Numbered from the stretch's first letter, positions 1 through 64,000 are shown. The stretch is 64,000 nt of DNA from an uncultured Alphaproteobacteria bacterium (GCA_934216505.1 CAKQBW010000001.1:85788-149787), one strand, 5' to 3'. Notes: generated by a model from the letters alone, not told the origin. Numbers and translations: made by a program.

Positions 1-921
1 ACCTCGGGGTGGTTTTATGTTCGGGCCGAATATCCTTTGGCGTTAGAACGGGTAGAGTTGGCCCTGAAACAAGCCAAAAAAGCAGGGATTTTAGGTAAAA
101 ACATTTTTGGAACAGATTTTAGTTTTATGGCGGAATTGCGCTATGGGGCAGGGGCTTTTGTTTGTGGTGAAGAAACAGCTCTGATGATGTCTTTAGAGGG
201 GAATAAAGGAACACCGCGTCCTCGGCCACCTTACCCCACAGAAAAAGGACTTTTCCAAAAACCAACGATTATCAATAATGTGGAAACTTGGGCTAATATC
301 CCGCAAATCATTTTAAAGGGAGCGGATTGGTTTGCCTCTATGGGGACAGAAACAAGTAAAGGAACAAAGGTTTTTGCTTTGACTGGGAAAGTTAAACATT
401 CGGGATTAGTGGAAGTTCCTATGGGAACAACTGTTCGTGAGATGGTAGAAGAAGTCGGAGGGGGGACTTCAACTGGAAAGCCCTTTAAGGCCGTTCAAAC
501 AGGGGGACCTTCTGGGGGTGTTATTCCTGCTAAGGAATTAAACTTACCTTTGTGCTATGAGGAATTAAAAAAGATTGGTTCTATGATGGGCTCGGGGGGA
601 ATGATTGTGATGGATCAAGACGATTCTATGGTTGAAATTGCCAAATTTTATTTGGGATTTACGGTAGATGAATCTTGTGGGAAATGTGCCCCTTGTCGTT
701 TAGGGGGCTACCAAATGTTGAAACTTTTGAAAAAAATTGCCTCAGGAAAAGGAACACAGCGAGATTTGGAAAAAATCAAACAAATTGGCGAAGCGATGCA
801 AAAAGGGGCTTTGTGTGGATTGGGGCAAACTTCCCCGAATCCCGTGCTTTCAACAATGAAGTACTTTCCAGAAGAATATGAAGCCTTATTACATGACGAA
901 AAAGAAGGAGGTTCAAAATGA
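1..921 (+). CDS. NADH-binding flavoprotein subunit (NuoF / HydB-like, 51 kDa family), C-terminal part; 5' end lies outside the window
   Basis: Frame 1 is open from position 1. Translation contains VCGEETAL (NuoF FMN/NADH region) and a C-terminal CGKCAPCRLG 4Fe-4S (N3-type) motif. The stop overlaps the hydA start (ATGA). Confidence 0.8.
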   Translation, partial: TSGWFYVRAEYPLALERVELALKQAKKAGILGKNIFGTDFSFMAELRYGAGAFVCGEETALMMSLEGNKGTPRPRPPYPTEKGLFQKPTIINNVETWANIPQIILKGADWFASMGTETSKGTKVFALTGKVKHSGLVEVPMGTTVREMVEEVGGGTSTGKPFKAVQTGGPSGGVIPAKELNLPLCYEELKKIGSMMGSGGMIVMDQDDSMVEIAKFYLGFTVDESCGKCAPCRLGGYQMLKLLKKIASGKGTQRDLEKIKQIGEAMQKGALCGLGQTSPNPVLSTMKYFPEEYEALLHDEKEGGSK

Positions 922-2669
922 TTACATTGACGATTGATGGGCGACAAGTAAGAGTGCCTGAGGGGACTTCTGTTTTGGATGCTTGTCGTGAAGCACAAAT
1001 TGTTATACCGACTTTGTGTAAGCATCCCGATTTACAGGCGACTGCTAATTGTGGGGTATGTGTTGTCAAAATAAATGGACGTATGTTGCGGGCCTGTTGT
1101 ACTCCAGTTGTAGAAGGAATGCAAATCATTACACATGATTCAGATATTGTTAAGGCCCGAAAAACAATTGTGGAATTGATTTTATCTGATCATCCTAATG
1201 ATTGTTTATCATGTTTAAAAAATGGAAATTGTGAATTGCAAAATTTGGCCAAAGAATTGTCCTTGGATAATCAAACTTTTGAAAATATCACCCCAAATGA
1301 AAAAGAAAGTCCCCTTGATAATTCAACGGGCTGTATTCAAATTGATTCCCGAAAGTGTATTCAATGTGGGCGTTGTGTTCAAGTTTGTCAAAATATTCAA
1401 AATATTTATGCTTTAAGTTCTTTGCATCGGGGAATTAAAACCCGTATTGCCCCAGCAGGTGGGGTTTCTTTGGCGGACTCTCCTTGTATTAAATGTGGGC
1501 AATGTTCGGCACATTGTCCGACAGGCGCCATTATGGAATTAGATGAAACAAAAAAAGTTTTATCCTATTTGCAAGACCCGAAAAAGTATTGTGTGGTTCA
1601 AATTGCGCCCGCAGTGCGTGTGGCCATAGGAGAAGCTTTTGGTTATGAAAGCGGTACATTGCTGACGGGGAAAATTTATGCAGCGTTGCGTCGTATGGGC
1701 TTTCAGGCTGTTTTTGATACAAACTTTGGGGCAGATTTGACGATTATGGAGGAAGGGTCTGAATTTGTAAAGCGTTTCACTACAGCCCCTGAAACATTGC
1801 CTTTGATTACCAGTTGTTGTCCAGCTTGGGTGGATTATTTGGAAAAGGTGGGGCATGATATGATTTCCCATTTTTCCACGGCAAAATCTCCGCAAGCTAT
1901 GCTAGGGGCTTTGGCAAAAACCTATTATGCGGATAAAGTGGGGGTGAAACCTGAGGACATGATTGTGATTTCTGTCATGCCTTGTACGGCCAAAAAATGG
2001 GAAATTAAGCGGTCAAAAGAAATGTTCCACGGGGGACATCAAGACATTGATGTTTCCTTGACAACTCGTGAGTTGGTGCGTCTGATAAAACAGATGGGAA
2101 TTGATTTCAAGGCTTTACCAGAAGAGCAGGCGGATTCGCCTTTAGGTGCCTATACAGGGGCTGCCACGATTTTTGGATTTTCAGGTGGTGTTATGGAAGC
2201 AGCCCTCAGAACAGCCAATTTCCTGATGACAGGAAAGGAATTACAAAACCTAGAGTTTGATCAAATAACTGATTTAAACGAAGGGGCTAAAGAAATGACT
2301 TTAAATATTCAAAATAGAGAAATTCGGGTGGCTGTAGCGCATGGAATAAAAAATGTGGAAACAATTTTGGAAAAGGTGCGGCGTGCGAAAGCGAATGGGG
2401 AAAAGTCGCCTTATGATTTTATTGAAGTGATGGCCTGTGTGGGCGGTTGTGTCGGTGGTGGGGGGCAGCCATTGGGGACAACTCGTACTGTACGGTTAGC
2501 GCGTCAAGCAGGATTAAAGGCAGAGGATAGAAAGGCTCCATTGCGTTGTTCTCATCAAAATCCTGATATACAAAAATTATATAAGGATTTTTTGGGAGCT
2601 CCTCTGTCTGAAAAGTCCGAAGAGTTATTGCACACGCATTATACGGCTCGTCCGCTTTATCGTAAGTGA
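918..2669 (+). CDS. hydA: [FeFe]-hydrogenase catalytic subunit, M3-type (N-terminal 2Fe-2S plus His-ligated 4Fe-4S plus two ferredoxin-type 4Fe-4S plus H-cluster domain)
   Basis: All three H-cluster signature motifs are present: TSCCPAW (L1), MPCTAKKWE (L2), EVMACVGGCVGGGGQP (L3). Upstream are CIQCGRCVQVC and CIKCGQCSAHCP ferredoxin motifs and an N-terminal plant-type 2Fe-2S Cys pattern. The gene is translationally coupled to the upstream NuoF-like gene. Confidence 0.9.
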   Translation: MITLTIDGRQVRVPEGTSVLDACREAQIVIPTLCKHPDLQATANCGVCVVKINGRMLRACCTPVVEGMQIITHDSDIVKARKTIVELILSDHPNDCLSCLKNGNCELQNLAKELSLDNQTFENITPNEKESPLDNSTGCIQIDSRKCIQCGRCVQVCQNIQNIYALSSLHRGIKTRIAPAGGVSLADSPCIKCGQCSAHCPTGAIMELDETKKVLSYLQDPKKYCVVQIAPAVRVAIGEAFGYESGTLLTGKIYAALRRMGFQAVFDTNFGADLTIMEEGSEFVKRFTTAPETLPLITSCCPAWVDYLEKVGHDMISHFSTAKSPQAMLGALAKTYYADKVGVKPEDMIVISVMPCTAKKWEIKRSKEMFHGGHQDIDVSLTTRELVRLIKQMGIDFKALPEEQADSPLGAYTGAATIFGFSGGVMEAALRTANFLMTGKELQNLEFDQITDLNEGAKEMTLNIQNREIRVAVAHGIKNVETILEKVRRAKANGEKSPYDFIEVMACVGGCVGGGGQPLGTTRTVRLARQAGLKAEDRKAPLRCSHQNPDIQKLYKDFLGAPLSEKSEELLHTHYTARPLYRK

Positions 2670-2741
2670 GGTAAAAAGTCTGTTGAATCAATGGGGAATT
2701 TTTATATTAAAAATTTCGGACGATATTTTGTTAAATTATTC

Positions 2742-2770
2742 TTGACAAGGTAAAAAAAATAAGGTATAAT
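2742..2770 (+). promoter_or_regulatory. consensus sigma70 promoter (TTGACA-17-TATAAT) upstream of rpmH
   Basis: TTGACA at 2742-2747, 17-nt spacer, TATAAT at 2765-2770. An AAGGAG RBS precedes the ATG at 2803. Confidence 0.7.
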
Positions 2771-2802
2771 TCCCCCATTATTTTAGAACAAGGAGTTAAA
2801 AG

Positions 2803-2943
2803 ATGACAACAAAACGTACATATCAACCTGGAAAATTGGTTCGCACACGTCGTCATGGTTTTCGTGCCCGTATGGAGACAAAAGGGGGACAAAAAGTGTT
2901 GAACGCCCGTCGTGCCAAAGGTCGTAAGACTTTAAGTGCTTAA
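2803..2943 (+). CDS. rpmH: 50S ribosomal protein L34
   Basis: 46-aa ORF absent from the ORF track. Translation [46 protein letters not shown] is the canonical L34 sequence. It is immediately followed by rnpA, the conserved arrangement. Confidence 0.9.
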
Positions 2944-3016
2944 GGACGAATTTAATCAATTCACGGAAAGCACCTGAATTTTTTTATCGGGTGCTTTTTC
3001 TTTTGGGAAGAACACG

Positions 3017-3373
3017 ATGTCTTTGATTCGGATTAAACGCCATTTTGATTTTGTGGAGATGCGTCAAGCCCCCTTAAAGGCTTTCACGCATTCTTTTGTA
3101 TTACAGGTGCGCCCCACGGATAAAAATCAGACCAGAATAGGTTTTACGGTTTCTAAAAAAATTTCTAAATTAGCGGTTGTTCGGAATCATTTGCGCCGTC
3201 AAATGCGGGAAATTGCCCGTTTATCGCCTGAATTACAGGAGAAATATCCCAGCCATGATTTAATTTTAGTGGCCCGACATGAGGCTTTAAATCGTTCTTA
3301 TCAACAACTGACACAAGATTTTAAATACTTGTTGTCCCATGTAAAAGAAATGAATGATGAAAAAAATGGCTAG
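3017..3373 (+). CDS. rnpA: ribonuclease P protein component
   Basis: 118-aa basic protein directly downstream of rpmH. The conserved rpmH–rnpA–yidD order supports the call. Confidence 0.75.
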   Translation: MSLIRIKRHFDFVEMRQAPLKAFTHSFVLQVRPTDKNQTRIGFTVSKKISKLAVVRNHLRRQMREIARLSPELQEKYPSHDLILVARHEALNRSYQQLTQDFKYLLSHVKEMNDEKNG

Positions 3374-3566
3374 TTTCTTCATACGCATTTATCAACTGAC
3401 TTTTTCATCGTTGGTGGGAAATTGTTGTCGCTTTCAACCAACTTGTTCGGAATATGCACATCAATCTTTTCAAAAATATGGGGTGTTGAAGGGGGGGTAT
3501 TTGACCCTTAAACGGCTTTTACGGTGTCACCCGTTTGCTAAAGGGGGCTATGACCCTGTTCCGTAA
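3354..3566 (+). CDS. yidD: membrane protein insertion efficiency factor YidD
   Basis: Contains the FFIRIYQ…CRFQPTCSEYA…HGxxKGxxLxxxRLxRCHPF YidD signature and overlaps the rnpA 3' end. Confidence 0.8.
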   Translation: MMKKMASFFIRIYQLTFSSLVGNCCRFQPTCSEYAHQSFQKYGVLKGGYLTLKRLLRCHPFAKGGYDPVP

Positions 3567-3645
3567 AAAATAAATAAAGTCATTGACATTTGATGAAAAA
3601 ATCAGTATTCTAACCCACATATTATTCATAATGAAAGGAATTAAA

Positions 3646-5124
3646 ATGGACGAAAATTTGGGACATGAACAACGGCAGATTCGCTTAGAAAAACTTAAAA
3701 AAATGGAAGCAAAAGGAATCAATCCTTATCCCCACACTTTTAAGCCAAATGCGACCTCTGAGACTTTAACAAAAAAGTATGCCGATTTGGCCCCAGATAC
3801 CCAAACAGAAGATGTGGTGATTGTGGCGGGGCGGGTGCGTGCTATTCGTAATTCTGGTATGTTCATGGATATTTATGATACCACGGGAAAAATTCAAATT
3901 TATACTTCCAAAGAAAATTCCTCAGAGGAAGTTTTGGACATGTTGTCTATGGTGGATATCGGTGATATGATTGGGATTGAAGGTACTGTACGGCGGACAA
4001 AACGGGGGGAATTATCGGTCAATACTCAAAAAATTACAATGCTTTCAAAGGCTTTGTTGCCTCTCCCTGAAAAGTTTCATGGTTTAACGGATACAGATAC
4101 AAAGTATCGCCATCGTGAGTTGGATATGATTATGAATCCAGAAACAATTCAAACTTTGATTAAGCGAAGCCAAATTGTGGAATCTATTCGTCAATTATTA
4201 CGGTCAAAGGGATTGATTGAGGTGGAAACGCCTGTGTTGCAATCTATTAAGGGCGGGGCGACAGCCAAACCTTTTATCACACATCACAATTCTTTGGATA
4301 TGGATTTGTTTTTGCGGGTGGCACCTGAATTATTTTTGAAGCGTTTGATTGTGGGGGGGATGCCTGGGGTATTTGAATTTGCCCGTAATTTTCGTAATGA
4401 GGGAATGGATACAACACATAATCCTGAATTTACAGGTTTAGAAATGTATTTGCCCTATACGGACTATAATGATATGGCTGACTTATTTGAAGAAATTGTG
4501 CGTCAAGCCTGTCAAGAAGTCAATGGGACTTTACAAATTGAATACGATGGTAAAAAGTTTGATTTATCTAAACCTTTCGTACGGGTGACGATGAACGATA
4601 TGATTAAAAAATATGCTGGCGTGGATTTCTTGGCTATTTCTTCAGATGAAGAAGCTCGTCAAATGGCAGAAAAGTTAGGTGTTCATGTGGAAAAAAACAG
4701 CGATTGGGGACATTGTATGGCGGCTGTTTTTGAAGAAAAATGTGAAGATCATTTGATTCAGCCAACAATTGTTATGGATCACCCTCGTTCTATGAATCCT
4801 TTATGTAAGACCCACAGAAAAGATAACCGTTTGGTGGAACAATTTGAACCATATATCAATGGGAAAGAAATGGGAAATGCTTATACGGAATTGACAAATC
4901 CTTTGGATCAGCGGGAACGCTTTGAAGCCCAAGTAAAAGCGCGTGAGGCGGGTGATGAAGAAGCCGACATGATGGACGAAGACTTTGTGGAGGCTTTGGA
5001 ACATGGATTGCCCCCAACGGGTGGCATGGGCATTGGTATGGATCGCTTGATTATGTTCTTGACGGGTAATACATCTATTCGTGATGTGTTGGCTTTTCCA
5101 ACAATGCGTAAATTAAGTAAATAA
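3646..5124 (+). CDS. lysS: lysine--tRNA ligase, class II
   Basis: N-terminal OB anticodon-binding domain and class II motifs (FRNEG, GGMGIGMDRL). The ORF track starts at 3583, but the ATG at 3646 has an AAAGGA RBS and matches the usual LysS N-terminus (MDENLG…). Confidence 0.85.
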   Translation: MDENLGHEQRQIRLEKLKKMEAKGINPYPHTFKPNATSETLTKKYADLAPDTQTEDVVIVAGRVRAIRNSGMFMDIYDTTGKIQIYTSKENSSEEVLDMLSMVDIGDMIGIEGTVRRTKRGELSVNTQKITMLSKALLPLPEKFHGLTDTDTKYRHRELDMIMNPETIQTLIKRSQIVESIRQLLRSKGLIEVETPVLQSIKGGATAKPFITHHNSLDMDLFLRVAPELFLKRLIVGGMPGVFEFARNFRNEGMDTTHNPEFTGLEMYLPYTDYNDMADLFEEIVRQACQEVNGTLQIEYDGKKFDLSKPFVRVTMNDMIKKYAGVDFLAISSDEEARQMAEKLGVHVEKNSDWGHCMAAVFEEKCEDHLIQPTIVMDHPRSMNPLCKTHRKDNRLVEQFEPYINGKEMGNAYTELTNPLDQRERFEAQVKAREAGDEEADMMDEDFVEALEHGLPPTGGMGIGMDRLIMFLTGNTSIRDVLAFPTMRKLSK

Positions 5125-5140
5125 CTTATAAGGAGGAAAA

Positions 5141-5398
5141 ATGAAGGAGTTATTAAAAAACTTAATGAATTTGGATAAACCCTTTTTAACAAAGGATTTA
5201 GCACCTAAACTGGCTCCCTTTGCGTGGATAATTTATGTCATCGCTTTGATTATTTTGGCGGTTGCAACATTAGGGGCGCTCAGATTACTTTTTGAAATGT
5301 ATTTGTCGTCTTTTGTTTTGGCGATGTTGGGGATTTTTGCGGAATTTGCGATTGTACGCATGTTTTGCGAGTACTTGGCTTCTCATAACAAGAAATAG
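5141..5398 (+). CDS. small hypothetical membrane protein (two predicted TM helices)
   Basis: Strong RBS (TAAGGAGGAAAAATG). Hydrophobic 85-aa product with no recognisable family. Confidence 0.4.
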   Translation: MKELLKNLMNLDKPFLTKDLAPKLAPFAWIIYVIALIILAVATLGALRLLFEMYLSSFVLAMLGIFAEFAIVRMFCEYLASHNKK

Positions 5399-5409
5399 GT
5401 GGAGTCTGT

Positions 5410-5486
<77 letters not shown>

Positions 5487-5494
5487 AAATTTTT

Positions 5495-5935
5495 ATGACC
5501 CAATTTGTTCAGGCAACCAGTGTTGAAATTGAGGGACAAGCGGTCTTGATTCAAGGACCAGCAGGGGTGGGGAAAACTTCTTTGGCTTTGAAGTTGATAG
5601 AACGTGGAGGAAATTTAATTTGTGATGATATAACCGTTTTATCTTTGAAAAACAACAGGATATTTTGTAAAGTTCAAGAAAAACTTTATGGAAAAATTGA
5701 ACTGAAAGGCTTAGGGATAATCCAAAATATGGCTGTTTGTCAGGAGGCCCCTTTGGTGTGCGTGATTCGGTTGCATGCGGATAAAACAGAACGCTTTCCT
5801 GAAGCTGATCAAAAAATGGAAATTTTAGGACAAAAAATACCTGTCTTTGATTTTTTTTCTTGCGAAACGACCTATCTTTGGGTATTATATGCTTTGAAAG
5901 CATTAAAAGGGGAACTCTCTTTATTGAAGGAGTAA
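5495..5935 (+). CDS. hprK: HPr kinase/phosphorylase, short alphaproteobacterial type (C-terminal kinase domain only)
   Basis: P-loop GPAGVGKTSLAL. Sits in the conserved cluster with EIIA(Man) and NPr. The ORF-track start at 5459 lies inside the tRNA; the ATG at 5495 is the more plausible start. Confidence 0.7.
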   Translation: MTQFVQATSVEIEGQAVLIQGPAGVGKTSLALKLIERGGNLICDDITVLSLKNNRIFCKVQEKLYGKIELKGLGIIQNMAVCQEAPLVCVIRLHADKTERFPEADQKMEILGQKIPVFDFFSCETTYLWVLYALKALKGELSLLKE

Positions 5936-6361
5936 ATGATGTTAGGAATTGTTATTGTGGCCCATAATTTTTTGGCCGATTCTATGAAAAGTGTTGTGGA
6001 ACATGTAGTGGGTAAGTTGCCTGATGTTTTATGTGTTAATGTCTTGCCTGAAGATGATATAGAGCAAAAAAGAGCGGAAATTAGTGAAAAAATTAAACAA
6101 GCTGACAAAGGAAAAGGCGTTGTTCTTTTGACCGATATGTTTGGGGGGACTCCCTCAAATTTGGCTATTTCTTTGATGCGGGAGGGGAAAATTGAAGTAA
6201 TTTCAGGTATGAATGTGCCGATGTTGGTAAAACTCGTTCGTCTGCGGAGGAAAAAATTAGCTGAAGCCGTTCAAAAAGCGACTGATTCTGGACGACACTA
6301 TATTATGGTCGCTTCAAATTTTTTGGAGAAAAAAAATGACGAAAGCAATAAAAACAGTTAA
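5936..6361 (+). CDS. PTS EIIA component, mannose-family (PTS-Ntr-like regulatory branch)
   Basis: N-terminus MLGIVIVAHNFLADS is typical of EIIA-Man. The start overlaps the hprK stop (TAAATGATG). Confidence 0.7.
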   Translation: MMLGIVIVAHNFLADSMKSVVEHVVGKLPDVLCVNVLPEDDIEQKRAEISEKIKQADKGKGVVLLTDMFGGTPSNLAISLMREGKIEVISGMNVPMLVKLVRLRRKKLAEAVQKATDSGRHYIMVASNFLEKKNDESNKNS

Positions 6362-6614
6362 GATAATCAATGTTAGGGGATTGCATGCTCGTGCAACAGC
6401 GGAATTTGTGAAGTTGGCCGATTCTTTTTCGTGTGAAATTTTTGTTTCAAATCCAGATAATTTAAAAGTGTCAGGGAAATCAATCATGGGGTTATTGATG
6501 CTGGGGGCTCCTCTAGGAACTTCTTTGGTTATTGAAGCGGACGGGGAGGAGGCCGAAAAGGCTGTGCAATCCTTGGCTACTTTAGTCAATAATAAATTTG
6601 GAGAAGAGGTATGA
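6336..6614 (+). CDS. HPr-family phosphocarrier protein (NPr/HPr)
   Basis: GLHARATAEFV shows the His15 region of the HPr fold. 92 aa, downstream of hprK and the EIIA gene. Confidence 0.75.
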   Translation: MTKAIKTVKIINVRGLHARATAEFVKLADSFSCEIFVSNPDNLKVSGKSIMGLLMLGAPLGTSLVIEADGEEAEKAVQSLATLVNNKFGEEV

Positions 6615-7096
6615 CAGAAAAAACAAGAAAAATTATATTGGGTGGCTTTCTTTTTATGGGCTTGCTTGTTTTGTTAGGGTGGTTGCATCAAACCTCATTA
6701 AAAGAGCAGAAAAAAGATGATTATATTTTATATGCTTTATTTAAGAAAACAGATGGGGTGGATATAGGAGCTCCTGTGCGTTTATCAGGAGTGCCTGTAG
6801 GACACGTTTTTAAACAAGAGTTGGCTGATAATTACGAGGTGCGTTTGACGCTTTCTTTTAATAAAAAATTGGAGTTGCCGTTGGATACTTCTGTGGCAAT
6901 TGAAACCGATGGATTTTTGGGGTCAAAACATATTGAATTGATTCCTGGGGCGGACGAAGAAATGTTGGATTCTGGGGATACATTGGAATATACTCAAGAT
7001 ACCATTTTATTAGATGAACTTTTGGCGAAGGTCAATTCTTATATGGAACAAAAAAAAGAATCAAAGGAGAATAAAAATGAAGAAAAATCCAATTGA
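6611..7096 (+). CDS. MlaD/Mce-domain protein (outer-membrane lipid asymmetry maintenance)
   Basis: N-terminal TM helix and the Mce motif GVDIGAPVRLSGVPVGHV. Confidence 0.65.
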   Translation: MTEKTRKIILGGFLFMGLLVLLGWLHQTSLKEQKKDDYILYALFKKTDGVDIGAPVRLSGVPVGHVFKQELADNYEVRLTLSFNKKLELPLDTSVAIETDGFLGSKHIELIPGADEEMLDSGDTLEYTQDTILLDELLAKVNSYMEQKKESKENKNEEKSN

Positions 7097-7520
7097 AACA
7101 GTTCTGGGGCTTTTTGTGTTGGTATTTGCGGGTATTTTTTTGGTATATGCTTCCTCACGAATAGACACAAAAAAAGTGGATGGTTATACGGTTAAGGCTA
7201 ATTTTTCAAAAATAGGGGGCTTGGAAGTTGGCTCTGATGTGCGTATTTCAGGAATCAAAGTGGGGGCTGTTTTGGGGACTTCTTTGAATAAAGAGGATTA
7301 TACCGCTGATGTTCTCCTGATAATTGATTCAAATGTTCAACTGCCCAAGGATACGCAAGTAAGTATTGCTGATGTGGGGTTGATGGGGGGAAAGTATGTA
7401 CGTTTGGAACCAGGTAAAAGCCACGATTTTATTAAACCCAATGAGCGATTGATGCAAACAAAAAATTATAAATCTTTGGAAGATAATATCTCTGAATTTA
7501 TTTTCCTTTCAACGAAGTAG
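7077..7520 (+). CDS. second MlaD/Mce-domain paralog
   Basis: AAGGAG RBS before the ATG at 7077. Product has a TM helix plus Mce-like GSDVRISGIKVGAV. The ORF-track start at 7014 is probably too far upstream. Confidence 0.6.
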   Translation: MKKNPIETVLGLFVLVFAGIFLVYASSRIDTKKVDGYTVKANFSKIGGLEVGSDVRISGIKVGAVLGTSLNKEDYTADVLLIIDSNVQLPKDTQVSIADVGLMGGKYVRLEPGKSHDFIKPNERLMQTKNYKSLEDNISEFIFLSTK

Positions 7521-7523
7521 GGT

Positions 7524-7964
7524 ATGATGAAAAAGATTCTATTTTTTATGGTGTTGTTTTTTCCTGTGTCTGTCTTGGCAACGGATGTTTCAACTTCTTC
7601 TGTTCTTTTGCAGGCGATGGATAAAATTACAGGGCGTGTTCAAAAGATAGAAATTTTTGTGGGGCAAAAGGTTCGCTTTGGGGAATTAGAAATTCAATTG
7701 GAAAAGTGTTTAAAAAAGCCCCCTGAAGAAACACCTGAAAATGCGGCGTTTTTAAAAATAGCCTATTCAAATCAACCCGATAAAGAGGTTTTTAAAGGCT
7801 GGATGTTTTCTTCTAATCCTGCGCTTTCGGCCATGGAAGACGCTGTTTATGATATTTGGGTGGATTCCTGTCTAGAGGGTCCCGAAGAAATCCCTTCGGA
7901 ACAAGTTGATACTTCTGATGAAATGGATTTATCAGAAGTCATCAGCGCACCGATTGAAGATTGA
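7524..7964 (+). CDS. secreted hypothetical protein (DUF2155-like), signal peptide
   Basis: Signal peptide, conserved Cys pair and a GWMF motif. Downstream of the mlaD genes, as is common in alphaproteobacteria. Confidence 0.45.
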   Translation: MMKKILFFMVLFFPVSVLATDVSTSSVLLQAMDKITGRVQKIEIFVGQKVRFGELEIQLEKCLKKPPEETPENAAFLKIAYSNQPDKEVFKGWMFSSNPALSAMEDAVYDIWVDSCLEGPEEIPSEQVDTSDEMDLSEVISAPIED

Positions 7965-8958
7965 TGGGAGTTCCTTTTAAAAAGTTTTGTATATTTTGAC
8001 AAGTTGTTGCGTTAATTCGGCGAATAGCATCAAAGGAATTAAAGGCGATGTGAGGAGTTATAATCACATTTTTAAGTTGCATCAACTTCAGGTTGATTGT
8101 TGAAGTTAAAAGAAAGTCTTGGTTCGTTAGGTTAGGGGAGGTTTCCGCTTCGTCCCTTAAAAGGAAGTCTTCATTTTCAACAACGTCTAAGCCCGCCCCT
8201 GCGACTTTGTGCTTCATAATGGCTTCGTACAAGGCAAAAGAATCAATTAAATCTCCCCTTGCTGTATTGATAATCAGGACATCTTTTTTCATTTTTTGAA
8301 AGGCTTTTTTGTCCAAAAGATGATAGTTTTCTTTAGTGGAAGGAATATGTAAAGAAATAATATCGCTATTTTTATACAAATCGTTTAGGTTAGAAACATA
8401 AAATTTCTTTAAGTTCTTTTGTTGAAAAATATCATAGGCAAGTACTTTCATATTGAAGCCTTGGGCGATTTTTATCATGTGTTGTCCAATAGAGCCTGTC
8501 CCAATAATACCAATGGTTTTATCGGCTAAATCAAATCCCGTGTAATCGGGCATTTTTATTAAATTACAGCGCATATCTTGGTTGGCTTGCATAATTTTTC
8601 TTTCCAAATCCAGTATGAGTCCAAAGGCAAATTCAGCCACTGTAATTGCCCCATATTGAGGGACATTGGATACGAGAATGTTTCTTTTCTTGCAATAATT
8701 TAAATCAATGTGGTTAAAGCCCGTGCTGCGTGTGGCGATAAATTGTAAATTTTTAAAGAGATCTAATTTTTCATTTTGAATCAAACTAGAATGTGTGAAA
8801 ACACTGATGACTCGGGCATCTAAATAAGGTTTCAGTTTTTTTAAAGAAATCTCAGAGAAAGAATCCGAAAAAAATATATATTTACAATTTTTACAAGGGC
8901 AGGTTGTGGCGAATTTCTTCACTTCTTTATTTGAATCAAAAAACAATATGTTTTCCAT
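7942..8958 (-). CDS. D-isomer-specific 2-hydroxyacid dehydrogenase (D-lactate / phosphoglycerate dehydrogenase family)
   Basis: NAD-binding GIIGTGSIGQ motif and catalytic region of the D-2-HDH family. Confidence 0.75.
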   Translation of the reverse strand: MENILFFDSNKEVKKFATTCPCKNCKYIFFSDSFSEISLKKLKPYLDARVISVFTHSSLIQNEKLDLFKNLQFIATRSTGFNHIDLNYCKKRNILVSNVPQYGAITVAEFAFGLILDLERKIMQANQDMRCNLIKMPDYTGFDLADKTIGIIGTGSIGQHMIKIAQGFNMKVLAYDIFQQKNLKKFYVSNLNDLYKNSDIISLHIPSTKENYHLLDKKAFQKMKKDVLIINTARGDLIDSFALYEAIMKHKVAGAGLDVVENEDFLLRDEAETSPNLTNQDFLLTSTINLKLMQLKNVIITPHIAFNSFDAIRRINATTCQNIQNFLKGTPINLQSVR

Positions 8959-8999
8959 ATTTCCTCCTTTTATTTCAAATAAGGACTATTTTCAAAAAA

Positions 9000-9845
9000 T
9001 TAAAGCCCAAAAACGGTCAAAATATCAGAAATTTTTTTCTTCAAATCTTTTCTTTGAACGACTTGATCCACCATTCCGTGTTCTAACAGATATTCTGATT
9101 TTTGAAAATTAGGTGGCAAGACCTCATGAATTGTTTGTTCTATCACACGAGAACCTGCAAAACCTATAATAGCATCTGGTTCAGCTAAAGTAATGTCGGC
9201 TTGCATAGCGAATGAGGCGGTTACTCCCCCTGTGGTGGGATTTGTTAAGACAACAATATAGGGCAGATGTTTTATGGCTAATTCTTTGACCGCCAAAATT
9301 GTACGGGCCATTTGCATCAAAGAAAGAATTCCCTCTTGCATTCTGGCTCCGCCCGAAGCAGGAAAAATAATCAATCCCGCCTGTTGAATTTGGGCCAATT
9401 TGGCAGCTGTGATAATCGCCTGACCAACGGCTGTCCCCATAGACCCCCCCATAAAAGCGAAATTAAAAACAACCACTACAGAGCGATGCCCATTGATTTG
9501 TCCATAGGCTACTTGAACGGCATCTCGTTGTTCAGTCTTTTTTCTAGATTCCTTCAGCCTGTCTGTATATTTTTTGACATCACGAAATTTCAAAGGATCA
9601 TCAGGTGTTTTGGGGAGTTGTATTAAAGTATATTTTTCTTCGTCAAAAAGCATTTTAAAACGTTCTTTGATAGGAAGTGCAAAATGATAATCACAATGAG
9701 GACAAACATAATAACTTTGTGTTATTTCAGAATGAAAAAGCATATTGGAACATTTTGGACACCTGTCCCAAAAATTATCAGGGATATCTTTACTTACCCC
9801 GATTTTTTTGACAGTAGGACGCTTTAAGTTTGTAATCCAGTTCAT
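9000..9845 (-). CDS. accD: acetyl-CoA carboxylase carboxyltransferase subunit beta
   Basis: N-terminal zinc ribbon CPKC…CPHC followed by the carboxyltransferase domain. Confidence 0.85.
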   Translation of the reverse strand: MNWITNLKRPTVKKIGVSKDIPDNFWDRCPKCSNMLFHSEITQSYYVCPHCDYHFALPIKERFKMLFDEEKYTLIQLPKTPDDPLKFRDVKKYTDRLKESRKKTEQRDAVQVAYGQINGHRSVVVVFNFAFMGGSMGTAVGQAIITAAKLAQIQQAGLIIFPASGGARMQEGILSLMQMARTILAVKELAIKHLPYIVVLTNPTTGGVTASFAMQADITLAEPDAIIGFAGSRVIEQTIHEVLPPNFQKSEYLLEHGMVDQVVQRKDLKKKISDILTVFGL

Positions 9846-9846
9846 T

Positions 9847-10125
9847 TTATTTTTGATTTAATGCGTTTAAAACGGATTTTCCTGCTTTGAATAAGGGAAC
9901 ATTTTTTTCTTGAACTAAAACTTGAGCTCCAGTCTTCGGGTTTCTACCCATTCTTGCCTTTCTCGTACGAGGATAAAAAACACCAAATTTTCTGAGTTCA
10001 ACACGTCCCCCCTTCATCAAAGTTGTTTTGATTTCATCAAAAATAACCTCTATTACCATTTTGGCATTTTTTTTGCTTAAATCAGTTTTATCAGATAATT
10101 TATTAATGAGTTCAGATTTAATCAT
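9847..10125 (-). CDS. ihfB: integration host factor subunit beta (HU/IHF family)
   Basis: ELRKFGVF…GRNPKTG…VPLFKAGK matches the IHF-beta consensus. Confidence 0.7.
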   Translation of the reverse strand: MIKSELINKLSDKTDLSKKNAKMVIEVIFDEIKTTLMKGGRVELRKFGVFYPRTRKARMGRNPKTGAQVLVQEKNVPLFKAGKSVLNALNQK

Positions 10126-10149
10126 TTTCTTCTCCTTGTTAAGGGTATT

Positions 10150-11040
10150 CTATTGTTTTTTGAAAGATTTGTCAAGAGATGAATTCATTGCCTGAGCCCC
10201 TGACACAATGTCAATCAATTCATTTGTGATTTGATTTTGCCGTTCTTGTTGATAAATAAGGTCCAATTGAGCCAACTTTTTTTCAATGTTTTTTTCGGCT
10301 TGTTGCATATGAAGCATACGAATATAGTGTTCGCAGGCCAAACTACTGGTTAAAGCCTGAACCAAAAAAACAATTAAGTATTCTTGAGAAAGAGCCGAAA
10401 AAAGACTTTCGTTTTCGGGGTTAATAAGGGGAAGCATGCGCCCCGACCAAGGTGTTTCTTTGAGTTGTTTTAAGATTTCTTCAGAAAAAGGGAGTAATTG
10501 TAATTTTTGTGGTTGGAAAGAGTTGTTTTCTTTTTTGTTATAAAAAAGGAGGACTTTTTCAAAACTATCGGCAGAAATAAGTTGATTTACTTTTGTTAAA
10601 ATAGTATCGGCCAAAGAAGAAATTTCACTGAGTGTATTTGAGTTTGAATAGGAAAAATCAGGTTTTAATCCCTTTGAAAAAAAAGAAGTGCTCAATCTTT
10701 TACCGATAGTGATGAGTTTCATGGAAGCCAGAGGGGATTCTTTTTTAACCTCTTGAACCAATTCCCAATTAAAGCGTCCCACTAATCCATTGTCTGATCC
10801 AATGACAATAACCAATGTTTTTCCTGATTTTTGATGATTGCTTGTGTTGGGTAAAGAAAAAAACTCTTGACGAAATAGCCCTTGAAAAGCAAGACTAATC
10901 GTTTGGGTGTATTGATTTAATGAAACCAATGCTTTTTCGTATTGCCCTACACTGACAGAGGACAACAACTTCATTGTGGTCACAATACCATATAAATCAT
11001 TCGTTGTTTTAATTCTTTTTTTTAATACTTCCTGAGTCAT
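10150..11040 (-). CDS. atpG: ATP synthase gamma subunit (N-ATPase-type operon)
   Basis: 296 aa, gamma-family. Last gene of the atpDCQRBEFAG run. Confidence 0.75.
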   Translation of the reverse strand: MTQEVLKKRIKTTNDLYGIVTTMKLLSSVSVGQYEKALVSLNQYTQTISLAFQGLFRQEFFSLPNTSNHQKSGKTLVIVIGSDNGLVGRFNWELVQEVKKESPLASMKLITIGKRLSTSFFSKGLKPDFSYSNSNTLSEISSLADTILTKVNQLISADSFEKVLLFYNKKENNSFQPQKLQLLPFSEEILKQLKETPWSGRMLPLINPENESLFSALSQEYLIVFLVQALTSSLACEHYIRMLHMQQAEKNIEKKLAQLDLIYQQERQNQITNELIDIVSGAQAMNSSLDKSFKKQ

Positions 11041-12563
11041 TTTTCAAAAGGCAGTCCTTTTTTAATAAATTCTTTTTGAAAGACATCTAACATCTTTCTT
11101 TTTTGTTCATCGGTTATTTTTTCCCGTTTGAGGATATGGTGAGAAATATCCGAAAATTTACCCATCATCAGTTGATGAATTACCTCTTGTGCTTTCAAAA
11201 TTTGTTTTTCGTCCATTTGGTCCAACAATCCTTCGTTCAAGGCCATAAACAAACCGATTTGCGTTATTGCATCAACAGGAAAGTATTGCCTTTGGGTGAG
11301 GGCTGAACGAATAGCCTGACCTCTTTTTAACTTCATTAAAGTGGTCTTATCCATTTGCATGCCAAACTTTGAAAAAGATTCTAATTCTTCAAATTGGGCA
11401 TAAAATAGTTTTAAAGGACCAATTAAGGACCGATAAGCAGGCAGTTGGGCTTCTCCGCCCACACGGGAAACAGATCGCCCTGTGTCAATGGCTGGCATAA
11501 TGCCTTTTTGATACAGGTCATTGGACAGGTAAATTTGTCCATCTGTGATTGAAATGACATTCGTTGGAATATAGGCCGATATGTTGCCAGCTTCAGTCAG
11601 AACAATAGGTAGGGCTGTTAAAGAGCCCCCCCCAAATTTGGGGCGTAAATGAGTGGCCCGTTCCAATAATCTAGAGTGTAAGTAAAAAATATCCCCAGGA
11701 AAGGCTTCTCGGCCAGGAGGCGTTTTTAACAACAGCGACATTTGACGATAAGTTTGAGCATGGGCTGTTAAATCGTCATAAACAACCAAGACATCTTTTC
11801 CTTGATGCATAAAGTATTCTCCAATAGCTGTTGCCGAATAAGGGGCGATGTACTGCATCCCCGCTTCTTCATCACCACTGGCAATGACAACAACGCTTTG
11901 AGTGAGCATATCGTGTTCCTCTAAAGTATGAATGACACGGGCTGTATTACTTTGTCTTTGTCCGATGGCACAGTAAATACAAATAACGCCTGTTTCTTTT
12001 TGGTTTAAAATCGTATCCAAAGCGATGGCGGTTTTTCCAGTTTGTCTATCGCCCAAAATTAATTCCCGTTGTCCGCGTCCAATAGGAGTAAAGCAATCTA
12101 TGGCCTTAATTCCTGTTTGTAAGGGGGTATCCACAGGCGCACGCATCATAATTTCAGGGGCAGGGTGTTCTATTTCAGAAAACTCTTTTGTTAAAACTTT
12201 CCCCTTTTTATCCAAAGGTTCCCCTAATGGATTGATGATGCGTCCCAAAAGAGCGTTGCCCACGGGAATACTTAAAACTTGATGTGTTTGGGTTGCTTTA
12301 TCGCCCGCCTTTAAATTTTGGGAGTTTTTTAAAAACACAATGCCGACACTTTCCTCATTCAGGTTATGCACCATCGCAATAGCCTCATTTTTAAAATGGA
12401 GTAATTCGTTCAATTTGACTTCGCTGAGCCCTGAAACCAAGGCGGTTCCTGCGGCCATAGATAAAATTTCATTGTTTTCTTTTACTTTCAGGGAAAAAGA
12501 AGTTTTCTTGATGGCTTCCGTTGTGATTTTTTTTGCTGTTTCAGACACACTTTTTTTCATCAT
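11037..12563 (-). CDS. atpA: ATP synthase alpha subunit
   Basis: Walker A GDRQTGKT and the alpha-subunit signature. Confidence 0.9.
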   Translation of the reverse strand: MMKKSVSETAKKITTEAIKKTSFSLKVKENNEILSMAAGTALVSGLSEVKLNELLHFKNEAIAMVHNLNEESVGIVFLKNSQNLKAGDKATQTHQVLSIPVGNALLGRIINPLGEPLDKKGKVLTKEFSEIEHPAPEIMMRAPVDTPLQTGIKAIDCFTPIGRGQRELILGDRQTGKTAIALDTILNQKETGVICIYCAIGQRQSNTARVIHTLEEHDMLTQSVVVIASGDEEAGMQYIAPYSATAIGEYFMHQGKDVLVVYDDLTAHAQTYRQMSLLLKTPPGREAFPGDIFYLHSRLLERATHLRPKFGGGSLTALPIVLTEAGNISAYIPTNVISITDGQIYLSNDLYQKGIMPAIDTGRSVSRVGGEAQLPAYRSLIGPLKLFYAQFEELESFSKFGMQMDKTTLMKLKRGQAIRSALTQRQYFPVDAITQIGLFMALNEGLLDQMDEKQILKAQEVIHQLMMGKFSDISHHILKREKITDEQKRKMLDVFQKEFIKKGLPFEK

Positions 12564-13339
12564 TACTCCTTCACAGACTCATTTTGCATTAGAGAAGAAT
12601 TTAAATTTTGGCCCAATTCATCAAAATAATTTTGAATGGACCAATCAATAGTGATAGCATTGATACATAATTCTATACCAAAAATCAAATCTTCTCTTGT
12701 TTGATATTTTATTTGACATTTTACGGGAAATAAAAACTCTTTTTTCAAAAAAGAAGATATTTTATTTTTCTGATTATTTGTTAAATCTTTAGATGAATTA
12801 ACAAAAACAACCTTTTGATTTTTCAATGAATTATTTAGTCTATTCTTCTCTTTTTTTGTTAAGGCAGAACACTTATCCATAAATAGGTCCAAAATCCTAT
12901 CTATAGGTGTTTCTTCCGTTAAAGTTGTTAGAACTTTTTCCGAAATGTTCAAAAAATCCTGACAGATGGTATGCAGGGTTTCTGATTTCAGTTGCTGTTC
13001 TTCTTCTTTTACAGTTTCTAAAGACTTTTGACGCAGCAAATTGATTTGCTCTTTCAGGTGCGTCATTTCTTTGAGACGTACCTTTTTGATTTCATCGGCC
13101 AACGCTTGTTTTTGTTGTTGCTCAAAAACTTCATATCTTTCTTTTTCTTTTTTCAAATCAAGCGACATCTTATCCACTTCTTTTGTTTTTAAAGAAACAG
13201 ATTGGATTTCTTGATTGATTTCATCTTGACGCTTTTGAATTATCCGTAAAACAGGGTGGTACAGAAATCGTTTTAATATCCATACCAAAACGAACAAATT
13301 TACAATTTGCGCAAAAAATGTCATTGGGTCTATCCCCAT
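12563..13339 (-). CDS. atpF: ATP synthase subunit b, unusually long (258 aa), possibly with a delta-like C-terminal extension
   Basis: N-terminal TM helix plus a long coiled coil. No separate delta gene exists in the operon. The C-terminal ~60 aa are non-coiled and only weakly delta/OSCP-like. Confidence 0.6.
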   Translation of the reverse strand: MGIDPMTFFAQIVNLFVLVWILKRFLYHPVLRIIQKRQDEINQEIQSVSLKTKEVDKMSLDLKKEKERYEVFEQQQKQALADEIKKVRLKEMTHLKEQINLLRQKSLETVKEEEQQLKSETLHTICQDFLNISEKVLTTLTEETPIDRILDLFMDKCSALTKKEKNRLNNSLKNQKVVFVNSSKDLTNNQKNKISSFLKKEFLFPVKCQIKYQTREDLIFGIELCINAITIDWSIQNYFDELGQNLNSSLMQNESVKE

Positions 13340-13348
13340 TTTATCTCC

Positions 13349-13627
13349 TTATTTTGCTGCGTTTTCAATGACATAATTCCAAAAAGGATTGGCGTATAAA
13401 ATTAAAACAGTAATCACGAAAGAATAAATCGCGGTTGATTCAATCATTGCCATTGAAACGAACAAAGTCCGTGTAATATTGGAAGACTCATCAGGTTGTT
13501 GTGCCATCGCCTTTAAAGCATTGGCCGCTGCATTTCCTTCTCCTAATCCCGCAGAAATGCCCCCAATGGCAATACATAACGCTGCCGAAAAAACAGAAAC
13601 AGCACCAATTAAAGAAATTCCGTCCAT
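13349..13627 (-). CDS. atpE: ATP synthase c subunit with Na+-binding signature
   Basis: Two-helix hairpin. Helix 1 has GLGEG (Glu where H+ rings have Q or other residues). Helix 2 has ESTAIY (E, S, T and Y ligands as in Na+-binding c-rings). Confidence 0.8.
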   Translation of the reverse strand: MDGISLIGAVSVFSAALCIAIGGISAGLGEGNAAANALKAMAQQPDESSNITRTLFVSMAMIESTAIYSFVITVLILYANPFWNYVIENAAK

Positions 13628-13628
13628 T

Positions 13629-14327
13629 TTAATTCTCCTTTGTTGTATCGGTTATTGTTTGAAAAGGCTTTTGTGGGGCTACTGCCGATACATATACAAT
13701 AGCCAAAAGCGCAAAGATGTAGGCTTGAATCGTCCCTGTAATTAACCCTAATAATTGCATGGGGAGAGGGACGAGAAAAGGAACAAGCATAAGTAAAACA
13801 CTGGAAATAACCGCCCCGCTTAAAACATTTCCATACAAACGAAACGCCAAGGAAAAGCATGATGAAAAATCACTGATAATGTTCATCGGAGCCATCACAG
13901 GAGTGGGTTCAATAAATTTTTTAAAATACCCTTTTACGCCTCCGTTTTTGATGCCGTAATAAGGAATAGCAAAAAAAACACAGCAAGAAAAAGCAACAGT
14001 GGTGGTCAAACTGCCTGTGGGGGATTTAAACCAAGGAATAATAGATAACAAATTACACATTGCAATGAAAAAGAAAAATGTCCCGATAATCGCCATATAT
14101 TTGATGGGATTATCGCCAGAAACCTCTTTGATTTGATTTTCTATGGCTGATACAATCATTTCCAATAAAACTTGGGTTTTCCCTGGATTATGCGTTTTTA
14201 AACGGGCCGTCAGGACATAACAAAAAACGAAAAGCAAAAACATGACAATCCAAGTATAAAAAACGGTCGCATTGATATCCAATGTGGCAAGAGAAAATAA
14301 AATTGTCTTATCCAAATTTTCTACCAT
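13629..14327 (-). CDS. atpB: ATP synthase a subunit
   Basis: Polytopic membrane protein with the a-subunit conserved Arg region (LAFRLYGNV). Confidence 0.8.
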   Translation of the reverse strand: MVENLDKTILFSLATLDINATVFYTWIVMFLLFVFCYVLTARLKTHNPGKTQVLLEMIVSAIENQIKEVSGDNPIKYMAIIGTFFFFIAMCNLLSIIPWFKSPTGSLTTTVAFSCCVFFAIPYYGIKNGGVKGYFKKFIEPTPVMAPMNIISDFSSCFSLAFRLYGNVLSGAVISSVLLMLVPFLVPLPMQLLGLITGTIQAYIFALLAIVYVSAVAPQKPFQTITDTTKEN

Positions 14328-14621
14328 TTATTTCACTTTCCCCTTTTTGACTTTGAACACGAAAATAGAGCGCATAACCATAAATCCCAAGATAAAAGGC
14401 AACAATTTCATCATTTCCCATTTCGTTAAAATAAAAGTAATTAAAACGAATAACCCCAGCCTTATTATTGTTGTTAAAAATAAATAGACGCCTTTTTTAT
14501 TGATGGTATTCAATTTCTTGACAGATGCCAACAACAACAGACAATAACCATACCCTACGGCGGCACCCAGTAAAATAAATTCCAAAAGAAGGGATAAAGA
14601 AATGTCAATGCTTTTTGTCAT
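14328..14621 (-). CDS. atpR: AtpR-like small membrane protein of N-ATPase operons
   Basis: 97 aa with two TM helices, each containing an Arg (IIRLGLFV, MVMRSIFV). It sits between atpQ and atpB. Confidence 0.6.
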   Translation of the reverse strand: MTKSIDISLSLLLEFILLGAAVGYGYCLLLLASVKKLNTINKKGVYLFLTTIIRLGLFVLITFILTKWEMMKLLPFILGFMVMRSIFVFKVKKGKVK

Positions 14622-14911
14622 TTTTCCCCTTTGTTATTTGAAAGGATCTTTTTAGCCATATATTGGCGTTAATTAAACCGATAATAAATCCCAAAATAAT
14701 GAAATTTAACTGCCACGAAAGTAAGTCATGAGGAAACAGATGATCCAGATAAGACCCCAACAAAATGCCCCCTAAAACAGGCAAAGCCACCTGAAATCCA
14801 TAAATACTAATCACAGATGCATTATAAAAGAAAGTGCGTGATTTTCGTTTTTGACGATACTCTGTTTTCTTAATCAGTTGAGATTCTGTGCGTTTAAGAT
14901 GTTTTTGTAAA

Positions 14912-14919
<8 letters not shown>
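14605..14919 (-). CDS. atpQ: AtpQ / AtpI-like membrane protein of N-ATPase operons
   Basis: 104-aa hydrophobic protein between atpC and atpR. Confidence 0.55.
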
Positions 14920-16737
<1,818 letters not shown>

Positions 16738-16767
16738 TCAAAAGAGTCAAGGAAAAAAAATATCAAT

Positions 16768-16796
16768 TTGACAAAAATAGGTTTTAGGTGTATAAT
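16768..16796 (+). promoter_or_regulatory. consensus sigma70 promoter (TTGACA-17-TATAAT) for ppnK; predicted leaderless or very short-leader transcript
   Basis: TTGACA at 16768-73 and TATAAT at 16791-96. The first plausible ATG (16804) is only 7 nt past the -10, with no SD. Confidence 0.6.
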
Positions 16797-16803
16797 TATT
16801 TCT

Positions 16804-17553
16804 ATGAAAAAGGCTCCTTTTAAAATAAATTTTTATCTTGGAAAAGAACAAGCACAAGATGCTTGCACTTTTTGTCAACAACGCTATGGACAATCTGATT
16901 TAAATCAAGCTGAAGTGCAAGTTGTTTTGGGGGGCGATGGGTCTATTTTAACGGCTTTAAAAGAGCAAATTAAATTAGGTGTAAATATTCCTATTTTTGG
17001 ATTAAATTATGGTTCCAAAGGTTGGCTGGCTAATGATGGGGCAATCAATGATTTATATCGGCGTATTCAACAGGCACAAAAGCAAGTGATTACACCCCTT
17101 CAAATTACCCTGACCTCCACAGTTGATGGAAAAAGGAAAGTGGCCTATGCTTTTAACGAATTTTCTGTTTTGCGTTCTTCGCCTCAGGCGGTGCATTTGC
17201 CTCTTGTCTTACAAGATGAAAAAATGAAATTTCATCTGTATTTAGAAGGCGATGGTGTTATTATGGCGACCCCAATGGGGAGTAATGCTTATTATGCGAC
17301 AATGGGGGGGAAGCCATTGGATATGTCGCAAAAAGCTATGTTGGTCCGTTCTATTAATGCGGTGAAGCCCTTTGATTTATTGATGTCAGAAAAAACGAAG
17401 TTAGGAATTGGTAAATATCAAGGTGAAAAAAGACCGATGATGGTAGAAGGTGATGGAGAAAGAATTGAAAATGTCTCTCGGGCCGTTGTCCGTTATGCCT
17501 TTGATAAAAGAAAAACACTTCTTTTTGATGCCTGTCGTAAGAGGCAACGTTAA
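16804..17553 (+). CDS. ppnK: NAD+ kinase
   Basis: GGDGSIL motif and NEFSV region. The ORF-track start at 16768 overlaps the promoter, so the MKKAPFK start at 16804 is preferred. Confidence 0.8.
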   Translation: MKKAPFKINFYLGKEQAQDACTFCQQRYGQSDLNQAEVQVVLGGDGSILTALKEQIKLGVNIPIFGLNYGSKGWLANDGAINDLYRRIQQAQKQVITPLQITLTSTVDGKRKVAYAFNEFSVLRSSPQAVHLPLVLQDEKMKFHLYLEGDGVIMATPMGSNAYYATMGGKPLDMSQKAMLVRSINAVKPFDLLMSEKTKLGIGKYQGEKRPMMVEGDGERIENVSRAVVRYAFDKRKTLLFDACRKRQR

Positions 17554-18215
17554 TCGTATAACTGATTTTGGTTAGTGCACTGACTGTCAATGGCGATGTC
17601 AAATTCGGCGGCGCAGCATATATCGTCTAACTGGGAAGAAAAATGTGTATCCGAATAATTGGCCACATAATGACAGCACCCTCCTTTTCCATCAGCATAG
17701 GGAGTGTTTTCGTGACATTCACATGTTTTATCTCCCGCTTCACAAGGCGTGCATTGATTATCCTTTAAATAGTTTCCCGCCTGACAGACAGGACTTTTCT
17801 TTTCGTTGAGGTCAATGTTATAGTACAGTTCGGTACAATCGTTATTTGTTCCTTGAATTAAAGCACTTCCAGTGATGATTTCTTTTATTTGCTGGCAAAC
17901 TTTTGGTTTTGGTTGAGATAAAGTGAGTTGAAATTGGCTTTTGTTGATTTTTTGCGCCCCTAGGAAAAACTCATTTTCTTCCGTAAATTCACTCAAAGAA
18001 AGAGGGCGATTTTCTTGAATTTGGGTGGAAATGACTAGAGCCCGTTGATTGGCTTGATTTAAGATATTTTCGGCTTTATTCTTGTCTAAAATAAGATAAT
18101 AACAAAGAATGGCAGTAATTGCCAAAATAATAATGACAAAGAAAACAGCGACAACCTCTAATTTTGTTGCGCCGAATTCCCAAAATTTTTTATTCTTTCT
18201 TTGAGTGTTTACCAT
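17550..18215 (-). CDS. type IV prepilin-like Cys-rich protein, paralog C of the family at 39.7 and 42.8 kb
   Basis: N-terminus KKFWEFG|ATKLEVVAVFFVIIILAI (Gly, Glu at +5, hydrophobic helix). Shares the RAxVxSTQIQ and VCxQ(I/M)K…GxxNDCT(E/T) blocks with the other two paralogs. The C-terminal half has at least 12 Cys. Confidence 0.5.
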   Translation of the reverse strand: MVNTQRKNKKFWEFGATKLEVVAVFFVIIILAITAILCYYLILDKNKAENILNQANQRALVISTQIQENRPLSLSEFTEENEFFLGAQKINKSQFQLTLSQPKPKVCQQIKEIITGSALIQGTNNDCTELYYNIDLNEKKSPVCQAGNYLKDNQCTPCEAGDKTCECHENTPYADGKGGCCHYVANYSDTHFSSQLDDICCAAEFDIAIDSQCTNQNQLYD

Positions 18216-18347
18216 TGTTTGCTCCTTGATATTCCCTTTTATCTATTTTTGAAAATCTTGTCAAGATTTTTTTTAGTATGGCAAAATTATTTCTTGATTT
18301 TTATGACATATTTTAGTAGAATGAACTTATTTAACAAGGAGAAGGGT

Positions 18348-19418
18348 ATGCAAGAAAAATTATCCCAAATTAAAGAAAATGTTTTGCCTGTGCTTGAACA
18401 GGCGAAAACTTTGTCGGATTTAGAATCAATTCGCGTGAGTGTTGTTGGAAAAAATGGCTCTCTAACAGGGTTGATGAAAGAGTTGGGGGGGCTTTCTATT
18501 GAGGATAAAAAGACTTTTGGGGCGATGGTCAATCAATTCAAAAGCGAATTAATGAAGAAGATTGAAGAAAAAAAAGCCGTTTTAGAAGAGGCTGAATTAA
18601 ACCAAAAGTTGCAATCTGAATCTGTGGATGTGAGTTTGCCTTGTCGTCCTGAACATATGGGACGCATTCACCCCATTGCTCAAACGATTGAAGAGGTTTT
18701 AACTATCTTTGCTCAAATGGGATTTGATTTGGCGGAAGGACCTGATATAGAAGACGATTGGCATAATTTTGAAGCTTTGAATTTACCTAAAGCGCATCCC
18801 GCTCGTCAAATGCAAGCGACTTTCTTTTTTGACAATAAAAATATGCTTCGGACTCAAACTTCTGGGGTACAAATTCGGACAATGGAAAATAAAAAGCCAC
18901 CTATTAAAATTGTGTGTCCTGGACGGACTTATCGTCGTGATTATGACGCAACCCATACGCCGATGTTCCATCAAATAGAGGGCTTAGTTATTGATGAAAA
19001 AGCGAATTTGGCGAACCTTAAATCTGTTTTAGTAGAATTCTTTAAACTCTTTTTTGAGACAGAGGATGTTAAGGTAAGATTCAGACCTTCTTACTTCCCC
19101 TTCACGGAACCTTCTTATGAAATGGATTTAGGGGGTGTGTTGGCTCGTAATGTTGGCAAAGAATGGCTGGAATTATTGGGGTGTGGCATTGTGGATCCAC
19201 GTGTTTTGGAAAATTGTCATCTTGACCCGAAGAAATACCAAGGATTTGCCTTTGGTATCGGTTTGGACCGTTTGGCCATGATGAAGTATGGAGTGAAAGA
19301 TTTGCGTCCCATGTTTGAAGGGGATATGAAATGGATTAAACATTATGGGTTCTTACCTTTGGATATTCCCACAATCACAAGCGGACTTTCTTGTAATGGA
19401 GGTAAAAAATGCGATTAA
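18348..19418 (+). CDS. pheS: phenylalanine--tRNA ligase alpha subunit
   Basis: Class II motifs (FRPSYFPFTEPS, GFAFGIGLDRLAMM). The ATG at 18348 has an AAGGAGAAGG RBS; the ORF-track start at 18201 is upstream of the usual N-terminus. Confidence 0.85.
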   Translation: MQEKLSQIKENVLPVLEQAKTLSDLESIRVSVVGKNGSLTGLMKELGGLSIEDKKTFGAMVNQFKSELMKKIEEKKAVLEEAELNQKLQSESVDVSLPCRPEHMGRIHPIAQTIEEVLTIFAQMGFDLAEGPDIEDDWHNFEALNLPKAHPARQMQATFFFDNKNMLRTQTSGVQIRTMENKKPPIKIVCPGRTYRRDYDATHTPMFHQIEGLVIDEKANLANLKSVLVEFFKLFFETEDVKVRFRPSYFPFTEPSYEMDLGGVLARNVGKEWLELLGCGIVDPRVLENCHLDPKKYQGFAFGIGLDRLAMMKYGVKDLRPMFEGDMKWIKHYGFLPLDIPTITSGLSCNGGKKCD

Positions 19419-21772
19419 GTTTAACGACTTTGAAAAGGTATTTAAAAACTGAGGCTAGTGTTTCTGAGATAGCGGAAAAATTAACTCAGATTGGGTTAGA
19501 GGTAGAAGAAATCCAAGATTTATCTGCCTCATTAAAAGGTTTTGTTGTAGGGGAAATTATTTCAGTGGAACAGCACCCAAATGCGGATAGATTACATGTT
19601 TTGTCTGTCTTTGACGGGCAACAAAATCTGCAAATTGTGTGTGGGGCCCCTAATGTCAGGGCAGGGATGAAATCTATTTTGGCTTTGCCAGGATGTCTCA
19701 TTCCTAAATTTAATGAAAAATTAGAGGTAGGGAAAATCCGTGGGGTGGCTTCCAATGGTATGTTGTGTGCAGAAGATGAACTCTTGCTTGGAGAAGACCA
19801 TACAGGGATTATTGATTTAAAAACGGATTGTCGGGCGGGAACACCTGCGGCAGAAGCTTTAAACGCTGATGTTGTGTTTGAAATCAATATCACGCCGAAT
19901 CGGTCAGATTGCTATGGGGCAAAAGGAGTGGCGCGTGATTTATCGGCCACGGGTATTGGGGAATTTGTGGATAGTCCTGTTCCAACGATTCAAGGGACTT
20001 TTGATTCACCAATTTGTGTTAAAATTGAAACAGAAACCTGTCCTATTTATACGGGGCGGTATATTAAAAATGTTCAAAATGGCGAAAGTCCTGAATGGAT
20101 GAAGAAGGCCCTTCTTTCTGTGGGACTTCGTCCTATTTCTGCTTTGGTGGATATTACAAATTATCTGAATATTGCTGAGTGTCGGCCGTTGCATGTATTT
20201 GATGCGGATAAATTGCATGGAAATATCATTGTTCGGTCTGCAAAAGAGGGCGAAAAAATTCAAGCATTGGACGATAAAGAATACACTTTGACCCCTGATA
20301 TTTGCGTGATTGCGGACGAAAACAAAGCCCAATGTATGGCGGGCGTCATGGGGGGAATTGACACAGCGGTTTCAAAAGAAACGAAAAATGTCTTTTTGGA
20401 AAGTGCCTATTTCACCCCCCTTAGTGTTGCTAAAACAGGTATTTTAACGGGGGCTCAATCGGATTCAAGGACACGGTATGAACGAGGAATTGATCCCAAA
20501 AGTGCTGTTGATGACAATGCCCGTGCCACTCAGATGATTTTGGATTTGTGTGGTGGGGAACCCAGTCGCCTTGTGGTTGCAGGAAAAGAACCAGATTGTA
20601 CCCCCACGATTCATTTTGATTTTAACGAAGTGGAACGTTTAATCGGTATGAAAATTCCTCAATCAACGATGGAAAACATTTTAACGAAATTGGGCTTTAA
20701 AGTTCAAAGAAATGAAATTACTGTTCCTTCTTGGCGTTTTCATGATGTTTCTGTGCCCGCTGATTTAGTGGAAGAAATTGTGCGTATCTATGGCTTAGAT
20801 GAGTTGCAGGATGCTAAGATGCGGGCCGATAATTTACCTATTGGCGTTTTGTTCCCCAGCCAAAAGCGGGAAATCGCTGTTCGTCGGGCGTTGGCTAATC
20901 GGGGATTGAATCAGGCAATTACTTGGTCCTTTATGGATTCAAAATTGGCAAAGTACTTTGACTCTAAAGGAATAAAAATTTCCAATCCAATCAGTTCTGA
21001 TTTGGACGAAATGCGTCCTTCTTTGGTGGGCAATTTGTTATCGGCCGTGAAACGCAATCAGGCCACAGGAACAAATGATGTCCAACTTTTTGAAGTGGGT
21101 CCTGAATTTTATTCAGATCAACCCGGGGGACAAAGATTAGTGGCTTGTGCCGTGCGTGCGGGAAATTTTTTACCAGCTTCATGGAACAATCCCGCCCGAG
21201 CGGTAGATGTTTTTGATGCCAAAAAAGATGCTTTAGTGGCTTTGATGGCGGCTGATGCCCCCGAAAATTTAACGGTCTATAAAAATGCGCCTGCGTGGTA
21301 TCACCCAGGGCGGAGTGGCTCTTTACAGTTGGGAAAGAATAAAGTGGCTGTTTTTGGGGAAATTCACCCTAAAGTTTTAAAAGTTTTTGATATTAAAACG
21401 CCTGTTGTGGCTTGTGAGGTGTATTTAGACGATTTGCCACCAGTTAAGAAAAAAGACAATAAAATGCAAAAGCCCTTTAAAAAATCGGCTTATCAATCTG
21501 TGGAGCGAGACTTTGCCTTTGTGATGGATAAGTCTGTTGAGGCTCAAAAATTATTGTCCAGTATTCAAAATACGAATAAGGATTTAATTCAATCTGTTTC
21601 TGTATTTGATGTTTATGAAGGGGATAAACTTCCTGAAGGCAAAAAACAAATCGCTGTTAAGGTCGTAATTCAATCCATGGAAAAGACCCTGACAGATGCA
21701 GAAATTGAAACACTGTCGCAACAAATTTTGAATTATGTTGCAAAAAATACAGGGGCTGTTTTGCGGTCTTAA
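19409..21772 (+). CDS. pheT: phenylalanine--tRNA ligase beta subunit
   Basis: 787 aa with tRNA-binding, B3/B4, B5 and FDX-ACB domains. Overlaps the pheS stop. Confidence 0.85.
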   Translation: MRLSLTTLKRYLKTEASVSEIAEKLTQIGLEVEEIQDLSASLKGFVVGEIISVEQHPNADRLHVLSVFDGQQNLQIVCGAPNVRAGMKSILALPGCLIPKFNEKLEVGKIRGVASNGMLCAEDELLLGEDHTGIIDLKTDCRAGTPAAEALNADVVFEINITPNRSDCYGAKGVARDLSATGIGEFVDSPVPTIQGTFDSPICVKIETETCPIYTGRYIKNVQNGESPEWMKKALLSVGLRPISALVDITNYLNIAECRPLHVFDADKLHGNIIVRSAKEGEKIQALDDKEYTLTPDICVIADENKAQCMAGVMGGIDTAVSKETKNVFLESAYFTPLSVAKTGILTGAQSDSRTRYERGIDPKSAVDDNARATQMILDLCGGEPSRLVVAGKEPDCTPTIHFDFNEVERLIGMKIPQSTMENILTKLGFKVQRNEITVPSWRFHDVSVPADLVEEIVRIYGLDELQDAKMRADNLPIGVLFPSQKREIAVRRALANRGLNQAITWSFMDSKLAKYFDSKGIKISNPISSDLDEMRPSLVGNLLSAVKRNQATGTNDVQLFEVGPEFYSDQPGGQRLVACAVRAGNFLPASWNNPARAVDVFDAKKDALVALMAADAPENLTVYKNAPAWYHPGRSGSLQLGKNKVAVFGEIHPKVLKVFDIKTPVVACEVYLDDLPPVKKKDNKMQKPFKKSAYQSVERDFAFVMDKSVEAQKLLSSIQNTNKDLIQSVSVFDVYEGDKLPEGKKQIAVKVVIQSMEKTLTDAEIETLSQQILNYVAKNTGAVLRS

Positions 21773-21792
21773 AAAAGCTTCATCTTGTAAAA

Positions 21793-21818
21793 AGCCCCTT
21801 TGAAAGGGGGCTTTTTTT
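21793..21818. terminator. bidirectional rho-independent terminator between pheT (+) and ppa (-)
   Basis: AAGCCCCTT tgaa AGGGGGCTT hairpin followed by T7 on the + strand. An A/T run flanks it on the other side. Confidence 0.65.
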
Positions 21819-22365
21819 ATTTTGGGTATCCTGTTAAATGGTCTTTATTTGTTTCATAAGATTGATGTGCAATTTCTATTAGTTTTAAGGCTTCATCGGG
21901 ACCTAAAAATTTATCAATTTTGACTTTCTTTTTTTCCAAAATCTTATAATCTTCAAAAAACCTCCTTAACATCTTTAACAGATGAGGGGGAAGTTGGTTA
22001 ATATGTCCATAGCATTGATAAGCGGGATCATCTTCATGAACGGCAATGATTTTATCGTCAGGTTCACCGCTGTCAATCATCTTCATCACCCCGATGGGAC
22101 GCGCCCGCATAATTGTCAGCGGCGCAACAGGAAATTGTCCCAAGACAAGAATATCCAATGGGTCATTATCTTCGCAATAGGTCTTTGGAATAAAACCATA
22201 GTTGGCAGGATAATGAACAGCACTGTATAAAACCCTATCTACTTTGACGAGGCCACTGTGTTTGTCCAATTCATATTTAAGTTGAGAGCCCTTGGGGACT
22301 TCAATAATTGCAGGAATAATCTTCGGAAATTGGGGATATAATGAAACTTGATGCCATGGGTGCAT
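21817..22365 (-). CDS. ppa: inorganic pyrophosphatase (family I)
   Basis: 182 aa with DGDPLD-type active-site residues (DNDPLDILV). Confidence 0.85.
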
Positions 22366-22425
22366 TGAAATTCTCCTTTTAAAATGAAAAGATTTTATCT
22401 CTTGTTGATGAAGTTGTCAAGGGGT

Positions 22426-24060
22426 TTATTCTTCTTCCTCTTCTAAATCGGCTTCAATCATAGGGGCAACAGGGGTTATTTTATCAATTTTTGCCCCTGG
22501 AAATTGCTTTAAAATACTATTGACATCAGGACGTTCCTTTAAATGGTCCATTGCCAATTTTTCTTTTTGAACTTTTTTTTCTTTTTCTGTGGGATTCCCG
22601 CCAACTTTTTGGACATCAAGAATCCATTTTTCCCCTGTGAGTTTTTCCAAAAAGCGCAGTAAATCAACCGCTAAAGTCTTTGGGGCGCTTGGGGCAAAAG
22701 AACAAGAAATCTTTTTATTTTCCAATGAAATCAGGTGAATGGCACTTTCAATATAGTGTCCCAATAGTTGTTCCGCATGCGTACGGGCCAAATCTGCCAA
22801 TTCTGCCATAGAATGAAAAGCGGGAGGAGGGACAGGTTCAGCGGGTGGTTGTTGTTTTGAAATAACCTCTTTTGTCTGGATAGAAACAGAAGCGAAAGAG
22901 GAGGGGACTTCTTTTACTTGAGCCAACATTTTTTCAGGGGAATCCAAAATTTGAGAGGCATACATCAAACGGATTAAAACCATTTGTAAAGAATGGAGAG
23001 GGTTGGAGGCCCTTTTTATTTCCTCAGAGGCTTTTGTGAGTAATTGCCAAAACAAAGTGAGCGTTCCCATTGAAAATTTTTCGGCCATTTCTGCCATTTT
23101 GACTTTTTCATGGGGCAAAAGCAAGGTATTGTTATTGATATTCTTTAACGCTTTTGCACAGGTTAAATCATAGGTGAGCGTCATTAAATCTTGCAAAATC
23201 TGCAGGGGTTCAGCTCCTAAAGCGTATTGTTCTTCAAGATTGTTAAAAACAGATTGTATATTGCCTAATAGCATATCTTCGTAAAGAGAAAACAGGGTTT
23301 CTCTATCCGCCAATCCTAACATCTTTTGTACATTTTTTAGGGTAATTTCATCTTGAAAATGCACCAAAGTTTGGTCTAATAAGGAAAGAGAATCCCGAAC
23401 AGAGCCTTCCGCCGCATGGGAAAGAAGCAATGCAACATCTAACGGTAAAACCGCCTTTTCTAACTTGGCTATTTTTTGCAAGTACTCCGCTAAAGGTTTT
23501 TCCGAGATGCGCTTTAAATCAAAACGCTGACAGCGGGAAACGATCGTAATGGGTACTTTGCGAATTTCTGTGGTGGCGAAAATAAACTTGACCCGTTCAG
23601 GGGGTTCTTCCAAAGTTTTTAAAAGAGCATTAAAAGCCGCTTTTGATAGCATATGAACTTCGTCAATAATATAGATTTTAAAACGGGCAGAAACGGGATT
23701 ATACTTGGCCCCCTCTATAATTTCACGAATGTTATCTACGCCTGTGTTGCTGGCAGCATCAATTTCAATGACATCAATATCTGAATCATTGGTAATGTCT
23801 ATACAGTGGCGACACTTCCCACAGGGATTAGGCGTCATTCCCCCTTGACCATCTTCCCCGATACAGTTTAATCCTTTAGCAATAATACGGGCGGAAGTGG
23901 TTTTCCCAATTCCCCGTATTCCTGTCAATAAATAGGCTTGAGCCAACTTATTTTGCTGAATAGCATTTGTAATCGTTTGAACAAGAGCCTCTTGCCCCAA
24001 CAGGTCGGCAAAAATTTGAGGTCTATATTTTCGGGCAAGGACAACATTATTTTGGGGCAT
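22426..24060 (-). CDS. dnaX: DNA polymerase III subunit gamma/tau
   Basis: AAA+ Walker A GIRGIGKTT, the C4 zinc module CGKCRHC, and clamp-loader boxes. Confidence 0.9.
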   Translation of the reverse strand: MPQNNVVLARKYRPQIFADLLGQEALVQTITNAIQQNKLAQAYLLTGIRGIGKTTSARIIAKGLNCIGEDGQGGMTPNPCGKCRHCIDITNDSDIDVIEIDAASNTGVDNIREIIEGAKYNPVSARFKIYIIDEVHMLSKAAFNALLKTLEEPPERVKFIFATTEIRKVPITIVSRCQRFDLKRISEKPLAEYLQKIAKLEKAVLPLDVALLLSHAAEGSVRDSLSLLDQTLVHFQDEITLKNVQKMLGLADRETLFSLYEDMLLGNIQSVFNNLEEQYALGAEPLQILQDLMTLTYDLTCAKALKNINNNTLLLPHEKVKMAEMAEKFSMGTLTLFWQLLTKASEEIKRASNPLHSLQMVLIRLMYASQILDSPEKMLAQVKEVPSSFASVSIQTKEVISKQQPPAEPVPPPAFHSMAELADLARTHAEQLLGHYIESAIHLISLENKKISCSFAPSAPKTLAVDLLRFLEKLTGEKWILDVQKVGGNPTEKEKKVQKEKLAMDHLKERPDVNSILKQFPGAKIDKITPVAPMIEADLEEEEE

Positions 24061-24079
24061 TTGTATTCCTTTGAGTTTT

Positions 24080-24175
24080 TAGGTGGAAGGACACGACCTG
24101 CCTAAAGGATAAAATGGGCTGCTTTCTTCCGAACCTGACCCGCTGTTTTAACCCAGCACCCATATCCTTCCAAAA
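24080..24175 (-). ncRNA. ffs: signal recognition particle RNA (small 4.5S-type SRP RNA)
   Basis: The minus-strand transcript contains GGUCAGGUUCGGAAGAAAGCAGCC, matching the conserved domain IV apex (E. coli GGUCAGGUCCGGAAGGAAGCAGCC). Ends pair GGAAGGA/UCCUUCC. It lies immediately upstream of dnaX, the conserved ffs–dnaX synteny. Exact ends are uncertain. Confidence 0.6.
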
Positions 24176-24212
24176 ATATCATATAGAAAAATTGTCTAAA
24201 AGTCAAGCAAAA

Positions 24213-24653
24213 CTATTTAGTGAAAAATATTTTTTGACCAACTTTTATCTTGTTTTTTTGAATTTCTTGGGCGTTTATTTCCAATACTTTTGAAACGGGA
24301 AAAACACTGGAAATGATTGTCTTGTCCAAGGGCAGAGCCTTTTCGTGAAGATGAACAATCCGATTTTCATCGTCAATAAAAAGCATATCCAAGGGAATAT
24401 ATGTATCTTTCATCCACATATTGACCACTTGTTTTTGGGGAAACAAAAAAATCATTCCTTGGTGAAGAGGAAGGTTTTTTCGCCCCATCAGACCTTTTTC
24501 CCTTTGAGATTGTGTCTGAGCGACTTCTATTTGATAGGAAATAGGTCCTGTCTCAGATTGAATTTCTATTTTTTTAAGAGACGTTGCTTGACAAGCAAGT
24601 CCCCATAATAATCCCCCTAAAAGCAACAGATAGTTTTTCATTTTAATCATCAA
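24213..24653 (-). CDS. DUF192-domain periplasmic protein
   Basis: Signal peptide plus GLMGRKNLP…GMIFLF…MWMKDTYIPLDMLFID matches DUF192 (COG1430). Confidence 0.6.
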   Translation of the reverse strand: MMIKMKNYLLLLGGLLWGLACQATSLKKIEIQSETGPISYQIEVAQTQSQREKGLMGRKNLPLHQGMIFLFPQKQVVNMWMKDTYIPLDMLFIDDENRIVHLHEKALPLDKTIISSVFPVSKVLEINAQEIQKNKIKVGQKIFFTK

Positions 24654-25467
24654 ACATTAAATTATCATAGCGGAATAGAAATGAATTTTTCTTTAAAAGT
24701 TTTTGTAATTTATCTGTATAAAAAACATCATCAGGCAGATAAACGCCCAAGGTTTGAGCGATTTTAACCGCATATTGCGGATAGTCTTTATTGGCCCGTC
24801 CCATTCTTAAATAACGCCAGTCATCATAGTTAGGGGTAGCGTTCATTTCATTTACATAAGCGGTTGTTGCTGTATATAAATCGGGGTAATTTATAAAGTC
24901 ATAATGTTTGCTGTCTTTCCACCCTTTTTGGGCATAAGGAGAATCCAAATTTTCTTTGCCCCAATCCGTTCGTTGAGCGGCCTGAGCAACGGCCACAGAC
25001 AGAGGAATTTCATCAATTTTATAAATCAGGTCATTTATTTTCGTTGGAATCGTTTTTAATACCGTTGCATCATATTTTTTAACCAAATAATCAAAGTATT
25101 TTGCTTCTTCAGAGGTCCAAGTTTTACCTTGTTCAAACTTTTGTTTTAAGGTGTTAAACAATACTTTTTCAGACAAAATTTGTTCATTTTCCCGTAAAAC
25201 CAAGGCCGCAATGACTTTAGAAAAAAGTTCCTTGTTTCCTTTTTCTTTGAAATCATCGGGAAGTTTTTTCACAAAAATGCGCGGTAAAGTCTTTTTATCA
25301 GAGGAAAATAAGTTTTCTAGTTCTTGCGTTGTTTTGGGGGTTATCTCTTTTCCTTTAACGGGGGCCGTCAAAATAGGAAATAATTTTTCAAAATGGCTTT
25401 GATTTTCCTGTGAAAAAACAGGATTTACCAACATCAACCCCATCATTACTAAAAACAGATATTTCAT
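24643..25467 (-). CDS. secreted hypothetical protein
   Basis: Signal peptide; no confident family assignment. Confidence 0.35.
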   Translation of the reverse strand: MKYLFLVMMGLMLVNPVFSQENQSHFEKLFPILTAPVKGKEITPKTTQELENLFSSDKKTLPRIFVKKLPDDFKEKGNKELFSKVIAALVLRENEQILSEKVLFNTLKQKFEQGKTWTSEEAKYFDYLVKKYDATVLKTIPTKINDLIYKIDEIPLSVAVAQAAQRTDWGKENLDSPYAQKGWKDSKHYDFINYPDLYTATTAYVNEMNATPNYDDWRYLRMGRANKDYPQYAVKIAQTLGVYLPDDVFYTDKLQKLLKKNSFLFRYDNLMFDD

Positions 25468-25475
25468 TTTTCCCC

Positions 25476-27044
25476 CTATCTTTTAATTATACTCTTGAGT
25501 TGAGCCAAAGGAATCCCTTTGGTCAGAACTAACATTATTAAATACACTGTTCCAGAAATAAAAACAATCCCCCCTAAAGTCATAATTTGGGTAAATTGAG
25601 TAATTTCTGCAAAAAAATGTCTTTGTGTCAATAGTAATAGGTGAATACAAATTCCCATTGTTAGAACGGAAAACAAAAGTCGTGGGAACCTGAACCGAAA
25701 GAGTTTATCAAAAGAAAATTCGGGGTGGCGGATTAAACGAAAAAGGTATTGACAGGCATTGATCCAGACGCTACAGGTGGTAGCCAAGGCAATTCCCGCA
25801 TATCCCCAAAAAGTCATGAATGTCAGAGCAAGAGAGGAATTTAAAATAACGCCGATGATGGCTATTTTAACAGGGGTTGTGGTGTCGCCTCGTGCATAAA
25901 AGAACGGAGAAAGTGTTTTTGTTGCCATGTAAGCGGGTAATCCCAAGGAAAAAATAGCCAAAGCACGAGCTGTATGTCGGGTATCATCTGAAGTAAAAAC
26001 GCCATATTGAAATAAGGAATAAATGATGGGAACAGAAAGCATAAACAATCCCACACAGGCAGGCAAGGACATCGCCAAAGAAATTTCTAATCCTCTGTTT
26101 AAATGATCATTTGCTTGCTTTAATTTCCCTAATTTGACGTGTTTTGACAAAACAGGGAGCAGGGCAGTCCCCACCGCCACACCAATAATTCCAATAGGCA
26201 GTTGAAAAACATGGTGAGCATAATTCAACCATGAAATCGCCCCCGCCCCAACAAAAGAAACAAACAGGGTATCTAAAAATAAATTGATTTGATAAACCCC
26301 TGATCCTAAAACGCCTGGAGCCATCTTTTTTAAGAGCGTCAAAACATCTTTTGAAAGATGTCCCAAGACCTTAAAAGGAGAGAGAAGGGGAAATAAAAAT
26401 CCTGATTTTTGAATATGCCAAAGTAAAAATAAAAACTCAAAAATACCTGCAATTGTGACCCCAATGGCCAGCGCATAAGCGGGGGCATCATTCCCACCGA
26501 TAAACGGAGTAAGGCACAAAAGGGAAAAAATCATTGTTAAATTCAATAAAACCGGCGTAAAAGCGGCGGCCCAAAACTTGCCAATAGAATTTAAAATCCC
26601 AGAAAACAATGAAACCAAAGACACAAAAAACAAAAAGGGAAAAGAAATACGGCTTAAAGTGGTGGCCAATTCTAATTTTCCAGCAATTTTATCAAATCCT
26701 GGCGCTAACAGGAAAATAACCCCAGGCATAATAATTTCCATTAAAACCGTAAAAAGCAAAAGGACATAAAACAAAAAACTGAGCACAGATTGGGCAAATT
26801 CCAAAGCAGATTTTTTTCCATTTTTGTTGAGTTGTCCTGTAAAAAGAGGGACAAAAGCAACATTTAATGCCCCTTCGGCAAACAGGCTGCGAAATAAATT
26901 AGGAAATCGCCAAGCAACAAAAAAAGCATCGGCCATCATACTGGCCCCCAAAAAACGCGCCATTAAAATATCACGAATAAAGCCGACAACACGACTGATT
27001 GCTGTATATCCACTTACCGTTGCAATAGATTTTAATAATGACAT
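25476..27044 (-). CDS. murJ: lipid II flippase MurJ (MviN)
   Basis: 522-aa protein of about 14 TM helices with MurJ N-terminal conservation (RDILMARFLGAS…ADAFFVAWRFPNLFR). Confidence 0.85.
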   Translation of the reverse strand: MSLLKSIATVSGYTAISRVVGFIRDILMARFLGASMMADAFFVAWRFPNLFRSLFAEGALNVAFVPLFTGQLNKNGKKSALEFAQSVLSFLFYVLLLFTVLMEIIMPGVIFLLAPGFDKIAGKLELATTLSRISFPFLFFVSLVSLFSGILNSIGKFWAAAFTPVLLNLTMIFSLLCLTPFIGGNDAPAYALAIGVTIAGIFEFLFLLWHIQKSGFLFPLLSPFKVLGHLSKDVLTLLKKMAPGVLGSGVYQINLFLDTLFVSFVGAGAISWLNYAHHVFQLPIGIIGVAVGTALLPVLSKHVKLGKLKQANDHLNRGLEISLAMSLPACVGLFMLSVPIIYSLFQYGVFTSDDTRHTARALAIFSLGLPAYMATKTLSPFFYARGDTTTPVKIAIIGVILNSSLALTFMTFWGYAGIALATTCSVWINACQYLFRLIRHPEFSFDKLFRFRFPRLLFSVLTMGICIHLLLLTQRHFFAEITQFTQIMTLGGIVFISGTVYLIMLVLTKGIPLAQLKSIIKR

Positions 27045-27053
27045 AAAATTATC

Positions 27054-27839
27054 CTAAATTATTTTTTTACTTTTTTCAAGTTTTTTTGAAAAAACTAAAA
27101 CTCTATCAATTCCCCCATAGTCCTGATAGGTCTTTTTTAAACGCCAATGTTCGCTTAAAAAAATCTGATGAACGGCCTTTTTTTGTCCTATACCAATTTC
27201 AACAAAGAGCAAAGGAAGATTTTTGATTTTAGCCAAAACACGATAATAATCTAGGCCATCTTTACCCCCATCTAAAGCAATCTTCGGGTCAAAACAGCGG
27301 ACATTTTTTTTGAGTTCTTTCAACTCTTTTGTGGGGATATAGGGGGGGTTGGAAACGGCAAAATCATATCCTTCCAATAACTTTAAAACACGCATATCTT
27401 TGCGATGTAAAAAAGCCCTGACTTTATTTAATTTAATGTTTTTTTGGGCTATTTTAATGGCTTTAGGGGAAATATCCAATCCTGTTCCTTTTGCATTCGG
27501 ATATTCCATCAGCAAAGACACTAGCAAACAGCCACTTCCTGTGGCAATATCCAAAAACGAATAAGGTTTGTTTTTGTCTGGAACTAAATCCAAAACAGCC
27601 CGTATCAGCGTTTCAGAATCAGGGCGAGGGTCTAATACATCTTTTGAAACAACAAAATCGCCCCGCCAAAAGGATCGATGTCCTAAAATTTTTGATAAAG
27701 GTTCTTCCTTTTGTCGGCGTTCAACGATTTGCTGAATCTTTTTATCATCAGTAGTTTCTTGTAAAATCCAATCGGCCTCTAAAGAGGGGGTATCGGTTAT
27801 CCCTTTTAATTGCTGAATAAGATTTGTTTTTGTAATCAT
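27054..27839 (-). CDS. prmC: release factor glutamine N5-methyltransferase
   Basis: NPPY motif, a SAM-binding fold (LDIATGSGC), and a position immediately downstream of prfA. Confidence 0.8.
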   Translation of the reverse strand: MITKTNLIQQLKGITDTPSLEADWILQETTDDKKIQQIVERRQKEEPLSKILGHRSFWRGDFVVSKDVLDPRPDSETLIRAVLDLVPDKNKPYSFLDIATGSGCLLVSLLMEYPNAKGTGLDISPKAIKIAQKNIKLNKVRAFLHRKDMRVLKLLEGYDFAVSNPPYIPTKELKELKKNVRCFDPKIALDGGKDGLDYYRVLAKIKNLPLLFVEIGIGQKKAVHQIFLSEHWRLKKTYQDYGGIDRVLVFSKKLEKSKKII

Positions 27840-27864
27840 TTTAAACTTCTGCTAACTTTGCCAT

Positions 27865-28908
27865 TTAGTCTTCTGTAATTAAAGCGTCAATAAAATCATC
27901 TAATCCTTCACCGTTTAGGACAGTAGGAAGTTGATAGACTGTTTTGTTGATACGATGGTCTGTGACCCGACCTTGAGGATAATTATAGGTGCGGATTCTT
28001 TCCGAACGATCCCCTGAACCAACTTGATTTTTGCGATTTGCGGAGCGTTCTTTATCGGCTTTTTGGCGTTCCATGTCGTACAGGGCTGTCCTGAGGCGCA
28101 CCATCGCTTTTTCTCGGTTTTTGAATTGAGAACGTTCCTCTTGGCATTCAACGGCAATACCCGTTGGTTTATGGACGATGCGAATTGCACTATCCGTTTT
28201 ATTGACATGCTGACCGCCCGCACCACTGGCACGACAAGTTGTAATTTCCAAATCGGCTTCGTTGATTTGAACATCCACTTCTTTGGCCTCAGGAAGAACA
28301 GCAACCGTTGCGGCCGAAGTATGCACACGCCCCGAAGTTTCTGTTTCTGGGACCCGTTGGACACGATGGACGCCTGATTCATATTTTAATCGGGCAAAAA
28401 CAGAATTTCCGCTGATTTGAGCCACGGCTTCTTTAAAGCCCCCTAAACCTGTTTCATTTAAATCCAAAACTTCAAATTTCCACTTTTTGATGGCGGCATA
28501 CCGTTCATACATACGGAAAAGTTCGGCCGCAAAAAGGGCGGCTTCTTCTCCTCCCGTTCCTGCACGTACTTCCAAAATAACATTGCGTTCATCGGCTTCA
28601 TCTTTCGGCAGTAATAAGACCTGCATTTGATGTTCCATTAGGGGAATTTTTTCTTTTAATTCATAGTATTCATCGTGTGCCATTTGTTTTAATTCAGAAT
28701 CTAAAAAAGTGTCATCCATCATTTGGGCGTCTTCTTGTAATTGCTTTTGGGCTTTCAGATATTCTTGGCCAATTTGAACAATTTCTTCCATGGCAGAAAG
28801 TTCTTTTGACAGAGAAATAAAAGTTTCCCTGTCTTGTTCTTGAGTCAAAAGTTGTGTCAATTCCGAATGACGGGCTAAAATTGTTTCTAATTTTTCGTTA
28901 AAATTCAT
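27865..28908 (-). CDS. prfA: peptide chain release factor 1
   Basis: GGQ motif ([13 protein letters not shown]) and an RF1-type tripeptide region RVQRVPETE (P-x-T). No frameshift site as in prfB. Confidence 0.85.
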
Positions 28909-28962
28909 TTTTCAATCCTTTATAATAAGTTTATACCAAATGTGATTAGTTATTTAAAATAG

Positions 28963-29841
28963 CTAATTTTTTGTTTCTAAACCTGCTAAAGGCGTATTTT
29001 CTTCTTTTGAAAAAGTTTTAACTCTTTTACCATCCAAATAGAGATCCAATGAATCCCCTTTTCCTGTGCTTATCACCAAATCAGCCAAGGGGACTTCAGG
29101 GATAAAATGTTCATTTTTTACAAAAGTTTTATCAATCAAAACTTTATTGTTTTTAATGTCTTTAATGCTGACCCACACCCGATTAAAAGCCACAAAAGCA
29201 ACGGGTGCCATAAACACATCATCTGATATTTCTTTTAATTCAGGGACACCCTTGGGCTCTTCCTCTTTGATTTCAGGCTTTTGGGATACTGTTTCAGGTT
29301 CCAACGAAGCAACTTCTTCTATTACAGGAGGGACAGGAGAATCCAAGTTTTCCTTTAAAATGGGTGTCTCTGGGTATAGATAAATGGCGATGAGATACCA
29401 TATGACATAGAGAACGACAACAAATCCCAAAATCTTAAAAACAGTTTTGGGACTGGGAAGGGGAAACTTTTTTTCTAAAACAAGCATGTCCAAAGGTTCT
29501 TCTTGGGTATTACTTGTCTCTTGATGAAAAAGTTCCACTAATTCGTCAGGGTTTAATTTTAAAAACTTGGCATAATTCCTTAAAAAGCCAATCGCATAAC
29601 TACGGGCAGGAAAAACGTAATAATGACCTTTTTCCAAAGCCTCCAAATAAATACTCTTAATCCGCAAAAGTTCAGAAATTTCATCAATTTCCAATTTCTT
29701 TTTCTTGCGTGCATTTTCCAGTATATTTCCCAAGGAAACATCTGAAACTTTTTCTTTCGTATGGCTTTTTTCGGTTAATTCTTCAATATCCAAATGGATT
29801 ATTTTTTCTTTTTTTAACTTAGGCATGGGATTCCCTTTCAT
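28963..29841 (-). CDS. rodZ: RodZ-like cytoskeleton/helix-turn-helix protein
   Basis: N-terminal HTH (Cro/XRE-type), a single TM helix, and a C-terminal DUF4115-like domain. Confidence 0.5.
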   Translation of the reverse strand: MKGNPMPKLKKEKIIHLDIEELTEKSHTKEKVSDVSLGNILENARKKKKLEIDEISELLRIKSIYLEALEKGHYYVFPARSYAIGFLRNYAKFLKLNPDELVELFHQETSNTQEEPLDMLVLEKKFPLPSPKTVFKILGFVVVLYVIWYLIAIYLYPETPILKENLDSPVPPVIEEVASLEPETVSQKPEIKEEEPKGVPELKEISDDVFMAPVAFVAFNRVWVSIKDIKNNKVLIDKTFVKNEHFIPEVPLADLVISTGKGDSLDLYLDGKRVKTFSKEENTPLAGLETKN

Positions 29842-29882
29842 TTTTTTATGTATTATATCTTTTTTTTATAAATTGTCCAGTT

Positions 29883-30581
29883 TTATTTCATGTGTATTAA
29901 AAAAAAGCTGATAAAAGCGGCAACCCCTAGGGCAGGGCCATAGGCTCCCTTTTTATGGATATTTAAAGCAGAAAAGAGGACAAAAAATAAAAATGATAAA
30001 ATTAAGGTGCTACTCAATCCAATCACCCCTAACCATGACCCTAAGGCGGTAATCATTTTAACATCGCCACAGCCCAATTCTTTTTTAGGTGAAAAAGCCA
30101 AAGCTAGTACAGACAAAATGGAAACAAGGTAGCCACTAAAAGCTCCCGCTAAGGCCATTTCAACGGAAAAAGAAGCGGATTGGGTGGCAAACAAAATTCC
30201 CAATAATAAAAGGGGGAGGGTGAAAAAATCAGGTAAAAGGCAATACAGTGCATCTACAATGATGGAAGCACATACAATCCATATAAAAAGACATGCTAAA
30301 ATCTGTAAGGGGGCAGGAATCAATAAGGAGACCAAAGCAAAAAGAACTGCACATAAACCTGCCCAAAAAAGGCCCCAATAGTAAAGTTTATTTCTGATTT
30401 TTTTCCACAGTAAATAGCGTTGTTCGTTTTTTTTATGGGGGATTCTGGGGCGATGAAACAAACGCAAAATAATTTCACCTGGATCGGCGGGAATCAACTT
30501 TCCAAACCTTCCCGAAAAAAAGGGGAGGATGAAACCCAATAGCATGCCCCATACAGCAAAAAGAATAATTTTGTTTTCCAT
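29883..30581 (-). CDS. A24-family prepilin peptidase (no N-terminal methyltransferase or zinc domain)
   Basis: Polytopic membrane protein with LGCGDVKMITALGSWLG, matching the second catalytic Asp region GGGDVKL of type IV prepilin peptidases. Confidence 0.6.
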   Translation of the reverse strand: MENKIILFAVWGMLLGFILPFFSGRFGKLIPADPGEIILRLFHRPRIPHKKNEQRYLLWKKIRNKLYYWGLFWAGLCAVLFALVSLLIPAPLQILACLFIWIVCASIIVDALYCLLPDFFTLPLLLLGILFATQSASFSVEMALAGAFSGYLVSILSVLALAFSPKKELGCGDVKMITALGSWLGVIGLSSTLILSFLFFVLFSALNIHKKGAYGPALGVAAFISFFLIHMK

Positions 30582-30685
30582 GGGGATTATTTATACACAA
30601 AAAAAGAAAAGATGCAATAAAATTCTTTCTTTTTTTTAAAAAAAAGATTATACTGTTGTTGTGAAAAAAACAAAGGAGAAATAAA

Positions 30686-31144
30686 ATGATTCGTGATGAA
30701 ATTAAAAAAGAACTTGTGGAAGCTATGAAATGCCAAAACAAGGACAAAGTGGCAACTTTAAGACTCATCAATGCGGCGATAAAGGACAAAGATATTGCCG
30801 ACAGAAGTAAAGGGAATTTTAACGGGATTGATGAAGGGGCTGTGTTGTCTTTGCTTCAAACAATGATTAAGCAACGCAAGGAAAGTATTGCGATGTATCA
30901 ACAAGGGAATCGGTCCGATTTGGTGGCGCATGAACAAAGTGAAATTGATGTCATTCAATCTTTTTTGCCTAAACAAATGACCAAAGAAGAAATGATTCAT
31001 GAAATCCAAAATGTGATTACCGCCAGTGGGGCAACTTCCATTAAGGATATGGGAAAAGTCATGGGGCTTTTACGGGCCAAGTATGCTGGTCAAATGGATT
31101 TTGGTGTTGCCTCAGGAATTATCAAACAGGAATTGTCCAAATAA
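30686..31144 (+). CDS. GatB/YqeY-domain protein
   Basis: 152 aa, typical YqeY family, positioned upstream of dnaG. Confidence 0.7.
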   Translation: MIRDEIKKELVEAMKCQNKDKVATLRLINAAIKDKDIADRSKGNFNGIDEGAVLSLLQTMIKQRKESIAMYQQGNRSDLVAHEQSEIDVIQSFLPKQMTKEEMIHEIQNVITASGATSIKDMGKVMGLLRAKYAGQMDFGVASGIIKQELSK

Positions 31145-32854
31145 ATGCAATTTACGCCTGATTTTTTAGATGCTTTAAGGGAACGGATTGTTCTGTCTGA
31201 TTTGATTGGGCGGCGGGTAAAACTGACACGAAAAGGGCGGGAATCCTTGGGATTATGTCCTTTTCATCATGAAAAAACGCCGTCTTTTACTATCAATGAC
31301 GAAAAGGGGTTTTACCATTGCTTTGGGTGTGGTGCCCATGGAGATGCGATTCGTTTTTTGGTTGAATTGGAAAAGATGCCCTTTGTGGAAGCCGTAGAGA
31401 TGTTGGCGAATATGGTGGGTATGCCTTTGCCAAAAGTAAATCCGCAAGAAAGAATGCATCAGGAAAAACTATCTTCGTTGATTCGCATTATGGAGATTGC
31501 TTGTCAGTATTTTGAAGAAGAACTTTCTTTGAATTCGGGAAAGGTGGGAAAAGAGTATCTGCTTAATCGGGGATTGTCTGAAGAAACTATAAAAAAATAC
31601 CGCTTGGGTTATGTTCCCCGTGGAAATGGGTTGCTTAAAAAACTTCAGCAAAATAAAGTGGATTTAAGGCAAGCCCAAAAATTGGGATTATTAGCCTTTA
31701 ATCAAACCAGAAGTTTGTGGCACGATTATTTTTATGAAAGAGTTATGTTTCCCATTTTTGACCGAAAAAAGCGTGTGATTGGGTTTAGTGGTCGGATGCT
31801 TGAAAAGGGCGAACCGAAGTATTTAAATTCCCCAGAAACAGAATTATTTCATAAGGGAGAACAACTGTTTGAATTGCCTTTTGCGATAGACACAATTCGT
31901 AAAAAAAATGAAGCCATTGTGGTGGAAGGCAATATGGATGTTATCTCTTTACACCAACATGGTTGGACACAAGCAGTGGCTCCTTTGGGGACGGCTTTTA
32001 CCGAAAATCAATTACAGATTTTATGGCATTTATGTGATGAACCCATTATGTGCTTTGATGGGGATACAGCAGGACAGCATGCGATGATTCGGGCAATGAA
32101 TCGGGCTTTGCCTTTGTTGATTCCAGGTAAAAGTTTGCGCTTTGCAACATTGCCGTCAGGACAAGATCCAGATGATATGATGCGCCATAATCCCTCTCTA
32201 TTTAAATCTATTATCCAAGAAGCATCTTCTTTTATTGATGTTTTTTGGAATCATGTTTTAACAACACATTTATTGAAAACGCCCGAGCAACTGGCTAAAG
32301 CCGAAAAAGATGCTTTTGAGTTAATTCAAAAAATACAAAATGAAACTGTCAGGTCTTTGTATGCTCAAGAAGTTAAGTATAGGTTTAAGCAACTGACTTA
32401 TCAGTTAAAAAATCCCAGATTTAAACCCAGAAAAAAAATAAAAATAACTTTACCTGAAACAGATAAGATTTTGTTGGCTTATTTGTACGCCTATCCAAAA
32501 GAATTAGCGGGTTTTGTAGATGAATTAAATCAATTTAACTTTCTTTATGATATTCATGAACAAGCCTTGTATAATGCGTGGGTAGATGCTGTGTGTGAGG
32601 GGAAAGTCCCACCTGTCCCCGAAACAGACAATACCTTGTTGCAAAAGATTGAAAAGATACAAAAATGTCAAACTCCTGAGAGCGTTATTCAGGAAATAAC
32701 CCACCTGATCAACCACACCAAATTGACCGAGTTAAAAGAACTGTTTTCTCAAAAACAGGCTGAATATTTAAAAACAGAAGATTTAGCCGTGAAAGCAGAA
32801 ATAGAAAATTTGCGTCAAGAAATAGAAAATTTTATGGATAATGAAGAAGAATAG
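31145..32854 (+). CDS. dnaG: DNA primase
   Basis: CHC2 zinc finger CPFHHEKTPSF…CFGCGAHGD, a TOPRIM domain (EGNMDVIS…DGDTAG), and a C-terminal helicase-interaction region. Confidence 0.9.
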   Translation: MQFTPDFLDALRERIVLSDLIGRRVKLTRKGRESLGLCPFHHEKTPSFTINDEKGFYHCFGCGAHGDAIRFLVELEKMPFVEAVEMLANMVGMPLPKVNPQERMHQEKLSSLIRIMEIACQYFEEELSLNSGKVGKEYLLNRGLSEETIKKYRLGYVPRGNGLLKKLQQNKVDLRQAQKLGLLAFNQTRSLWHDYFYERVMFPIFDRKKRVIGFSGRMLEKGEPKYLNSPETELFHKGEQLFELPFAIDTIRKKNEAIVVEGNMDVISLHQHGWTQAVAPLGTAFTENQLQILWHLCDEPIMCFDGDTAGQHAMIRAMNRALPLLIPGKSLRFATLPSGQDPDDMMRHNPSLFKSIIQEASSFIDVFWNHVLTTHLLKTPEQLAKAEKDAFELIQKIQNETVRSLYAQEVKYRFKQLTYQLKNPRFKPRKKIKITLPETDKILLAYLYAYPKELAGFVDELNQFNFLYDIHEQALYNAWVDAVCEGKVPPVPETDNTLLQKIEKIQKCQTPESVIQEITHLINHTKLTELKELFSQKQAEYLKTEDLAVKAEIENLRQEIENFMDNEEE

Positions 32855-32903
32855 TTGATTTGGATAAAAAAGGAGCCTTATTCAAGGCTCCTTTTTGGGT
32901 TGT

Positions 32904-33698
32904 TTATTTCAACATATTTGAAAAAGAAGATTCAATCAGTTGAAAAGCCTTTGTGGCTCCTCTATCCTTTTTTGTGGATAAATAATTGAGGGTGTCTTTC
33001 AGGGCTTTTTGACCTGATTTTTGAATTTCTTCAAGAGGTTGGACCGTCAATTTGTTCACAATAATCATGACAGATTCCTTTAAAGAAGTTTCTTTCTTTT
33101 CCCCAATGTTTTTCTCTTGAATATCTGGGAGATTTAAAGTACTCTTTTTTCCCAAAAAGCCGACTTGAACGGATGAATCCACAATTTGTAAATCCTTGAT
33201 GACCACTGTTTTTGTGGGGGTAGATGCAGATTTGTCCTTAGAAGCACCAGAAGCCGCTTTTTGTGTCGGTTGAGTTCCTTTGTTAAAGTAATTTTGAATG
33301 TTTTGATTTAAAACCATCAAGTTGATTTGACCATGTTGGTTTAATTCGGCCAAAATTTTTGTTCCTTTTATCAAAACTTTATCCACGATAATTTTATCGG
33401 TCAAGACAGATTTCGGTTGGAATTGTACAGAAATCTCGTCTAATTTGAATAAGTCATCTTTTGGGAAGCCTTCTGGATTTCCAATTTTCAAATCATTAAA
33501 GGACAAGTGGCCACTGAGCAAGGAAATATCGGCTTTGTCCAAAGAAACATTGGCTTGAACAACTTTCGGTGCATAAGTATTCACAACGGGGACCACCCAA
33601 TAACTGGCTGTAAAATACCCGATTAAAACAACACACACTACAATGGCTAAAATCCACAAGACGGACTTTAATAAGAATTTAGTTAGTTTTTTTAACAT
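32904..33698 (-). CDS. hypothetical membrane-anchored protein (AsmA-like)
   Basis: N-terminal TM helix and a beta-rich periplasmic part; weak AsmA-family resemblance. Confidence 0.35.
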   Translation of the reverse strand: MLKKLTKFLLKSVLWILAIVVCVVLIGYFTASYWVVPVVNTYAPKVVQANVSLDKADISLLSGHLSFNDLKIGNPEGFPKDDLFKLDEISVQFQPKSVLTDKIIVDKVLIKGTKILAELNQHGQINLMVLNQNIQNYFNKGTQPTQKAASGASKDKSASTPTKTVVIKDLQIVDSSVQVGFLGKKSTLNLPDIQEKNIGEKKETSLKESVMIIVNKLTVQPLEEIQKSGQKALKDTLNYLSTKKDRGATKAFQLIESSFSNMLK

Positions 33699-33725
33699 TT
33701 TTTCTCCTTTCTTTATAATTAACTT

Positions 33726-34610
33726 CTAATTTATTTTTTTCGTTTTGTCAAGGGTTAAAATAGATTTTTTTGTATCCAATACAACTAGTCCGCCGATGGG
33801 CAAAATGATATTTGGTTTTTCATGAGAGTATTCCTTTAAAAAAACAACAGGGTATTTTTGTGAATCAAAATAGGATAAGCATAATTTACGGATTTCTTTT
33901 TTTATGGAAGGCGACATATTGGCCCCCATTTGTCCCAAAATAAGCCCTTTAATTTTTGAAAAGACGCCTGCCATTTTTAATTGACAAAGCATTCTATCCA
34001 ACCGATAGGGGGCTTCACCGACTTCCTCTAGAACCAGTATTTTATCCTGAGGGTCAGGGAAATAGGGCGTTCCTAAAAGAGAAAGAAAAACGGTTAAATT
34101 TCCTCCAATCAACGGCCCTTTGGCTTTTCCCTGAGTGATAGGAACAATTTTCACCTCTTGTTTTTGATTTTTGAATATCTTTTTTAAACTTTCTTTAAGT
34201 TTCGGGGGTATTTTTTTGAAACCATAGCGTGCCAAAAAACCAGAGTAAGTAATAAGGCCAGTTTTGGTTAAAAGGGCATTTTGTAAAGCGGTTGTATCCG
34301 AAAAACCAAATAAAATTTTGGGGTAATGTTTGATAACATCGTAGTTGATTTTATCCAAAAGCCGCGTCAAACCACCGCCCCCCCGCAGGGGAAGGATCAT
34401 ATCTGTTTGGGCATCTGTGAAGGCTTGCTCTAATTCAGATAATCTTTCTTCATCTGAGGCCGCCCAAAAAGAGCAAGGGGAATTAAAAACTTTTTTAGAA
34501 TAGGTTAGCTGCCCCCCCAACTTTTGTAATTGTTTACTTAGTTGAATTAAATCATTTTCGCTCAGATCTTTTATTCCCGAAGAAGGGGTAATCAGTCGGA
34601 TATTTTTCAT
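33726..34610 (-). CDS. ldcA: LD-carboxypeptidase (S66 peptidase, muramoyltetrapeptide carboxypeptidase)
   Basis: ILFGFSDTTAL Ser-nucleophile motif and the S66 fold. Confidence 0.75.
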   Translation of the reverse strand: MKNIRLITPSSGIKDLSENDLIQLSKQLQKLGGQLTYSKKVFNSPCSFWAASDEERLSELEQAFTDAQTDMILPLRGGGGLTRLLDKINYDVIKHYPKILFGFSDTTALQNALLTKTGLITYSGFLARYGFKKIPPKLKESLKKIFKNQKQEVKIVPITQGKAKGPLIGGNLTVFLSLLGTPYFPDPQDKILVLEEVGEAPYRLDRMLCQLKMAGVFSKIKGLILGQMGANMSPSIKKEIRKLCLSYFDSQKYPVVFLKEYSHEKPNIILPIGGLVVLDTKKSILTLDKTKKIN

Positions 34611-34696
34611 TTTTTTCCTTTTTGATAAAAAAACCTTGATTTTATTTTTAATTTTTTATACTCTTTTTAGTAAGGTATGTCTAGCGAAAAATAACT

Positions 34697-35356
34697 TTGA
34701 GGGAGAAAAAAATGAAAAAACTATTCTTTTTTGCTTTTATCGGAGGGGTGATTTCAACTTCTTATGCCCAAGAATCTTTGTTTCCTGAATTGAAATTTCA
34801 AGAAGAAGAGGTGCCTCCAACAACAGAATCAGAAGAGAAAAGTGGTCCAGTCGAAAATACAGAGACAAATCAAGAAATAGCAACCGAAAATTTCACGATG
34901 ACAGAGGAATCCCCAAAACCAGTTTTAACCGAACAAACTGTTCAATCTGAACCTCAAGTGTCTGAAGAATCCCCTGAAGAAGAAGGGGATTCAGAACAAG
35001 ACGACAAAGAAGAAAAAGTCTATATTGCTTTGGACAATATCCAAACAACAGTCGCAGCGGTTAAAGAGGTTTCGTATTGTCGTGGGAGTTTCATTTTGTT
35101 CAACGGGTTCAAGAAAAGACCTTTACAAGAATTGTCTGTTTCTTTAAAAATCGGTAATACAGATAAGAAATTTGACTTTAAAAATGTTGCCCCTCAAGCC
35201 ACTTCAGGCAAAAACTTCATTATCATAGGGGAAGACTGTGCCGCTATTTTGAAAGTGCCTCCTGTAGATATTCAAAAGTGTCAGATTAAAGGAATTTCCA
35301 AGAAAAAATGTAAAGAAAAAATTGAGTTTGTTCCTATACCACAAGATAACCCGTGA
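34697..35356 (+). CDS. secreted hypothetical protein with an acidic Glu-rich linker and a Cys-containing C-terminal domain
   Basis: Signal peptide and an RBS (GAGGGAG). No family assignment. Confidence 0.4.
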   Translation: MREKKMKKLFFFAFIGGVISTSYAQESLFPELKFQEEEVPPTTESEEKSGPVENTETNQEIATENFTMTEESPKPVLTEQTVQSEPQVSEESPEEEGDSEQDDKEEKVYIALDNIQTTVAAVKEVSYCRGSFILFNGFKKRPLQELSVSLKIGNTDKKFDFKNVAPQATSGKNFIIIGEDCAAILKVPPVDIQKCQIKGISKKKCKEKIEFVPIPQDNP

Positions 35357-37056
35357 TAAAAGTTTTTTCAATGAAGCAGATTTTTGTTTTTTTGTGGGCT
35401 TGTTTTGTTGTCGTTTTGCTAAGTGTCTCCGTGGAGGCGCAGGATTTTTCAGAGAGCCCTTTGTATCAAAAGATTTTTGAATTACAAAATAAGGGCGAGT
35501 ATAAGCGGGCCCTTCAATTATCTGAAGAAATTCAAAATCCAACTTTGATGGGGTATGTTTTGTACCAACATTATTTTTTTTCAAACCATAAAACGAAAAA
35601 ATCCGAAATACTTCAGTGGCTGAAAAATTATTCGGATTATCCTATTGCGGGAGAAATGTATGCTCTGGGGGTACAAAAAAAAGTATCTCCGCTACCTCGT
35701 CCAAAAGGGATTTTTGGGGGAAATACGCACGCTTGTGAACACATTGTTCGCTTTGAACCGTCTGATTTGATACGCAGCCTGTCTTTTTCCCATATCACCA
35801 AAACAGCAGAACGCAAAAAAGCCCAGAAACAGATGCGTCAATTTAAGAGGTATTTGTTCAGGGGAAGTACTTTGAATGCCAAAAATTTGCTCAATCAAAA
35901 AGAAGTTCAAAAACTTTGGGGGAAGAAAATATCCAACTATGCCCGAATAAGTTTGGCTTTTTCTTATTTTTTAGATAACAGAAACGATTTGGCCCAAGTT
36001 GAACTCAACAAGATTTTGTCGGGAAATACACACCCTTTTGCGTATTGGCTTCAAGGAATTGTCCTGTGGCAACAAAATAAACCAGAGCAGGGGGCTGTTT
36101 TTTTTGAAAAGGCAACTCAGACCAGTAAAGAGCCGTCTTTAAAGACAAGTTCTGCCTTTTGGGCGGCTAGGTCTTTCATGCGTTCGGGCCAGTATGACAA
36201 GGTCGGGGATTACTTAGAAATAGCCTCAAAATATCCGCGCTATTTTTATTCGTTCCTCTCTTCTCGTATGCTCGGGGAAAATTTAACACATAACTGGGAA
36301 GAACCTCAAAAAATAGAAAACATTGAAAATTCAGAATATACTTCTGATGGATTGGAACGCTTTTATATGTTGGATAGGATAGGGTACAAAAAATGGGCTT
36401 CAGAAGAATTAACACAACTATACCTGAATTCAGATGAAGAAGAACGGTGTGCCTTATGGAAAATTGCGGAAGACCATTCCTATGGCTCTGTTTTGAAAAA
36501 TTTGACAGGGCGATTGGACGGAGAAGAAAGCAGATTTCCTTTACCCGATTGGACACCTGAAACGGATTGGAAACTAGATAAGACGTTGGTTTATGCTTTT
36601 GTGCGTCAAGAATCGTGCTTTAATGTGCGAGCGGAAAGTAATGTTGGGGCCGTTGGTTTAATGCAGTTGATGCCTTCCACAGCAAAGGAATTGGCCCAAT
36701 CTTTGCAATGCGATTACAGTGTTAAAAAATTAAAAAATCCTGAATATAACTTGGCTTTGGGGCAACACTATTTAACAAGATTGCTTGATTCTCAACAAAT
36801 TCAAGGAAATTTAATGAAGTTGGCTGTGGCCTATAATGCTGGCCCTGGAAACCTGAATAAATGGGAAAAAAAGATGGACTATAAGGAGGATCCTTTATTA
36901 TTTTTAGAAAAGATTCCTTCACGGGAAACACGAACTTTTGTGGAAAGAATTTTAATAAATTATTGGGTTTATTCTTCATTATTGGGAGAATCTTTGGACT
37001 CATTAGATTCATTGATTGAAGGAAAATGGCCTTACTATCAGATGTGTTCTAGTTAA
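35353..37056 (+). CDS. soluble lytic murein transglycosylase (Slt family)
   Basis: SLT catalytic motif ESCFNVRAESNVGAVGLMQLMPSTA…AYNAGPGN preceded by a superhelical repeat region. Signal peptide present. Confidence 0.8.
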   Translation: MIKVFSMKQIFVFLWACFVVVLLSVSVEAQDFSESPLYQKIFELQNKGEYKRALQLSEEIQNPTLMGYVLYQHYFFSNHKTKKSEILQWLKNYSDYPIAGEMYALGVQKKVSPLPRPKGIFGGNTHACEHIVRFEPSDLIRSLSFSHITKTAERKKAQKQMRQFKRYLFRGSTLNAKNLLNQKEVQKLWGKKISNYARISLAFSYFLDNRNDLAQVELNKILSGNTHPFAYWLQGIVLWQQNKPEQGAVFFEKATQTSKEPSLKTSSAFWAARSFMRSGQYDKVGDYLEIASKYPRYFYSFLSSRMLGENLTHNWEEPQKIENIENSEYTSDGLERFYMLDRIGYKKWASEELTQLYLNSDEEERCALWKIAEDHSYGSVLKNLTGRLDGEESRFPLPDWTPETDWKLDKTLVYAFVRQESCFNVRAESNVGAVGLMQLMPSTAKELAQSLQCDYSVKKLKNPEYNLALGQHYLTRLLDSQQIQGNLMKLAVAYNAGPGNLNKWEKKMDYKEDPLLFLEKIPSRETRTFVERILINYWVYSSLLGESLDSLDSLIEGKWPYYQMCSS

Positions 37057-37062
37057 TTTCAC

Positions 37063-37091
37063 TTGACAGAACCAAAAAAAGAATATATATA
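37063..37091 (+). promoter_or_regulatory. sigma70-like promoter for trxA (TTGACA-17-TATATA)
   Basis: TTGACA at 37063-68. An AAGGAGG RBS precedes the ATG at 37116. Confidence 0.5.
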
Positions 37092-37115
37092 AGAGGTATT
37101 ATAAAGGAGGAAACA

Positions 37116-37436
37116 ATGGAAATTTTAAATGATACAACTTTTGATAACAAAGTCTTAGTGGCCCCTAAGGCTGTTTTGGTTGATTTTTTTGCCACTTGGT
37201 GTGGCCCTTGTCGGCAAATGTTGCCCGTCGTTGAGGAAGTTGCGCAAGAACTTCAAGAAAAAATTGATGTTTATAAGGTAGATGTAGATGAGGCTTCGCT
37301 TATCTCTGATCGGTATGAAATTCAAAGTATTCCTCATTTGATTCTATTTAAGGCAGGAAAGATTTTGGCCCAAAAGAATGGAGCCTGTAGCAAAGCCGAA
37401 TTGTTAAAATGGATAGATGAAAACACAAAGGTCTAG
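37116..37436 (+). CDS. trxA: thioredoxin
   Basis: WCGPC active site; 106 aa. Confidence 0.9.
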   Translation: MEILNDTTFDNKVLVAPKAVLVDFFATWCGPCRQMLPVVEEVAQELQEKIDVYKVDVDEASLISDRYEIQSIPHLILFKAGKILAQKNGACSKAELLKWIDENTKV

Positions 37437-37562
37437 TACTTATAGCGCCATATTCACACCTGACACCATAAAATACACTACAATCTGCAAGGCGATGGTA
37501 TACAGCCGTTTGCGTTTAAGGCATGGACGCTTATATGCTGCTTAGCACGACGAGACAATCTC

Positions 37563-37826
37563 CTACGCATTTTTACCTCCTTTCATTTTCTTACGAAACA
37601 ACGGATAAGACAATTCTTTTTGCGTATCCGCTAACAACTTTAATAACTCATTATCAAAAGTTTCAAAAGAATCATTAGCACAAAAATAATCTTTCCAACG
37701 CTTCAACAATCTCTCTTGACGATTTATGCAACACTTTTGATTTTCTAAAGTGTCGTATAATTTTTTCATCTCATTATCCATAAATGCGTTTATTTTCAAT
37801 AACGCTTTCATATCTTTCTTAAACAT
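37563..37826 (-). CDS. hypothetical protein (87 aa, Lys-rich, Cys pair)
   Basis: ORF only; convergent with trxA. Confidence 0.3.
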   Translation of the reverse strand: MFKKDMKALLKINAFMDNEMKKLYDTLENQKCCINRQERLLKRWKDYFCANDSFETFDNELLKLLADTQKELSYPLFRKKMKGGKNA

Positions 37827-38004
37827 TTTTTCTCCTTTCTAAATATACATAATATAAATTATGCGACACTTTTTGTCTGATTGTTTTAGCGATTTATTAT
37901 TATATTTTAATATGTTATAAGAAATTTTATGGTTAGCTTATTTTTGCCAAAAAAGTCCTTTTCCAAAATCATTTGAAAAATATTTTCTTTTTATGATTTT
38001 TTTC

Positions 38005-38033
38005 TTGACAATTTTTTTAAAATGCGCTAAATT
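38005..38033 (+). promoter_or_regulatory. sigma70-like promoter for tRNA-Cys (TTGACA-17-TAAATT)
   Basis: TTGACA at 38005-10. The tRNA starts at 38050. Confidence 0.45.
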
Positions 38034-38049
38034 TCTCTTGTTTTGAGAT

Positions 38050-38124
38050 GGCCGGTTGGCAGAATGGCTTATGCAGAGGACTGCAAATCCTTTTATACTG
38101 GTTCGATTCCGGTACCGGCCTCCA
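38050..38124 (+). tRNA. tRNA-Cys (anticodon GCA)
   Basis: Acceptor GGCCGGT/ACCGGCC, anticodon loop CTGCAAA, T-arm ACTGG TTCGATT CCGGT, encoded CCA. Confidence 0.85.
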
Positions 38125-38144
38125 AAAATTATGACAAATAGTTC

Positions 38145-38172
38145 TTGCTTTTTAAAAAACTTTTTGTTATAA
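38145..38172 (+). promoter_or_regulatory. sigma70 promoter for tRNA-Asn (TTGCTT-16-TATAAT)
   Basis: Perfect -10 TATAAT at 38167-72. The tRNA starts at 38184. Confidence 0.5.
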
Positions 38173-38183
38173 TGACCACTGTT

Positions 38184-38258
38184 TCCAGCGTAGCTCAGTG
38201 GTAGAGCAATCGGCTGTTAACCGATTGGTCGTAGGTTCGAGCCCTACCGCTGGAGCCA
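38184..38258 (+). tRNA. tRNA-Asn (anticodon GTT)
   Basis: Acceptor TCCAGCG/CGCTGGA, D-arm GCTC AGTGGTA GAGC, anticodon loop CTGTTAA, T-arm GTAGG TTCGAGC CCTAC, encoded CCA. A terminator-like hairpin follows at 38262-38295. Confidence 0.85.
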
Positions 38259-38428
38259 ATTACAAGAGGAAGGTTGTTTTGCCCTCCTCTTTTTTATTTT
38301 AAACGAAAACGCCTTATTCGGCCAAAGATAATTTGAATACAGAAATACTCAATCAATTTACTTTTTTTGCTTGATTTTTGTTTTTTTTTCGTATCCTAAA
38401 AGTATAGGATCTTACTGAAAGGAAAAAA

Positions 38429-39223
38429 ATGACAAAAAAAACTGAAGAAAAGCCCCAATTAGTTCGCCAAGATGCTGATTTGCTGAACCCCATTGTCTCT
38501 ACTTGGACATATAAAGGAGAGATTATGGAGTTTATGGGGGTAAAGAGAACCCGCACCTTTGAAACAATGGACCACCCTGATTATGAACGAGGGGTGGGAT
38601 TCCGGGAACAAGAAGTTTGGATCCCCCGCCCTGGTCCAATGAAAGTCTTTAATAAAGATGGACTTTTAATTGAAGAAGGTACAGTAGATTTCGTTAAGGC
38701 TAAAGATGATATTGGCTCATGGAATTTGACTTATGTTGGGAAAATGACACGTTATGGCTATGATAAAAAGGGGAAACTTTTGTATCGTAGGGAAAGTGAA
38801 TTTTCACCTAAAGATTCTCATATAGAATGGAGTAAGCATTATGACAAAGAGGGTCAATTAGTAAGTGAATCCACTTATGATAAATACGGCAAGGAACGTT
38901 CATTTAAATTTTTTAACTCAGATTCAGGGGAACTAAGTTTCCGCACTTTTAATTCAAAGAGCGGGAAAGGCTATTATTTCTTTGGTGAGGAAAAAGCGGA
39001 TAAAAATCACCCTGAAGCACAGCGTTTAATTCGGGACAATATCGCCAGCAAGAAAACAGATAAAAAAGCACGGCGGGCCGCTTTAAAGGAAATTTTGGCG
39101 GCACGGCAAGAGGGGCAGACAGAAAAAGCACAAGAAATTCGTCATGAATTTGATAAAAGACCTCTACCAAAACCCTCTTTATGGGGTAAATTGACGACTC
39201 TTGTTAAAGGTAATCGGCGTTAA
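38429..39223 (+). CDS. MORN / YwqK-family repeat protein
   Basis: Tandem Y-x-x-G-x-x-x-G-x-W repeats (YGYDKKGKLLY, YDKEGQLVSESTY, YDKYGKERSF). The C-terminus is Lys/Arg-rich. Confidence 0.5.
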   Translation: MTKKTEEKPQLVRQDADLLNPIVSTWTYKGEIMEFMGVKRTRTFETMDHPDYERGVGFREQEVWIPRPGPMKVFNKDGLLIEEGTVDFVKAKDDIGSWNLTYVGKMTRYGYDKKGKLLYRRESEFSPKDSHIEWSKHYDKEGQLVSESTYDKYGKERSFKFFNSDSGELSFRTFNSKSGKGYYFFGEEKADKNHPEAQRLIRDNIASKKTDKKARRAALKEILAARQEGQTEKAQEIRHEFDKRPLPKPSLWGKLTTLVKGNRR

Positions 39224-39242
39224 AAAAGGAAAATCTTTTTTT

Positions 39243-39275
39243 AGGGAGGGCATTTGCCCTCCCCTTTTTGGGGTT
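39243..39275 (+). terminator. rho-independent terminator after the YwqK-family gene
   Basis: GGGAGGGCATTTGCCCTCCC hairpin followed by TTTTT. Confidence 0.7.
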
Positions 39276-39504
39276 ATTCTGCCCCACTCTGTCATTCCCT
39301 CACTTTTTACTTTTCCTATCATTTCCGCCGATGCGGGAATCTCGTCAAAAAGTACTTTATTTTACAAGATACCCGATCAGGTCGGGCATGACAATTCCCT
39401 GTTTTGGCCTGTATTTATGGGCTGTGTGAGGGAAAAAGAGAAATTTCAAAAAGCGGGGGTAAAAACAGGCGATAAAGCCCGTCAATAAAGGGAAGTAAGG
39501 TATA

Positions 39505-39524
39505 ACAAAAAGGATCGTTTTTGT
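39505..39524. promoter_or_regulatory. palindromic candidate operator site 1 (ACAAAAAgGATCGTTTTTGT)
   Basis: Near-perfect 20-bp palindrome centred on GATC, about 170 bp upstream of the pilin-like gene A. Confidence 0.4.
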
Positions 39525-39637
39525 CAATATACTTTTTCCCGTGTTTGAGGATTTTTATTATTTTACAATAACATATTGATTTTACATGAGAAAACACTCA
39601 TTTTAAAGTTTGATGGAATTGTCCTTTTTCCCCTATT

Positions 39638-39657
39638 CCAAAAACGATCGTTTTTGT
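39638..39657. promoter_or_regulatory. palindromic candidate operator site 2 (cCAAAAAcGATCGTTTTTGT) overlapping the putative -35/-10 of pilin-like gene A
   Basis: 18 of 19 positions match site 1. The AAAAACGATCGTTTTT core is a perfect palindrome. Centre-to-centre spacing to site 1 is about 133 bp. A TATAGT -10 candidate lies at 39658-63 and GGGAG RBS at 39683-87. Confidence 0.45.
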
Positions 39658-39694
39658 TATAGTAATTTTCATTCAATTTTGTGGGAGATTTTAC

Positions 39695-40942
39695 ATGCAA
39701 AAAACAAATGAATCAGGGCGCAGTATGGTTGAAATGCTGGGCGTGTTGGCGATTATTGGCGTCCTCTCTGTCGGTGGCGTAGCGGGATTTAACCTTGCCA
39801 TGAATAAACATTGTGCTAATAATACTGTGGTCTATGTCAATCAGTTAGCTGTCCAAGGAACAAGTCAAATGCTGATGGGCGTAAAACCTTCTTTGGGGCA
39901 ATACCCTGACAAAACTCCCAGTGGATACCCGAGTACCCTCACGACAGAAGAAACTAATCCCAATGCTTTTTATGTAAAAATATCTCAAGTGCCGAGCGCT
40001 GTTTGCAAGCAAATCTTAGGTCTTCAAAAAGGGTGGCAGGCCGTCAATGACATTGGCTTTTATAATGGGGCAACGACTTGCGATGACAAAGAAAATGTGG
40101 ATATGTGGTTTGAAATTAAATCTTCCCTGAATAAAGAAAATGAAAATGTCCATTGTAAATCTCATCAGGATTGTTATAACTGGTTAGGATATGAGGCCCG
40201 TTGTTCTCCCAAAGGAATTTGTCTCCCATACTGTGGAGAAAATCAAGTTAAAACACCCGTTGGTTGTTGTGATAAAAATCGTGTTTTCAATGGTGGCTGT
40301 TGCATAAGTGATGTTATTGAAGAAAACGGCATTAAAAAATGCTGTGCCGCCAATGCTGATGTTTCTATTTGTTGCCCTGAAAACGAATGGGGAATCAATA
40401 TAAAGGGTGTTTTATCATGCATCTCTTGTGATGATCCTCGTGCTTTAGACAGCGGCTTTAGTTGGGGGTATTGTAAAGTTTGCCCTAACCGTCTTCGTAA
40501 TGCGAACCAATGTGCTCTCGGTTGCGCAGATCCATACGCCGTCAAAACATTAAGTGGATATTGCTATTGTCCAATGGACAGGCCTGTCCAAACACGTGAT
40601 GGAAAATGCCATCCCTGTCATTATGAAGAACGTAGTTCTGCCCAACCTGTTATAGGCATGCTTACCTTAGGGAGTCAAGGCATGATACACTACTGTAATC
40701 GTCGTGGCATAACCTACTCTTGGCCCTGTATTGAGGGAGAGGTCGGTATGGCTAAAAATGATACTCTTGCCATGGCAGATGGGAGCACCTATACCGCAAC
40801 CACAACGGAAGGCGCCTGTCTGGCCTGTGATACAGTGAATATTTCAAAACTCCCCTATCAAGCCCAATGTGAATCTTGTGGGGGACACTGGGACGGTGAA
40901 AATTGGTACACAGGCGTTTGTGTGCCAAAAGAAACAGACTAA
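39695..40942 (+). CDS. type IV prepilin-like Cys-rich secreted/surface protein, paralog A
   Basis: N-terminus MQKTNESG|RSMVEMLGVLAIIGVLSVGG (Gly, Glu at +5, hydrophobic helix), 23 aa identical to paralog B. Shares the VCKQILGL… block with paralogs B and C. The C-terminal ~280 aa contain about 40 Cys (CC and CxxC clusters). Confidence 0.55.
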   Translation: MQKTNESGRSMVEMLGVLAIIGVLSVGGVAGFNLAMNKHCANNTVVYVNQLAVQGTSQMLMGVKPSLGQYPDKTPSGYPSTLTTEETNPNAFYVKISQVPSAVCKQILGLQKGWQAVNDIGFYNGATTCDDKENVDMWFEIKSSLNKENENVHCKSHQDCYNWLGYEARCSPKGICLPYCGENQVKTPVGCCDKNRVFNGGCCISDVIEENGIKKCCAANADVSICCPENEWGINIKGVLSCISCDDPRALDSGFSWGYCKVCPNRLRNANQCALGCADPYAVKTLSGYCYCPMDRPVQTRDGKCHPCHYEERSSAQPVIGMLTLGSQGMIHYCNRRGITYSWPCIEGEVGMAKNDTLAMADGSTYTATTTEGACLACDTVNISKLPYQAQCESCGGHWDGENWYTGVCVPKETD

Positions 40943-40998
40943 TTCCTTGAAATAATTTGATTTTTCCATAAAAAAAGCCCCGTTCAGAGGCTTTGAAA

Positions 40999-41073
40999 TG
41001 GTGGGTGCGACAGGGATTGAACCTGTGACCCCTACCGTGTGAAGGTAATGCTCTCCCGCTGAGCTACGCACCC
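40999..41073 (-). tRNA. tRNA-Val (anticodon CAC)
   Basis: Minus-strand cloverleaf: acceptor GGGTGCG/CGCACCC, D-arm GCTC AGCGGGA GAGC, anticodon loop TTCACAC, T-arm ACAGG TTCAATC CCTGT, encoded CCA. On the minus strand a terminator hairpin plus T-run follows at plus-strand coordinates 40970-40994. Confidence 0.85.
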
Positions 41074-41145
41074 AAGTTCAATACTCAGGATTATAATATA
41101 AAGACTTTTATATGTCAAGCAAAAAAAACGCTCTTTCAAATTTTT

Positions 41146-41718
41146 TTGTTGAAAAATAATTTTGTATATGATAATTATAAAACTTATTTACACAAAAGAG
41201 GACAAATGAAAATTGAATTTAAAAATACTGATTCTTTTGAAAATCTGATAAGCACTATGAAAAAGGAAGATGAAATTGAATGCCCTGCTTTGGATTTTAT
41301 GGCGCAAAATTTAAAAGAATTACAAGAACGAATCAAGGCTGTGATTTCTTTGGGGGGCACCGTTTATTTCGTTAAGGAAAATTTAAGGTTTTCCCCCGAA
41401 AAGACACCTCAACAAGAAATGTTGTTTCACCTGTTAGAGGTCTTTAAAAACTTTGAGCAGGAAAATATCTTAAAAAGGCGGCGATTGGGAATTCAAAAAG
41501 CCAAAGAACAAGGAAAGTATGCCAAAGAACGGCGAAAAAAACTGCCCTCGGATTTACAAGAGGCCCTCTTAAAAGACAGAGAAAACGGCTTAAATGTATC
41601 GGAAATCATCCAAAAATACAAAATAAGCCGAAAGACATTTTATAACTATTCAAAAAATTCAACAAATAACATTTTAAAAAACATAGGCATTTTGTTGGGC
41701 AATGACTTGAAAGAATAA
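41146..41718 (+). CDS. serine recombinase (resolvase/invertase) family remnant: C-terminal half of the catalytic domain plus HTH, N-terminally truncated or degenerate
   Basis: LDFMAQNLKELQERIKAVISLGGTVYFV…EMLFHLLEVFKNFEQENILKRRRLGIQKAKEQGKYAKERRKK aligns with the LDRLGR…AEFERxxIxERTxxG region of Tn3/gamma-delta resolvases. The C-terminal …SEIIQKYKISRKTFYNY is the recombinase HTH. The N-terminal YxRVSTxxQ Ser-nucleophile block is absent. Adjacent to tRNA-Val. Confidence 0.55.
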   Translation: MLKNNFVYDNYKTYLHKRGQMKIEFKNTDSFENLISTMKKEDEIECPALDFMAQNLKELQERIKAVISLGGTVYFVKENLRFSPEKTPQQEMLFHLLEVFKNFEQENILKRRRLGIQKAKEQGKYAKERRKKLPSDLQEALLKDRENGLNVSEIIQKYKISRKTFYNYSKNSTNNILKNIGILLGNDLKE

Positions 41719-41721
41719 AAG

Positions 41722-42099
41722 TTATTGATTTTGATTAGCCAAGAATCTTTTTTGACGTTCTACATAGACTTGATAACTGTTCCAGTCTGCTTGAATTTCC
41801 TCAGAAAGTTCCTGAGCATAAGTTTGAAAATAAGCATTGGCTTTTATTCTTAACAACGATTTTTCTTTGTTTCCAGGTATTTCTGGCCCGTCCCAAGGCA
41901 AAGCCACGATGGCTTTTTCTTTGGTGGCCAAATTAAAATGAACATCACCAATAGCCAATGTCTTTTCAAAAGAAAGGTTGTGATTCCTTAAATAATCACG
42001 GTGAGAACATTCCCGCCCTTTTGAATCACGATTTTGACTTTTCGCCCAAATGGCAATCACTAATTCATTGTTTTCGTTGCCTGCGACGATATATCTCAT
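41722..42099 (-). CDS. hypothetical protein (125 aa), no family recognised
   Basis: ORF with reasonable coding statistics, convergent with the recombinase remnant. Confidence 0.35.
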   Translation of the reverse strand: MRYIVAGNENNELVIAIWAKSQNRDSKGRECSHRDYLRNHNLSFEKTLAIGDVHFNLATKEKAIVALPWDGPEIPGNKEKSLLRIKANAYFQTYAQELSEEIQADWNSYQVYVERQKRFLANQNQ

Positions 42100-42236
42100 A
42101 GTATTTTTCCTCCTTTAAGAACAAGTTTATTTTACCACAGAATTAAATTTTGTCAAGTTTATCTTTTAATGGGACAAAAATTGACATTTTGTATAAAGTT
42201 TGTTATACTGACTTTGAAAAGTATCAGGAAACTAAA

Positions 42237-42773
42237 ATGGTCCCTAAAGAAAAACTATTATTGCTTTCGTGTTGCGCCCCCTGCTCTGTCGGGGTTATTG
42301 AAGATTTAAAGCGTCAAGACGTGGATTTTACGGTCCTGTTTTTTAATCCGAACATTCAGCCCGTTGAGGAATATCAAAAGCGATTAGAGGAAAACAGGCG
42401 TATCTGTGCTCTGTATCATGTTCCTTTTATTGATTTAGAATATACGCCTCAGAAATGGAAAGAATTTGTCAAAGGCTTGGAAAACGAGCCCGAAAAAGGA
42501 AAAAGGTGTGATAAATGCTTTTACTTTCGGTTGAAAAGAACAGCACAATATGCCAAAGAAAATGGCTATACGCGTATTTCTTCAGTGTTGGGGATTTCTA
42601 GGTTCAAGGACTTTAATCAGGTTTGTCGGGCTGGATTAAAAGTTCAGGAGGAAGAAAATATCCCCTATGATACCGAAAATTGGCGCAAAAAAGGACGGCT
42701 GGAACGTTCAGAACATTTATCCAAAGAGTTGTCCCTTTACCGTCAAACATACTGTGGGTGCAAGCCGAGGTAA
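42237..42773 (+). CDS. queH: epoxyqueuosine reductase QueH (DUF208)
   Basis: LLLLSCCAPCSVGVIE…FFNPNIQPVEEYQKR is the QueH CCAPC and NPNIHP signature. The ATG at 42237 is preferred over the ORF-track start at 42150. Confidence 0.7.
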   Translation: MVPKEKLLLLSCCAPCSVGVIEDLKRQDVDFTVLFFNPNIQPVEEYQKRLEENRRICALYHVPFIDLEYTPQKWKEFVKGLENEPEKGKRCDKCFYFRLKRTAQYAKENGYTRISSVLGISRFKDFNQVCRAGLKVQEEENIPYDTENWRKKGRLERSEHLSKELSLYRQTYCGCKPR

Positions 42774-42802
42774 AGATTGGCTTTGGTCTAAACGACAAAT
42801 CA

Positions 42803-43882
42803 CTATTGACATAATGCGTAGAAGGTGCTGTAACGAGGGATGCCGTTCATGCTCTGACTGAAGGTACGGACGCCGAGTGCGTAGCTAGAATCATGACTGT
42901 TATTCGTCCAATAATAAGAACTCCCAAAAGCCACTTTCAAAGCGTTCCAGTCCGCCCCTGTACAATTACTCCCAGAACAATAACCAGTTTCATTATTATA
43001 TCCTCCCGTAATCCCTAAGTCAGAGAGCAAAGCTAAACTTTTTCCATGCGCCAAACACCAATTGCGTGCGGCCCACCAAGATATACCACTAGAAGAATAC
43101 AAAAATGTTTTGCCATTATAGGTTGTTTCTGTCCCATTGTCTAATGCTATACAGGTACCTGTTGTCGGAACAGCACCATTCTCCCATTTTCCCGTAATTT
43201 GACAATACTTCCCTGCTTCTTTACAATCGGCATTTGTCGTGCAATCCCCTGTGAGGTCTGTCTTACATTCCCCGTTTCCAGAGTTATCGCTCGGTTGCCA
43301 AATGCCTTCAGCACATTGACAGTAGCCATTCACACAAGTGGCCCCACCCGAACAACTGTCTGTGCATTCATCGCCTTTGGGCCCTGATGGCGCAGGGTCG
43401 TTGGGGGACAAATCGTTATTATAGGTAATCGTGGTACAACCGTCATCAATCTTTCGGATAATCCCATTTTCTCCTTTCATGGCTTTCATTTGGGTACAAA
43501 CTTCGTCTGGGACATTTTCCAAGGTCAAACTAAAACGCTTATCAGTATTTTTATTCCAATTGGCTAAGCCCGTAAATTTCGCCCCGCCAACTTCGTTATC
43601 TGTGAATTCGCCCGGTGTCGGAGCCTCAGCCCCTCTTTGAATCTGTGTGGAAACTACGACTGCCCGAAGGGAAGCTTGTTGCAACAATTCATTTGCCCGA
43701 TGTTTATTCATGGCGGTGGTATAGCCCACTATACCGCCCACACTTAAAACCCCAATAATCGCCAAAACGCCCAGCATTTCCACCATAGACCGCCCTGATT
43801 CTTCTTGCCGATAAAGGCGGGCGCCAAAAAGATAATGTTTTCCCCTACCCGAAAAGACTTTTTCTTTAATTGGACTTTTCAT
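42803..43882 (-). CDS. type IV prepilin-like Cys-rich protein with C-terminal C-type-lectin-like domain, paralog B (start codon uncertain)
   Basis: Contains …ESG|RSMVEMLGVLAIIGVLSVGG, identical at the protein level to paralog A. Has RAVVVSTQIQ and VCTQMKAM…DDGCTTITYNNDL blocks shared with paralog C, then an EGF-like Cys-rich stretch. The C-terminus has a GISWWAARNWCLAHGKSLALLSDL…YYWTNNSHD…YALCQ pattern resembling a C-type lectin-like domain (WxxAxxxCxxxGxxLAxxxS…C-terminal Cys). Confidence 0.5.
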   Translation of the reverse strand: MKSPIKEKVFSGRGKHYLFGARLYRQEESGRSMVEMLGVLAIIGVLSVGGIVGYTTAMNKHRANELLQQASLRAVVVSTQIQRGAEAPTPGEFTDNEVGGAKFTGLANWNKNTDKRFSLTLENVPDEVCTQMKAMKGENGIIRKIDDGCTTITYNNDLSPNDPAPSGPKGDECTDSCSGGATCVNGYCQCAEGIWQPSDNSGNGECKTDLTGDCTTNADCKEAGKYCQITGKWENGAVPTTGTCIALDNGTETTYNGKTFLYSSSGISWWAARNWCLAHGKSLALLSDLGITGGYNNETGYCSGSNCTGADWNALKVAFGSSYYWTNNSHDSSYALGVRTFSQSMNGIPRYSTFYALCQ

Positions 43883-44129
43883 ATTCTAAAACTCCCATAA
43901 TTAAAAAATCGCTGTGATGAGCAGCGGTTGGAAGCTAGAAAACTATTACAGAAATAGCGTCGCATATTGGGGCGTAAATAGGCCTGTATTTTGCGACCAT
44001 CCAACCATAAAGATTGGAATTTTTACATCGTTTGATGTCTGTATTGAAGGTTTTCTAGGCCTCCACCAGAGGAATCACCTCTGGCAAATTCACACTAGCA
44101 AAAAATAAATTAAATATCAAGTACAAAAA

Positions 44130-44155
44130 ACACCCCCTTGAAAATAAGGAGGCGT
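44130..44155 (-). terminator. rho-independent terminator downstream of gap (minus strand)
   Basis: Minus strand ACGCCTCCTT attttc AAGGGGGTGT hairpin (G-U wobbles) followed by TTTTTT. Confidence 0.6.
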
Positions 44156-44176
44156 TTTGATTAAATAGGGTTTAAA

Positions 44177-45268
<1,092 letters not shown>

Positions 45269-45386
45269 TTAAAATACGATTTTGAAATCGTCTGCACTAT
45301 ATAAGCATATTTTTTTTGATTTTGCAAGTTCTTTTACTTGACAGGAATGTTTTTTTTCTATATCCTGAGGAAAAAAGGAGGAAAAA

Positions 45387-46253
45387 ATGATTGAAGCACT
45401 GCGTCAATACTTACAAGGTATTTTTGGAGATTCAGGCTTGTCATGGGCTAGTTTTTTGACACAAATAGCCCTTATCATTGCTGTCCTTTTCTTTCTTTAT
45501 ATAAAAGTCATTAAAGATTCCCCTGCCGAAAAAACGGTTAAAGGCGTGGTTATTTTTTTATTTTCTTTGTGGATTTTATCTGAAGTCTGCTCTCTTTTCC
45601 ATTTGAGAATTTTAAGTGCAATGTTCAGAAATTTAATTCTATTACTTATCTTATCTGGGGTTGTCTTACTTCAACCAGAATTACGCCGATTAATGGCAAG
45701 GTTGGGAAATAACATTTCCCTGATGACCCCCATTAAAAAGAGTCAGATTAAACCAGATTTAATCAATGTTCTAATTCCTACTATCGCTTATTGGCGTAAA
45801 ACAAAAACAGGGGCTCTTTTGGTTTTGGAAAACCAAGAACCTGTTTCTAGTATTACGAATGCAGGTTTTCAATTAGACGCTCTTTTGTCCAGCGAATTGC
45901 TCATCAATCTTTTTTTTATCAATACACCATTGCACGATGGGGCTGTTTTGATTAAAAATGGCCGTATTATTTCAGCGGGATTGATACTTCCTTTGGCCAA
46001 AGATATCACCTTAAGTTGGCAATATGGCACACGCCATCGGGCGGCAATCGGCCTTACCGAAAATGTAGATGCCCTATGTGTGGTTGTTTCTGAAGAAACA
46101 GGCTCGGTCTCTTTGGTTAAAAATGGGAAAGCAAAAACCTATACAGATATGCTTGAATTGGAAAAAGAATTAAAGACTTTCTTATCCCCTTTAACCAAAA
46201 AAGAAACAACGAAATCTTTATGGCAAAAAATTAAAGAATTAGGAAAAAAATAA
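45387..46253 (+). CDS. cdaA: diadenylate cyclase CdaA-type (three N-terminal TM helices plus DAC domain)
   Basis: DAC-domain motifs DGA (LHDGAVLI) and GTRHRAA (YGTRHRAAIGLTE). N-terminal membrane anchor as in CdaA. Confidence 0.7.
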   Translation: MIEALRQYLQGIFGDSGLSWASFLTQIALIIAVLFFLYIKVIKDSPAEKTVKGVVIFLFSLWILSEVCSLFHLRILSAMFRNLILLLILSGVVLLQPELRRLMARLGNNISLMTPIKKSQIKPDLINVLIPTIAYWRKTKTGALLVLENQEPVSSITNAGFQLDALLSSELLINLFFINTPLHDGAVLIKNGRIISAGLILPLAKDITLSWQYGTRHRAAIGLTENVDALCVVVSEETGSVSLVKNGKAKTYTDMLELEKELKTFLSPLTKKETTKSLWQKIKELGKK

Positions 46254-46255
46254 AC

Positions 46256-46284
46256 TTGACACAAAAGGAATCATTCGCTAGTAT
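46256..46284 (+). promoter_or_regulatory. sigma70 promoter (TTGACA-17-TAGTAT) for the SucC-like gene
   Basis: TTGACA at 46256-61 and TAGTAT at 46279-84. A GAGGAGA RBS precedes the ATG at 46303. Confidence 0.55.
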
Positions 46285-46302
46285 TGCTCAGACGAGGAGA
46301 AA

Positions 46303-47442
46303 ATGGAACTACACGAATACTATGTTAAAGAGATTTTGAAAAATGCAGGGCTTCCTGTTTTAAAAGGGAAAGTAGCCTATACTTCAGAAGAAGCCTGCAA
46401 TATCGCTTTAGGGATTGGCGGAAATTCTTTTTGGGTAAAGCCTCAGTTAATTACTTCTTTTCAACCTTACAAGCGGGAAGAATTGACCGAGAAGTATTCG
46501 GCGACAAGCCCTCAAGAAACAGAACAAAAAGCCAAACAAATTTTGGGAAGTTCTTATTTGGCTCAACATAATTCCATATCAACAACGATACAAAGAATTT
46601 ATGTGGAACAAGCATTGGACTTACCTTTGTTTTGTGGTGTTTGTTTGCGGGTTGATTTTGAAAAATCTGGGCTTTCTTTATCGGTAAAAAATGCTCAAAA
46701 AGGTATTCTTTCCTATTTTTTACAGGATTTTACTTTTGATAACGAGGTGAAAAAGCAAATCAATCAAAACCTTAATTTAAAAAATCCACTATTAAAGAAA
46801 AATTTTTGGAACTTGATTGTCAAAATGTATCGTTTGTTTAAAAAATATGAAATGATGGCGATTGAATTAAATCCTATTGTGCGTCAAGGGAATAATTTGA
46901 TTATTGAAAATGCACGGTTGATTTTTGATCCAGATGCCCTCTTTCGCTTTCCTGAATTGATTCATTGTCGGGAAATTAAATTGGGCCACGAACGAGAGGC
47001 TTTGGCCAAAAAAAATGCTTTTCGTTATACAAAATTAAATGGAAATATCGCTTGCTTAGTCAATGGGATTGGGTTGGGCGCAGCCAGTGTTGATTTAATT
47101 CAATCACAAGGGGAAAAAGTGGCCTGTTTATTAGATGTGGGAACAGAACCAAATGTGAAATCAATTACAACGGCCATGCGCTTGGCGTTGGCTGAGCCCA
47201 ATGTAGATGCAATCTTCGTCAATATCTTTGGGGGAACGACCAGTTGCAAGGTGATTGCACAAGGGCTTTTAGATGCAGCCGTTGAAATTCCTGTTGGTGT
47301 TCCTGTGATTATACGGTTAGCTGGATTAGAGGCAGAAGACGGTAAAAAACTTTTAAGTTTATCCAAAGTCCCGTTTAAAATTGTCTCTCAAATGATTAAA
47401 GCCGTTGGGGAATTGAAACAAGAATTAAAGGAGAAAAAGTAA
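46303..47442 (+). CDS. succinyl-CoA synthetase beta-subunit-like ATP-grasp protein, highly divergent
   Basis: N-terminus MELHEYYVKEILKNAGLPV matches SucC (MNLHEYQAKQLF…GLP). The conserved VKxQVHAGGRGKxGGV phosphate-binding loop is replaced by VKPQLITSFQPYKREEL. Confidence 0.5.
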   Translation: MELHEYYVKEILKNAGLPVLKGKVAYTSEEACNIALGIGGNSFWVKPQLITSFQPYKREELTEKYSATSPQETEQKAKQILGSSYLAQHNSISTTIQRIYVEQALDLPLFCGVCLRVDFEKSGLSLSVKNAQKGILSYFLQDFTFDNEVKKQINQNLNLKNPLLKKNFWNLIVKMYRLFKKYEMMAIELNPIVRQGNNLIIENARLIFDPDALFRFPELIHCREIKLGHEREALAKKNAFRYTKLNGNIACLVNGIGLGAASVDLIQSQGEKVACLLDVGTEPNVKSITTAMRLALAEPNVDAIFVNIFGGTTSCKVIAQGLLDAAVEIPVGVPVIIRLAGLEAEDGKKLLSLSKVPFKIVSQMIKAVGELKQELKEKK

Positions 47443-48320
47443 TGTTTATCCTGCCCGATTCTAAAACGCCCGTTTTATTCCAAGGAATTACCAGCGAATC
47501 TGGTTTATTGCACCTGAAAAAATCTTTGGATTATGGGACAAATGTTGTGGCGGGAATCAGTGCCCAAACACGACACAAAAGCCTGATGGGCGTACCTGTT
47601 TTTTCCCATATCAGTCAAGCCATGAAAAAATTTCACCCTCAAGTCAGTGTTATTTTTTCTACCCCTCCTCATGCTTTAGATGATGTGTTGGCGGCTGTGA
47701 AAGCCAAGATTCCACTTGTGATATGTACAACGGAACATGTTCCCATGCATGATTCTTTAAAGATGAAATGGGCGGCCCAAAAATATGGGGTTGTTTTATT
47801 GGGACCGTCCAGCAACGGGATTATTTCCGTTGATGATGTTTTAGTGGGCACACTCCCCCCTCACCTTTTTCAATCAGGCTCCGTAGGGATTATTAGTCGT
47901 TCGGGGTCTTTGGTCTTTGAAGCCATTCAACTTTTGAAAGAAAATAATTTGGGAATCTCTAAATGCATTACTTTGGGTACAGACCATTTAATTGCAACGG
48001 ATTTTATTCCTGTGGTTCAGGCTCTATTAAAAGATAAAAAAACAAACCAAATATTGATTATAGGGCAAGTTCATGGCCAACATGAATACGAGTTAGCCTC
48101 TTTTTTAAAAAAGTGTCGCACAAAAAAGAAAATTTATTCTTATATTCCTGGAAAAACATTGATTCGTTCAGATAAATTACCTTTATTGGGGATGCAGTCA
48201 GTGTTGTTTTCTGATGTGATTTCAAAAAAGAACGCCACTTTAAAGGCCGCAGGTGTTTATTGTATTGATTCCGTGGATAAAATAGGTTCTGTCATCAGAA
48301 AGGGAGAAAGAAACAAATGA
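47442..48320 (+). CDS. succinyl-CoA synthetase alpha-subunit-like CoA-binding protein, divergent (catalytic His motif not found)
   Basis: The CoA-binding N-domain and ISRSGSL motif are recognisable. No GHAGA active-site His motif: the aligned region reads LLGMQSVLF. Confidence 0.5.
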   Translation: MFILPDSKTPVLFQGITSESGLLHLKKSLDYGTNVVAGISAQTRHKSLMGVPVFSHISQAMKKFHPQVSVIFSTPPHALDDVLAAVKAKIPLVICTTEHVPMHDSLKMKWAAQKYGVVLLGPSSNGIISVDDVLVGTLPPHLFQSGSVGIISRSGSLVFEAIQLLKENNLGISKCITLGTDHLIATDFIPVVQALLKDKKTNQILIIGQVHGQHEYELASFLKKCRTKKKIYSYIPGKTLIRSDKLPLLGMQSVLFSDVISKKNATLKAAGVYCIDSVDKIGSVIRKGERNK

Positions 48321-48862
48321 ACTTTCCAGAAGCCTTAACAGTTAAAATTTCCCATGATTTAGCTGGGGGTATTGGTGCCCTTTCCAGCACGGCAGATTTA
48401 ATGGAATTAGATCCTTCTTTTACTTCAGAAGCCCCCGCCATGCTTAAAAAGAATACACAAATGCTGATGGCTCGGTTAAAATTTTATCGGGCGTTATTTG
48501 GGGCGGATACAAAATCCATTGACAGTTCTTTGGTTTTTGATTTTTTAAATACTTTTGGAATGCCGATTACCTTTTCGGGAAAAATCGCCACACGACTAGA
48601 ACTTTCGTTCGTAGCGTTGGGCATACAAATAGTGGCAGGTGGAGGAGATATTTTATATTCAAATAACACTTTAATTTTAAAGTCTAACAATTTGATAATA
48701 AAAGAAAATATAAAAAATATTCTCTCGGGACGTGTTTTAAAATCCAGTGCCATTGAAACATTGGAAGCCGAATGGCTTATCAGACAATTAAACGATAAAA
48801 AAATGGCCCTAAAGATAACTTCAAATCCTGATTTTATAAAAATGGAAATTTATCACCCCTAA
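48317..48862 (+). CDS. ChpT-like histidine phosphotransferase (HisKA-like dimerisation/His box, no kinase ATP-lid motifs)
   Basis: KISHDLAGGIGALSSTADLMELD resembles the ChpT/HisKA H-box (HDLxxPxxAIxxxxELL). 181 aa. Overlaps the stop of the upstream gene. Confidence 0.45.
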   Translation: MNFPEALTVKISHDLAGGIGALSSTADLMELDPSFTSEAPAMLKKNTQMLMARLKFYRALFGADTKSIDSSLVFDFLNTFGMPITFSGKIATRLELSFVALGIQIVAGGGDILYSNNTLILKSNNLIIKENIKNILSGRVLKSSAIETLEAEWLIRQLNDKKMALKITSNPDFIKMEIYHP

Positions 48863-48950
48863 AATTCTTGCCTCTTAGGCAAATTTTTCTTGCTTTTTAA
48901 AGGGGATTTTGGCATAATAAAACATGTTTTATTTATGAAAGGAATCAATA

Positions 48951-51900
48951 ATGTCTGATAAACAAAAATTCTACCCTGATTTAAATGCAAAAATGAACTT
49001 TCCAAAGATGGAAGAAGATATTTTAAAATTATGGGATGATGAACGAATTTTTGAAACGGTTAAAGATGCCCGTAAAAATGGAGAAGAATTTGTTTTTTAT
49101 GATGGCCCTCCGTTTGCCAATGGGCAACCCCATTATGGACATATTTTTGTTTCCTATATTAAAGACACTTTGGCTCGCTTTCAAACGATGCTTGGGAAAA
49201 AGGTGGAACGCCCCTATGGGTGGGATTGCCATGGATTGCCCGCCGAAATGAATGCCGAAAAAGCTTTAGGAGTATCAGGACATAAGGCCATTGAAGAATA
49301 TGGTGTAGCCAACTTCAACAACTATTGTCGTCAAGATGTCCTGAAATACTCAGGTGTTTTTAAGGACCTGTTCCATCGGATTGGGCGATGGATTGATGAC
49401 ACAAAAGAATATCGCACAATGGACCTTTCTTTTATGGAATCTGTTATCCATAACTTTAAATCCCTCTATGAAAAAGGCCTCGTCTATCAAGATTTCCGTG
49501 TGCAACCTTATTCTTGGGCGGCCCAAACAACCGTCTCTAATTTTGAAGTGGCACAAGCCTATCGCGAGAAAACAGATACCGCTATCACTGTCATGTTTAA
49601 ATTAGAAAACGGCATGAACATGTTGGTTTGGACAACCACACCTTGGACACTGCCCAGCAATTTAATGTTGGCCGTTGGGGCTGATATTGATTATGCCATT
49701 ATGGAGGAAGAAGGTCAAAAATATGTTTTAGCAGGGGCCCTTAAAAAACGCTATGAAAAACAACTGGCCCATGCCACACAAGTCGCCACCATGAAGGGGA
49801 AAGAATTTGTGGGAATGAGTTATACCCCCATGTATCCTTTCTTTGCTGATCTCAAAGAAAAAGGCTGTTTTAAGGTTTTAGCGGGGGATTTTGTTTCGGT
49901 GGAAGATGGGACAGGGATTGTGCATATTGCGCCAGGGTTTGGGGCCGATGACTTTAATGTTTGTCGTCAATACAATCCTGATTTTCCTATTGTTTGTCCC
50001 GTAGATGAAGCGGGCTGTTTTACCGCAGAAGTTCCCGATTATCATGGCAAACAAGTTTTTGATGTCAATGAATTAGTGATTCAATGGCTCAAAGAAAATC
50101 GCCTGTTGGTAAAAAAAGAACAAATCACCCATACTTATCCTTATTGCTGGCGAACAGATACCCCTTTAATTTACAAAGCGATGAGCGGGTGGTTTGTAGA
50201 TGTCCCCAAATTCCGTGACGAATTAGTCAAACTAAACAAAGAAATTGAATGGACGCCAGAACATATCAAAGAAGGGCGCTTTGGCAAATGGTTGGAAGGG
50301 GCCCGTGAATGGTCTATTTCTCGCAGCCGTTTTTGGGGATCTCCTCTGCCCGTTTGGCAATCTGACAATCCTGCTTATCCACGGACAGATGTTTTCGGGT
50401 CTTTGGCTGAAATCAAACAAGCCACAGGCATTGATGTCAGAGATTTACACCGCCCTATGATTGACGAGGTAGTCTATCCTAATCCTGATGATCCATCGGG
50501 AAAAACAATGATGCGCCGGGTACCAGATGTTTTTGATTGTTGGTTTGAGTCGGGTTCTATGCCCGAAGGTCAAATCCACTATCCTTTTGAAAAAAAAGAA
50601 TGGTTTGAAAATCATTTCCCTGCCGATTTTATTGTGGAAGGGGTGGATCAAACACGGGGTTGGTTTTATTCTTTGCATGTGCTAGGAACGGCTTTACATC
50701 ATAAGCCGGCCTTTAAGCATTGTATGGTCACAGGATTGGTAATGGCCGAAGGGGGCGTAAAAATGTCCAAAAAATTGGGCAACTACCCTGATCCTTACAT
50801 TATTTTAAATCAATCTGGATCAGATGCGATGCGCTGGTTTTTGGTTTCTTCTGGGATTGTCCATGGGGGAAATGTGTGCATGGACTACCAAGGTAAAGAA
50901 GTTGTCAAAACAATGCGTCAGGCTTTGATGCCTTTGTGGAATGCTTATTATTTCTTCTGCTTATATGCTAATGCGGAAGGAGTGAAGGCAAAACTCGTTC
51001 ATACCTCTAACGATGTTTTGGATCGCTATATTTTAGCAAAAGTAAAAGATTTGACCAATGAAATCAAACAGGAAATGTTGGCCTATGACACCCAAATGGC
51101 TTGCGAAAAAATAGCCGTCTTCTTGGATATTTTGAACAATTGGTATATTCGTCGCTCTCGTGAAAGATTCTGGGACGGCACAGATCAAGAAGCCTTTGAT
51201 ACGCTTTACACCGTTTTGGTTGATGTGTCCAAAATTGTGGCCCCTCTCTTGCCCTTTATGGCCGATTATATCTATCAAGGATTGACGGGGGAAAAATCTG
51301 TTCATTTAGTTTTATGGCCTGATGTCAGTGCTATTTCAGATGAAACTGAATTGAAAAATCAAATGGATTTTGTGCGCTCTATTTCCTCTACTGCTAAATC
51401 TATTCGTGAAGAACACCATTTGCGTAATCGGTTGCCGTTGGCGTCCATGACAATTGCTGGGGAAAAAGCCAATACTTTATCTGATTTTATTGAAGTGATG
51501 AAAGACGAAGTCAATGTAAAAGAAATTATTTTAAACACGGATGTGGAATCAGTTGCCTCCAAGTTTTTATACTTAAAAACGCCCCTCATTGGAAAGCGTT
51601 TAGGGGGAGTGATGGGGGCAATTATGGCCGCCAACAAACAACATCAATGGTCTTTAAACTCAGAAGGTACTTTATCCATCGGAGGGCAAACATTAATGCC
51701 TGATGAATTTGAATTGCGCCTGACAATGAAAGAAGGATTATCAGGACAACCTTTGACCGACAATACGGCCGTTGTGCAACTGGATACAACTGTTCGTCCT
51801 GAATTGGAGCGCGAAGGAATCGCTCGTGATTTTGTGCGCATGATTCAACAAAGGCGTAAAGACAAAAATTTTGATGTATCAGACCGAATTTCTTTGGTGT

Positions 51901-52061
51901 ATCAGACCGATTCTGATGAAATCAAGCAAGCCTTACAGGAACATAAAGACTATATTATGGAACAGGTCTTGGCGATTCGTTTTGACGCCACAAAGACACC
52001 TTTTGAAAAGTCAGAAGAATTGGGGAATTCCACCCTCACCTTTGATATTCAAAAGGCTTAA
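48951..52061 (+). CDS. ileS: isoleucine--tRNA ligase (1036 aa, length and motifs consistent with the eukaryote-like type 2 form)
   Basis: Class I HIGH-type motif (PHYGHIF), KMSKKLGN, and the WTTTPWTLPSN editing-domain motif. Confidence 0.85.
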   Translation: MSDKQKFYPDLNAKMNFPKMEEDILKLWDDERIFETVKDARKNGEEFVFYDGPPFANGQPHYGHIFVSYIKDTLARFQTMLGKKVERPYGWDCHGLPAEMNAEKALGVSGHKAIEEYGVANFNNYCRQDVLKYSGVFKDLFHRIGRWIDDTKEYRTMDLSFMESVIHNFKSLYEKGLVYQDFRVQPYSWAAQTTVSNFEVAQAYREKTDTAITVMFKLENGMNMLVWTTTPWTLPSNLMLAVGADIDYAIMEEEGQKYVLAGALKKRYEKQLAHATQVATMKGKEFVGMSYTPMYPFFADLKEKGCFKVLAGDFVSVEDGTGIVHIAPGFGADDFNVCRQYNPDFPIVCPVDEAGCFTAEVPDYHGKQVFDVNELVIQWLKENRLLVKKEQITHTYPYCWRTDTPLIYKAMSGWFVDVPKFRDELVKLNKEIEWTPEHIKEGRFGKWLEGAREWSISRSRFWGSPLPVWQSDNPAYPRTDVFGSLAEIKQATGIDVRDLHRPMIDEVVYPNPDDPSGKTMMRRVPDVFDCWFESGSMPEGQIHYPFEKKEWFENHFPADFIVEGVDQTRGWFYSLHVLGTALHHKPAFKHCMVTGLVMAEGGVKMSKKLGNYPDPYIILNQSGSDAMRWFLVSSGIVHGGNVCMDYQGKEVVKTMRQALMPLWNAYYFFCLYANAEGVKAKLVHTSNDVLDRYILAKVKDLTNEIKQEMLAYDTQMACEKIAVFLDILNNWYIRRSRERFWDGTDQEAFDTLYTVLVDVSKIVAPLLPFMADYIYQGLTGEKSVHLVLWPDVSAISDETELKNQMDFVRSISSTAKSIREEHHLRNRLPLASMTIAGEKANTLSDFIEVMKDEVNVKEIILNTDVESVASKFLYLKTPLIGKRLGGVMGAIMAANKQHQWSLNSEGTLSIGGQTLMPDEFELRLTMKEGLSGQPLTDNTAVVQLDTTVRPELEREGIARDFVRMIQQRRKDKNFDVSDRISLVYQTDSDEIKQALQEHKDYIMEQVLAIRFDATKTPFEKSEELGNSTLTFDIQKA

Positions 52062-52185
52062 GAGTAGGAAGCCCCTTATTGTAGGGGGGCTTCCTTTATT
52101 TTTGCTTTTCCTATAAAACCCCATTAAAATGTTTTTGCTTGCTTTTTCCAAAAAGTTAATATATAGTTAATAAAGAGGTGATTTT

Positions 52186-52869
52186 ATGTATGTACTCGTT
52201 ATTGAAGACGATAAAATTGTCAATGAAAATATATGCTTTCTTTTGCGTAAAGAAGGGATAAAATGCGAAATGGCCTGTACAGGGAATGATGCTTTAAAAC
52301 TCATTCAAGTTTATAATTATGATTTAATTGTATTGGATTTAATCCTCCCTGATATTCACGGATTAGAGGTTTTAAAGAAAATTCGAGCGGACAACATCAC
52401 AACACCTGTTTTGGTATTATCAGGACTATCTTCCCCTAATACGAAAGTGGAAAGTCTTGCCTGCGGGGCTGATGATTACATCGTAAAACCCTATGAAAGA
52501 AGCGAACTGGTGGCCCGAATCAAAGCCATTGTTCGTCGCAGTAAAGGCCTTTCTAAACAGGCGATTCCCCTTGGAAATATGCAGATTTTAATGGACAAAA
52601 AAGAAGTTTTTATTAAGGATAGCCCCTTAAATCTGACCTCCATGGAATATGAATTAGTGGAATTATTGGCTCTTAACAAAGGAAAAACTTTAAGTAAAGA
52701 ATTTCTATTGGATCAACTTTATGGCGGCATTGATGAACCAGAAATAAAAGTATTAGATGTTTTTGTATGTAAAATCAGGAAAAAAATTAAAAAAATAGAT
52801 AAAGAATCCGATTATATAAAAACCGTTTGGGGACGGGGTTACACAATAGAACTTCCCTCAAAAAATTAA
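52186..52869 (+). CDS. ctrA: OmpR-family response regulator, CtrA-like
   Basis: The receiver domain with phospho-acceptor Asp ([11 protein letters not shown]) and a winged-helix C-terminus aligns closely with CtrA: LDLNLPDMSGYEVL…TPILILSG…GADDY…KPF…[13 protein letters not shown]. Confidence 0.65.
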
Positions 52870-53213
52870 AGATATTCGGCTAATTCATTTTTTATATCTG
52901 TTATCTCAGATAAAAATACATCTTGGTTTTTGATACTTTGACTGGCTTCATTCTTTTCTTGGTTGATAAGTTCTGTTTCTTGACTAGATTTTAAACGTTT
53001 TTGTACCCCTTTAATGGTTAAAAAGTCTTTATACAAATAGTCCCGAATGCGCGCCAACAAAACGACATCTTCAGCCTGATACAATCGACGCCCCATTCTT
53101 TTTAAAGGTTTTATCTGTTTAAATTGTGTTTCCCAAAATCGTAAAACAGAAGGTTGCACTTGTAATAACTCAGCCACCTCAGTAATTGTTCTGTATGCGT
53201 TTTCTGATTTCAT
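52866..53213 (-). CDS. MerR-family transcriptional regulator
   Basis: N-terminal MerR HTH ([22 protein letters not shown]). Sits in the conserved position downstream of ihfA. Confidence 0.65.
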
Positions 53214-53223
53214 CGTATTCTTC

Positions 53224-53517
53224 TTATTTTAAATTCTTTTTTAATTCATTAGAGGGTTTAAAAACCACTGTCGTACGAGCAGAAATAGGATACGCCTCCC
53301 CTGTTTTGGGGTTTCGCCCTATTCTTTCCCGTTTAGAATGCGGTTCAAAAGTCGCAAAACCTGAAATTTTAACCTCTTTGCCTTCTTTAAAAGAATCCAC
53401 AATCAAGGCGAGCGTCTCATCCAGCAATTTAAAGCCATCTGCATGTGAAAAACCCAATTCATTATGAATGGCTTGTGCAATTTCAGAACGTGTTGTTGTT
53501 TTAATTTTTTCAGTCAT
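53224..53517 (-). CDS. ihfA: integration host factor subunit alpha
   Basis: KISGFATFE…GRNPKTGE…[11 protein letters not shown] matches the IHF-alpha consensus. The start is taken at MTEKIK (residue 16 of the ORF-track 112-aa product, ORF end 53562). Confidence 0.7.
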
Positions 53518-53591
53518 TGAGCACCTTTCTTTCTTACTTTTTATATAATGCCCTAAACTCAAAAAATTTGCAAGTCTTTTTATATATTTTT

Positions 53592-54665
53592 TTAAGGAGC
53601 CGAAGTATCATCTAGGGCTGACATGTTTAAAACATTGGCTACTTCCACTTTTGTTTTTTCACAAATGTCATTATGGGCCATTTTTATGGCAGATTCAATA
53701 GCACAGGAAAAAGCAAAAGCATCTGCTCCCCCATGACTTTTGACAGAAATCCCTTTTAATCCCAAAAACATCGCCCCATTATAAAGGCGAGGATCTAGCT
53801 TCTTTTTAAATCGAGACAAACTGGGGTGAGCCATTAAAAATCCAAACATGGACAACCAAGACCCTTTAACTTCCTGTTTAAGAGCACGACTAATAAATTT
53901 AACAGCCCCTTCAATCGTTTTTAAAGCGATATTTCCAGAAAACCCATCGGAAACAATGACCTGTGTTTTACCCGCCGCAATGTCGTTGCCTTCCACAAAA
54001 CCTTGGAAATTAACTTTATTCCCCATCTCACGCAATACCGCCGCAGCTTCACGAATTTCTTCCCGCCCTTTCGTGGCTTCAGAGCCGATATTCAAAAGGC
54101 CAATGGAGGGTTTTTCTTCACCATATAAAAGTTGATAAAGGACTTCTCCCATTAAAGAAAATTCAACCAAATTTTGGGCATCACATTCGGCATTAGCCCC
54201 CAAATCCAGCACAACAATTGGCCCCGAGGCAGACGGTAATAAACCCGCTATCGCAGGTCGGTCTATGCCTGGGAGAGTTCCCAAGCAAATCTTGCTCATT
54301 GCCATTAAAGCCCCAGTGTTTCCCGCCGAAATAATCGCCTTTGCATATCCATTACGCACCGCCATAATAGATTTCCACATGCTGGTTTCACGTCCTGTTC
54401 GCAAAGCCGCCGAAGGCTTGGCATCTCCCCTGACATACTCAGAGGTATGATGAATTTTATAACACTTTGGGTCTAACCCTACCTCTTCAATGATAGGAGT
54501 CAATTTTGCTTCATCGCCAAACAAAAAGAAAAATAATTCATCAGGGTGTAATTTGGCCGACAAAGAAACCCCTTCAATCACACTACGGGGGGCGTTATCC
54601 CCACCCATAGCGTCAATTGAAAGGATTAGCATTTCTTTATTTTTCAAAGAGAATCCTTTGTTCAA
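53592..54665 (-). CDS. plsX: phosphate acyltransferase PlsX
   Basis: 357-aa PlsX family (ISAGNTGALMA…) directly downstream of rpmF. Confidence 0.85.
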   Translation of the reverse strand: MNKGFSLKNKEMLILSIDAMGGDNAPRSVIEGVSLSAKLHPDELFFFLFGDEAKLTPIIEEVGLDPKCYKIHHTSEYVRGDAKPSAALRTGRETSMWKSIMAVRNGYAKAIISAGNTGALMAMSKICLGTLPGIDRPAIAGLLPSASGPIVVLDLGANAECDAQNLVEFSLMGEVLYQLLYGEEKPSIGLLNIGSEATKGREEIREAAAVLREMGNKVNFQGFVEGNDIAAGKTQVIVSDGFSGNIALKTIEGAVKFISRALKQEVKGSWLSMFGFLMAHPSLSRFKKKLDPRLYNGAMFLGLKGISVKSHGGADAFAFSCAIESAIKMAHNDICEKTKVEVANVLNMSALDDTSAP

Positions 54666-54671
54666 AAGTAC

Positions 54672-54863
54672 TTACGCCTTTGAGGCTTCTTTTTGAACCA
54701 CTACTTCCTTTTTGCGATAAGTTCCACAAGAAGGACACACATGGTGAGGACGCATCATTTCGCCACATTTAGGGCATTCAATACTCGCATTTGCGCTTAA
54801 ACTGTCATGTGAACGACGCATATCACGTTTTGATTTAGATGTTTTCTTTTTGGGTGTTGCCAT
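54672..54863 (-). CDS. rpmF: 50S ribosomal protein L32
   Basis: [22 protein letters not shown]… is the canonical L32 N-terminus, and a CxxC…CxxC zinc ribbon is present. Confidence 0.85.
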
Positions 54864-54916
54864 TTTATTTTCTCACTTTCATTAAACAATGTTTGACATT
54901 ATACACAGATTTTATT

Positions 54917-55813
54917 TTATTTGCAAGTCTTTTTTATTTTGGGCAGAATTTTTATGACCTTTTCCTTTAATTCAGGAGTTGTTGCCAAAAATGTTCCCTC
55001 CTCCACAATATCATACAATTTTAATTTTCCTGACCAACTTTGAACGATACCCCCCGCTTCTTTAACCATCAAATAACCCGTTGCAATATCCCAAATATGA
55101 GGGTGATATTCAATAAAAGCATCGACCTGCCCTGCCGCCAAGGAGGAAAGCGTTAATGTTGTTGCCCCCATCACACGAACAGGAGAATGGTTCTTTAAAA
55201 AACTTTCTAATAATTCAGGACAACGTCCAAATACGGAAACATTTACCGACATCATGGCTGTTTCCATCTTGGTCCGTCCCGAAACACGCAACCGTTCATT
55301 ACCTGTCGGTGTCATAATAAACGCCCCTCGGCCCTTTTCGGCGTAATATAACTGGTTGGTGATAGGATTAAAGATAACCGCATCCAAAACTTCATCGCCC
55401 TTTAACAAAGCCAACGAAATCGCAAAATAAGGCATCGCATGTAGAAAGTTTGTTGTTCCGTCAATAGGATCCATCAACCATTTGTAGGGCGACCCATTTT
55501 TAGCAGGGATTTCCCCTCTTTCTTCAGAAACAAACCCATAGTCAGGACGGGCTTCTTGTAAAAACTCAATCAACTTTTTTTCTGTCATCAAATCCGCATT
55601 GGATACAAAATCACCAGGTCCTTTTTTGCTGACTTGTAAATGGGAAATTTCCCCAAAATCACGCAACAAACTCCCCGAAGCACGGCGTACCGCATGAATC
55701 ATCAAGTTTAAATTTGGAGAGAGACTATCAATAACTTGTTCTTCCCTTGTCTTTTTACGTTTCACAATTGTGTTTTTCCGCGGTATAATTCTTTGTTTTT
55801 CTATAACAGGCAT
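54917..55813 (-). CDS. suhB: inositol monophosphatase family protein (SuhB-like)
   Basis: WLMDPIDGTTNF metal-binding motif. The ORF-track start at 55849 gives an unusually long N-terminus. ATG starts at 55813 or 55702 are more consistent with family length; the start remains uncertain. Confidence 0.7.
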   Translation of the reverse strand: MPVIEKQRIIPRKNTIVKRKKTREEQVIDSLSPNLNLMIHAVRRASGSLLRDFGEISHLQVSKKGPGDFVSNADLMTEKKLIEFLQEARPDYGFVSEERGEIPAKNGSPYKWLMDPIDGTTNFLHAMPYFAISLALLKGDEVLDAVIFNPITNQLYYAEKGRGAFIMTPTGNERLRVSGRTKMETAMMSVNVSVFGRCPELLESFLKNHSPVRVMGATTLTLSSLAAGQVDAFIEYHPHIWDIATGYLMVKEAGGIVQSWSGKLKLYDIVEEGTFLATTPELKEKVIKILPKIKKTCK

Positions 55814-56038
55814 TCTAACCCTTTCAGTTGATGGGGGATATAATAACAAAATATTTTCAAAGGTGCAAGAAAAAATTTATTTTTAAAACTTATTTTACAT
55901 CTTCGGACCATGTTTTTAACCATACCAAAACTAAAAAACCACAGACCCAATCATTAATATTCATCGTACTTATCGCTTGAAAAAGACTACTCATTGATCC
56001 TCCTGTGATAACTCTCTTTGAAAAGATTTTCAGATTTT

Positions 56039-56152
56039 TTAGTTCTTTGTCGTCAAATCATTTCCCCAAGTTATCATACCTAAAATAATGGTAAAACCAA
56101 GGATTAAATCTTGTAAATTGATTGAACGAATTGTTTCAAAAAAACTTGACAT
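56039..56152 (-). CDS. candidate small hydrophobic protein (37 aa) with strong SD, in a 350-nt intergenic region
   Basis: Minus-strand GGAGGAAAGAGATT-ATG. Product MSSFFETIRSINLQDLILGFTIILGMITWGNDLTTKN has one predicted TM helix. Absent from the ORF track (under the length cutoff). Confidence 0.3.
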   Translation of the reverse strand: MSSFFETIRSINLQDLILGFTIILGMITWGNDLTTKN

Positions 56153-56199
56153 AATCTCTTTCCTCCGCACGGTTATTCTATCATTCTTGATATTTTTTG

Positions 56200-56952
56200 T
56201 CAAGTTTTATTTTCTATAATCAAGCCGTCATAGCCAGGAAAAACATTCTTAGGCAAACTTTTTGTTAAAGTTTCATAATCCATGTGCAATCCCAAATGTG
56301 TTAAATAGGCCCTTTTCGGGGCTAATTTTTCAATCCATTTCAACGCCAGTTCTAAATGAACATGTTTTTTATTTTCTTTTGTGGAAGGACAGCCCAAAAT
56401 CCACGTGTCAATTCCCTTTAAAGTTTCCCACCCCTTTTCCGTCATAGACTTTAAATCTGTAGAATAAGCAACATCCCCTATCCTGTAACCCACAGAAGTA
56501 ATATTCCCGTGTTTTTGGGGCACAGGCACAATGTTTAAATCTCCTATTTGAAAAGTATGATACATTTTTAAAGGTTTCATTTGAAACAAATCCTCCTTTT
56601 TAAAAACATAATCAAACTTATCTAACAAAGTTTCAATATCTTTCTTTTGTGCATACACATCAAGATGCTCTTTTCTGTCTAAAATCATTTTCTTGATATC
56701 TTCTGCCCCGCCACAATGATCATAATGAATATGAGTATAAAGCAATGCATCTAAGTGAGGGGCGTTTTGCGCCCAAAGTTGTGCTTTAATTTCTGGGGAA
56801 GTATCAATTAAAAGAGTGGTCTTTTTTTCTTGAACTAAAATAGAACTTCTGGTCCTGATGTTTTTAGGGTTTGAAGCATCACAATCACCAAAACCTCGTG
56901 TCAGCGAAGGAATTCCATAAGACGGTCCCGACCCCATAATTGTAATTTTCAT
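56200..56952 (-). CDS. MBL-fold metallo-hydrolase
   Basis: HxHxDH zinc motif (HIHYDHCGG). Confidence 0.7.
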   Translation of the reverse strand: MKITIMGSGPSYGIPSLTRGFGDCDASNPKNIRTRSSILVQEKKTTLLIDTSPEIKAQLWAQNAPHLDALLYTHIHYDHCGGAEDIKKMILDRKEHLDVYAQKKDIETLLDKFDYVFKKEDLFQMKPLKMYHTFQIGDLNIVPVPQKHGNITSVGYRIGDVAYSTDLKSMTEKGWETLKGIDTWILGCPSTKENKKHVHLELALKWIEKLAPKRAYLTHLGLHMDYETLTKSLPKNVFPGYDGLIIENKT

Positions 56953-57731
56953 TGGCTCACTTTCAAATAAAGATTGTAAAAATTATTATCTGTTATCTTT
57001 TCCATTTCCTCTTGAGAAATCCCTTTTATTTCGGCTAACTTCTTCAAAATTTGTTGAACAAAAGCGGGTTGATTTTTTTGCCCCCGAAAAGGTTCAGGTG
57101 CTAACCAAGGGGCATCTGTTTCCACCAATAATCTATCCAAAGGCACAAAAGAAAAAACTTCCCGCAATTCTTTGGCCGATTTAAAAGTAATAACCCCTGA
57201 AGCAGAAATATAAAACCCTAAATCCAAAACTTTTTTGGCAAAATTTTTTGTTCCTGTAAAACAATGAATCACCCCTGATCTGTCCAAAAATCCCTTGTCA
57301 CAGGCTTCTTTTAATAAAGCATAGGTATCTTCTTCGGCTTCTCGAGTGTGAATCATCACAGGTTTATTTAGCTCGTGCGCTAATTGAATTTGAGTTTCAA
57401 AAAGGTCTTGTTGTTTCTTTTTAGAGTCAGGAGATTCATGATAATCTAATCCAATTTCTCCCATGGCAACTAATTTCTTGTGAACAAATAAATGCCGCAT
57501 TTGATTCAAGGCCGCTTCATTATCCATGTGAGCGTATTCTGGGTGAATACCAAGGGCCCCATAAAGAACTTGATTTTGTTCCAAAAGCGTCAATAATTCT
57601 GACCAATTTTTGGGATCACAAGCGACAGCCAAAATTTTTTTCACTCTCTCTTTTTGGGCTAACTTTATCAATTCATCAACAGGAATTAAATAATCTTCCT
57701 GATCCAAATGGCAATGACTATCTATCGTCAT
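56949..57731 (-). CDS. tatD: TatD-family deoxyribonuclease
   Basis: DSHCHL N-terminus and TatD metal-binding His/Glu/Asp pattern. Confidence 0.8.
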   Translation of the reverse strand: MTIDSHCHLDQEDYLIPVDELIKLAQKERVKKILAVACDPKNWSELLTLLEQNQVLYGALGIHPEYAHMDNEAALNQMRHLFVHKKLVAMGEIGLDYHESPDSKKKQQDLFETQIQLAHELNKPVMIHTREAEEDTYALLKEACDKGFLDRSGVIHCFTGTKNFAKKVLDLGFYISASGVITFKSAKELREVFSFVPLDRLLVETDAPWLAPEPFRGQKNQPAFVQQILKKLAEIKGISQEEMEKITDNNFYNLYLKVSQ

Positions 57732-58651
57732 GAAAGTTTCTCCGCTATTTTCAAAATAATATCCATAAAGACTTGAGGTTTATCCAAATAAAGGGCGTCA
57801 GCCTTTACAAATTGACTTTCTGCCCAAGAATACAGCGAACTAAATTGCTGAGCTTTTTCCAGGGAATTTGTTTGCGCACAATGATACAAAAAATCTAATA
57901 TAAAATGCTTTAACAGGGGAAGTTGTTCTTTGGGGAGTTCCTGTAAAAAATTCAATAATTCCAAAGTATTTAAATTTTCAAGAGGTCCCAAAAATGAATT
58001 GATTCTACTATAAACCGCCAAACCATCTAACTCACAAATCATTCTGGCAATCCCGGGCATTCCCCCTGACAGTCTGACAATTTTTTCAATGTCTTGGCAA
58101 GAGGGAAATTCTTGGCGCAATTCCTTTTCTAATGCCTCCTTAGACAAAGCATGTAAAACGATTCGTTGACAGCGGGATAAGATGGTTGGCAATAACCGAT
58201 TGGGATTTTCACTCAACAAAAAGATAAGGGTCTTTTCCAAAGGTTCTTCTAATGTTTTTAAAAGGGCATTTTGAACATTTTCATTCATTTCTTCTGCCAA
58301 AGAAACAACCAAAATCTTACAAGGAAGAGTGCTTTTTAAAGAAACAAAATTTAAGCCTGCCCGTATTTCTTCCATCGTAATTTCATTTTTTTTCTCTAAA
58401 GAGGGGTCATCTTGAACTTGTTCTCCCGCCATCGTTGCTTCTTGAAAAGCCTTTTTGGCCTTATCCGTCAGGCCACATTCCACCCATTTGACAGCAGCAA
58501 TTTGTGTGCCTTGATTGGAACCCAATAAAGTTTGAGCCACTTCCTTAACCAACCTCTTTTTCCCCACACCTTTGGGACCTATTATCAACCACGACATAGA
58601 GGTATGCCCACTTTGAAATTGATGAATAATTCTTTGGGCTATTTCAGACAT
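57728..58651 (-). CDS. holB: DNA polymerase III delta-prime subunit
   Basis: AAA+-like clamp-loader fold (HSWLIIGPKGVGKKRL). Located between tmk and tatD. Confidence 0.7.
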   Translation of the reverse strand: MSEIAQRIIHQFQSGHTSMSWLIIGPKGVGKKRLVKEVAQTLLGSNQGTQIAAVKWVECGLTDKAKKAFQEATMAGEQVQDDPSLEKKNEITMEEIRAGLNFVSLKSTLPCKILVVSLAEEMNENVQNALLKTLEEPLEKTLIFLLSENPNRLLPTILSRCQRIVLHALSKEALEKELRQEFPSCQDIEKIVRLSGGMPGIARMICELDGLAVYSRINSFLGPLENLNTLELLNFLQELPKEQLPLLKHFILDFLYHCAQTNSLEKAQQFSSLYSWAESQFVKADALYLDKPQVFMDIILKIAEKLS

Positions 58652-59280
58652 AAACTTTCTTCCAGTTTTTCAATGATTTTATGGTGTATTTGTTCTACTG
58701 TCGCATCGGTCGAAATAATACAACAACGTTTCGGATTTTCTTCGGCAATTTTCAAAAATCCTTGACGCAGATTTTTATGAAAAGAAAAATCCATTTTTTC
58801 AAATCGCTGTTCTGTATTTCCTAAACGACTACAACTGCGTTTCAAGCCAACTTCAGGATCTATATCCAAAATAAAAGTTAAGTCAGGTTGAAAGTCCCCT
58901 GCAATCAAATGATACAATTCCTTTAATTTTTGCCGCAAATCAAAATCATTTTTTCGTCCATAGCCTTGATAGGCCAAAGTACTGTCCGCAAAACGGTCAC
59001 ACAAAACAATTTTTCCCGAATTTAAAGCCGGCCATATTTTATGGACTAAATGATCTCTACGGGCGGCGGAAAACAAAAGGACTTCTGTCAAAGAATCCCA
59101 CTGAGCGTTCCCTGACACCAACAAAGGGCGAATAAGTTCTCCCCCCACCGATCCCCCCGGTTCCCGTGTTAAAAGGACTTCTTTTCCTTTTTGTTCCAAA
59201 TACTGTTGCAACAGTTTGATTTGGGTTGTCTTTCCAGTCCCTTCGCCGCCTTCAAAAGTAATAAAGTACCCTTGAGTCAT
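58639..59280 (-). CDS. tmk: thymidylate kinase
   Basis: P-loop FEGGEGTGKTTQ and DRF motif. Confidence 0.9.
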   Translation of the reverse strand: MTQGYFITFEGGEGTGKTTQIKLLQQYLEQKGKEVLLTREPGGSVGGELIRPLLVSGNAQWDSLTEVLLFSAARRDHLVHKIWPALNSGKIVLCDRFADSTLAYQGYGRKNDFDLRQKLKELYHLIAGDFQPDLTFILDIDPEVGLKRSCSRLGNTEQRFEKMDFSFHKNLRQGFLKIAEENPKRCCIISTDATVEQIHHKIIEKLEESLCLK

Positions 59281-60422
59281 TATTTCTTCCCCAATAAAGC
59301 CTTTATTTTACCAAAAAAGCCCACTTTTTTCACTTCTTCACCCGCCACTAAATCTGTTTGGATTTGTGTCCCGTTTTCCAAAGTTGTGGTAATGGTGCCT
59401 AATTTCTGCCCTTTTTGTACGGGGGCCATCACAGGGGTCATATATTGAACAACAGACTTGGCCTTGACCTCTTCATCAATTGGATAAGTCTCCAGCACTT
59501 TTTTTTCAGGAACAGCATGAACCATTCCTTCTTTTCCTAACCACACAGGAATTTGGACCACCGTTTTATCGGGTCTTAGAAGTTCAGTATTTTGAAAATG
59601 GGAAAGCCCCCAACTCATCAACTTTCTGGCCTCAGAGGCCCGGTCATTCATACTTTGAAGACCATTGATCACCATAATCAATCGCCGTCCATCTTTCGTT
59701 TTGACCGACGCCGTTAGACCATAGCCAGATTGCCCTGTATGCCCCGTTTTTAAGCCATCAGCTCCCTCCAAAGAATACAATAAAGGATTGCGGTTGCCCT
59801 GTTTTATCCCATTATAGGAAAATTCTTTTTGGGAATATATCTTATAATTTTCGGGATAATCATTGATAATGTGTTGGGATAACAAGGCTAAATCCTTTGC
59901 ACTCATCAAATGTTCGGGGTGAGGAATCCCTGTTGCATTTCTGAAAGTTGAATTTTTAAGTCCCAATTTTTTTGCTTTTTGCGTCATCTTAGCCGCAAAG
60001 GCTTCTTCTGTGCCGGACATATTTTCGGCCACAACAATACAGGCATCATTCCCAGATTGGACAATAATCCCTTGAAGTAAATCGCCTAATTTTACTTTTT
60101 GATGCGGATTTAAAAACATCGTGGAACCCCCTGTCTTTGCCCCCCCTTTTTTCCACGCATTTTCAGAAACAGTAAATTCGCTCTCTAAAGTATAATCCCC
60201 ATTTTTAAGTGCCTCATCAATCATATAGGCTGTCATCAATTTACTCATAGAAGCGGGGTGCATAGGAACCTCTGCCTTTTTATCAAACATCACATATCCC
60301 GTATCTGCATCCATCAGATAGGCATATTTTGCTTTGGTCTTAAACGGCGTTTCGGCCAAAGAAGTCCCCGACAGAGCCAATAACGAAAAAACAATAAATG
60401 TCTTATTTAACAAAATATGCAT
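59280..60422 (-). CDS. dacA: D-alanyl-D-alanine carboxypeptidase (PBP5/6 family, S11 peptidase)
   Basis: Signal peptide and the SxxK (SMSKLMT), SGN and KTG motifs. Confidence 0.85.
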   Translation of the reverse strand: MHILLNKTFIVFSLLALSGTSLAETPFKTKAKYAYLMDADTGYVMFDKKAEVPMHPASMSKLMTAYMIDEALKNGDYTLESEFTVSENAWKKGGAKTGGSTMFLNPHQKVKLGDLLQGIIVQSGNDACIVVAENMSGTEEAFAAKMTQKAKKLGLKNSTFRNATGIPHPEHLMSAKDLALLSQHIINDYPENYKIYSQKEFSYNGIKQGNRNPLLYSLEGADGLKTGHTGQSGYGLTASVKTKDGRRLIMVINGLQSMNDRASEARKLMSWGLSHFQNTELLRPDKTVVQIPVWLGKEGMVHAVPEKKVLETYPIDEEVKAKSVVQYMTPVMAPVQKGQKLGTITTTLENGTQIQTDLVAGEEVKKVGFFGKIKALLGKK

Positions 60423-61293
60423 CTTTATACCCCGCTGATTTTAATTGTTTTAAAACACCTGTTGCCTGTGATTTTGGATAAGGTCCTACTTTCACCACAT
60501 TCAACACCCGTCCATTGCGATTGACCTTTTCCACATAAGCAGGATATCTTTGAGACAAATTTTTCCTTAAATTTTCAGCATTTTGTGCATTTGAAAAACT
60601 TCCCAAAGCAATGTTTGTATCCCCTGCTTTGGCAATCACAACAGGCCGTTGATTCTTTATATCTTTTATTTCCAAAGTAGTCGCCTCTTGAGACATCGTT
60701 GAAGGTTTCACTAAAGCCAATTCAGCCGTCGCTTTCGGAGCATCCTTTTTGTTAGATTGAGGCGGTTGATATATCAAGTCTTGCGTCAATAATTGCTCTT
60801 TTGCCTGTTTGCTTTCCTCTTCTAAAACTTCTACACGCACCATAACCGTCCCTGAAGTGGGCATACCCAATTTTTTAGCAGCGAATTGCGACACATCAAT
60901 TAAACGATTATTTACCATGGGTCCCCGATCATTCACCCGAGCAATTACTGTCTTATTGTTTTCCAAATTTGTGATTTTCACAATACTTGGTAAAGGCAAA
61001 GTCTTATGTCGGGCCGTTGGAATATTGGCGTCATAAACCTCTCCATTTGTTGTAAAACTAGGGGCTCCAGAGGGAATATACCAAGAAGCCAATCCTTGTT
61101 CCGAATAATCATATTGTTCAGCGGGGAAATACCATACACCTTTTATTTCATAGGGTTCTTCCACCAAATAGATACCCTTGTTTTGATTGTTGTTCCCCTC
61201 ATACTCCCCCACCGAATGAACCAATGGGCCATTAGAAGAACAGGCTGACAATAAAAAAGCACTTAAAACTGTTGTATAAATATGTTTATTCAT
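60403..61293 (-). CDS. rlpA: septal ring lytic transglycosylase RlpA-family lipoprotein (DPBB plus SPOR domains)
   Basis: Lipobox LSAC, a double-psi beta-barrel region (…ARVNDRGP), and a C-terminal SPOR-like domain. Confidence 0.7.
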   Translation of the reverse strand: MNKHIYTTVLSAFLLSACSSNGPLVHSVGEYEGNNNQNKGIYLVEEPYEIKGVWYFPAEQYDYSEQGLASWYIPSGAPSFTTNGEVYDANIPTARHKTLPLPSIVKITNLENNKTVIARVNDRGPMVNNRLIDVSQFAAKKLGMPTSGTVMVRVEVLEEESKQAKEQLLTQDLIYQPPQSNKKDAPKATAELALVKPSTMSQEATTLEIKDIKNQRPVVIAKAGDTNIALGSFSNAQNAENLRKNLSQRYPAYVEKVNRNGRVLNVVKVGPYPKSQATGVLKQLKSAGYKDAYFVK

Positions 61294-62501
61294 TACTTTA
61301 ACTCCCCTTTATAAATATTTAAAATCTTTAAAGTTTCTTCATTTGGATAACCATCAACTTTGATACGGTTATCCGTTTGAAAGGAGCGCAACGCTTGACG
61401 CATATTTGGCCCCAAAGTTCCGTCAATTTCTGAAGTATAATACCCCATTTCAGAAAGTTTTTTCTGTAATTGACAGAAAGTTTCCGTCTTGAGAGGACGA
61501 AAATCGTTTGGGCGATTGGGCGAATCTGATTTTCCGGAAATAATATCCGCCAACATGCCCGTTGTTAAAGCATACAGTTCCAATTTATTCCAACGATTAA
61601 TCAACTTAAAATTAGGATAAGTCAAAAAAGTTGGGCCTTGACTTCCCATAGGGGCTCGCAATACCGCCATAATTTCCTCTTCTTCCTTGGGAATCAGATG
61701 ATTTTCTTTGATCAAAACGCCCATTTTTTTCCACTCAGAAACTTTTTTTGTTTGTCCAATTTTTTCCCAATCAAATTTTTCTGGCAAAGAAACTTGATGC
61801 CCCCAAGGCTCTTTTTCTTTCCACCCCATCCGATGCAGGTAATTTCCTGCCGAGGCCAAACTATCGGGAATACTCCCCGTCAAACTTCTTGTTCCATTAT
61901 TATCCGCATCAACGGCGTATGCTAGATAAGTTGTAGGCATAAATTGAAAATGCCCAATTCCTCCATCCCAAGCCCCATAAAAAGGCGGGTAAGGCTCTGA
62001 TTCTAAAATCTTAAAATAGGCCAAAAGCTCCTTGGTAAAAAACTCTCTACGCCGTGGGTGATAGGATAAAGAAGCCAATGAACTCAATAAAGGCGTCTTT
62101 CCCATAAAAGAACCAAAATTTGTTTCCATACTCCACAAAGCTAACAGGTATTCTTGGGGAACTTGATACTGTTGTTCCACCCGAGAAAGCCAAGTTGTGT
62201 ATTTTTTTTGAATTTCCTTTGCCTTGGCTATCTTTTCTGAAGTTAAACGAGGAGAAGTATAATCCCAAAAATTACGCAGGTACTCCGGTTTTTTCATATC
62301 CTGTTGCACCACCCGTTGTAGCAAAGTCATTTGAGGGACATATTTATCCAATGTTTTTTTTGAAATTCCCTCTTTCAAAGCCCGTTCTTTGAATTGTTTT
62401 TTCCATGTTTCAAAATCTTCTGACTGCGCAAAAGAAGTCTGACTTATAAAAAATAAAGTCATTAAAAACACACAACACATTGATTTATAAAAAAATTTCA
62501 T
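61293..62501 (-). CDS. mltB: lytic murein transglycosylase (MltB family) with C-terminal peptidoglycan-binding domain
   Basis: MltB family conservation, plus a PG_binding_1 repeat (LQKKLSEMGYYTSEIDGTLGPNMRQALRSFQ). Confidence 0.75.
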   Translation of the reverse strand: MKFFYKSMCCVFLMTLFFISQTSFAQSEDFETWKKQFKERALKEGISKKTLDKYVPQMTLLQRVVQQDMKKPEYLRNFWDYTSPRLTSEKIAKAKEIQKKYTTWLSRVEQQYQVPQEYLLALWSMETNFGSFMGKTPLLSSLASLSYHPRRREFFTKELLAYFKILESEPYPPFYGAWDGGIGHFQFMPTTYLAYAVDADNNGTRSLTGSIPDSLASAGNYLHRMGWKEKEPWGHQVSLPEKFDWEKIGQTKKVSEWKKMGVLIKENHLIPKEEEEIMAVLRAPMGSQGPTFLTYPNFKLINRWNKLELYALTTGMLADIISGKSDSPNRPNDFRPLKTETFCQLQKKLSEMGYYTSEIDGTLGPNMRQALRSFQTDNRIKVDGYPNEETLKILNIYKGELK

Positions 62502-62595
62502 ATATTTCTCCGAATCGTTCTTTCTATCATAGCCTATTTTGTATAAAAAATCACTTGCTTTTTTATTTTTTTTGAATAAAATAGAAAATGTTTTA

Positions 62596-62685
62596 GGAAG
62601 GGTGGTCGAGTGGTTTAAGGCTCCGGTCTTGAAAACCGGCGTGGGGGCAACCCCACCGAGAGTTCGAATCTCTCCCCTTCCGCCA
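62596..62685 (+). tRNA. tRNA-Ser (anticodon TGA), long variable arm
   Basis: Acceptor GGAAGGG/CCCTTCC, anticodon loop CTTGAAA, variable arm GCGTGGGGGCAACCCCACCGA, T-arm AGAGTTCGAATCTCT, encoded CCA. Confidence 0.85.
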
Positions 62686-62689
62686 ATTA

Positions 62690-62719
62690 AAAAGCCACCG
62701 TTTTTACGATGGCTTTTGT
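62690..62719. terminator. bidirectional terminator hairpin between tRNA-Ser (+) and ugd (-)
   Basis: AAGCCACCGT tttt ACGATGGCTT hairpin flanked by A-runs and T-runs. Confidence 0.55.
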
Positions 62720-62720
62720 T

Positions 62721-63959
62721 TTATTTCCCAATACATTGATAAACAAAACCCGCCGAAAGCACTTTGTCTTTATCAAGCATGTTCCTGAAGTCCAAAATAA
62801 CTTTATGGTTCATCAGAGAACCAACTTTGTCTAAATCCAGTGTTTTGAATTCAGGCCACTCAGTTAATATCACCAAAGCAGCGGCCCCTTTTATCAGGGA
62901 ATATATATCCTCCGAATAATCAATTTTATCCTGTAAAATTTCTCTGGCTGTCTCCATGGCCTTTGGATCATAGGCCGTGATATGTCCCCATTCTTTTTCC
63001 AAGAAAAAGGAGATAATTTCTAAGGCAGGACTTTGACGACAATCGTCTGTTCCTTCCTTAAATGCCAATCCCAACACAGCGATTTTAGGGTCTTGCATAT
63101 TCTTTACGGACAAATAAATTCTTTCGGCCATTTCTTTTTTCCGGTTTAAATTTCCATTTATGGCAGCATCAATTAAACTCAAATTCACATTATTTTGATG
63201 TGCCATATAGGCCATTGCCATTGTATCTTTAGGAAAGCAACTGCCACCATAACCAGGACCCGCATTTAAAAACCGATTTCCTATTCTTTTATCCAAGCCC
63301 ATTCCTTGGGACACTTCGCTAATGTCAGCCCCTGCTTTTTCACAAAAATTGGCCATCTCATTGATATAATGAATCTTTACTGCCAAAAACGCATTAGAGG
63401 CATATTTGATTGTTTCTGAAGACTTTCTCTTAACGAATAGGATATTTGTTTTATTCTGAAAGGGCTTATATAATTCTTTGATAATTTGACGGGCTTTTTC
63501 TGTGTTTGCCCCAACGACAATCCGATCAGGGTTAAAGAAATCGTGGATAGCATACCCTTCCCTTAAAAATTCGGGTAAAGAAATCACATCAAAATTTGCT
63601 TTTGGATTTTTCTTTAAAATCAACTTTTCTATCTCGTCCCCTGTGCCCACAGGAACAGTGGATTTTGTCGCAATAACTGTATAATCATCAAGATATTCAG
63701 CCAATTCAGTCGCCGCTGCATAAATATATTTCATATCGGCTTCTTTGGTAATGGGGTGAGGCGGTGTTCCCACCGCAATAAATACAACATCAGCCCCTTG
63801 AATTCCTTCTTTCATCGAGGAAGTAAAACGTAATTTTCCTGCCCTTAAATTTTTTAAAAATAAATCCTGTAATCCATCTTCATACAGCGTCAAATTACCA
63901 GATTTTAATTTTTCAATTTTCTCCAAATTCATATCAATACAAACAACTTCATTTCCCAA
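62721..63959 (-). CDS. ugd: UDP-glucose 6-dehydrogenase
   Basis: N-terminal NAD-binding fold and the catalytic Cys motif GYGGSCFPKD. Confidence 0.85.
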   Translation of the reverse strand: MGNEVVCIDMNLEKIEKLKSGNLTLYEDGLQDLFLKNLRAGKLRFTSSMKEGIQGADVVFIAVGTPPHPITKEADMKYIYAAATELAEYLDDYTVIATKSTVPVGTGDEIEKLILKKNPKANFDVISLPEFLREGYAIHDFFNPDRIVVGANTEKARQIIKELYKPFQNKTNILFVKRKSSETIKYASNAFLAVKIHYINEMANFCEKAGADISEVSQGMGLDKRIGNRFLNAGPGYGGSCFPKDTMAMAYMAHQNNVNLSLIDAAINGNLNRKKEMAERIYLSVKNMQDPKIAVLGLAFKEGTDDCRQSPALEIISFFLEKEWGHITAYDPKAMETAREILQDKIDYSEDIYSLIKGAAALVILTEWPEFKTLDLDKVGSLMNHKVILDFRNMLDKDKVLSAGFVYQCIGK

Positions 63960-64000
63960 TTCAGCAAAACCAACCCCCGTTGGTAAGCCGACATAGCCTG

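What the first reader, a model, noticed from the sequence alone, without database searches (positions are those of the whole stretch)
45387..48862. Operon-like block: CdaA diadenylate cyclase, then degenerate SucC/SucD-like pair, then ChpT-like phosphotransferase
cdaA carries the DGA and RHR DAC-domain motifs with a three-TM anchor, so it is a c-di-AMP synthase. c-di-AMP signalling is not typical for Alphaproteobacteria. Immediately downstream, with overlapping or abutting stops and starts, lie a SucC-like ATP-grasp protein and a SucD-like CoA-binding protein. Both appear to have lost hallmark catalytic motifs. The beta-subunit glycine-rich GGRGKxGG loop reads QLITSFQPYKRE. The alpha-subunit GHAGA phospho-His motif reads LLGMQSVLF. 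A ChpT-like His-phosphotransfer protein follows. A pseudo-SucCD pair co-transcribed with a phosphorelay component suggests the pair has been repurposed, for example as a regulatory or scaffold module, rather than acting as a TCA enzyme.
Basis: partly seen in the sequence, partly recalled or inferred. Interest (0 to 1): 0.6.

Follow-up and report, generated by a model that had tools for sequence, protein, structure and literature searches.

The report
Dead SucCD pair wired to ChpT/DivK
An uncultured, apparently anaerobic alphaproteobacterium (known only from metagenome assemblies) keeps a catalytically dead copy of the two-subunit TCA enzyme succinyl-CoA synthetase, and across relatives its genes overlap those of the cell-cycle phosphorelay proteins ChpT or DivK, which suggests the dead enzyme now works in that signalling pathway.

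Summary
The four ORFs exist as described: cdaA, sucC-like, sucD-like and chpT-like. Profile and structure-based alignments confirm three losses. The SucD-like protein has Leu in place of the phospho-histidine and Gln in place of Glu208. The SucC-like protein has lost the GGRGKxGG loop. These are not decaying genes: dN/dS is about 0.08-0.09, the predicted fold is intact, and the whole clade shares alternative conserved motifs. The fourth gene is a true ChpT by fold, with an invariant H-box histidine, and a ctrA-like gene lies 3.3 kb downstream.

The main new result is synteny. Of 29 distinct His-less sucD loci, 21 have chpT directly downstream, usually overlapping. Four others have a DivK-like receiver gene overlapping the start of the sucC-like gene. 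cdaA is upstream only in the closest relatives and has its own promoter-like site, so it is not part of the conserved module.

Best reading: an SCS-derived pseudoenzyme that acts as a partner or regulator of the DivK/CckA-ChpT-CtrA relay. The function is inferred, not shown. I found no description of it in the searchable literature. I could not test whether the same genome also holds a canonical sucCD.

The parts
45387..46253 (+). cdaA, a membrane-anchored diadenylate cyclase. It is a neighbour specific to this lineage, not part of the conserved module.
   Evidence: TIGR00159 201.3 bits, above the 188.8 cutoff; PF02457 E 7e-40. DGA at 45936-45944 and RHR at 46032-46040; three hydrophobic peaks. 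It sits upstream of sucC' only in the window, L001, L002, L017 and L019.
46256..46284 (+). Promoter-like site (TTGACA-17-TAGTAT) in the 49-nt gap between cdaA and sucC'.
   Evidence: Consensus scan, 10 of 12 matches. This is a consensus match only, and such sites are not enriched over shuffles in the region.
46303..47442 (+). sucC', the SCS beta-subunit homologue with a degenerate ATP-grasp half.
   Evidence: PF08442 and PF00549 both match. TIGR01016 scores 229 bits against a 375.55 cutoff. The N-terminal half aligns weakly to solved SCS (27.8 bits) and the C-terminal half strongly (128 bits). A 12-aa deletion removes the STEGGxxIE segment. dN/dS is 0.09.
46444..46479 (+). The position of the lost Gly-rich phosphate loop: QLITSFQPYKRE replaces QVHAGGRGKAGG.
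   Evidence: PDB alignments. The region is variable and indel-rich across more than 110 family members, while K46, E99 and E197 equivalents are kept.
47442..48320 (+). sucD', the SCS alpha-subunit homologue without the phospho-histidine.
   Evidence: TIGR01019 scores 229.2 bits against a 353.2 cutoff. AF2 pLDDT is 92.4, and the model matches E. coli SCS alpha with TM 0.87. Of the canonical positions at least 90% conserved, 46 are kept, 27 are switched to another conserved residue and 55 are lost. dN/dS is 0.08.
48177..48209 (+). The former phospho-histidine loop: LPLLGMQSVLF replaces RMGHAGAII, with the His position now Leu248.
   Evidence: This is the lowest-confidence stretch of the AF2 model among internal blocks (pLDDT 67). 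The loop is deleted altogether in relative L005.
48063..48077 (+). GQVHG replaces GEIGG, so the Glu208-alpha equivalent is now Gln209.
48317..48862 (+). chpT, a compact histidine phosphotransferase. The H-box SHDLAGGIGA (His13) lies at 48350-48379.
   Evidence: The family profile hits Brucella ChpT 4qpj at E 2.7e-6 over residues 6-171. 16 of 25 family members hit PF10090. AF2 pLDDT is 92.7, and the top 7 Foldseek PDB hits are all ChpT structures with TM 0.76-0.82. His13 is invariant.
48868..48882 (+). Weak terminator-like hairpin after chpT.
   Evidence: 6-bp stem with 3 GC pairs, followed by a T-run. Consensus match only.
48951..52061 (+). ileS, which follows chpT in many relatives and is probably a separate transcription unit.
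   Evidence: ORF. ileS follows chpT in L001, L004-L007, L020 and L030, and lies about 3.1 kb downstream of chpT in L027. A strong terminator-like hairpin lies at 52066-52095.
52186..52869 (+). ctrA-like OmpR-family response regulator.
   Evidence: NF045991 (CtrA) scores 280.7 bits at E 8.7e-84 and is by far the best hit, but is below its 350 cutoff. A ctrA-like gene is also present in L005 and L006, and directly after chpT (convergent) in L009. One TTAA-N7-TTAA box lies at 52156-52170.

Best explanation
sucC'-sucD' encode a catalytically dead descendant of alphaproteobacterial succinyl-CoA synthetase that still folds as an SCS. I infer that it still forms the alpha/beta heteromer.

It can no longer run the SCS reaction. 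The swinging phospho-histidine is Leu, its partner Glu208 is Gln, the CoA-binding TPGKGG and NCP motifs are gone, and the ATP-grasp phosphate loop and STEGG segment are lost.

The pair has been retained under purifying selection as an accessory of the DivK / CckA-ChpT-CtrA cell-cycle phosphorelay. It is made in fixed proportion with ChpT through overlapping stop and start codons, or with DivK in one sub-clade. It most likely binds that partner and modulates phosphoryl flow to CtrA. It possibly responds to a metabolite bound in the better-conserved site I (the alpha-subunit plus the beta C-terminal domain, where succinate and phosphate bind).

Shown: loss of the catalytic residues, purifying selection, retention of the fold, ChpT and DivK identities, and the conserved synteny.

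Inferred: heteromer formation, physical interaction with ChpT or DivK, the regulatory effect, and any ligand.
For: Loss of catalytic motifs:
- Alignments to solved SCS structures show the losses directly.
- The loss is clade-wide, with conserved replacement motifs: GITS, TTEHVP, GPSS, GRSSSL, GQVHG and PLLGM.
- The SucC' family (over 110 clusters, 35-99% identity) lacks the Gly-rich loop but keeps the NIFGG and VNGxGL site-I elements.

Selection and fold:
- dN/dS is 0.08-0.10 for sucC', sucD' and chpT, compared with 0.07 for cdaA.
- AF2 pLDDT for SucD' is 92.4, with TM 0.87 to E. coli SCS alpha.
- Identical ORFs occur on 15 independent contigs.

ChpT identity:
- Profile match to Brucella ChpT 4qpj at E 2.7e-6.
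- PF10090 is hit by 16 of 25 family members.
- The top 7 Foldseek hits are all ChpT structures.
- His13 is invariant.

Synteny:
- 21 of 29 distinct His-less sucD' loci have chpT immediately downstream, down to about 35% SucC' identity.
- 4 of 29 instead have a DivK-like gene overlapping the sucC' start. Its best PDB match is C. crescentus DivK 1m5t at E 3.5e-40, against 1.5e-20 for the next hit.
- A ctrA-like gene is nearby in the window, L005, L006 and L009.
- The canonical His-bearing loci recovered (L012, L036-L038) show no chpT or divK on the DNA held; L012, the one with usable flanks, lies in an mdh-sucCDAB operon.

Precedent: TCA or metabolic enzyme homologues (CitA, KidO, GdhZ) control the CtrA pathway in Caulobacter, independently of catalysis in the case of CitA (PMC7083601).
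Against: - No interaction, binding or activity data exist. Gene neighbourhood is circumstantial evidence.
- Three His-less loci have neither chpT nor divK adjacent. L003 is informative; L010 and L028 sit on short or cut contigs. In L011 chpT is 4.4 kb away.
- ileS also travels with the block, which shows that some synteny here is not functional.
- CckA, DivL and CpdR were not looked for.
- The loci are all metagenomic and some may be close relatives, so 21 of 29 counts contigs, not independent evolutionary events.
- dS is near saturation (1.4-2.0), so the dN/dS values are approximate.
Confidence: 0.55

Rival explanations
1. The pair has some other function unrelated to the phosphorelay, for example binding or sequestering a metabolite, or a new non-SCS enzymatic activity. 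On this view the adjacency to chpT or divK is inherited gene order and co-expression without direct functional coupling.
For: ileS also stays next to the block in many loci, so conserved order can be non-functional. L003 and L010 lack a phosphorelay neighbour. About 20 other His-less SucD-like cluster representatives are scattered among canonical ones in the representative library, so loss of the His may have several causes.
Against: Two different components of the same pathway (ChpT downstream, DivK upstream) are each fused to the pair by overlapping codons in different sub-clades. Inherited order alone explains that poorly. The upstream neighbours (cdaA, rho, dnaE, murG) turn over freely while chpT stays.
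Confidence: 0.22
2. The missing histidine is supplied in trans. The retained site I, which in SCS interconverts phospho-His and succinyl-phosphate, docks ChpT~P (His13) or DivK~P (an acyl-phosphate chemically close to succinyl-phosphate). It then exchanges the phosphoryl group with a carboxylate or acyl-phosphate metabolite, acting as a metabolic source or drain for the relay.
For: The site-I elements are the best conserved parts: the beta C-terminal domain scores 128 bits against 28 for the ATP-grasp half, NIFGG and VNGxGL are kept, and the alpha Ser154 helix N-terminus and the TE of ITEG are kept. The intrinsic His is gone, while a His-carrier protein is translationally coupled. That SCS forms succinyl-phosphate at this site comes from established knowledge and from the title of PDB entry 7msr as listed.
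Against: Glu208-alpha, which supports the His at site I, is Gln. The CoA-binding motifs are lost. The ITEG Glu is not kept in L005-L007. ChpT's His sits on a helix bundle, not a mobile loop, so access to the pocket is doubtful. There are no biochemical data.
Confidence: 0.1
3. The block is a c-di-AMP module in which SucC'D' acts as a regulator or receptor of CdaA, analogous to CdaR/GlmM in Firmicutes.
For: cdaA lies directly upstream on the same strand in the window, L001, L002, L017 and L019. The Rossmann-type and ATP-grasp pockets could in principle bind a nucleotide.
Against: cdaA is absent from that position in every more distant locus, whereas sucC'-sucD'-chpT persists. A 49-nt gap with a promoter-like site separates cdaA from sucC'. 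There is no recognised c-di-AMP-binding domain.
Confidence: 0.05
4. The genes are relics of sucCD decaying after loss of the TCA cycle in an anaerobe, or alternatively still-working SCS enzymes with unusual motifs.
For: The organism looks like an anaerobic fermenter: a [FeFe] hydrogenase in the window and PFOR in L002. NCBI annotates a relative as succinate--CoA ligase subunit alpha.
Against: Against decay: dN/dS is about 0.08-0.09, frames are intact in dozens of lineages, replacement motifs are conserved, and the predicted fold is confident. Against activity: there is no phospho-histidine, and in L005 the loop is deleted. Scores are far below the curated family cutoffs.
Confidence: 0.05

Closest known systems
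Succinyl-CoA synthetase SucCD (ADP-forming; E. coli 1SCU/2SCU type; TIGR01016/TIGR01019)
   Same: It has the same two-gene arrangement with coupled translation and the same domain architecture: ATP-grasp_2 plus Ligase_CoA in one protein, CoA_binding plus Succ_CoA_lig in the other. The predicted alpha-subunit fold matches (TM 0.87). SucC' shares the alphaproteobacterial-type insertion in the Gly-rich loop region, which indicates descent from alphaproteobacterial sucCD.
   Different: The phospho-His is missing (Leu), Glu208 is Gln, the TPGKGG/NCP/GxTG CoA motifs are changed, the beta GGRGKxGG loop and STEGG segment are lost, and scores are well below the curated cutoffs. It lies next to chpT or divK instead of in mdh-sucCDAB.
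ChpT histidine phosphotransferase of the CckA-ChpT-CtrA/CpdR relay (Caulobacter 4FMT/4FPP, Brucella 4QPJ/4QPK; PF10090)
   Same: It has the same fold, a helical hairpin carrying the H-box His plus a CA-like alpha/beta domain. The His is invariant and a ctrA-like gene is nearby.
   Different: It is compact (172-183 aa, against 204-211 profile positions) and only 17-18% identical to solved ChpTs. The window protein itself misses the Pfam and NCBIfam thresholds. It is always fused by overlapping codons to the dead SCS pair, which has not been described for ChpT in any paper I could search.
CitA, KidO and GdhZ of Caulobacter crescentus: metabolic enzymes or enzyme homologues that control the CtrA pathway or cell division (PMC7083601)
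   Same: This is an analogue in how it may work. A TCA or redox enzyme scaffold links central metabolism to CtrA activity. CitA does so independently of its catalysis, and KidO is an oxidoreductase homologue that negatively regulates the CtrA pathway.
   Different: The protein families are unrelated. CitA is still an active enzyme, and none of the three is genetically fused to chpT or divK. The role proposed here rests on gene neighbourhood only.
The cdaA-cdaR-glmM operon of Firmicutes (from general knowledge, not tested here)
   Same: It has a membrane-anchored CdaA with three N-terminal TM segments and the DGA and RHR motifs.
   Different: No cdaR or glmM lies downstream. The downstream genes are sucC'D'-chpT, and that adjacency is confined to the closest relatives.

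Membership tests
Succinyl-CoA synthetase (SucCD) | Alpha-subunit phospho-histidine in the MGHAGA loop (His246-alpha in E. coli) | tested here: not met
   Leu248 aligns to the His. The His is absent in all 68 clade members and in L003-L011. The loop is deleted in L005.
Succinyl-CoA synthetase (SucCD) | Alpha Glu208 (GEIGG) and the CoA-binding motifs (GxTGxxG, TPGKGG, GPNCPG) | tested here: not met
   The window protein has GQVHG, GITSESG, GISAQTRHK and GPSSNG.
Succinyl-CoA synthetase (SucCD) | Beta-subunit ATP-grasp phosphate loop GGRGKxGG and STEGGxxIE segment | tested here: not met
   The loop is replaced by ITSFQPYKRE, and a 12-aa deletion removes the STEGG segment.
Succinyl-CoA synthetase (SucCD) | Domain architecture, fold and paired sucC-sucD genes | tested here: met
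   Pfam domains are all present. The AF2 model matches 2nua_A with TM 0.87. The genes overlap by 1 nt.
Succinyl-CoA synthetase (SucCD) | Score above the curated NCBIfam cutoff | tested here: not met
   229 vs 375.55 bits (TIGR01016) and 229.2 vs 353.2 bits (TIGR01019).
Succinyl-CoA synthetase (SucCD) | Succinate + CoA + NTP ligase activity | not testable with these tools
   Requires an enzyme assay on the purified pair.
ChpT (HPTransfase, PF10090 / NF046025) | Conserved phospho-accepting His in the H-box on helix 1 | tested here: met
   SHDLAGGIGA has His13 invariant in 25 and 37 aligned sequences. It aligns to the ChpT H-box in 4qpj and 4fmt.
ChpT (HPTransfase, PF10090 / NF046025) | DHp-like hairpin plus degenerate CA-like domain fold | tested here: met
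   AF2 pLDDT is 92.7. Foldseek ranks 1-7 are all ChpT structures (TM 0.76-0.82), and histidine kinases score 0.53 or less.
ChpT (HPTransfase, PF10090 / NF046025) | Sequence score above the curated thresholds | tested here: not met
   The window protein has no Pfam hit and scores 25.4 bits on NF046025 against a 225 cutoff. 16 of 25 family members hit PF10090 at E<=1, with a best E-value of 8.7e-7.
ChpT (HPTransfase, PF10090 / NF046025) | Partners CckA and CtrA/CpdR present in the genome | tested here: inconclusive
   A ctrA-like gene lies at 52186-52869 (280.7 bits, below the 350 cutoff). CckA and CpdR were not looked for; about 45 of the 63 ORFs of 120 aa or more were scanned against a profile library, and none was a histidine kinase.
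CdaA diadenylate cyclase (TIGR00159) | DAC domain with DGA and RHR motifs, an N-terminal 3-TM anchor, and a score above cutoff | tested here: met
   201.3 bits against a 188.8 cutoff; motifs and hydropathy peaks confirmed.
DivK (single-domain cell-cycle response regulator), for the gene upstream of sucC' in L023, L024, L026 and L029 | Stand-alone receiver domain closest to C. crescentus DivK | tested here: met
   121-126 aa. The best PDB hit is 1m5t DivK at E 3.5e-40 (139.5 bits over residues 2-119), against PleD at 76 bits. NCBIfam returned only generic receiver-domain matches (best: the BarA receiver domain), none to a DivK-named model.

The most novel reading that the evidence does not exclude
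The dead SCS has not lost its chemistry but outsourced its histidine. Site I, which in SCS interconverts phospho-histidine and succinyl-phosphate, would use ChpT His13 (or act on DivK's aspartyl-phosphate, a close analogue of succinyl-phosphate) in trans. A carboxylate or acyl-phosphate metabolite pool would then directly charge or drain the CtrA phosphorelay. That would be a new kind of metabolic input into a His-Asp relay, bypassing the sensor kinase.
Probability: 0.1. Interest if true: 0.9.

Novelty: new variant of a known kind. Interest (0 to 1): 0.68.

Why it matters
How alphaproteobacteria couple central metabolism to the CtrA cell-cycle switch is only partly understood. The known links (CitA, KidO, GdhZ) were found genetically and could not be predicted from sequence.

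Here the genome itself points to a candidate. A succinyl-CoA synthetase has been stripped of catalysis but kept for long evolutionary times, and it is welded to ChpT or DivK by overlapping genes. If it binds these proteins, it would be the first dedicated accessory of ChpT. It would also be a clear example of a two-subunit TCA enzyme converted into a signalling component.

The idea can be tested with four small recombinant proteins, even though the organisms are uncultured.

There is also a practical point. NCBI names at least one His-less relative (P0288 cluster, His->Asn) 'succinate--CoA ligase subunit alpha'; where that happens, metabolic reconstructions of these MAGs would wrongly credit them with that TCA step.

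Tried and rejected
1. New catalytic histidines. The inner clade has conserved His residues in TTEH, DHL and GQVHG, which suggested a new catalytic or metal site. I rejected this. The DHL and QVH histidines are absent in L005-L007. TEH also occurs in canonical, His-bearing SucD representatives such as P0290, P0297, P0306 and P0348. Model coordinates are not exposed, so clustering in 3D could not be measured.

2. CtrA-box enrichment. TTAA-N7-TTAA gives 6 matches against 6.7 expected, so there is no enrichment. Only the single box 16 nt upstream of ctrA is suggestive.

3. Genome-collection scan. I therefore could not check whether the same genomes hold a canonical sucCD, sucAB or cckA.

4. Literature. 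Searches for ChpT + succinyl-CoA synthetase, DivK + succinyl-CoA, SCS + pseudoenzyme, and ChpT/CckA in gut or metagenome-assembled Alphaproteobacteria found nothing relevant. A search on RF32 gut Alphaproteobacteria genomes gave no metabolic reconstruction.

5. Naming DivK with NCBIfam. The search returned no DivK-named model, so I used PDB sequence comparison instead.

6. E. coli reference sequences. Every conclusion drawn from them was cross-checked against HMMER alignments to PDB chains and against canonical database sequences (P0070-P0120, and L012).

7. Other His-less SucD-like proteins. About 20 of the top 150 cluster representatives lack the His but do not group with this clade. I did not follow them up beyond L010 and L011.

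Full report
**Observation.** The window carries four co-directional ORFs at exactly the stated coordinates.
- The first is a genuine CdaA. It scores 201.3 bits on TIGR00159 (cutoff 188.8), matches PF02457 at E 7e-40, has DGA at residues 184-186 and RHR at 216-218, and shows three hydrophobic peaks in its first 97 residues.
- The second and third match the SucC and SucD Pfam domains and NCBIfam models end to end, but at 229 bits each against curated cutoffs of 375.55 and 353.2.
- The junctions are TAATG (1-nt overlap) between sucC' and sucD', and ATGA (4-nt overlap) between sucD' and the fourth gene.
- cdaA is separated from sucC' by 49 nt that contain a TTGACA-17-TAGTAT promoter-like site.

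**Loss of catalytic residues.**
- HMMER alignments to solved SCS chains put 'lpllgmqsv' opposite 'rmghagaii', so the phospho-histidine position is Leu248. They put 'itsfqpykree' opposite the Gly-rich phosphate loop of the beta subunit.
- I compared 60 clade members with 24 canonical SucD sequences. Of 128 positions that are at least 90% conserved in canonical enzymes, 46 are kept, 27 are switched to a different conserved residue, and 55 are lost. The switches include H->L248, E->Q209, NC->SS123-124 and G->S18. The losses include the CoA-contacting TPGKGG.
- In SucC' the Gly-rich loop region is variable and indel-rich across more than 110 family members, and a 12-residue deletion removes the STEGGxxIE segment. 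The K46, E99 and E197 equivalents and the C-terminal NIFGG and VNGxGL elements persist.
- The ATP-grasp half aligns to solved SCS at 27.8 bits and the C-terminal half at 128 bits. Site II is therefore much more eroded than site I.

**Not decay.**
- Against the 81-83% identical orthologues in L001, dN/dS is 0.090 for sucC', 0.080 for sucD' and 0.104 for chpT. For comparison it is 0.070 for cdaA and 0.038 for ileS. dS is near saturation, so these values are approximate.
- The clade has its own conserved motifs: GITS, ICTTEHVP, GPSS, GRSSSL, GQVHG and PLLGM[KQ]SVL.
- AF2 models SucD' at pLDDT 92.4, and among internal blocks only the former His loop is weak (67). Foldseek returns E. coli SCS alpha at TM 0.87.
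- Exactly the same SucD' protein sequence is encoded on 15 contigs from several samples, and all four places shown carry the intact gene block.

**The fourth gene is ChpT.**
- The window protein alone gives only a weak N-terminal NCBIfam hit (E 8.5e-6) and no Pfam hit.
- Its family has an invariant SHDLAGGIGA H-box.
- The family profile matches Brucella ChpT 4qpj over residues 6-171 at E 2.7e-6.
- 16 of 25 members touch PF10090.
- The AF2 model (pLDDT 92.7) returns only ChpT structures in Foldseek ranks 1-7 (TM 0.76-0.82). Histidine kinases follow at 0.53 or less.
- After ileS, at 52186-52869, lies a response regulator whose best match by far is CtrA (NF045991, 280.7 bits, below the 350 cutoff).

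**Synteny, the key new evidence.** I collected related loci by exact-protein look-ups and one metagenome scan. I scored them with local profiles.
- 29 distinct His-less sucD' loci have at least 350 nt of downstream sequence.
- In 21 of them chpT lies immediately downstream, usually overlapping. This holds down to about 35% SucC' identity and includes L009, where SucD' has only His->Asn.
- In 4 of them (L023, L024, L026, L029) there is no chpT downstream. Instead, a 121-126 aa single-domain response regulator overlaps the start of sucC'.
- That regulator's best PDB match is Caulobacter DivK 1m5t at E 3.5e-40 (139.5 bits). The next hit, PleD, scores 76 bits.
- L011 has a PF10090 gene 4.4 kb downstream.
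- L003 has neither gene. L010 and L028 have neither, but sit on short or cut contigs.
- The upstream neighbours turn over freely: cdaA, rho, dnaE and murG.
- The canonical, His-bearing loci recovered (L012, L036-L038) show no chpT or divK on the DNA held. L012, the only one with usable flanks, lies in an mdh-sucC-sucD-sucA-sucB operon.

Two different components of one pathway are thus each joined to the pair by overlapping codons. That is hard to explain by inherited gene order alone.

**cdaA.** It sits upstream only in the innermost clade: the window, L001, L002, L017 and L019, at 61-83% SucD' identity. It is a lineage-specific neighbour, not part of the module. That c-di-AMP synthesis is unusual in Alphaproteobacteria is general knowledge. 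I could not confirm it from the searchable papers.

**Origin and organism.**
- Source records name the relatives 'Alphaproteobacteria bacterium' MAGs. The presence of ChpT, CtrA and DivK agrees with that assignment.
- SucC' shares with the canonical alphaproteobacterial SucC of L012 a roughly 10-residue insertion in the Gly-rich loop region. This indicates descent from alphaproteobacterial sucCD.
- The window encodes an [FeFe] hydrogenase with a NuoF-like subunit and a D-2-hydroxyacid dehydrogenase. L002 encodes PFOR. No TCA genes were seen. The organism looks like an anaerobic fermenter.

**Mechanism.** I commit to this reading: SucC'D' is an SCS-derived pseudoenzyme heteromer that partners with ChpT (or DivK) and modulates phosphoryl flow in the DivK/CckA-ChpT-CtrA relay. 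It plausibly reports a metabolite bound at the better-conserved site I. My confidence is about 0.55.
- Shown: catalytic death, purifying selection, the fold, the partners' identities, and the synteny.
- Inferred: the interaction, the effect on the relay, and the ligand.

The rivals and their confidences are:
- An unrelated function with inherited gene order (0.22).
- A trans-histidine mechanism, in which site I exchanges phosphate between ChpT~P or DivK~P and an acyl-phosphate or carboxylate (0.10). This is attractive because SCS site I performs the same His~P <-> acyl~P chemistry as a His-Asp relay. It is undermined by Glu208->Gln, the loss of the CoA motifs, and the helical setting of ChpT's His.
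- A c-di-AMP module (0.05).
- A decaying relic, or a still-active SCS (0.05).

**Comparison and novelty.**
- The pair fails the defining catalytic features of SCS while keeping its fold, so it should not be filed (or annotated) as succinate--CoA ligase. NCBI does annotate the His->Asn relative that way.
- Functionally, the nearest precedents are Caulobacter CitA, KidO and GdhZ. These are metabolic enzymes or homologues that regulate the CtrA pathway or cell division, and CitA does so independently of catalysis (PMC7083601).
- No paper in the searchable library links ChpT or DivK with SCS, or describes an SCS pseudoenzyme.
- I rate it a new variant of a known kind, with interest 0.68.

**Limits.**
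- All loci are metagenomic, and counts are contigs, not independent events.
- No complex modelling or biochemistry was possible.
- CckA, DivL and CpdR were not sought.

Noticed in passing
window 10150-16692 (- strand): The ATP synthase operon has the gene order beta, epsilon, two small membrane proteins (104 and 97 aa), a, c, b, alpha, gamma, and no delta subunit. From memory, this is the N-ATPase (atpDCQRBEFAG) arrangement. The 92-aa c subunit carries an ESTxxY motif of the kind seen in Na+-binding c rings. No second, classical F-type operon lies in the window.
   Followed up: partly
window 37-2669: A NuoF-like flavoprotein fragment is followed by a 583-aa [FeFe] hydrogenase carrying 2Fe-2S and 4Fe-4S domains (HydB/HydA-like). 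Together with PFOR in relative L002 (9958-13467), this points to an anaerobic, hydrogen-producing alphaproteobacterium.
   Followed up: partly
L023 366-731, L024 4487-4852, L026 (ends 1727), L029 548-928: In one sub-clade, a DivK-like single-domain response regulator overlaps the start of sucC' and no chpT follows sucD'. Its best PDB hit is 1m5t at E 3.5e-40.
   Followed up: yes
protein ids P0292, P0295, P0307, P0312, P0314, P0316, P0328, P0329, P0331, P0340, P0343, P0347, P0350 and others: About 20 of the 150 best cluster representatives for the SucD' profile lack the catalytic His, yet do not group with this clade. This suggests repeated, independent loss of the phospho-histidine in SucD homologues from other lineages. 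L010 (P0295) is followed by a ComF-like gene, not chpT.
   Followed up: partly
L009 6001-6894; cluster of P0288: This is an 'intermediate' SucD' that keeps GEVGS and most of the loop but has His->Asn (YMGNIGAIV). It is annotated by NCBI as 'succinate--CoA ligase subunit alpha' (MBO7333195.1). Such annotation would mislead metabolic reconstructions.
   Followed up: partly
window 52156-52170: A perfect CtrA-type box, TTAATATATAGTTAA, ends 16 nt before the ctrA-like start codon. The motif is not enriched in the window overall (6 matches against 6.7 expected).
   Followed up: partly
window 56200-56952 (- strand): A metallo-beta-lactamase-fold protein. Its counterpart in L013-L016 carries a precomputed hit to PF23023 (Anti-Pycsar Apyc1, a cyclic-nucleotide phosphodiesterase family). 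This may be relevant to cyclic-nucleotide turnover in an organism that has CdaA.
   Followed up: no
window 42803-43882 (- strand); also L024 2084-4236: A 359-aa protein with a type-IV-pilin-like N-terminus (MVEMLGVLAIIGVLSVGG) and a Cys-rich C-terminal part, with no family hit. A prepilin peptidase gene lies at 29883-30581. Relative L024 encodes tandem Cys-rich secreted proteins with CGCPDGG...CCK repeats.
   Followed up: no
window 38429-42099: This stretch lies beside tRNA-Cys, tRNA-Asn and tRNA-Val. It holds several ORFs with no family hits and a truncated resolvase-domain ORF (41146-41718), and could be a small integrated element or its remnant.
   Followed up: no
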